Source of the DNA: Macrostomum lignano
Lineage: Eukaryota
Reading direction: 5' to 3'
NCBI GenBank assembly: GCA_002269645.1
Contig: NIVC01005046.1
Span: 1-27,900, forward strand
Length of the DNA stretch: 27,900 nt
Notes under the pieces: generated by a model
Told to the model about the DNA's origin: nothing
The model's input: only the letters and a program-made list of their open reading frames with translations
Databases searched by the model: none
Shown here: in pieces, positions 1 through 27,900 of the stretch
Position numbering within the stretch: the stretch's first letter is position 1
How the letters are laid out: each line of letters begins with the position of its first letter
Program-made: the position numbers and the translations under genes

Positions 1-665
1 TGGATTACCTGAAGGATAGCTCCCTGAGGCACTGAGGATATCTCACTGGGGCACCTGAGGATATCTCACTGAGGCACCTGAGGATATCTCACTGAAGCAC
101 CTGAGGATAGCTCACTGAAGCACCTGAGGATAGCTCACTGAGGCACCTGAGGATAGCTCACTGAGGCACCTGAGGATAGCTCACTGAGGCACCTAAAGAA
201 ATCTCACTGAGGCACCTGAGGATAGCTCACTGAGGCACCTGAGATAGCTCCCTGAGGCACCTGAGATAGCTCACTGAGGCACCTGAGGATAGCTCACTGA
301 GGCACCTGAGGATAGCTCACTGAGGCACCTGAGGATAGCTCCCTGAGGCACCTGAGGATATCTCACTGAGGCACCTGAGGATAGCTCACTGAGGCACCTG
401 AGGATATCTCACTGAGGCACCTGAGAATATCTCACTGATGCACCTGAGGATAGCTCACTGAGGCACCTGAGGATATCTCACTGAGGCACCTGAGAATATC
501 TCACTGAGGCACCTGAGATAGCTCACTGAGGCACCTGAGGATAGCTCACTGAGGCACCTGAGGATAGCTCACTGAGGCACCTGAGGATAGCTCCCTGAGG
601 CACCTGAGGATATCTCACTGAGGCACCTGAGGATAGCTCACTGAGGCACCTGAGGATAGCTCACT
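1..665. repeat. 23-bp minisatellite (GAGGCACCTGAGGATAGCTCACT), roughly 29 copies, in the intron upstream of the first visible AMPD exon
   Basis: Direct 23-bp periodicity with point variants (ATAGCT/ATATCT, CACT/CCCT) and a few 22-bp units. Confidence 0.97.
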
Positions 666-729
666 AAATGTCTCTAAAGAATGTGAAAAGCAGTTAATCA
701 TTAAAAATCGCAATATTTGTTAATCCCAG

Positions 730-1262
730 GTGTACGTAGACCGCAGCGGCGAGCTCCTATCGCTCAAGCAGATTTTCGAAGCCATGAAGATCACGGACTA
801 CGATCTGAACATCGACATGCTGGATGTTCACGCCCGATAGGCACACTTTCCAACGATTTGACAAATTCAATTCCAAGTACAACCCGCTGGTAGGAACCAC
901 CTGAGGGAGGTGTTCCTAAAGACTGACAATCATATTGGCGGCAGGTTCTTTGCCGAGATCCTGCGCGAGGTGATGAACGACCTGAAGGAGTCGCGCTATC
1001 AGAATGCCGAGCTGAGGCTGTCAATCTACGGTAGGTCTGCCGACGAATGGGACAAATTGGCTCAGTGGGCACTGCACCACGGCCTGACCGAGTTCAACGA
1101 CAATGTCCGCTGATGATCCAGATTCCCCGCCTGTTCGATGTGTACCGTCGTCACGGCCAGTTGGACAATTTCCAGACATTTCTGGACAATTTATTCCGGC
1201 CGCTGTTTGAGGCCACTATCGATCCGAGCTCGCATCCGCATCTGTTCGTGTTTATGCAGTCG
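730..1262 (+). CDS. AMPD: AMP deaminase, internal exon (three 1-nt indels as given)
   Basis: Acceptor CCCAG ends at 729; donor GTCAGT at 1263. Across frames it reads [53 protein letters not shown]-(G)[23 protein letters not shown]...[12 protein letters not shown]...NVR(W)[11 protein letters not shown], typical of AMP deaminases. Extra C at 833-835, missing G near 889-890 and near 1112. Confidence 0.95.
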
Positions 1263-1334
1263 GTCAGTTCACTGCTCCCGTGTTTTTATTCGTGATGTGT
1301 ATTTTCTAATCTCTGAAGTGAATTCTCATCCCAG

Positions 1335-1780
1335 TGGGGAAATCCCAATTTCTGTTTAGAAATCCCAATTGCTATGGGGAAATCCCAGTTGCTTTAGGAA
1401 ATCCCAATTACTGTGGGGAAACCCCAGTTACTGTGGTGTGGGGAAATCCCTATTACTTTTGGGAAATCCATACTACTGTAGGGAAATCCTGTTGCTGTGA
1501 GGAAATCCCTATTACTGTGGGAAATCCCTTTTTTCGTGGGAAGTCTCTATTACCATGGAAATTCCTTTTCTGTGGAGAAATCCCTAATATTGTCGGAAAA
1601 TCCCTATTACTGTGGGGAAATCCCGATTGCTGTGGGGAATTTCCTATTTCTGTCGAAATCCCTTTTGGTGTGAGGAAATCCCTATTGCTATGGGGAAATG
1701 CCAATTGATGTAGGTAGATCCCAATTACTTACTGTGGGTGAGAAAGTCCTTATTCTAAGTGGGAAATCCGAATCACTGAG
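1335..1780. repeat. Degenerate ~20-21-bp minisatellite (GGGAAATCCCTATTACTGTG-like) in AMPD intron 1263-1948
   Basis: Recurring GG(G)AAATCCC core at about 20-bp spacing. Confidence 0.9.
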
Positions 1781-1948
1781 TTGAAAAATGCGAAACCATA
1801 AATTAAAGTGACAATCCATCTCTCATGCTATACCATCCGGGTTAACACGTGAATAAAATGAAAGCAACGTAGTAATCGCAGATTCCTGGCTAAATCGTAA
1901 TCTTAAGCCAAACAAGCTGAACTGCAATACACTGCATTGTTTTGGCAG

Positions 1949-2234
1949 GTTGTCGCATTCGACTCAGTAGATGACGAGTCCAAGTCAGAGTCCGTGTGTT
2001 CGATCACGATTCCCCGAACCGGCAGAATGGACGGAGAGTCAGCGCAACCCGCCGTACGCTTACTACCTGTACTACCTGTACGCTAACCTGGTGCCGCTGA
2101 ACGCTCTGAGACGGGAGCGAGGCCTGCAACCGATCGTTCTCAGGCCGCACTGTGGCGAGGCTGGACCTGTGCATCATCTGGCAACCGCCTTCTTGCTGGC
2201 TGACAATATTAGCCACGGCCTGCTGCTCAGAAAG
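1949..2234 (+). CDS. AMPD: AMP deaminase, internal exon (two 1-nt deletions as given)
   Basis: Acceptor TTTGGCAG ends at 1948; donor GTAGCT at 2235. Reads [14 protein letters not shown]...[26 protein letters not shown]...LRPHCGEAG...[12 protein letters not shown], containing the [13 protein letters not shown] and HCGEAG motifs. Confidence 0.95.
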
Positions 2235-2252
2235 GTAGCTCTGTTGCTTCTC

Positions 2253-3705
2253 AGTTGCTGGGCCAGCTTCCCAGATCCTCAGTTGCTGGGCCAGCCTCCC
2301 AGATCCCCAGTTGCTGGGCCAGCTTCCCAGATCCCCAGTTAATTGGCCAGCCTCCCAGATCCTCAGTTGGTGGGCCAGCCTCCCAGATCCCCAGTTGGTG
2401 GGCCAGCCTCCCAGATCCCCAGTTGCTGGCCAGCCTCCCAGATCCCCAGTTGCTGGGCCAGCCTCCCAGATCCCCAGTTGCTGGGCCAGCCTCCTAGATC
2501 CCCAGTTGCTTGGCCAGCCTCCCAGATCTTCCAGTTGCTGGCCCACCAACCTCCCAGATCCTCAGTTGCTGGGCCAGCCTCCCAGATCCCAGTTGCTGGG
2601 CCAGCCTCCCAGATCCCCAGTTGCTGGGCCAGCCTCCCAGATCCCCAGTTGCTGGGCCAGCCTCCTAGATCCCCAGTTGCTTGGCCAGCCTCTCAGATCT
2701 TCCAGTTGCTGGGCCAGCCTCCCAGATCTTCCAGTTGCTGGGCCACCAACCTCCCAGATCCTCAGTTGGTGGCCACCAGCCTCCCAGATCCTCAGTTGCT
2801 GGGCCACCAGCCTCCCAGATCCTCAGTTGCTGGGCCACCAGCTCCCAGATCCTCAGTTGCTGGGCCACCAGCCTCCCAGATCCTCAGTTGCTGGGCCACC
2901 AGCCTCCTAGATCCTCAGTTGCTGGGCCAACAGCCTCCCAGATCCTCACTTGCTGGGCCACCAGCCTCCCAGATTCTCAGTTGCTGGGCCAGCCTCCCAG
3001 ATCCCCAGTTGCTGGGCCAGCCTCCCAGATCCTCAGTTGCTGGTCCAGCCTCCCAGATCCCCAGTTGCTTGGCCAGCCTCCCAGATCCCCAGTTGCTGGG
3101 CCAGCCTCCCAGATCCCCAGTTGCTGGGCCAGCCTCCCAGATCCCCAGTTTCTGGGCCAGCCCCCCAGATCCCCAGTTGCTTGGCCAGCCTCCCAGATCT
3201 TCCAGTTGCTGGGCCACCAGCCTCCCAGATCCCCAGTTGCTGGGCCAGCCTTCCAGATCCCCAGTTGCTTGGCCAGCCTCCCAGATCTTCCAGTTGCTGG
3301 GCCACCAGCCTCCCAGATCCCCAGTTGCTGGCCAGCCTCCCAAATCCCAGTTGCTGGCCAGCCTCCCAGATCCCCAGTTGCTGGGCCAGCCTCCCAGATC
3401 CCCAGTTGCTGGGCCAGCCTCCCAGATCCCCAGTTGCTGGGCCAGCCTCCCAGATCCCCAGTTGCTTGGCCAGCCTCCCAGATCTTCCAGTTGCTGGGCC
3501 ACCAACCTCCCAGATCCTCAGTTGGTGGGCCACCAGCTTCCCAGATCCTCAGTTGCTGGGCCAGCCTTCCAGATCCTCAGTTGCTGGGCCACCAGCCTCC
3601 TAGATCCTCAGTTTCTGGGCCACCAGCCTGCCAGATCCTCAGTTGGTGGGCCACCAGCTTCCCAGATCTTCAGTTGCTGTGCCAGCCTCCCAGATCCTCG
3701 TTGCT
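2253..3705. repeat. 28-32-bp minisatellite (GCCAGCCTCCCAGATCCCCAGTTGCTGG and variants) filling AMPD intron 2235-3784
   Basis: Obvious tandem periodicity; accounts for the many overlapping repetitive ORFs in the track. Confidence 0.97.
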
Positions 3706-3784
3706 GCTCCATCACAACTTGTCCCTCACTGCACAGCGCAATGATATTCCCACGTTACAATTTTTACCCCCCTCTCGCCCGCAG

Positions 3785-4252
3785 GCACCGGTGCTGCAGT
3801 ACCTGTACTACCTGGCCCAGGTGCCCATGGCCATGTCGCCGCTCTCCAACAACAGCCTGTTCCTGCCCTACAGCCGCAGTCCCTTGCCAGACTTTCACGC
3901 CAAAGGCCTGTGCGTGACGCTGAGCACGGATGATCCGCTGATGTTCCACTTCACCAAGGAGCCGCTGATGGAAGAGTACTCTATCGCGGCCCAGGTGTGG
4001 AAGCTCACCAACACAGACATGTGCGAGCTGGCCAGGAACTCTGTAATCATGTCCGGATTTCCTCACGAAGTGAAGAAGCGTTGGCTCGGCCCGGCCTATC
4101 AACACGAAGGCGTCCTTGGCAACGATATTCGTTATACTAATCTGCCTAACGTTCGAGTGGCGTTTCGTTTCGAGAATCTGCTGCACGAATTGGCCCTGGT
4201 TACCACCGCTAATCCGAGGTCGAGAGCTCACAGCGGGCACAGCGGCTTGTCG
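3785..4252 (+). CDS. AMPD: AMP deaminase, C-terminal catalytic exon
   Basis: Acceptor CCCGCAG ends at 3784 and continues ...LLRK|[12 protein letters not shown] in phase 0. Contains [32 protein letters not shown] and DMCELARNS. Probable donor GTGGGT at 4253. Confidence 0.96.
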
Positions 4253-4277
4253 GTGGGTCCTGTGGCTGTTTGGGAAG

Positions 4278-4897
4278 AATCAAGATGGGATGGGATGGGA
4301 AGAATCGGGATGGGATGGGAGGGGAAGAATCGGGATGGGATGTGAAGAATCTGGATGGGATGGGATGGGAAGAATCGGGATGGGATGGGATGGTAAGAAT
4401 CGGGATGGGATGGGATAGGAAGAATCGGGATGGGATGGGATGGGAAGAATCGGGATGGAATGGGATGGTAAGAATCGGGATGGGATGGGAAGAATCGGGA
4501 TGGGATGGGATGGGAGCGGAAGAATCAGGATGGGATGGGATGGGAATAATCAGGATGGGATGGGAAGAATCAGGATGGGGTGGGGTGGGAAGAATCAGGA
4601 TGGGGTGGGAAGAATCAGGATGGGGTAGGAAGAATCAGGATGGGATGGGAAGAATCAGGATGGGATGGGAAGAATCAGGATGGGATGGGAAGAATCAGGA
4701 TGGGGTGGGAAGAATCAGGATGGGATGGGAAGAATCAGGATGGGATAGAGAGAATCGGGATGGGATGGGAGGGGAAGAATCAAGATGGGATAGAATGGGA
4801 TGGGAAGAATCAGGATGGGATAGAGAGAATCGGGATGGGAGGGGATGGGAAGAATCAGGATGGGATGGAAAGAATCAGGATGGTGGGAAGAATCAGG
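4278..4897. repeat. Purine-rich repeat of GGATG pentamers and GGGAAGAATC(A/G)GGAT units, probably intronic
   Basis: Direct periodicity; GGG tracts every ~5 nt. Confidence 0.95.
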
Positions 4898-4965
4898 TGA
4901 GATAGTAATCACTATTTTGAAGGCCTATGACTTAATTACATTCATCCCCATTTGCCAATCCGCAG

Positions 4966-5027
4966 TGCCAGCCGCAATGTCCACAAGGACAAAGTCAATG
5001 AGCGTGCTGTTCGAGGATGAGGGATAA
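4966..5027 (+). CDS. Possible short terminal exon of AMPD
   Basis: Acceptor TTTGCCAATCCGCAG ends at 4965. Phase-0 joining gives CQPQCPQGQSQ* (stop 4999-5001); another frame gives VPAAMSTRTKSMSVLFEDEG* (stop 5025-5027). Frame unresolved, no conserved motif. Confidence 0.4.
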
Positions 5028-5629
5028 GTCCTTAATTAACCTGAGATGTGCTTAAATCTGATTGAAGTACTTCGTAAACAAAGCATGCTTTATTATAGCT
5101 TTAATGTCAGCATTAATAGATTAGATGATTTCAAATCAGCTCTCGTGTTTGTTTTAATGATTCCATTCGATTTTTGGACTTCTTCACATGCCTAATTATA
5201 AAATTTTTTATTATTGATATAGTCACCACCTTAAATACTTATTTCGCATTACAATTTTTTATTAATATATAGTACTCTCCAAAAGCTTGCTGTGTTTTTT
5301 AAACATTTTATTCACTATTTACATCAATATATTGGTTATATTTTATTTTGTAGTAATCATGCATAATTATTATAGTTAGTTGTCACTATAGCCCCGATTT
5401 TTCGGCGAAGTTCTTTTTTATTCTACATACGAGTACACGCTACGTGCACAAGAATCTTCAGTAGGTGTTTAGTTATAATTTGTATACCGTCAAATATATT
5501 ATAGTGTGGAATCGTGGATGTTTTAATTGGAATATCCAGAAACTACTAAAAGTAGCCTGTTCTGTTTTTTTATTTCTTTTTTTCATATCTGAAATTTTTA
5601 TGTGCAATGCTTGAAATCTCTTAAGGGCT

Positions 5630-6437
5630 CCAGCTACAGAGGTGGGCGCCAGCTACAGAGGTGGGCGCCAGCTACATGAGGGGGCGCCAGCTACATGAGG
5701 GGCGCCAGCTACATGAGAGGGCGTCATTTACAGAGGGGGCGCCAGCTACAGAGAGGGGGCGCCAGCTACAGATAAGGGTACACCAGCTACAGAGGGGGCG
5801 CCAGCTACAGATAAGGGTACGCCAGCTACATGAGGGGGCGCCAGCTACAGATAAGGGTACGCCAGCTACAGAGGCGGCGCCATCTACAGATAAGGGTACG
5901 CCAGCTACATGAGGGGGCGCCAGCTACAGATAAGGGTACGCCAGCTACAGAGGGGGCGCCAGCTACAGATAAGGGTACGCCAGCTACAGAGGGGGCGCCA
6001 GCTACAGATAAGGGTACGCCAGCTACAGATAAGGGTACGCCAGCTACAGATAAGGGTACGCCACCTACAGAGGGGCGCCAGCTACAGATAAGGGTACGCC
6101 AGCTACAGAGGGGGCGCCAGCTACAGATAAGGGTACGCCAGCTACAGAGGGGCGCCAGCTACAGATAAGGGTACGCCAGCCACAGAGGGGGCGCCAGCTA
6201 CAGATAAGGGTACGCCAGCTACAGAGGGGCGCCAGCTACAGATAAGGGTACGCCAGCTACAGAGGGGCGCCAGCTACAGATAAGGGTACGCCAGCTACAT
6301 GAGGGGCGCCAGCTACAGATAAGGGTACGCCACCTACAGAGGGGGCGCCAGCTACAGATAAGGGTACGCTGCAGCTACAGAGGGGCGCCAGCTACAGATA
6401 AGGGTACGCCAGCTACAGAGGGGCGCCAGCTACAGAG
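5630..6437. repeat. Two-subunit minisatellite: GCCAGCTACAGATAAGGGTAC (21 bp) and GCCAGCTACAGAGGGG(G)C (17-18 bp)
   Basis: Shared GCCAGCTACA core; the units mostly alternate. Confidence 0.96.
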
Positions 6438-8129
6438 TACACCACTGTGTCATGTAAGATCGTGAATCCCTGGTGTAATCAGTAAATATTCGCCCGCTTA
6501 TTGTACATGTACGATCAGCCACTCTCTGATCCTCACCAGCTCAAGCTGGGGTCTTCTGTGACGCGGTTTTAATTGCGTCACCTGAGGGCTGATGAAGGTC
6601 TGAGAAAAGTTTACCGCACGTTTCGGGGTGCAGGAAATTTGAAATTTTTGCTGAGTTTATTGCATGTATATGCTCAGAGTCCAGAGGAATGGGCAAAACT
6701 GACTCAGTGCTCAGGGCAGAGTCCAGAGCGATAAATTCTTTAGTTTATATTTTCGGCTCCAGTTTTTTAGTTAGTCAGCAAAATAGAATTGTTTAATTCA
6801 ATGTGGCGACACGCATGCTAATCGAACAGAGATCTTCGATCTGATCTGTGGATATTGAGCTTTGTAACCATTGTCTTTGCCTAAAGCTCCTAATTCCGCA
6901 AGCACATAATCCTATAGTGCTTCAGCTCACCCTTGTGTGTAAAAATGGGCACTGAGGGCGTACATTTTTTGGGCGTTGTAGGACACTTACCCCTCCCTAT
7001 ATTGATTATTTTAAACTCAATTTTAAACTATATGTATATATTGAAGGAAAATGCTAGAACTAACGCAGGATCTGATCAAGACAAGGCTAGACTTGTTCAA
7101 CATACTTAAAAACTACAGTACAACAGATTGTGAGTTCACTTGCGCCTACTGAACAGTGAGCGGTAAGTTTTTGAACTTGATAATTTTTCAAAAATGTCAT
7201 CTCGAGCTACCTACTTTTGTTTTAATTGTGCTAGCCAAAGAGGTCTATTTTATGATTGATGTAAGAGAAACTTAGGGGTCAAAAAATTTTTTGTGTTTAT
7301 TCAATTTAGCCAATTAACTAGCTCCATATTTTATCTACAATTCGAACAAGATGAATGAGGCAGTCAAAAATAATCAGTCTTTCGCTCCTTTTTTGAGCGT
7401 TCCCGATGACTCTTTCCGTGACATGGGGGATACAGATCAGATATGTTTTATCTTGTTTAAAGTTACTTTTACTATAGTGCCAAACAAATGATTTGGCACT
7501 ATAGTAAAAGTAATTTTCATTTATCATTTTAATACTTTTTACTTTTTAAAACAGACAATTTTTAGTATTTAAGAGTTACGTTTTTTTGGTACGTCATAGT
7601 AACGTATAAAGTTGGAGTAAAAGTCACGTAGCTTCTTCTTTAAAGTTTATTTAAAAAATTGATTGAAAAGATAGTTTATCATGGCAACAGGGGACAAGTC
7701 TCAAAAAATACTTTTTGTTGACACAAAAAATAGTTTAGGTATCAGAGTTAAAAAATAATTAATTTCTCCGATTCTCTGTTGTAACCTGTGTTACATGTTC
7801 CTCACTTCTTTTTGAATTCTTACACTTACTTGAGTAGCTAAAATCTACGATGCCATGTACAGCTCAAAATTATTTACTTGGAACATATAACATGTCTATA
7901 TACAGTATAGATACATTTATAACAGAACGAGTCGAACTCCTCCTTTGGAGGAAAAAGGGGAAGAACTTCCATCACCGGAATTCTATTCCCTGAAATTCAT
8001 CGCTGAAATTCCATGTCTTGAACCCCATCTTCCTAATTGTCTCCAAATTCTTTACAAAACCTTTCAAATATATTGTCCATATATTGTTTTCCCTGTTTGC
8101 AAAAACTGACTACTATTGTCCAGACTCAG

Positions 8130-8995
8130 ACTCTCTAGTCTCCTTTCTCCTTTCTTCTCTCTCATCTCTCCCCTTTCATATCTCATCTCTTCTCACTTAT
8201 CTATGGTCTCTCCTCTACCCTCTCAGTCTTCTCTTTTCTGCCTCCGATACACTCTGACCCTCTCCTTTCTTATCTCCTATCCCATCCCATCTTTCTTCCC
8301 TCCTTTCTACCATCTCCTGTCTCCTCTGTTCTCTCTTTTCTCTCCTTTTCATTTTCTCTTCTCTCTTCTCCTTTCTCCTCTCATTTTCCGTCTTTTCTAT
8401 AATCTCTAATCTTTTCTCTCTCTTTTCTCACTCATTTCTTTTCTCATTGCATATCTAGTCTCTCCTCTCTGCACTCTCATCTTTATCCTCTTCTTTCTCC
8501 TCAGTGCTTTCTTCTCTAAATCTCTTAACTCTCTCATCTCTGATCTTTTAATCTCTCTTCTCTGTCCTTTCTCCCTTCCCCTCTCGCTTCTCTCACCTCT
8601 CTCCCCTCTCATCTCTACTACCTTATTTATATATTCTCCCTTGTCTTACGTCGTTACTCTCTACTCTTTATTACTCTTTACTCTCGCATCTTGCATCTCT
8701 CATCTCTCATCTTTTTTCTCTCCTATACTCTCTCCTCGCTTCTATTTCCTCTGTACGCTCTTATCCATCCTCTCTTTTCTTTCCTCTCATCTCTCCTGTC
8801 TCCTCTCTGCTATCTCATATCTCCCCTCTCATCTCCTCTCTCCTCCTCTCTCCCTCTTCATTCCCGCCTCCTCCCCTCCCCTCCCCTTTTCTCTCATCCC
8901 CCTTTCTCACCTATCTGTCATCTCTAATCCGTCCTCTCTCATATCTGCTTTCTTTTCTATCATCTCTCCTCTCTTCTCTTTACTCTCTTCTCTGA
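8130..8995. repeat. Pyrimidine-rich low-complexity (degenerate CT/TCTC) tract
   Basis: Plus strand is overwhelmingly C/T; ORFs here are S/L/F-rich artefacts. Confidence 0.9.
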
Positions 8996-9068
8996 CTGAT
9001 TTAATGTGCCAAATCAATCAAAATCCTCTTCGTGAAACAGAACTCCATCAAATTCTCTTCATAAGACT

Positions 9069-9268
9069 TGTTGGCCGTACACCGTTTAACTCTCTGACCC
9101 TCGAGTGTACAATGCCTGCCCCCGTCGCTCTGCAGCCAATCAGCTTGCACGCTTCTTGTTTATCAGGCGCAACTCCACCCCACGCAAATATCGATTTCTA
9201 AATATATATATTGGCGCTCAAGGCCTCGCAGTGGCCAAGCCTTTTCTTACCCCTAAAACAAATCTACA
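9069..9268 (+). repeat. 5' LTR (200 bp)
   Basis: TGTTGGCC...AATCTACA; contains AGCCAATCAG (CCAAT-like) and TAAATATATATA (TATA-like). Confidence 0.97.
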
Positions 9269-9269
9269 T

Positions 9270-9288
9270 TGGCATCGCTAGCAGGAAT
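9270..9288 (+). promoter_or_regulatory. Primer-binding site TGGCATCGCTAGCAGGAAT (complement of a tRNA 3' end with G discriminator, possibly tRNA-Ser)
   Basis: Starts 1 nt after the LTR. The reverse complement ATTCCTGCTAGCGATG-CCA fits T-loop end + T-stem + acceptor strand + G73 + CCA. The amino-acid identity is inference. Confidence 0.8.
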
Positions 9289-12200
9289 GTCTGTGCCTCT
9301 ACAACTGCCCCCGCCTGAGCCTTTCGATACTCAGAAAGAGCCACACAACCTCTCAGCACGGTGGGCAGAATGGGCCAACCGATTCAAGTGCTTTGTGACT
9401 GCAAGCGGCATAACAGATGCAAGTCAACAACGAGAGATTCTACTTTACGTCGGCGGCAAACAGGTGGCTGAAGCGTACGCAGAACTCACGAGGCCAGGCA
9501 AGACCCTCGAAGAGCTCCTGGACGCCCTCAAAGAGTACTTCAAGAGCAGACAACCCGGTATTCGTGCGATATGAATTCCGGCACTGCACGCAGCAGCCCG
9601 GCGAAGCCATCAACGCCTGGGTGCAACGGCTGTTCAAGGCTGCAGAAGGATGTGAATTCGAGACTCAGCGGGATCTCATCATCCGAGACCAAATTGTCGC
9701 CGGCTGCCAGTCAGACCAGCTCCGGCGCAGGTTGCTGCAGACACCCAATATCCAGCTCAAAGAAGCGCTGCAGCAAGCCAGGGCATTCGAGGCGGCCGAC
9801 CTTCAATCTGCAGTTATCGAAGCGCGGAAGAGCGAGTCTGTGAACGCAATGCGGCGTATCGAAAAGCCAGACCGACCGGAGCGAACCAGAACAAAGTGCA
9901 TCCGCTGTGGAGAGTCGGGCCACCGAACGTGCGAGGCGGCCAGAGGAAAGACGTGTCGGAACTGCAACAAGGTCGGCCACCTGGCAAAAGCGTGCTTGTC
10001 CAAACCCGCAAGCTCCAGAAAGGTGCACGCCATTGCCGAGGAGCAGCCGAGTGATCAGCAACAGCGAGACAGCGACAGCAGCTGCGAGGTGTTCTGCCTG
10101 ACGCCACAACGTAAGCGACTGCCGCTCGTTAAAGCAGACATCAACGGCCACGCCACAGACCTGCTAATCGATAGCGGCGCAAGCTGCAATCTAATGGACT
10201 CAAAAACATTCAAGGCCATCGGAGGCACGGCAGACGACCTTCGCGAGTCAAAGCAGCGGATCTTCCCGTTCGGCTCCAGTGAATCCCTCACCACTCTTGG
10301 CAAAGCGACCCTCCGGACCGCCGTTTATGACGTCAGCGCCAGCATTAGCTACATCATTGTCAAGGAGACGGGCACGACGATCGTGGGCCGCGAAACCAGC
10401 GAGAAGCTGGGAATCCTACGCATCGGACCAAGCAATCCCAGCGTCTGTCATCTGAAAGACTCTGGTGAGCTCCATGAGCCACTCAGCGCTGCATTGGCGG
10501 CCGCAGCGACGGAGGCAGACGATCAGGCAATGCCACAGCACGAGCGCCTCAGCAACATTATCAAGACTTTCAGGCAGCGATTTGTGGGAATTGGGTGCGT
10601 CAAGGACGTTGAAGTTGGCATCCACCTGCAAGACGGAGCCGTGCCGGTCTGCCATCCGCCAAGTCGCATCCCCGTGCATCTGCGAGAGGCTGCGCAGCGC
10701 GAGCTCGACGATCAACTGCAGGCTGGAATAATCGAGAAAGTGACCGGACCGTCCGAATGGGTGGCACGAATAGTTGTTGTCCCGAAGTCGCAGCCTGGCC
10801 AAGTGCGCATTACCCAAGATCTGCGAGATGTGAACAAGTTCGTAGTGCCCGAGAAACAGCCCATACCAACTTTTGAAGAGGTCACTGATGAAATGGCCGG
10901 TGCGCGCTACTTCACCGAGTTGGACATCAACAAGGCGTTTCACCAGATCCGCGTCCGAGAAGACTCGCGCCACCTGCTGACATTTTCGACGCCGAAGGGT
11001 CTCATGAGACTGACGCGCCTGTGCATGGGCTTTACGTCAGCGTCTGAGATTCTACAACGAGTCATGACCAGCGTGCTCGGCGGGCTTCCAGGAGTCCGCT
11101 GGGTACATGACGACATTATCATCTATGCAAGCTCCATCATTGAGCACAACCAGCGGCTAGCGGCAACCTTGCAAAGGCTAGAAGAGCACAACATCACCTT
11201 AAATCCGGCAAAGTGCAAGTTCGCCGTCAAGGAGGCCAAGTTTCTCGCTATGCGCCTGTCCGAGAAGGGCATCCAACCGACAGACGAGAAGGTGAGCGCT
11301 GTGAAAGCATTCAGAGCACCGAAAAACGCGTCCGAAGTGAGGTCCTTTCTCGGCCTTGTGGCTTTTGTCAGTCGCTTTATCCCAGCCCTGTCAGACATGG
11401 CCAAGCCCCTGCGAGATCTGACCAGAAAGGATGCGCCGTGGTCCTGGGGAGCAGCTGAGGAGACTGCTTTCAGCGCCATCAAGAACTCGATCTCCGCGAG
11501 AAGCACACTGGCATTCTTTGACAAGCGCAGACCCACAGAAGTGATCGTGGATGCCAGCCCGACGGGACTCGGAGCGATCCTCAGCCAACAGCAGCCAGAC
11601 GGCAGCTTGCGACCGATCGCCTACGCAAGCCGCGCACTGTCAGCGGTGGAGACGCGCTATTCTCAGACGGAAAGAGAAGCCCTCGCCGTCAAATTCGGTT
11701 GCCTTCGCTTCCGCCATTACCTCAGTGGTTCGTCCGGTTTCCGGGTCGTCACTGACCACAAGCCGCTGGTGCACCTATTTAAGCCAGGATCGCATCCGCC
11801 ACCAAGAATCGAGAGGATGGCACTGAGCATCCAGGACCTGGTGTTCGAGACAATGTACAGGCCAGGCTCGACCAATCCCAGTGACGTCCTAAGCCGGCAA
11901 ATCTTCCCAGCATCAGCGGTCTCCAGCGCAGGAGCAACCAGGGACAACCACTACATCAACAGCATTGCCGAGGACTCGACCCCAAAGGGACTGGCGCTGC
12001 AACAGCTTAAGGATGCAACAACGAGAGACGGAGCCCTCCAAGCAGCCATCTCAGCACTCCGAGGCGGCAAGTGGGATCTCCGAGAGGCTACCTTGCGGTC
12101 GCTGCACGCAGTCAAGCAGGAGCTCTCCGCAGCAGACGGAATCCTACTGAGAGGCCAGCGCATCGTCGTCCCCGAAGCGCTGCAGCTGACGGTGCTGCGG

Positions 12201-13265
12201 CTCGCTCACCAAGGACACCAGGGAGCAAAGAAGACGCAGGCGAGGTTATCGGCGAAGGTCTGGTGGCCCGGTATGGCAGGACAGGCGCAGCGGATGTGCA
12301 ACGTCTGCCTCCCGTGTCAAGCTGCGAGTCATCAGGCCGAAGTTCCAGCAGCGCCGCTGCAAGCCACACCACTGCCACCGCATGCCTGGCACACCCTGGG
12401 CATCGACTTCACCGGGCCAGTGCAAAACAAGCATCTACTCGTCATAGTTGACCATTTCTCCCGCTATCCGATAGTCATCAGCATGTCGGCCATGACAGCC
12501 GAGGCGGTCACCAAGCAGCTCCGGAAGCTATTCTCCACGTTCGGCAGACCAGCGCAGCTCGTCTCAGACAACGGGCCCCCGTTCAGCTCGCAAGCCTTCC
12601 ACGACTTCCTCCGCAGCAACGGCGTGCAGCACCGCTCCATCACTCCGTACCACCCGGCAGCAAATGGAGTCACCGAACGCATCAACCGCTCGATTAACAA
12701 GATCATCCGCATCGCAAGCATCGAGAAATCCGACTGGCGGGCCGCACTCGAAGACTGGCTGGAGGCCTACCGCAACACGCCACACAGCAGCACTGGAGCC
12801 ACCCCTGCGGAGCTGATGTTCCAGCGACAGGTGCAAGACTGCATCCCCAGCATGCGACAGCGCAGCCGAGTGCCCAGCACTTTGGCCGCGGTCAGGGCTC
12901 GCGACTGCGCCGCCAAACAACGGATGGCGCGCCATGCAGATGAGCGCCGAAGAGCCGCCAGCCACAACATCATGGCAGGCGACTCGGTGCTGCGCAGGCG
13001 GCGCCCTGCCTCCAAAATGCAGACACCCTTCGAGCCAGAGCCGTGGGTCGTCGAGGAGGTCAAAGGCGACTCCCTCATCCTGCGCAGAGCGCACGAGTCC
13101 TGCATGCGCCACATCACGGACCTCAAGCGCCTGCCGACGGCCGACTTCCCGCCACCGCCGCCCACGCCGCCACCGACCGAAGGCAGGCCGAAGTCACCCG
13201 AGTCCATTGCGCTGCGGGCTCACCCACGTGCGTGTAAAAGCCGACCAATGAGTTTAAACCACTGA
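9287..13265 (+). CDS. Gag-Pol polyprotein (one frameshift inside gag near 9545-9552)
   Basis: ATG at 9287. Two knuckles CIRCGESGHRTC and CRNCNKVGHLAKAC; protease LIDSGAS; RT FTELDINKAFHQI and WVHDDIII; RNase H VDAS/TEREAL/TDHKPL; integrase zinc finger H..H..C..C and IDF/SDNG/NGVTER. Confidence 0.95.
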
Positions 13266-13420
13266 GCTAATTGACTGACTTTGCAAGAAACTGACTGATC
13301 TTTTAAATTTTACAAGCAAACTAAGCGCTCCCCATTTTTGGTAAAGGGGTGTCCCTGCCGGCCTCGTTTTATTTTTTAAGCTTCAGCTGCATAGCTTTTA
13401 GCTTTTGCTTCTAAGGCCAA

Positions 13421-13700
13421 ATATTCGAAACTAATGCTCGTATTTATATTCGCAAACTAATGCTCGTATTTATATTCGCAAACTAATGCTCGTATTTATA
13501 TTCGCAAACTAATGCTCGTATTTATATTCGCAAACTAATGCTCGTATTTATATTCGCAAACTAATGCTCGTATTTATTTTCGCAAACTAATGCTCGTATT
13601 TATATTCGCAAACTAATGCTCGTATTTATATTCGCAAACTAATGCTCGTATTTATTTTCGCAAACTAATGCTCGTATTTATATTCGCAAACTAATGCTCG
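13421..13700. repeat. 26-bp tandem array (AACTAATGCTCGTATTTATATTCGCA) in the retrotransposon 3' UTR
   Basis: CTAATGCTCG recurs every 26 nt at 13431, 13457 ... 13691 (11 starts), then degenerate copies to about 13745. Confidence 0.97.
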
Positions 13701-13918
13701 TGTCTATTTTCATAAGTAATGCTCATTTGATCGTAACTAATGCTTAAACTCTTATCCATGCTCATATTTGTGTTTATGCCCTAATGAATATTCGCTCTCA
13801 CATCCGTATATTTTCATACTATTCACTCACATCCATTCCCCTCTGATTCCCACTTCGAAATGTTTACTTAGCTTCCCATTTGCTCTTATCTCCTAACTCT
13901 TATCCGCTTGGGGAAGGA

Positions 13919-14118
13919 TGTTGGCCGTACACCGTTTAACTCTCTGACCCTCGAGTGTACAATGCCTGCCCCCGTCGCTCTGCAGCCAATCAGCTTGCAC
14001 GCTTCTTGTTTATCAGGCGCAACTCCACCCCACGCAAATATCGATTTCTAAATATATATATTGGCGCTCAAGGCCTCGCAGTGGCCAAGCCTTTTCTTAC
14101 CCCTAAAACAAATCTACA
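13919..14118 (+). repeat. 3' LTR (200 bp)
   Basis: Same sequence as 9069-9268; preceded by the PPT and followed by the TSD AGACT. Confidence 0.97.
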
Positions 14119-14885
14119 AGACTGAAATACATCAAATTCCCTTTTGATTAACTACAATCTATCAATATAATCAATAATATCTCCATTAAATTACAGTCAA
14201 TTAAGACTCCGTTAAATTGAAATCTATTAAAAGATGCTTTCTACTTGTCAAGCATAAAATATTCAAGGTACATTAGAAGCTTCGGTGGTTAGGGTTAGCG
14301 TTAGAGCTGCACAGAGTTGCGTGTTAAAAGGCGCCGATAATAAAAAATGAGCATTTAATGAGTGAGGGGTTTTTTTGGGGTGGTTCTTCTTGCTTTTTTG
14401 CTACCATACAAAATAGCCAGTTTGACCGAGCGAACGAGGTGAGCGAAAATCCACACTCATTTTGGGTGAATATTGTCTTCTTTGTTGTGTCCAACTGTTG
14501 AAAAATGCTTGGAATGCTTGGAATGCACTCCCATTTTGAGCGAAGTGTAATGAATCGAAAACTGGGTGATCGCTGAGGTGATTTTCAATGAATTGACAAA
14601 GAAGAAAAATTTATTCTCAAATCGAGATGGGGTGTGGTCAAAACTTTTTTTATGGTAGAATACTGCTCCCAACAATACACTGTCTTAACTTTCAATTACT
14701 GGATTTGTAGAGTTTTTCATATTTTTAATATACTTGTAACATTCAGCCGCCTGAACCTTCACCTCACAAATTTTCAGAGAACATCTATCGAGGCTGACAG
14801 GACTATTCTAGATTCCAACTTCCTCCGCTAACGTGTTGTTCGTCTCCAACTCTCCGCATTTCCTTTGTTGCGCACTGAAGCGACA

Positions 14886-17587
14886 ATGAACATTAAAGAC
14901 TTAAATGAAGTTGAATGTCACACAAAATGGTTTGCCAAGTTTGACATCATTGAAGAACGTGTCAAGAAAGTTTTAGACGACCTTGAATCGGAAAAGTCTG
15001 ACTCACCATGGCTGTCAGATCTCTACCTGCTCTTGAAAGCTAATCTCCGGACAATGCCGATGTTCTGTGATTTAGGCAAAGCGTGGAAGTTGTTAAGTGA
15101 AACAGAAAGGGAAGTTCCAGCATTGATTAACGTACAGTTTCTGGTCAAAGCAACAAAACTTAGGCTTATGGAGATGGAATCGAGACCGGGAAGTCCATCA
15201 GGACAAACGTATGACGAGGCAAAGCAATATTTAGAGGACTTCTCGGCTCATGAGCTAACAAAAGCAACTTGCTTGGTTGTCAAATGCTGGACAATGCGAT
15301 GGTTCGCCGTCGGGCCCCATAGGAAAGCCATAATAAAGGACTGTGAATATGCTCTTCAAGATGCCAAACAGATTCTGGACACTACGAAAAAGATTCCTGA
15401 AAATCCAGAGTCCCAGGCCGTTAAGTTTTTATGCCTGTACAACTCGCATTGGTTCTCAATGAACAGCGAAATGAAAAACTTTTCATTTGTCGTGAAGAGC
15501 TCCAGCATTGGGAAGAGGCCAAGAGTATATTGGATGAACAGAAGTGGCAAGATGTGATGTTTCTAGCCGATTTTGCGAGGGCAGTCGCTTCAACACCGAC
15601 GCATTCGAAATTATGTAAAAATCTGTTAAAAGCTACAGAGGATTGGACAGAAACTACAAGGACAAACAGAACAGATGGCAATGAAAACAGGTCAAAACCG
15701 TATCGAATGTACATCGCGTTGCCAGAAGTTTATTCGACTCTGATCAGACGTCTGAACAGAATGGGAAAGGACAAAAATGAAGTTGAGACTTTTAGCGAAA
15801 AGATCAGAAGCATACTTGAACAGGGCAACGAAATCGAAAAATGTAGAAATCACCCTTCCTTCATTGCTGCAAAGGTAGGACAATTTCTATTTGATTCACG
15901 AGTAAATGAAGCAGAAGACCTACTAAACGAGAGTATTTTCGGAAATGAATACTGGTTAGAATTGAAACGAATTCAAGTGCTACTCAGGAAGCCGAAAGAA
16001 GATGTCGACATTCAATCAAGTCTCCGTCTATTCGAGACGCTCTGCACCAACTTTCCGAACAAAGAAGCGATTATCCGAATGGACAAGGGCATTTTTCTTT
16101 TGAAGCACGGTGATGTCAAGAGAGGTATGGAAAATCTCATCTGGGCCAATAACGACTATTTGCATCCTGCCTATAGAAACAATGGGTTTATAATGCAATA
16201 TCTAAGAGAAATCCAAGCTGCAGTAGCAGAAGAAGAACATTATCTGATTTGGATTGAAAGTCAGTTTGAAACTGATTCGGAAACATATCACGTAGGAAAG
16301 TCAATAAAAAAGTACCAGAACTACCAGCCATTGTCCGATGAGCAGAAGCACTTTGTCAACGAGCACCTCGGCCGGCTGCTGATGCGTAAGTCGCAGTTCG
16401 AAGAGGCCGAGCAGCTGTTCCGCTCACTGCCTGAGTCCGTGCAGCACAGAACTGCAATGATCGCTGACTCTCTCCTCTGCCAAGCGGAGAGCTTGTCGAG
16501 CGGAGATGACGTCAAAGAGGTGTGCAAGGACAAGCTAGCCAAGATGCAAGCGGAGAGCTTGTCGAGCGGAGATGACGTCAACGAGGTGTGCAAGGACAAG
16601 CTAGCCAAGATGCAAGCGGAGAGCTTGTCGAGCGGAGATGACGTCAACGAGGTGTGGAAGGACAAGCTACCCAATAAAATGCGGCTGCACCTGCTAAACG
16701 AGTGCGCCTCACTCGGCTGCAAGGACTCCGTACACGAGGCACTGCTGCTGCTGGAAGAAGACATTCGGAAACAGAGCGACAGAAACAACGTGTTGCAAGT
16801 GAATGCGGACCCCTTGTTCCTGCACAGCACATGCGTCTATGAGTTTTGCGCCCGACTGACTGAGCTGAAGAACGCCGGCTTTCACATCAAACGACGTCGC
16901 ACAGCTCCTGAAGATGAAGAAGGCATAACAGAGAAAATGTCCGACCTGCTGAAGAAGGTGAAGGAAATTCTATGTCAGCAATCCTACCCAAGGAAGCTAA
17001 GGTTAAAAATGACTAGATTGATTCTAAAAGAATCACAAGAAAAAGACGTCTACTGGCGCAGTATGTGGCTCACACTGGATGAGCTTAGAAAAGAACTGGA
17101 TAGAATTTGGCACGACTTCATTGCAGCGGCTCGAAATAACCCCATAAATAAAAAGGTAGATGTTAGTTGTTGGAAATGTCCTGTTTATTATCCGCTAACC
17201 CATGACCAGAGAAATGCAAATACAAGTGCTGAGAAGGCTCTTGAGGGTAAATGGAAATTGAGTTATAATAAAAAAGAGAATAGAAAGTTTGACGACAATC
17301 CTGATGTGCAGTTTCCTCTTGCACCAAGAAGCACTCATTACATTTTTAAATGGATGGCTCAGAAGGAGACAGCGATTGGGGAAAACGGAAACTGGCTAGA
17401 GCTTTGGAGCAGTAAAATCAACCAAGACAAACATAAAACTGCTGTTGAACTGAGAAAATTGAACTCGGATATCGAGAAAAAATTTCAAGAGTCAAATACT
17501 CGTAAAGGCCCAGCCAACTTGCAGCAGCTGGCGCACTTTGCAGCAGAGTTCGTAGAGGAGGTCAGATTCGTACTTTTGTCTTATAAG
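14886..17587 (+). CDS. Exon 1 of a ~1430-aa protein: IFIT-like TPR region, 3x22-aa repeat and HEPN-like domain (one -1 frameshift between 15431 and 15557)
   Basis: ATG at 14886. Track ORFs 14865-15557 and 15431-17596 join if one base is restored (e.g. an A in the run at 15469-15471). Donor AAG|GTAAGT at 17588, phase 0. IFIT-like motifs LNEVECHTKW, PENPES, LSDEQKHFVNEHLGRL. HEPN-like LDELRKELDRIW / VYYP / WLELWSSKINQDKH. Confidence 0.75.
16481..16669 (+). repeat. In-frame 66-bp tandem repeat (~2.9 copies; QAESLSSGDDVxEVCKDKLAKM)
   Basis: Units start at 16481, 16547 and 16613 and are nearly identical. Confidence 0.97.
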
Positions 17588-17921
17588 GTAAGTTAGACCG
17601 ATGAGCAATTGATTTCCTGAATATATTCCCACGAAGCCTACTATTTTATCCTAGGCTAGTAGACTAGTGGACTAAGGATCACTTACATCTACTATGAAAT
17701 ATCCATCTAGAAATCTTGTCTACAAACCAGCTCTTGAGAATCTAACTGATTGTGCAGGTTTGCTAGTTTGTGCAAAGTCCTCCAAACATCTGTTCTGTCC
17801 TTTTATTCCTTAGCATCCCGGCCTGTGTTTCGCACTTAATTCGCGCTAGTAAAAACATCTCACACTCATCCTGAGGAGAGTTTTCGAACTCCCAATGCAC
17901 TAATTTATCCATTTGTTTCAG

Positions 17922-18576
17922 TACAAAGAAGTCAGCGGCTTTCCAATGAAGTTCGAAGCCTTGAAGTCCGACTATGATTGGAAATGGGCCTGCTACAAAT
18001 GCGCTACTGGGTTCGATGCACTTCGCAGCAGATTCGAAGAGCCTTCAGAACAATGCACGGACTGTCAGCAGGTCATTCTGCTGGTTCGTGACAAAAACGC
18101 TGTCAGTGGCAGCAAGTGGCAGCACATCAGGCCCAGACGCCGAAAGCTGATCAAGCTTGAAATGTGCTTCAAGTACAGCGACATTCCTGACTGCAACGAA
18201 TGCATGCGCGCCCACTGCGACTCCGCGCATGGCGAGGCTGAATACCGGCTGTGGGAACTGGAGAGGATCGGCAAGTTCTCTTTCAACAGATTCATGAAGC
18301 AGCATCGCAATGCTCAAACGGAGCTGCCTCTGGTCATCTGCGAAAGGGCTGGCGAGAGCGGTGTGAGACAGATATTTTACACTGGCCCTCCTGGCCCTCC
18401 AGAAACTCAAACTCTTGCTAGACTGCCTCCCACTGAGACTAAGAATAACCGGTTTGCAAGGCTGTGTGAAAAATTCTCTCGAGGCATACCCTGTCCTTTT
18501 TGGCGAGATGGAAAATGCTACTACGCCCACTGCGCCGAGGAGGAACAACTGTGGAACATTATGAAAAAACCAAGAG
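17922..18576 (+). CDS. Exon 2: CxxC..CxxC plus two CCCH-type zinc fingers (ZC3H7/RoXaN/HELZ-like module 1)
   Basis: Acceptor TTTGTTTCAG ends at 17921 (phase 0, matching the 17588 donor); donor AGAG|GTAAGG at 18577 (phase 1). CYKC-x17-CTDC, ILLVR...WQHIRPR, C..C..C.SAHGEAE..LWELER, C-x8-C-x7-C-x3-H. Confidence 0.85.
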
Positions 18577-18698
18577 GTAAGGGCAGTTTCAGGATTGAGA
18601 GCAACCTTGGGAATCAACTGGTGGTCCCATCAGCTAGGCTTGGCTGAGCTGGAAGGTGCTCATGATCATAGTTACCCCATCACTAATAAATATTTCAG

Positions 18699-19334
18699 AA
18701 GACTGGCCAGCTGGACTGAGAGAGCTTATCGACAAGATTAAGCCTGGATTGACTGGTTGGATCCTGCAGTTTCATTGTGACTGGAAGCTGGTCTGCTACA
18801 AGTGCGCCAATTCGAGTGATGCACTGCAGAGCAAGTTCTCAATGAATGCGGCTACAACCGAATGTAAGAACTGTGAGCAGTGCTTCCTTTTGGTCAGAGA
18901 GAAGAGCAGCGCAGTCAGCAATGAGTGGCAGCGAGTCCGACTCAAAATGCGGAATCTGAGTAAGTGCCATAATTATGGACGGCGTGGAGAATGCAGGTAC
19001 TCAGACTGCGACTTTGCCCACGGAGATTTGGAGCTGAAGATGTGGCAACTGGAGAGGACCCAAAAGTTCTCATTCGACCAGTTTCTAAAAGACAATCGCA
19101 CAGCTGCGTCAGAACTGCCGCTGATTCTCCGCGAGCTGCCAGCAGGCTCTGCGAGTCGCATTGTGTACGCGGGCCCAGAGCAACGGCCCGCTAGACTACC
19201 GCCACCAAAATGCAACAAGGCCCAGCTTTGTAAAAGTATTTTTGAAAAAGAGGATTGCCGCTACAGAAATAATTGCAATTTTGCTCATTGTGCCGAGGAG
19301 GAGCAGTTGTGGAACATCATGAAAAGTCGCGGAG
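18699..19334 (+). CDS. Exon 3: second copy of the same zinc-finger module
   Basis: CACTAAT branch point at 18681 and acceptor TATTTCAG ending at 18698 (phase 1); donor GGAG|GTAAAT at 19335 (phase 1). CYKC-x19-CKNC, C-x8-C-x4-C-x3-H and canonical C-x8-C-x5-C-x3-H. Confidence 0.87.
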
Positions 19335-19675
19335 GTAAATTCCTGGTCTTCATTTGATCCTTCAAATTTGTAACTAAAAACTAAAGTACTTAGCAAAAGA
19401 TTGGTTCGAGTACTGGCTCGACAGCATATCCCTTCAGATGTCCCACGGTTTGCAGTAATTATCCGATGGTTGGGTTTCGGATTTGTCTTGACTGGGGACG
19501 TTGCTAATGCCTGCAAGATACTTGAATCGAAGGGTGGGCGTAGTCTTTGTTGCCTGACTGTTTCACCAACCTACTTGGTTCAGGCTTCAGTAAATTCTGA
19601 AAAGACGAACAGACTCCGCGTGTTCTTGAGTAAATATGCAAGTAAAATTTACTAAATTTTATTCGATATTTCCAG

Positions 19676-19980
19676 ATATTCCCAGCGCTCTGCAAGCTCT
19701 TATTAAAAAACTGGAAGAAACAACTAGCAGAAACAGCGACTCCAGGCTCCAGGAGAATTGCACAGCTGGTTCGAGTTATACACGCCAGGTAGCAGCTCCG
19801 AGCCAACCCAATGCGCAGAGCTCCAATAGCGGAAGTTCTGCCAGCCAATCCACACGGATTAAAAAAAGGGCCACAGACTGTGGAGACAAAAAAGGAGTCA
19901 AAAGGAGTCAAGAAAGACCTCAGGAGTCAAAAAAAGCTCAGAATCGGTTTCAAGCACTGTCTGACGATGCTGAAGGCTAA
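19676..19980 (+). CDS. Exon 4: low-complexity S/Q/K-rich tail, stop TAA at 19978-19980
   Basis: TACTAAA branch-like motif near 19650 and acceptor TATTTCCAG ending at 19675; phase 1 matches the 19335 donor and the frame of track ORF 19636-19980. Confidence 0.7.
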
Positions 19981-21164
19981 CACATATTTATCATTCATTT
20001 TTCACGACTTTATTTAATCAGATTTTTCAATTAAGTTCTATAAATTTGCTCTTTTAATTTTTGCACTCTGCAGTTATTCAAAATGTGTGTGTACTTCGGG
20101 TATTAGTCATTAACAATGTCACCGTCCTCGTTAAGTAACTAGAGAGAAAACTGACAATTAAGTCAATGAATCCATTAGTATCAATGAGCCGATGGCAATT
20201 CAGCTTCGGGGCTTAATAATAGTAATATTTGCAGGAGGGCTGTGGGCCTTTGACACATCATTTTGTGACGTCAGGCAGTGTACATTCTCTCTGTGCCTTG
20301 GAGGTTGGCCCTCATGAGCGTAAATTGCACGAAAAGCCCCCAAATCTTCTCTCCACGGCTGCGCCTCAAATTAGTGTGGCCTCTCCGCGGAATCGAGCTC
20401 AGGGACGGTGGTGCGAGAGGCAAAACGCATTAGACCGTTCTGCCACTCATCCCCAGCGTCGGGACTTAGCTGAAACTCACTCTGCGAAGAAGAGGTAGCA
20501 GAGTTTCACTTATGACACACCTGAAGTGCATATCGCTTTAGAAATTCACTTCTCTTTGAAACATAAGAACACTTGAGAATAAGAATCATTTGGTTATCAT
20601 GCTTTATTATTATAACACGTAGCTAGCCGCGTAGTGTAATTTCGTTAATTGCTAACTGTTCTCTTAACTTGACATGGTACATGATCATATATTTCCCGAC
20701 TGTGCTTTACTTACTCGCTTGAGTATTTGATTTGCCAGGTGAAGTGAAACGAAAGCAGTGGATATATCTTGGGCTGTTTTCTGCTGCTCTTTGCATTTGA
20801 TTTGAGTAAACTAACCACTGAGTACTTACTAAGTACGCTCGTACTAAGAAATCAGTTTGTTTATTACCTTAAAATGCGATATAATACCATTATCATGAAA
20901 TTCTATTTAGCAAACCTTTTTTGCCGCAGTAGTACTGACTTTTTATTTTAGCTGCGATTCATAACGTACGAAATGTGATATTATTATAATATCGTATATT
21001 ACTCTTGCAGAAATTTTTCTATTGATTTTTTAACCCCAATAAATATTAATATATTAATTTGCGTTTGAAAAAAGTTAACATTTTTCGACCATTTGTTATC
21101 AAAACGTAAATTGTTGAAATGTTTTTTTGCCTTCGCATACAGTTTACTGTTGTGCATTCTGCAC

Positions 21165-21845
21165 TGGCGGCACTGGCGTGGTGGTGCTGGTAGTGCTGGT
21201 GGTAGTGATGGTGCTGGTGCTGGTATTAGGGGTTGTGCTGGTGGTGCTAGTAATGGTGCTGGTGGTGCTGGGTAGTGCTAGTGCTGGTGGTAGTGGTGGT
21301 GGTGTTGGTGGTAGTGCTGGTGGTGTGGTGGTTAGTGCTGGTGGTGCTGGTGGTTAGTGCTGGTGGTGCTGGTGGTAGTGCTGGTGGTGCTGGTGGTTAG
21401 TGCTGGTGGTGCTGGTGGTTAGTGCTGGTGGTGCTGGTGTTAGTGCTGGTGGTGCTGGTGGTAGTGCTGGTGGTGCTGGTGGTTAGTGCTGGTGATGCTG
21501 GTGGTTAGTGCTGGTGGTGCTGGTGGTTAGTGCTGGTGGTGCTGGTGGTTAGTGCTGGTGATGCTGGTGGTTAGTGCTGGTGATGCTGGTGGTTAGTGCT
21601 GGTGGTGCTGGTGGTAGTGCTGGTGGTGCTGGTGGTTAGTGCTGGTGATGCTGGTGGTTAGTGCTGGTGGTGCTGGTGGTTAGTGCTGGTGGTGCTGGTG
21701 GTTAGTGCTGGTGATGCTCGTGGTTAGTGCTGGTGGTGCTGGTGGTTAGTGCTGGTGGTGCTGGTGGTTAGTGCTGGTGGTTAGTGCTGGTGGTGTTGGT
21801 GGCGCAGCTGGTGGTTATAGTGCTGGTGGTGCTGGTGCTGGTGCC
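21165..21845. repeat. GGT/GCT-rich minisatellite with a homogeneous 22-bp core (GTTAGTGCTGGTGGTGCTGGTG) and degenerate triplet-like flanks
   Basis: Direct periodicity. Confidence 0.95.
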
Positions 21846-22984
21846 TTGCGAGCAAGTGGCGTTGGGTTCTAGCCCAGTACGGTGACGATAGCCTTTAGAC
21901 CCGGCCCGTGCGGAGCTGGGCGAGAAAAAGCAGCGGCGGCTTGGCTGTTGGTCTTGTTCGGACGCGTGCCTCTGCTGGCTTTGCGGTGTGGGTTGCGCTG
22001 TGGGGGTCAGAGGCGTACGGGCGGTCAGGCTGAGCGTGCTGCCTGGAGGCTCACTGCCCAGGAGGTAATATCCAGGAGGTCGCGCCAGCTCCCGGGTTTC
22101 TTGTCAGTTGTCACTGAGCCGAAACTCGTAATCGTTGTATTTATCTATTAATAGTTACTTATAAATATTCCATTTTTGGTGTGTGCCAGAATAATCTCAA
22201 AGCAGTTTTTCAGCATTTGCAACGACATCAGAAATATAGCAGCTCATGGCAGCTTTTCAATTACTCTGCTATTATTCTCATATCAGCTAAGACACAATCT
22301 CAGGCCGCTGCTTGTAGTCTCAGACTGAATGAGTTGATGAATGCAAGGAGGCGACGAGTAAATTAATATTCAAATCATTAGATCATCTGTGGTCTCCAGA
22401 CACTTCAGCGAACATGTTTTTCAATTTTGTTTTGAAAGCCAGCTTGTCTTTAGTTAACTTCTTCTAAGCCCAGCCAGTCACGAAAAGCAAAACGTTTTGA
22501 CCATAGAGCATTTCCTAAGTTTTTATTTAAATTACCGTGTCTCATTGGAATGACAGTTAAACCCCTTAAAGTTGCATTGCCAGGCCAGGCTGTTGTGCTA
22601 TGCAAAAATTGCTGTCAATGCAAAACTCGGAAACATATCAATTGAGTCCTGTCAGTTCAATAAGCATTCTGTTTTTAGGCGTCGAATCGCGGCGCAGAGC
22701 AAAGCGTGAATTCAAACTGACAGCTCGCTATTTCATTATTCCCAAACCAAAAGTAAAATCAAGAAAAAACTTCAAACCTAATATGAAAATATCTATAAAT
22801 ACGTCTTGACTCATCTAACACATGAACCACTAGATGTACAGCAGTAGGAAAACTCCAGTCCATGGACTCAGGGCAAAAATTAAGCTAACCTTAACCTAAA
22901 AAGCATACGCGACTGTAAAAAGTTGTGTCTAGCATAAAAGTGCAATATTCGAAGGCGCAAGACAGGCAGGCTTTAGGAAAAAAT

Positions 22985-23157
22985 TATGGATTGGTTGCGT
23001 ACAGCTGTTCAGTCCGTGGACTGGGGGGACGCCACACCCATCTTAAATTATCCCAGCTAATGCTGGTACCCATTTAACAGATGGGTGAACTGAAGCAATG
23101 AAGAGTTAAGTGTCTTGCTTAAGAACACAATTCGAGTCTGGAATCGAACCCCGACCT
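22985..23157 (-). mobile_element. 5'-truncated tRNA-derived SINE with a CORE-like central domain
   Basis: The minus strand shows a B-box GGTTCGATTCC (23150-23140) followed by AAGCAAGACACTTAACTCTTCATTGCTTCAGTTCACCCATCTGTTAAATGGG. This resembles the CORE consensus as recalled (GGGCAAGTCACTTAACCTCTCTGAGCCTCAGTTTCCTCATCTGTAAAATGGG). No A-box remains; the 3' boundary is approximate. Confidence 0.7.
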
Positions 23158-26100
23158 AAGGGCTAAAACACCAACAGTGTACATTCAAGTCACGATAGAG
23201 CAGAGACGTGCAAAGAGCGTGAGACCAGACACAGGGCGCACGCACAGGGTTAAAATCACAAACGATACGCAGAGTAAAAGCGCACGCCCAACCCCCAGGC
23301 ACCAGGCCCAACACTGCCCCCGCAAAAGCAAACGAAGACTGAAACCAGTAGAAAAAAATCAGAGTCAAGTACAGTCACAAAGAGTCACTAGTCTTTATAG
23401 CAGACCGGCTGGCGCGGCCGAAGCTCGTACGGTTCCCTCCGGCCGCTGGTCAGGGGCGCTGCCGTTGGTTCCGGATCAGAGAGTTGCTCAACCTTGGCGT
23501 CAGGAAGCTGCTCCCGCAACTCCGACTCAGGTTCGGCCCCCTAAAGCGACCCAGGCGCACTCATCCGGCCGGTTCACTGATTCGAGTGCGCCATGCAGCC
23601 GCAGGCCGCCGTCCGATTGGTCCGCAGGGGCTACCAGCGCCGTGTTCGGCCCTGCTGCACCACGTACTTGGCCGGAACCGGCGAGCATCCCGGACGCATC
23701 CTCAGCAAGATTGGATCGCCCACCTGCTCAGTCATGTTTAGGCGACGACCCCACATCAGAATGTCCGGAGATGCCGCTCGATTTCCACTGGGCCGGCTGG
23801 TCCTGATCGTCAGCAGCAGTTTCTGCAGAAAGTGGTCGAACGGCACCATTATTGTCCACGCCTTGAGTCCATCCTTGATGATCCTCACCAGCCTTTTTGT
23901 CTGACCGTTCGAGACCGGATGGAGTGTGCAGCTCCTGGAACCCGATGCTGTGCAGCCACTGGGACACTCTCTCTGACTTGAACTCCGGCGCATTGTCCGA
24001 CATCAGCGTCCGAGGCACTCCGTTCCTGGCGAACACCGCTCTCAGAACCCACAGGACACTGTCCGCAGTTCGGTCTGGCACCTGGATGGCCTCAGGCCAC
24101 CCCGAGTAGGAGTCCGACAGCAGCAGTAGCAGGCCGACTCCAGATATCTCACAATGGTCCATGTGAACCGGGGACCACGGCTCACTCTCTGCTGGCCAGG
24201 TGTCGATTCTCCGCTGCAGGACTGGCCGAGTTTCTGAGCACTGCTGGCAGCGCTCCACAAAGCTGCGAACATCGCGATCGAGACCCGGCCACCAGAACTC
24301 CTTGGAGATGTGCGCCTTGGTGTTGTCGGCACTCGGATGCACCTCGTCGTGCGCCACCTCCAGAATGCGCCTGCGGAGATCAGGTGGCGGCACAATTCTG
24401 GTTCCGTGGATCACCAGACCATCTTCCACCGACAGCGCCTCCCGGCACGCTTTGTACGGCCTCTCCACCTTCGACACCTGGCCCCACCGGCCCGTTCGGA
24501 TCCTCTGCTGCAGCCGCTTCATCAACGCGCACATCCTGGTTCCGTCACGAAGATCCTGCAGAGTCATCAGAGCTCCTTCTGACACGACCTCTTCATACTC
24601 CAGCTGGTGCACAGCGTCACTCGGAGGGTCTTGGGCAGCAAAACTCAAAGGAGACAAGGCATCCGCATCCACCATCAGTCTTCCTGGCACATACTCCACC
24701 TCGTAGTCAAAAGCAGATAGTCGCAGTGCCCAGCGAGTTAGTCTTGCCGACACTGTTTTAGGAAGATCCTTGCTGGGATTGAAGATGTACTTCAGTGGTT
24801 CGTGGTCAGTCTGCAGCGTGAACCTCTTCCCCAGAAGCATCTTGTGGGCTCGCTCCACCGCCCAAACAATGGCCAGTGCCTCCCTCTCAATGTTGGAGTA
24901 ATTGGCCTCAGACTTGGTCAGCGCCCGAGAGAGGTACATGACTGGGTGTCCTGACTGCACCAGCACAGCGCCCAGCGACTGCTCGCTAGCATCCACCCGC
25001 AGACACACCGGCGAGTTGACGTCAAACGGTTTCACACACGGATTCGAGCTCAGGCTCTGCTTCACATTGGTGAACGCTGCCTCGGCAGCCGCACTCCAGT
25101 CAAACACACGGTCCGCTCGACGAAGTTCCTGCAGAGGCCGACACTTCTCAGCAAAGTTGGGAACCAATCGACCGTAGAACTGCGCAAGTCCCAGAAACCG
25201 CTCGAGATCCTTCTTGCTTTTCGGAGCCTCCACATCCTGAATCTTCTGCACCATTCCCGGATCCGGCTTGATCCCCTCTTCATCGATGATGTGGCCCAGG
25301 AACTTCAAGATAATTGGCCTCCAAAATGCACTTCGCTTCGTTGATTTTCCCATTAGCCGTCCTCAGCTTGTCCAGCACCTTCTCTCTGATATTCTGCAGC
25401 TCCGCTTTCGACACCGCTCCCATGAGTACATCGTCCTGGTGCACGATGACACTTGGGTGCTCACCCAGCAGCGAGCTGAGCAGATCCCGGCCGAGCAACC
25501 CGAACTTCTGCTCGCATTCGATGACGGGCAGCTCCGCCGCAGCGAAGCGGCCATCAGGGCCGCCAGTCTCCACCAGGCACTCCAGGATGCCGAGCTGCTT
25601 CATTACGTGCCCGTCGTTGGCCAGCATCCGAGACTTGGGCGACTTCAGGGGCGGCCTGCCGAGTTCTTCCCAGATCTTTCTCGAGATCAGTGAGCACGAG
25701 GCTCCGCTGTCCTTTTCCATTTTGACCTGCCTTCTGTTGATTTTCACATCACAGAATGCAGCACGGGTGCCCGCACCGCAGTAGAAAACCGGCTCGTCTC
25801 TGGTCACGGCTGAGTCAGAGTGCTTGGATTCTTTGGGTGCGACAAAGTGGGTCCTGGCACTCCGGCAGACCTTCGCGAAGTGGCCAGTCTTGCCGCACTT
25901 GTGGCACGTAACCTTCAGAGCCCGGCAGTCTGTCGGGTCGGCGATGTGGCGCCTGGCCGCATCGCTGGCAGCTCTGGCCTCCACTGGCCCTGGGCCTCAC
26001 CATCTCCGCCGCATTCACGCTGTTGGCACCTGCAGAACTTTCTTCTGGCACCTCCTGGCTAGCGGGCAGCGCCTGATGCACCGCCGAGTCCACTTCAGCT

Positions 26101-26923
26101 TGGTCGGAGGCGGTCAGTTGCCCAGACGATAATTTGCTGACCATCTGAAGTTGCTGCACGTACTCGTGATCTGGCTCACAGAGAGCTCTGCCGAGACTTC
26201 GCGCTCGAGGACCTTGCTCCGAACCTCCTGGTTGCTGAGACCGGCGATGAGACGCATTTTGATCAGTTTCTCAGCTGGATCGACGTTCTCGCCCTTCAGC
26301 TTCTCGAATTCGCACACCTCCGCCTGCTCTCGAAGTCGGGCAGCGAAGCCCGCAACCGTTTCGCCCTTTCCTTGGCGCATGGACATGAAAACCGCTCGCT
26401 CGGCAATCAGCAGCCTCTTCTTGGGTTCCAGAAACCGTACGAGACACTCCTTGATTTCCGCCCACTTCATCTGCGAGAGCGGTTTGGGCGCGACCAGCTG
26501 CTTCACTTTGATGAGCTGTGCCACGCCAAGGCAGCCAAGGAAGGCATCGGTCAACGCCAGATTGCCGGCTGTGTGATCAGTGCGATCGTTGTCCTTTACT
26601 CCTTTTGACCGTGCCTGGGCGTCGAAGACCTCGATCCATGCCCGCAACTCTTCAATGTTGTTGAGAGGCAGTGGGTCTCGTAGCTTTATGGACATCTGAT
26701 GATTCCTGCTTGCGACGCCAAAATGTTGGTCAGTGCAAGTGGAGAGCAAAGAGTTTGCGAGGCGAAACGAAAGTGCCAAGGGCACTGACAAACGATACGA
26801 TTTATTATAAGCGAGGTTCAATAGCAGCCCCCCCAACCAAGGGCTAAAACACCAACAGTGTACATTCAAGTCACGATAGAGCGGAGACGTGCAAAGAGCG
26901 TGAGACCAGACAAAGGGCGCCAG
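23158..26923 (-). mobile_element. Decayed Ty3/Gypsy (Mag-like) LTR retrotransposon with both LTRs incomplete in this window
   Basis: 82-bp direct repeat 23158-23239 / 26839-26920 (2 mismatches). The 3' LTR starts TGTTGG at 23313 after PPT-like GCGGGGGCAG. The 5' LTR ends CCAACA at 26724, with AATAAA at 26805-26800. PBS TGGCGTCGCAAGCAGGAATC at 26720-26701. Confidence 0.9.
23631..26695 (-). pseudogene. Disrupted gag-pol of the second element
   Basis: ATG at 26695. Knuckles CQRCGQAPH.. and CHKCGKTGHFAKVC; protease DSGASCS...LLGRDLL fused directly to RT motif C (IVHQDD); RNase H VDAS/IEREAL/TDHEPL; integrase HHCC, MDH, SDNAP, SNGQTKR. At least four frame breaks between track ORFs. Confidence 0.92.
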
Positions 26924-27900
26924 GGCCCGTGCTATAGAATTAAGAGCTAGGAGCTAGGAGCTAGGAGTGCATGAATTCTGTGTGCTATAGATTTCAGGAG
27001 TCAAAGAGTTAGGAGCTAGGAGTTGTTCTCAGGAGCGCAGCTGAGGAGTGAGGTGGGTCCTAGGAGTGTTGCGCAATGGTTGAGGAGTCAGAAAATTTGC
27101 GTGCTATATCAAACTCCTAAGTGCACACTCCTTAAGGAGTGTACACTGACGAACCAAGAATGCAAGTCGCACAAAAGATAGCTTTTGTAAAGGCCATCGC
27201 GGCGCGCAAGATGTGCTCTTTGGTGCATTTTCAACAACTAATAACCAAAAATAGCAAGATAGAAATGTGGAAAAATCTGATATCTGAATGTCGTCAGCAG
27301 CTCGGCTTCGATCCGAGGATATCAGCTCGGCTTCGTGCGGGATAAGGTGTGGGGCAACATGAAGAGCAATGTGCTGGTAAGTCGAAGCTTGTACTCTTAT
27401 CGCTTTATCTTTCAATGTAGATGCAGATGTAAGACTACAGTATGAGCCAAATTGCTAGAAAATTTTATTCGAAAATGCATATCGTTGCAGAAGAATTAAT
27501 TCCATACAGTATGGATTTTTAAGATTTTTTAGTGAATTTATTCCGCACTTTATAATTTACTACTTTTCATAATTTGCTCCAGATGAAGCGGGACAAGCTG
27601 AGACAGACAGGTGCCGAAGGTACCCTTGCTGCTAAATGGACTGAACTGGAGGCCTGCATTCTTGACGTTCTTGGTCGCGACTCGCCTGCAGTTGAAGGAC
27701 TAGAGATTCCAGAGAGCCCTGCTGAACAGTTGACCATGCAGCAGCAACGGCAGCAACAAGAGGCGACAACAAGAGCAACAGCAGCAGCAAATCAATTCAG
27801 GCTCTTCGACACAAAATCTATTGATGACTGATCGCACCGGCTGCAGTAGGACATTGAAGCGACAGCGGCAAGAACTAGAATGGGAACGAGCAAGTTCGTG
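26924..27900 (+). mobile_element. Left end of a PIF/Harbinger-like DNA transposon (continues beyond the window)
   Basis: LTR homology stops at CAG (26921-26923; CWG-type TSD candidate), followed by GGCCCGTGCTATAG (TIR candidate), many subterminal AGGAG repeats, and a Myb/SANT-like gene of the kind carried by Harbingers. No transposase or second TIR is visible. Confidence 0.6.
27160..27831 (+). CDS. Myb/SANT-like DNA-binding protein (Harbinger ORF type), two exons, several small indels
   Basis: Across frames: QKIAFVKAIAARK-DVLFGAFSTT-ITKNSKIEMWKNL...FVRDKVWGNMKSNVL|MKRDKLRQTGAEG...WTELEACILDVLGRDSPAVEGL. Intron 27377 (GTAAGT) to 27582 (TTGCTCCAG), phase 0. Confidence 0.7.

What the first reader, a model, noticed from the sequence alone, without database searches (positions are those of the whole stretch)
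14886..19980. One spliced ~1430-aa protein: IFIT-like TPR + HEPN-like RNase + 2x ZC3H7-type zinc-finger modules (candidate RNA sensor-nuclease fusion)
Seen: five separately listed ORFs join through three phase-compatible GT-AG introns (17588-17921 phase 0, 18577-18698 phase 1, 19335-19675 phase 1). With one base restored in exon 1 the total is 4299 nt = 1433 codons. Recalled knowledge: the N-terminal motifs match vertebrate IFITs, i.e. LNEVECHTKW vs IFIT1 LEQLRCHFTW, IPENPES vs IFIT1 DPENPES, and LSDEQKHFVNEHLGRL vs IFIT5 ITDDHKHQIHYHYGRF. IFITs bind 5'-triphosphate/cap0 viral RNA ends and have no catalytic domain. HEPN domains are RNases in RNase L, Cas13/Csm6 and bacterial abortive-infection toxins; CCCH fingers bind RNA. 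Inference: a single-chain antiviral or anti-TE effector that senses non-self RNA ends and cuts RNA. I know of no described protein with this architecture.
Basis: partly seen in the sequence, partly recalled or inferred. Interest (0 to 1): 0.92.

Follow-up and report, generated by a model that had tools for sequence, protein, structure and literature searches.

The report
Flatworm TPR plus zinc-finger RNA-binding gene
This is a real four-exon gene of the flatworm Macrostomum lignano, already in public databases as an unnamed fragment, that encodes a large probable RNA-binding protein (helical repeats with an IFIT-like start, two zinc-finger modules), but nothing I could test supports the claimed RNA-cutting (HEPN) domain, and this copy has a one-base frame break.

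Summary
Five ORFs at 14886-19980 join through three canonical GT-AG introns (phases 0, 1, 1) into a 4298-nt coding sequence that needs one more base. All three junctions are reproduced exactly by a public Macrostomum lignano protein model (UniProt A0A1I8ILS8, 100% identical over most of its length) and by protein continuity in paralogs.

- **IFIT-like:** the signal is real but confined to the first ~180 residues. It is carried mainly by a paralog (PAA92423.1), whose four best PDB hits are all IFITs (IFIT5 E=7e-4). The window copy keeps only the L.E.ECH..W motif. The rest is generic TPR.
- **Zinc fingers:** the two modules are 41% identical to each other. Each is a four-cysteine zinc ribbon plus two CCCH fingers. 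Similarity to ZC3H7A is weak (E=0.024).
- **HEPN:** not supported. The family invariant is N-x2-K-H with no conserved arginine. There is no Pfam, PADLOC or PDB sequence hit. The structure models were too poor to decide.

Paralogs replace the zinc fingers with RGG repeats, which points to RNA binding rather than cleavage. The family appears Macrostomum-specific and undescribed in the searchable literature. Interest is moderate.

The parts
14886..15430 (+). Exon 1, first reading frame (model residues 1-182). This is the IFIT-like N-terminus: LNEVECHTKW at residues 6-15 and IPENPES at residues 170-176.
   Evidence: BLASTP to the P0004 N-terminus gives E=1e-5, N-terminally anchored. The family profile against the IFIT N-terminal profile gives hhalign probability 90.7%.
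15425..15494 (+). Interval that must contain the 1-nt frame disruption. Candidate homopolymers are T5 15426-15430, A5 15474-15478 and T4 15480-15483.
   Evidence: Frame 2 opens after the TAA at 15422-15424. The phmmer alignment to P0004 starts at ORF residue 22, about nt 15494. Homopolymers are listed. P0004 has no intron at this position.
15431..16480 (+). Exon 1, second frame: the remainder of the TPR-like helical solenoid (residues 183-532), including the LSDEQKHFVNEHLGRL motif.
   Evidence: phmmer to P0004 gives E=1.3e-9. P0004 has TPR_2, TPR_8, TPR_14 and TPR_19 above the Pfam cut-offs. The AF2 model is all-helical. Foldseek returns TPR solenoids.
16481..16674 (+). In-frame 66-nt x 2.9 tandem repeat (AESLSSGDDVNEVCKDKLAKMQ) in the linker.
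   Evidence: Paralogs P0002 and P0007 have a single copy.
16673..17587 (+). Family-specific helical 'middle' domain (residues 597-901).
   Evidence: Alignments A2 and A5. No known family or fold matched.
17588..17921 (+). Intron 1 (334 nt, phase 0, GTAAGT...TTTCAG).
   Evidence: The junction is identical in P0011.
17922..18576 (+). Exon 2: zinc-finger module 1 (CxxC-x17-CxxC ribbon, CCCH finger 1, linker, CCCH finger 2, AEEEQLWNI).
18577..18698 (+). Intron 2 (122 nt, phase 1, GTAAGG...TTTCAG).
18699..19334 (+). Exon 3: zinc-finger module 2, 41% identical to module 1.
   Evidence: E=1e-48. zf-CCCH scores 20.1 bits against a cut-off of 20.5. P0001 is 95% identical.
19335..19675 (+). Intron 3 (341 nt, phase 1, GTAAAT...TTCCAG).
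   Evidence: The junction SRG|DIPSAL is present in P0001 and P0011.
19676..19980 (+). Exon 4: Ser/Gln-rich tail with a basic cluster (RIKKRATDCGDKKGVKR). The stop codon is at 19978-19980. A TATAAA lies at 20039.

Best explanation
**What it is.** The region is a four-exon protein-coding gene of the free-living flatworm Macrostomum lignano. It belongs to a small, fast-diverging gene family found so far only in Macrostomum.

**Domain order.**
- About 530 residues of TPR-type helical repeats, whose first ~180 residues descend from, or closely resemble, the N-terminal subdomain of vertebrate IFITs.
- A short repeat-expanded linker.
- A family-specific helical domain of about 300 residues and unknown fold.
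- Two tandem copies of a ~200-residue module, each a four-cysteine zinc ribbon plus two CCCH fingers.
- A basic, serine-rich tail.

**Most likely mechanism (inferred).** It is an RNA-binding adaptor. The zinc-finger modules bind RNA; in paralogs RGG repeats sit in the same position. The TPR solenoid and the helical domain hold RNA ends or partner proteins. RNA fate would then be decided by sequestration, or by recruited decay and translation-repression machinery, as for IFIT, ZAP and ZC3H7A/B. An intrinsic nuclease is not indicated.

**Biological role (speculative).** A role in antiviral or anti-transposon defence is plausible from the IFIT-like start, the lineage-specific expansion and the domain swapping.

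**State of this copy.** It carries a single-base frame disruption in exon 1. That is either a homopolymer assembly error or a very recent inactivation.

**Shown:** the gene structure, the paralogy, the zinc-ligand conservation and the IFIT-like N-terminus in the family. **Inferred:** RNA binding, adaptor function and a defence role.
For: **Gene model.** The exons, phases and junctions are confirmed, and the junctions match public model P0011 exactly.

**Organism and family.** All relatives are from M. lignano. An exhaustive HMMER search of 1.84 billion representatives with the 721-aa ORF found only 4 real hits.

**IFIT-like N-terminus.** P0004 residues 1-188 give four best PDB hits that are all IFITs: IFIT5 E=7.1e-4 (7-181 vs 13-181), IFIT2 0.019, mouse IFIT2 0.14 and IFIT1 0.6. 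The window N-terminus is homologous to P0004 (E=1e-5). Profile-profile comparison gives 90.7% probability over 135 columns.

**TPR.** P0004 passes the Pfam cut-offs. The structure model is all-helical and matches TPR solenoids.

**Zinc-finger modules.**
- The internal duplication scores E=1e-48.
- The invariant ligands are C9, C12, C30 and C33 of the ribbon, plus the CCCH ligands.
- There are weak hits to TTP, ZC3H7A and Roquin fingers.
- UniProt labels this locus and its paralogs 'C3H1-type domain-containing'.

**C-terminal swap.** P0004 and P0005 carry RGG repeats after the same middle domain.

**Precedent for adaptor action.** ZC3H7A/B (TPR + IDR + zinc fingers) recruit CCR4-NOT and GIGYF2/4EHP (bioRxiv 10.1101/2025.04.21.649502).
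Against: - No expression data were available, so neither transcription nor the junctions in this exact copy were seen directly.
- The window's own N-terminus is too diverged to hit IFITs by itself.
- IFIT similarity does not extend past about residue 180.
- IFIT triphosphate-pocket residues could not be shown to be conserved.
- The middle domain has invariant polar residues (N846, K849, H850, H884, E888, E891, E892), which could form an unrecognised active site.
- Both structure models were low-confidence (pLDDT 52.6 and 43.9), so fold-level statements are weak.
- The frame break may mean this copy makes no full-length protein.
Confidence: 0.6

Rival explanations
1. One reading: a single-chain sensor-nuclease. 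The IFIT-like clamp senses non-self RNA 5' ends, and a HEPN domain (catalytic H850, codon at 17432) cuts the RNA.
For: H850 is invariant in the family and sits in an N-x2-K-H motif. That motif recalls the N-x3-H part of the RNase L / Ire1 'RNxxxH' motif (the motif comparison is from my own knowledge). A second invariant histidine and an acidic cluster (H884, E888, E891, E892) follow. TPR + HEPN + Zn-ribbon fusions do exist in animals, in the DZIP3-like HEPN family (PMC3710099).
Against: - The defining arginine of Rx4-6H is absent in all five family members.
- No HEPN model in Pfam or PADLOC and no HEPN/KEN structure sequence was hit, even at E<=10.
- Foldseek on the middle-domain model gave nothing (best E=3.6), although the model was unusable at pLDDT 43.9.
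- The motif is predicted to lie in the middle of a long helix, not at the start of a helix.
Confidence: 0.08
2. This copy is a pseudogene. The exon-1 frameshift is real, so no full-length protein is made. At most an N-terminally truncated product could start at ATG 15431.
For: The frame break is present in the sequence. M. lignano is a hidden polyploid with many near-identical copies (abstract of PMC10468722), and a 95%-identical second copy exists (P0001). The locus lies among retrotransposons and minisatellites. The public model for this locus omits the N-terminus.
Against: It is the only lesion in 4.3 kb. Every other exon frame is open and all splice sites are canonical. The permitted interval contains T5 and A5 runs, the classic sites of long-read indel errors (the error-site point is from my own knowledge).
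Confidence: 0.35
3. It is a divergent ZC3H7-like post-transcriptional regulator (TPR + CCCH modules that recruit decay or repression complexes). The IFIT resemblance would then be a short shared or convergent N-terminal motif on a generic TPR array, with no immune role.
For: The overall order TPR - linker - several CCCH fingers matches ZC3H7A/B. The middle CCCH finger with its 'AHG-x-x-EL-x-x-WE-x-R' extension aligns to the ZC3H7A finger in PDB 2D9M. Beyond residue 180 only generic TPR similarity is detected.
Against: The 2D9M hit is not significant (E=0.024) and TTP scores slightly better. ZC3H7A/B are reported as chordate-only. The N-terminal hits are specifically IFITs, not other TPR proteins. 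The ~300-residue conserved middle domain has no counterpart that I know of in ZC3H7.
Confidence: 0.2
4. There is no frameshift. A 47-nt GT..AG mini-intron (15420-15466, phase 0) joins the two frames, giving a 1416-aa protein.
For: GT at 15420-15421 and AG at 15465-15466 restore the frame exactly.
Against: - The other three introns are 122-341 nt, and the average M. lignano intron is over 1 kb (PMC5730564).
- Paralog P0004 encodes its homologous region in one continuous exon.
- The excised stretch aligns to a retained helix in P0004.
- There is no polypyrimidine tract before the AG.
Confidence: 0.05

Closest known systems
Vertebrate IFIT1/IFIT2/IFIT5 (interferon-induced proteins with tetratricopeptide repeats)
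   Same: Both have an N-terminally anchored L-x-x-L-x-C-H-F-T-W motif, followed collinearly by LAYL, G-x-N, CL-x-x-A and a P-E/D-N-P-E turn at about residue 171. This is seen in paralog P0004 and partly in the window copy. Both are all-TPR solenoids of about 500 residues encoded in one long exon.
   Different: - Similarity is detectable only for about 180 residues and only via the paralog.
- IFITs have no zinc fingers and no extra C-terminal domains.
- IFIT genes have a first exon holding just ATG plus 2 nt (PMC3688568), which is not the case here.
- IFITs are reported to begin in jawed vertebrates.
- RNA-pocket residues are not demonstrably conserved.
ZC3H7A / ZC3H7B (RoXaN)
   Same: Both have an N-terminal TPR region, a linker and several CCCH fingers, and ZC3H7A/B are cytoplasmic RNA-binding adaptors. 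The middle finger and its ELxxWExR extension align to the ZC3H7A finger in 2D9M.
   Different: The match is not significant (E=0.024). ZC3H7 has about three TPRs, no IFIT-like N-terminus and, as far as I know, no equivalent of the conserved helical middle domain. It is said to be chordate-specific. From memory, ZC3H7A carries 'W-K-K-I-R-P-R-P ... CCCH ... W-x-L-E-R-x-G-x-F-S' modules much like those here. That is a lead only and was not tested.
ZAP (ZC3HAV1) and other CCCH antiviral RNA binders
   Same: Both have clustered CCCH fingers embedded in a larger RNA-binding module and, as far as tested, no intrinsic nuclease. ZAP acts by recruiting cofactors (own knowledge).
   Different: No sequence hit to ZAP structures was obtained. 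ZAP has no TPR region.
DZIP3/hRUL138-like HEPN proteins of animals
   Same: They show lineage-specific expansions and fusions of a helical domain to TPR and Zn-ribbon modules (PMC3710099). If the HEPN reading were right, this would be the natural home of the gene.
   Different: No match to the HEPN_DZIP3 model or any other HEPN model was found, and the Rx4-6H motif is absent.

Membership tests
IFIT | N-terminal subdomain with the CHFTW motif and sequence similarity to IFIT N-termini | tested here: inconclusive
   Paralog P0004 has the exact CHFTW motif, and its four best PDB hits are all IFITs (IFIT5 E=7.1e-4). The family profile against the IFIT profile gives 90.7% probability. The window copy itself has ECHTKW, no PDB hit and only a 13-residue match (E=0.041).
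IFIT | IFIT-specific similarity along the whole ~470-residue TPR clamp | tested here: not met
   P0004 residues 189-545 and the two-sequence profile hit only designed consensus TPRs, with no IFIT at E<=10. In Foldseek, IFIT2 ranks 21st and IFIT1 33rd among generic solenoids, with TM-scores below 0.2 on a low-confidence model.
IFIT | Conserved 5'-triphosphate/cap pocket residues | not testable with these tools
   The alignment in that region is too uncertain. By the hhalign register only window E24 matches IFIT5 E33 (the residue list is from my own knowledge).
IFIT | Gene structure: first exon carries only ATG plus 2 nt, with the rest of the CDS in exon 2 (PMC3688568) | tested here: not met
   ATG 14886 lies inside the long exon and no donor follows ATG+2. 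The rule is quoted.
IFIT | Induction by virus or interferon-type signalling | not testable with these tools
   No expression data were accessible.
HEPN RNase superfamily | Conserved Rx4-6H motif | tested here: not met
   The invariant residues are N846, K849 and H850. The residue 4-6 positions before H850 is K/I, L/V, S/V or E/V, never a conserved R. The second invariant histidine (H884) also has no conserved R upstream.
HEPN RNase superfamily | Match to a HEPN family profile or to the sequence of a solved HEPN/KEN structure | tested here: not met
   Pfam on the window protein, its segments and four paralogs, PADLOC and PDB profile searches returned no HEPN, KEN, Las1 or Csm6/Cas13 hit.
HEPN RNase superfamily | Four-helix up-and-down bundle fold | tested here: inconclusive
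   The AF2 model of residues 597-901 has pLDDT 43.9 and pTM 0.30. The best Foldseek E-value is 3.6. The family has too few sequences for a reliable model.
CCCH (C3H1) zinc fingers | C-x7-9-C-x4-6-C-x3-H ligand pattern, conserved across copies | tested here: met
   Both fingers of both modules, and those of the paralog modules, keep the terminal Cys and His ligands, with compatible upstream cysteines. Pfam zf-CCCH scores 20.1 bits against a cut-off of 20.5. UniProt names the locus 'C3H1-type domain-containing protein'.
ZC3H7A/B | Significant sequence similarity of the finger modules to ZC3H7 | tested here: inconclusive
   Only the 69-residue finger of PDB 2D9M was available. It scores E=0.024 and aligns CCCH plus AHGxxELxxWExR.
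ZC3H7A/B | Orthology (reciprocal best match, shared TPR type) | not testable with these tools
   No ZC3H7 full-length sequences could be fetched. The literature says ZC3H7A/B are chordate-only.

The most novel reading that the evidence does not exclude
The Macrostomum family is a genuine protostome relative of the IFITs, which would move IFIT origins back to early bilaterians. In it, an IFIT-type RNA-end clamp has been fused to ZC3H7/ZAP-like zinc-finger modules and to a previously unrecognised conserved helical domain. That domain's invariant N-x2-K-H / A-H-x-A-x-E-F-x-E-E residues would form a new effector site, possibly nucleolytic. The protein would then be a one-chain antiviral or anti-transposon RNA sensor-effector.
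Probability: 0.1. Interest if true: 0.8.

Novelty: new variant of a known kind. Interest (0 to 1): 0.4.

Why it matters
- IFITs are held to be a jawed-vertebrate invention (PMC3688568), and ZC3H7A/B a chordate one (bioRxiv 10.1101/2025.04.21.649502).
- A flatworm family combines an IFIT-like N-terminus with CCCH modules that may be ZC3H7-like. It suggests that the building blocks of vertebrate RNA-directed innate immunity and mRNA surveillance are older, or more freely recombined, than assumed.
- M. lignano is a transgenic, RNAi-amenable model in which this can be tested.
- The conserved ~300-residue middle domain has no detectable relatives and is a candidate new domain.
- The headline claim of an IFIT-HEPN nuclease fusion is not supported, and the evidence for the IFIT link is modest.

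Tried and rejected
- **Whole-protein word-index search**: it found nothing, not even the locus's own public model. The long query saturated the candidate list. Searching exon 3 alone found P0001.
- **Profile search with alignment A2**: it returned only P0002.
- **The look-up of encoding contigs for P0001**: not on record.
- **AlphaFold2 of the exon-1 product and of the middle domain**: pLDDT 52.6 and 43.9, because only 5 family sequences exist. The Foldseek results therefore carry little weight.
- **PDB profile searches with A2 and A5**: only spurious lysine/glutamate-rich ribosomal-protein hits.
- **PADLOC**: nothing.
- **Metagenome scan with the zinc-finger module**: 312 pattern matches, none confirmed.
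- **Rfam and tRNA scans**: nothing.
- **Literature searches** for invertebrate IFITs, Macrostomum + IFIT, and the gene identifiers: no description of this family.
- **The 47-nt mini-intron:** considered and rejected as the explanation of the frame break.
- **The public model's in-frame 396-nt 'intron'** (16958-17353): considered and rejected as the main isoform, because that stretch is conserved coding sequence in all paralogs.
- **A ZC3H7A sequence recalled from memory:** I did not run a comparison against it, because that would not be a test.

Full report
**Context.** The window is eukaryotic and repeat-rich.
- It contains many minisatellites.
- It carries an intact Ty3/gypsy-type pol ORF at 9417-13265 and a broken retroelement on the minus strand at 23728-26869.
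- AMP deaminase exons lie at 727-4225.
- Every protein relative found is from the flatworm Macrostomum lignano. One public model (P0011, UniProt A0A1I8ILS8) is 100% identical to window exons. The window is therefore M. lignano DNA.

**Observation.**
- The exons 14886-17587, 17922-18576, 18699-19334 and 19676-19980 sum to 4298 nt. Adding one base gives 4299 nt, which is 1432 codons plus a stop.
- The three introns have canonical GTAAGT/GTAAGG/GTAAAT donors and pyrimidine-rich ...CAG acceptors.
- Their lengths are 334, 122 and 341 nt, none a multiple of three. They carry 8, 5 and 9 in-frame stops, and their GC content is lower than that of the exons. The phases 0, 1 and 1 are right.
- P0011 contains exactly the junction peptides SYK|YKEVSG, KKPR|EDWPAG and KSRG|DIPSAL. 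Paralog models P0002, P0003/P0007 and P0001 run continuously across the homologous points. The spliced gene is not a chance pattern.

**The frame break.** Frame 2 opens only after the TAA at 15422-15424, and frame 0 closes at 15557. Homology to paralog P0004 in frame 2 is detectable from about nt 15494.
- The lesion therefore lies in 15425-15494. The only homopolymers there are T5 15426-15430, A5 15474-15478 and T4 15480-15483.
- A 47-nt GT..AG stretch (15420-15466) would also restore the frame. However, P0004 encodes residues 1-1036 in one uninterrupted exon, and the excised stretch aligns with a retained helix in P0004. I favour a one-base indel.
- These data cannot tell whether it is an assembly error or a recent inactivation. 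It is the only lesion in 4.3 kb.

**The family.** An exhaustive HMMER scan of 1.84 billion representative proteins with the 721-aa ORF gave four real hits, all from M. lignano.
- P0002 is 59% identical.
- P0003/P0007 have the same architecture with two zinc-finger modules.
- P0004 (PAA92423.1) has the TPR region and the same middle domain, followed by RGG repeats.
- P0005 (PAA78669.1) has the middle domain followed by RGG repeats.
- P0001 is a 95%-identical second copy.
- A merged public model (P0010) joins P0004 to an AMP deaminase, so the family neighbours AMP deaminase genes at more than one locus.
- I found no paper that mentions these genes.

**Is the N-terminus IFIT-like?**
- Pfam and PDB sequence searches with the window protein itself find nothing beyond sub-threshold TPR hits.
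- The paralog P0004 starts MSNLEKLEELECHFTW and passes the Pfam TPR cut-offs.
- Its first 188 residues, searched against all PDB sequences, give four best hits that are all IFITs: IFIT5 E=7.1e-4, IFIT2 0.019, mouse IFIT2 0.14 and IFIT1 0.6. The alignments are anchored at the N-terminus and collinear to residue 181.
- The window N-terminus aligns to P0004's with E=1e-5, also N-terminally anchored.
- A two-sequence family profile matches an IFIT N-terminal profile with hhalign probability 90.7% over 135 columns. The window sequence alone matches only through the 13-residue L.E.ECH..W motif.
- Past residue ~180, only designed consensus TPRs are hit and no IFIT appears.
- Foldseek with a low-confidence model lists generic solenoids, with IFIT2 and IFIT1 at ranks 21 and 33.
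The H-x-GR[LF] match has no statistical support.

I conclude that the family has an IFIT-like N-terminal subdomain, while the window copy is a diverged member. Membership in the IFIT family is not established. The typical IFIT exon structure is absent, and the literature places IFIT origin in jawed vertebrates.

**Is the middle region HEPN?** Alignment of the five family members shows a conserved core at the end of exon 1, W837, W841, N846, K849, H850 ... A883, H884, A886, E888, F889, E891, E892.
- No arginine is conserved 4-6 residues upstream of either invariant histidine, so the defining Rx4-6H motif is not met.
- No HEPN, KEN or other nuclease family appears in Pfam for the window protein or the paralogs, in PADLOC, or in PDB profile searches.
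- AlphaFold2 of the domain was unusable (pLDDT 43.9), and Foldseek found nothing.
- Animal TPR + HEPN + Zn-ribbon fusions are known in the DZIP3-like family (PMC3710099). The idea was therefore reasonable, but nothing here supports it.

The domain remains of unknown fold and function.

**The zinc-finger modules.** Exons 2 and 3 each encode one module, and the two are 41% identical (E=1e-48).
- Five module copies from the window and its paralogs share invariant CxxC...CxxC ribbon ligands, an LLVR..K...WQ..R stretch and a first CCCH finger followed by EL..W.LER..K.SF.
- They also share a Y.GP...ARLP linker and a second CCCH finger followed by the invariant AHCAEEEQLWNI.
- A profile of the module hits TTP (E=0.0098), a C3H1-type domain protein (PDB 9y10, 0.015), a cytoplasmic zinc-finger protein (PDB 6nzl, 0.021), the ZC3H7A finger 2D9M (0.024, including the AHG..EL..WE.R extension), BRF2 and Roquin.
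- Pfam zf-CCCH is just under its cut-off, and UniProt labels the locus C3H1-type.

CCCH identity is secure. 'ZC3H7-type' is a plausible but untested lead.

**Mechanism.** The same TPR + middle-domain chassis carries zinc-finger modules in some paralogs and RGG repeats in others. Both are classical RNA-binding elements (own knowledge), so the C-terminal position is most simply an RNA-binding slot. With no detectable catalytic domain, the best-supported model is an RNA-binding adaptor. It would work like IFIT (sequestration of RNA ends), ZAP, or ZC3H7A/B (recruitment of CCR4-NOT and GIGYF2/4EHP). Several features fit a conflict-related role but would fit other fast-evolving functions too:
- restriction to one lineage;
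- 23-59% identity between paralogs within one species;
- C-terminal domain swapping;
- an in-frame minisatellite in the linker.

**Verdict.** The gene is already present, unnamed and truncated, in public annotation. The architecture is a new variant on known TPR-plus-CCCH RNA binders with an IFIT-like start. The HEPN nuclease, which drove the original high score, is not supported. Interest is moderate (0.4).

Noticed in passing
window 9417-13265 (+): An intact 1282-aa Ty3/gypsy-type polyprotein ORF with RVT_1, RT_RNaseH, Integrase_H2C2 and rve domains, plus CCHC knuckles and a protease motif readable in the translation. It is possibly a young, active retrotransposon sitting between the AMP deaminase gene and the gene of interest.
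   Followed up: partly
window 23728-26869 (-): A second LTR-retroelement, broken into several ORFs: a gag-like ORF at 26114-26869, an aspartyl protease at 25280-25984, and RNase H plus integrase at 23728-25353. The RT part is missing or degraded.
   Followed up: partly
window 727-4225 (+): AMP deaminase exons. The last exon, 3827-4225, matches PF19326 at E=9e-61. One intron is filled by a 28-nt x 50 minisatellite (2250-3706). A public merged model (A0A1I8JIK7) fuses a paralog of the studied gene with another AMP deaminase copy, so the two gene families are neighbours at more than one locus.
   Followed up: partly
window 16481-16674 (+): A 66-nt x 2.9 tandem repeat, 97% identical between copies, lies in frame inside exon 1 (AESLSSGDDVNEVCKDKLAKMQ). 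Paralogs have one copy, so this is a recent coding minisatellite expansion in the linker.
   Followed up: partly
window 16958-17353 (+): The public model A0A1I8ILS8 splices out this in-frame 396-nt stretch (GTGAAG...CTCAG). All paralogs keep homologous coding sequence there, so it is either a mis-prediction or an alternative isoform that removes part of the middle domain.
   Followed up: partly
window 17916-18227 vs 16295-17584 (paralog P0002): Paralog P0002 is 94% identical to window exon 2 but only 56% and 35% identical to parts of exon 1. This suggests gene conversion or exon exchange between paralogs, or a chimeric public gene model.
   Followed up: no
window 7-665, 1334-1726, 4271-4897, 5625-6436, 13421-13701, 21178-21844: An unusually dense set of minisatellites with 20-44-nt units and up to 50 copies. 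Some have extreme strand skew; the 8001-9000 and 21001-22000 bins show GC skew of -0.78 and +0.53.
   Followed up: no
window 15431 (+): An ATG opens the downstream frame immediately after the T5 run. Even if the frameshift is real, a product lacking the IFIT-like first 182 residues could in principle be made.
   Followed up: no

Follow-up and report, generated by a model that had tools for sequence, protein, structure and literature searches.

An undescribed, conserved protein domain in a gene of Macrostomum lignano with putative CCCH-type fingers and its probable distant relatives in prokaryotes

The window analysed here is a stretch of 27,900 nucleotides of contig NIVC01005046.1 from Macrostomum lignano, and its positions are used throughout. 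At 16990-17560 it encodes a protein segment with three spaced motifs, which a preliminary description tentatively took for a HEPN RNase domain of bacterial style inside an animal gene. This raises the questions of whether the segment is a domain at all, whether it is a HEPN domain, and whether it is shared with bacteria. The segment lies in an intact five-exon gene of 1,416 aa at 14886-19980 (+), and a canonical GT..AG splice model joins the exons into a single open frame. The parts of the gene are as follows.

14886..15419, + strand: exon 1, with the ATG at 14886; 178 codons, the start of a TPR-like helical N-terminal region (from the ORF and the sequence)
15420..15466, + strand: intron 1, 47 nt, GTTAAGT...ACAG, a putative splice read from the sequence
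15467..17587, + strand: exon 2, which completes the TPR-like region and contains a 22-aa coding tandem repeat and all of the domain, ending at AAG/GTAAGT
16481..16674, + strand: the coding tandem repeat, a 66-nt unit in 2.9 copies with 97% matches (SLSSGDDVNEVCKDKLAKMQAE)
17588..17921, + strand: intron 2, 334 nt, GTAAGT...TTTCAG
17922..18576, + strand: exon 3, zinc module 1, a CxxC...CxxC ribbon and two CCCH-type fingers
18577-18698, + strand: phase 1 intron, the 5' flank of exon 4
18699..19334, + strand: exon 4, zinc module 2, a duplicate of module 1 (41% identical)
19335-19675, + strand: phase 1 intron, the 3' flank of exon 4
19676..19980, + strand: exon 5, a Ser/Lys-rich tail, with the stop codon TAA at 19978-19980

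The 47-nt intron 1 explains why the ORFs 14865-15557 and 15431-17596 give the appearance of a frameshift near 15430, and a pseudogene reading was therefore rejected. The alignment of the M. lignano protein P0015 (aa 2-515) spans the junction of exons 1 and 2, and in the paralogue P0001 the sequence SYKEVSGFPMKF spans the corresponding junction of exons 2 and 3. Exon 3 is 94% identical to residues 540-643 of P0001, which has a single 66-nt repeat unit as compared to the 2.9 copies here. The zf-CCCH match of Pfam in zinc module 2 (E=8e-4, 19.7 bits) falls just below the 20.5-bit cut-off, the zinc-ribbon and CCCH matches of module 1 in Pfam are weak, and so are the CCCH matches in the PDB. The spacing C-x7-9-C-x4-6-C-x3-H is visible in the translation of exons 3 and 4, and homologous paralogues carry the UniRef name 'C3H1-type domain-containing protein'. 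An Rfam search of the window gave no match, and the minus-strand ORFs beneath the domain are 46-54 aa long, none of them with a match in the searches that were run.

All three motifs lie in one frame, in ORF 15431-17596 (+), at the positions where they were first seen, and they are not there by chance. The segment encodes a real, conserved and undescribed protein domain, of which the features below can be given. Domain numbering is counted from nt 17000, and adding 689 gives the numbering of the full-length protein.

17000..17587, + strand: the conserved domain as aligned (alignments A1 and A2) and modelled, 196 aa, full-length aa 690-885
17072..17119, + strand: motif 1, TLDELRKELDRIWHDF, of the form L-x-[DEN]-x-[RKH]-x-x-L-D, carried by the first, long helix; L715, R719, L722, D723
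17177-17194, + strand: motif 2, CPVYYP, with Y-Y-P at 17186..17194; P754
17366..17368, + strand: a near-invariant Glu, E812 (E123), of an [RK]-E motif on helix 111-128, at least 90% conserved
17393..17434, + strand: motif 3, WLELWSSKINQDKH, W-x3-W-x4-N-x-[DE]-K-H; W821, W825, N830, D832, K833, H834, the His being at 17432-17434
17531..17560, + strand: motif 4, A-H-x-A-A-E-F-x-E-[EQ] on the last helix; H868, E872, E875

Similarity to a paralogue already starts near 16931, upstream of the modelled boundary at 17000. Motif 2 is followed, to about 17330, by an insert that differs in length among the members and is poorly conserved. Motif 4 had not been recorded in the preliminary description.

Seven residues are invariant in the 10-sequence alignment A2, W132, W136, K144, H145, H179, E183 and E186 (W821, W825, K833, H834, H868, E872 and E875), and they remain so even though the domains are only 21-36% identical across the family. 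L26, L33, D34, P65, E123, N141, A178, A181, A182 and F184 are conserved to at least 90%; N141 (N830, four residues before the His) is kept in nine of the ten sequences and is D in one. The histidine of NQDKH, on which the earlier reading had depended, is thus conserved among the homologues, as H834 is invariant across all ten. Only this half of the proposed active site stood. Where this gene has the lysine of the supposed K-x5-H, K139 (K828, nt 17414-17416), the other nine sequences have E, S, A, P or T; the lysine that is conserved is K833, directly N-terminal of His834.

With A2 as input, AlphaFold2 predicts an all-alpha domain with moderate confidence (pLDDT 64.5, pTM 0.60); a run with the single sequence gave a pLDDT of 36.9 and was useless. 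The modelled helices are at 2-46, 76-84, 111-128, 132-139, 147-164 and 174-195. In this model W-x3-W forms a short helix, and N-x-D-K-H (141-145) is placed in the loop between helix 132-139 and helix 147-164. The helix pair would be preceded by the variable insert (about 47-110), which is predicted with low confidence, the pLDDT being below 50 for residues 67-110 and 81-89 at motif 4.

An exhaustive HMMER search among 1.84 billion representatives gave 11 matches at E<1e-3, and ten real relatives were obtained from it. The eleventh, P0006, is a repeat protein of 1,179 aa whose match was confined to the coiled-coil insert of P0001, and it was set aside as a repeat artefact. Word-indexed homologue searches, with the domain alone or with the 10-sequence profile, gave nothing new, and only the exhaustive search worked. 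The ten relatives come from M. lignano or from one eukaryote of ENA sample ERZ25074608, and every named match is M. lignano; the members in the ENA sample are found on eukaryote-like contigs and share the N-terminal region as well. That the host is an animal had been proposed from the letters of the DNA, and this holds, because the sole close relative is an M. lignano protein. As judged by these alignments, the domain is a member of a small multi-paralogue family, so far found only in Macrostomum lignano-type flatworms and the one eukaryote of the ENA sample.

The architecture around the domain varies within the family. CCCH modules follow it here and in P0001, P0002, P0004 and P0012, P0003 has about 500 aa of RGG repeats after it instead, and P0001 and P0012 have a coiled-coil insertion of about 110 aa at the variable insert after motif 2. 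The gene and P0001 are 92-100% identical on both flanks of the domain but only 22-40% within it. Such cassette-like divergence, with near-identical flanks and a divergent centre, is a common pattern among conflict-related effector domains. Scattered matches to models of Pfam, PADLOC and NCBIfam, among them DUF1722, E1-E2, Cas6 and sigma factors, were rejected as noise, being confined to one A2 sequence each, mostly the ones with long inserts, and so was a weak match to chlamydial Tarp in NCBIfam (E 0.2-0.25; 9.6-9.9 bits, where the cut-off is 400 bits).

A widespread bacterial family with the same triad of motifs had been invoked in the preliminary description, and such a family does exist. 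It was retrieved by a scan of 185,579 prokaryotic genomes with the back-translated motif W-L-x2-L-x2-L-x-N-x-D-K-H, which gave 71 matches, about 33 of them in ORFs of 210-350 aa. In all of these ORFs (~33) the searched motif is preceded by NLRSALD[HY], FP[IV] and LQP[YF], and the family consensus reads GD.VHNLRSALDHL ... FPI ... LQPY ... WL..L..L.N.DKHR. R71, L74 and D75 of N-L-R-S-A-L-D are at least 90% conserved, and the F-P motif (F99, P100) is situated about 25 residues past L-D. The hosts are Actinomycetota, Chloroflexota, Proteobacteria, Acidobacteriota and one archaeon, together with viral contigs of IMG/VR (prophage contigs). In 9 of the ~33 loci an ORF of an IS1595-family transposase is found in the same 8-kb locus, usually adjacent. 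All-against-all clustering of the neighbouring ORFs gave no conserved operon partner, only the IS1595 transposases recurring, and a literature search on passenger genes of IS1595 gave nothing usable. Five of 21 members weakly matched phrog_13652, of unknown function. No model of the family is found in Pfam (E<=1, five members), NCBIfam or PADLOC, and no relative in the PDB; therefore no functional annotation can be transferred from it.

The animal domain and this prokaryotic family are probably related, if very distantly, and the evidence for their homology is suggestive. When the two profiles were aligned with hhalign, all three motifs fell into register in the same order (Prob 55%, P 1.2e-4), and a second run gave Prob 46.8% and P 2e-4; these probabilities of about 50% are below the 75-98% that is usually accepted. 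With the retrieval motif cut from both alignments the score was 25.4 (P=9e-4). Column shuffles gave a mean of 9.3 (sd 1.6, max 14.8) and in 0 of 150 cases reached this value, and the reversed profile scored 14.2. The likeness includes the [N/D/E]-x-[R/K]-x-x-L-D helix, where L33 and D34 of the animal domain align to NLRSALD, and the animal Y-[YFH]-P with its conserved P65, which aligns with the prokaryotic F-P-[IV]. The spacing W-x3-[LW]-x4-N-x-D-K-H is found in both families, an agreement that is partly circular, since the motif used for retrieval came from this gene. The distance from LD to P is 17-31 residues in the animal domain as compared to about 25 in the prokaryotic family, and from P to W about 66 as compared to about 48.

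There are also clear differences. The prokaryotic proteins are single-domain and stand alone, while the animal domain sits inside a multidomain protein. At their N-terminus they possess an additional helix-plus-strand region, and further on a Q-P-[YF] motif, both of which the animal domain lacks; their R is preceded by a conserved H-N, and their H is followed by an R. Their C-terminal part, as read from the sequence, looks beta-rich, where the animal domain ends in two helices instead, and the motif 4 helix, A-H-x-A-A-E-F-x-E, is seen in the animal domain only.

The explanation that we favour, tentatively and with a little less than even confidence, is that nt ~16931-17587 encode an undescribed alpha-helical domain of about 200 residues which acts on RNA by means of a polar pocket. 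The conserved positions are mostly polar and consist of [RK]-x3-D on the first long helix, the Glu on the third helix, the N-x-[DE]-K-H loop, and H-x3-E-x2-E on the last helix, and these residues are predicted to form one pocket. That they cluster in a single pocket is inferred from helical periodicity, because the model is only of moderate confidence. The predicted pocket would bind, and probably chemically process, RNA held by the neighbouring RNA-binding modules, and the invariant pair H834 and K833 would be the likeliest catalytic residues. The origin of the domain may lie in prokaryotic mobile elements, in which case it would have been fused to other modules and expanded in the animal lineage. 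The domain is new in the sense that no described family or structure was matched with the tools used, and a deeper comparison of profiles or structures could still place it in HEPN or another known fold.

The likeness to the bacterial family could instead be due to convergence or accident, the domain having arisen within the lineage of macrostomid-type flatworms, a reading that deserves real weight although we would not call it probable. The exhaustive search with the animal profile gave no prokaryotic protein at E<1e-3, a profile search confirmed no relative in the 185,579 prokaryotic genomes, JGI metagenomes and IMG/VR, and the HMM-to-sequence searches between the families reached E values of 0.1-1 only, with the top matches at the right places; the regions outside the three motifs differ. 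On the other hand, the three motifs have the same order and comparable spacing, and the hhalign score without the retrieval motif is far above both controls. The question of HEPN membership is a separate one. A divergent HEPN domain that has lost its Arg would be a metal-independent RNase, with His834 as the H of R-x4-6-H and N830 as the polar residue after R. HEPN domains have as their signature a conserved R-x4-6-H with a polar N/D/H directly after R, placed at the end of a helix or start of a loop, with a variable insert ahead of the second pair of helices; some families, e.g. Parep1/8, keep the H without the R (PMC3710099). The moderate model of the animal domain is compatible with this: it is small and all-alpha, its invariant His would lie at a helix end and loop start, the near-invariant N four residues before the His might correspond to that of R-N-x3-H, and a variable insert precedes the helix pair. 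Furthermore, a K is found at +4 from D723 in five of nine sequences, loosely like E-x3-[KR], and the RNA-binding partner modules, in a lineage-specific expansion, would fit an RNase. Against this, the R-x4-6-H is missing. The animal positions -5, -6 and -7 from H145 are I/V, variable (K in this gene only) and variable, and the prokaryotic family has R/K at -7 in only ~8 of 21 members. Since neither R nor K is conserved 4-6 residues N-terminal of the His, the K-x5-H that had been regarded as a variant of the HEPN site is peculiar to this gene. The model has five or six helices, one of them the additional conserved C-terminal helix with H-x3-E-x2-E. Pfam-A searches with hmmscan found no HEPN model in the ten animal members (E<=10) or in five bacterial members (E<=1), searches of both groups against PADLOC and NCBIfam no HEPN match, and PDB profile searches no real matches. 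With Foldseek against a copy of the PDB, in which solved HEPN structures are to be expected, no match reached E<=0.001, the best being YicC at E=1.2 (TM 0.22), with no HEPN among the 50 matches listed, and a search of BFVD was likewise without a HEPN match. HEPN families rarely detect one another when alignments are shallow. A literature search on Macrostomum and HEPN gave nothing usable. As far as the tools used reach, membership in HEPN is not supported, and we regard it as unlikely.

The domain could also be a non-catalytic helical module that serves as a scaffold, for oligomerisation or partner binding, or as a surface that binds RNA passively, where the invariant Trp, His and Glu have structural roles. 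The all-alpha predicted fold beside TPR-like repeats agrees with this, Trp accounts for two of the seven invariant residues, A178, A181 and A182 look like helix-packing positions, P0001 and P0012 tolerate a long coiled-coil insertion inside the domain, and no enzyme family was matched anywhere. We still find this rather doubtful, as five of the seven invariant positions (K, H, H, E, E) and three near-invariant ones (N, D, E) are charged or polar, and polar positions that persist at such low identity, three of them also in the bacterial family, would be unusual if the domain were a scaffold only. A helical bundle that binds metal, as a sensor or a metalloenzyme, in which His834, His868, Glu872 and Glu875 coordinate a metal as in hemerythrin-like or DinB-like bundles, would account for the two invariant His and the two invariant Glu. 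On their helix, which is predicted with confidence, H179, E183 and E186 follow each other at i, i+4 and i+7, and hemerythrin-type sites typically show an H-x3-E spacing. There is, however, no Pfam or Foldseek match to hemerythrin, DinB or ferritin-like families, and the motif 4 helix is wholly missing from the bacterial relatives, which means that the ancestral functional core cannot be this helix; a metal site is to us quite improbable.

Among animal proteins, the closest parallels in architecture are ZC3H7A/B, the IFIT proteins and ZAP/ZC3HAV1, which recognise RNA by TPR-like repeats or CCCH fingers. They have in common with the present gene a helical-repeat N-terminus and CCCH-type fingers in a multi-copy, fast-diverging gene family. 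They differ in that no sequence similarity to the gene was detected and that the zinc modules here arose by duplication of a unit made up of a ribbon and two CCCH fingers, and the domain is not known from any of them. A more far-reaching scenario, which we consider improbable, is that an effector-type (nuclease-like) domain of a family circulating on prokaryotic mobile elements and prophages was captured by a macrostomid ancestor, fused to TPR-like and CCCH/RGG modules and expanded, and that paralogues near-identical elsewhere now diversify by exchanging their central domain. The result would be an animal effector of innate immunity or of transposon-RNA surveillance, with an uncatalogued fold and an N-x-D-K-H active site.

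The bacterial family has no model in Pfam, NCBIfam or PADLOC and yet is spread over several phyla and prophage contigs; it is itself a candidate for phage-defence or addiction screens. Macrostomum lignano is a tractable model of regeneration and the germline with RNAi and transgenesis, and the function of the domain can therefore be tested. If the domain is an enzyme, it would together with its bacterial counterpart define a new family of nucleic-acid-targeting effectors, present in prokaryotic mobile elements and in an animal lineage, and it would join the few immune or conflict domains that have crossed from bacteria into animals.

The region 16990-17560 lies within an open frame of 721 codons on the + strand (15431-17596), and the three motifs of the preliminary description are all in this frame, at exactly the coordinates that it gave. 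The minus strand across the region carries just ORFs of 46-54 aa, and an Rfam search of the window gave no match. The frame exits at AAG/GTAAGT (17587/17588), a junction across which a paralogous protein continues into the next ORF. An apparent frameshift near 15430 is explained by a 47-nt GT..AG intron, and two further introns, both of phase 1, flank a duplicated module. The five exons that we infer from the sequence join into an uninterrupted protein of 1,416 aa, all four introns are GT..AG, and the alignment of another family member crosses the first junction.

Features of the gene and its protein
14886-15419, 15467-17587, 17922-18576, 18699-19334 and 19676-19980, + strand: exons
N-terminal part: long helical TPR-like region (weak Pfam TPR_19 match; UniRef label of the paralogue 'TPR_REGION')
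16481-16674: coding tandem repeat of 66 nt (22 aa), 2.9 copies, 97% matches, encoding SLSSGDDVNEVCKDKLAKMQAE
About aa 667-885: the domain in question
17072-17119, + strand: motif 1, translated as TLDELRKELDRIWHDF
17177-17194, + strand: motif 2, translated as CPVYYP
17393-17434, + strand: motif 3, translated as WLELWSSKINQDKH; CAT at 17432-17434 encodes the NQDKH His
17922-18576 and 18699-19334: two cysteine-rich modules, each a CxxC..CxxC ribbon and two CCCH-type fingers
C-terminal end: Ser/Lys-rich tail

The two cysteine-rich modules are 41% identical to each other and each is one exon ending in a phase-1 donor (G/GTAA); the pair looks like an exon duplication, and paralogues are named 'C3H1-type' in UniRef. 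The 22-aa repeat is a single unit in P0001, a paralogue from the flatworm M. lignano, which shows that the copy number differs among paralogues. Around the gene the window is repeat-rich eukaryotic DNA, in which an AMP-deaminase exon and two elements of Ty3/gypsy type lie among satellites.

Surroundings of the gene
About 3782-4208, in ORF 2681-4345, + strand: C-terminal piece of AMP deaminase (Pfam PF19326, E 7e-70)
9417-13265, + strand: Ty3/gypsy-type LTR-retrotransposon coding region, one intact ORF (1,282 aa) encoding zinc knuckle, protease, RT, RNase H and integrase domains
23728-25984, - strand: Ty3/gypsy-type LTR-retrotransposon coding region, split into at least 2 ORFs
7-665, 2250-3706, 4271-4897, 5625-6436, 13421-13701 and 21178-21844: six satellite/minisatellite arrays, periods 21-44 nt, up to 50 copies

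The AMP deaminase piece starts just after the 28-nt satellite array at 2250-3706 and shares its open frame. Several arrays have an extreme GC or AT skew, e.g. at 8001-9000 and 21001-22000.

It is nearly beyond doubt that the region encodes a real conserved domain. In A2, an alignment of ten domain sequences with pairwise identities of 21-36% to the window sequence, W132, W136, K144, H145, H179, E183 and E186 are invariant (W821, W825, K833, H834, H868, E872 and E875 in the full-length protein). Conservation is at least 90% at L26, L33, D34, P65, E123, N141, A178, A181, A182 and F184, of which D34, P65, E123 and N141 are D723, P754, E812 and N830 in the full-length protein. The NQDKH histidine thereby passed the conservation check of the preliminary description, in all ten sequences. 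The conserved signature is W-x3-W-x4-N-x-[DE]-K-H, and about 35 residues downstream of it there is a fourth motif, A-H-x-A-A-E-F-x-E-[EQ], absent from the preliminary description. Upstream of the modelled domain (16931-17000) conservation persists as a helix and a basic [YW]-[PR]-R-x-x-L-x-x-T-[KR], which reads YPRKLRLKMTR in the window gene and IWRRRRLDATK in P0011, another relative with the domain. Conservation beyond the start of A2 suggests that the true boundary may sit 30-60 residues nearer the N-terminus.

The domain had no match in Pfam, NCBIfam or PADLOC, and the 721-aa ORF had none in PDB. A word-indexed search with the whole ORF gave one relative, P0001. A profile built from the domain in the window and its counterpart in P0001, searched exhaustively among 1.84 billion representative proteins, gave 11 proteins at E<1e-3, none of them bacterial. 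One was discarded as a repeat artefact, and the remaining were more M. lignano proteins and ORFs of a single ENA assembly, ERZ25074608, which lie in tandem on contigs of 54-510 kb and share the N-terminal region of the window gene. Since the matches are confined to M. lignano and this assembly, the family looks narrowly distributed in eukaryotes. At one eukaryotic locus of the assembly (L001) the tandem copies take up the segments 10001-12610, 16666-18762 and 20300-20587; in the domain of the second copy about 1.6 kb, an intron or insertion, separates the Y-H-P half from the W..W..N.DKH half.

The bacterial pattern of the preliminary description does exist. A scan of back-translated W-L-x2-L-x2-L-x-N-x-D-K-H over 185,579 prokaryotic species, one genome per species, gave 71 matches, the uniform-composition chance estimate being roughly 35. 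About 33 of the 71 are inside ORFs of 210-350 aa, and these all carry, upstream of the searched motif, G-[DE]-x-[VI]-H-N-L-R-S-A-L-D-[HY], then F-P-[IV] and then L-Q-P-[YF]. This shows that the pattern is real. An R usually follows directly after the motif 3 His. The family, of stand-alone proteins, is found in Actinomycetota, Chloroflexota, Alpha-, Beta- and Deltaproteobacteria and Acidobacteriota, with a fragment in one Bathyarchaeota assembly. Three of ten motif matches in IMG/VR viral contigs are also members (L074, L076 and L080), which places the family in prophage contigs too, and there are two plasmid matches, one in an annotated record as 'hypothetical protein'. Nine of the about 33 loci (8 kb each) also hold an ORF for an IS1595-family transposase, mostly next to the gene, and at least one such ORF seems to cut the gene short; the locus comparison gave no conserved partner gene. 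The family has no model in Pfam, PADLOC or NCBIfam and no PDB relative, and 5 of 21 members weakly match phrog_13652 (function unknown).

When A2 was aligned with the bacterial family by hhalign, the three motifs were in register (Prob 55%, P 1.2e-4; in a second run Prob 46.8%, P 2e-4). Motif 3 had served as retrieval criterion, and therefore both alignments were cut just before it and compared again. The score was then 25.4 (P 9e-4), as compared to a mean of 9.3 (sd 1.6, maximum 14.8) for 150 column shuffles and 14.2 for the reversed profile, and L-x-E-S-R-x-x-L-D was paired with N-L-R-S-A-L-D and Y-Y-P-F with F-P-I. HMM-to-sequence searches between the families were weaker (E 0.1-1); their top matches fell on the correct segments, in sequences not used to define the pattern. 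Outside the shared core the families differ: at both termini the bacterial proteins carry additional parts, beta-rich in appearance, and motif 4 is missing from them. From these profile comparisons we lean towards homology of the two.

The assignment to HEPN found no support. The HEPN domain is a bundle of four helices in which a variable insert separates helices 2 and 3; the R of its R-x4-6-H motif is followed by a polar residue, helix 2 often carries an acidic one, and a few families retain the H without the R (PMC3710099). The active site had been read as K-x5-H, which is wrong: where the window gene has its lysine, K139, the nine other A2 sequences read E, E, S, E, A, S, P, A and T, and no basic residue is conserved 4-6 positions before the His. 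Even with the limit set at E<=10, none of the ten animal sequences matched a HEPN model of Pfam, and a profile search of PDB sequences gave chance-level matches alone (best E 0.14). AlphaFold2 with A2 predicted an all-alpha model of moderate confidence (pLDDT 64.5, pTM 0.60), with helices at 2-46, 111-128, 132-139, 147-164 and 174-195 and a disordered insert at 47-110; Foldseek with this model gave a best E of 1.2 in PDB and nothing in BFVD, and no HEPN structure was among the matches listed. An R-less HEPN domain would agree with the position of N-x-D-K-H at a helix end and loop start, the N four residues before the H, and the variable insert ahead of the helix pair bearing the motif. All these points are topological, and we consider this explanation quite unlikely. 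The earlier interpretation is thus supported in part: an animal gene does carry the motif triad of bacterial style, with its invariant histidine. The domain and its bacterial counterpart are undescribed in the libraries searched, including Pfam, NCBIfam, PADLOC and PDB, and deeper profile or structure comparison may assign a known fold.

Compared with P0001 (window 15431-17587, full-length aa 381-1000), the gene is a mosaic. The identity is 92-100% over aa 381-636 and 893-972 and falls to 22-40% over aa 677-852, precisely the extent of the domain. Over the domain's first half GC3 dips to 0.36, as compared to 0.58-0.77 in the flanks. P0001 and P0012, a 45%-identical paralogue, have the 'long' version of the domain, with a coiled-coil insert (about 110 aa) that is absent from the window gene. 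Either the central domain was exchanged between paralogues by domain swapping, or the flanks were homogenised by gene conversion around anciently diverged domains; the mosaic of P0001 could also be a chimeric gene model in the database. Effector domains involved in conflict typically behave in this cassette-like way.

The domain stands between RNA-binding-type modules, the CCCH fingers in the window gene and RGG repeats of about 500 aa in P0003 (PAA78669.1). In P0003 these near-perfect RGG/RG repeats (residues about 500-1001) come after the domain and replace the zinc fingers, which is a second, independent pairing of the domain with such a module. The invariant positions are mostly polar. R/K719 and D723 would share one face of helix 1, and H868, E872 and E875, spaced i, i+4, i+7, one face of the last helix; with E812 and the N-x-D-K-H loop these residues would make up a single pocket. 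A module with a purely structural or interaction role seems unlikely, and a His/Glu metal site very improbable. Our working model, an enzyme or ligand pocket directed at RNA in which His834 and Lys833 would be the key residues, is as a whole a reading that we hold just short of probable, and catalysis on RNA is a more tentative part of it. The core common to the animal and bacterial families (R..LD, N.DKH) would then be the ancestral functional site, and the zinc fingers would bring the pocket to its substrates.
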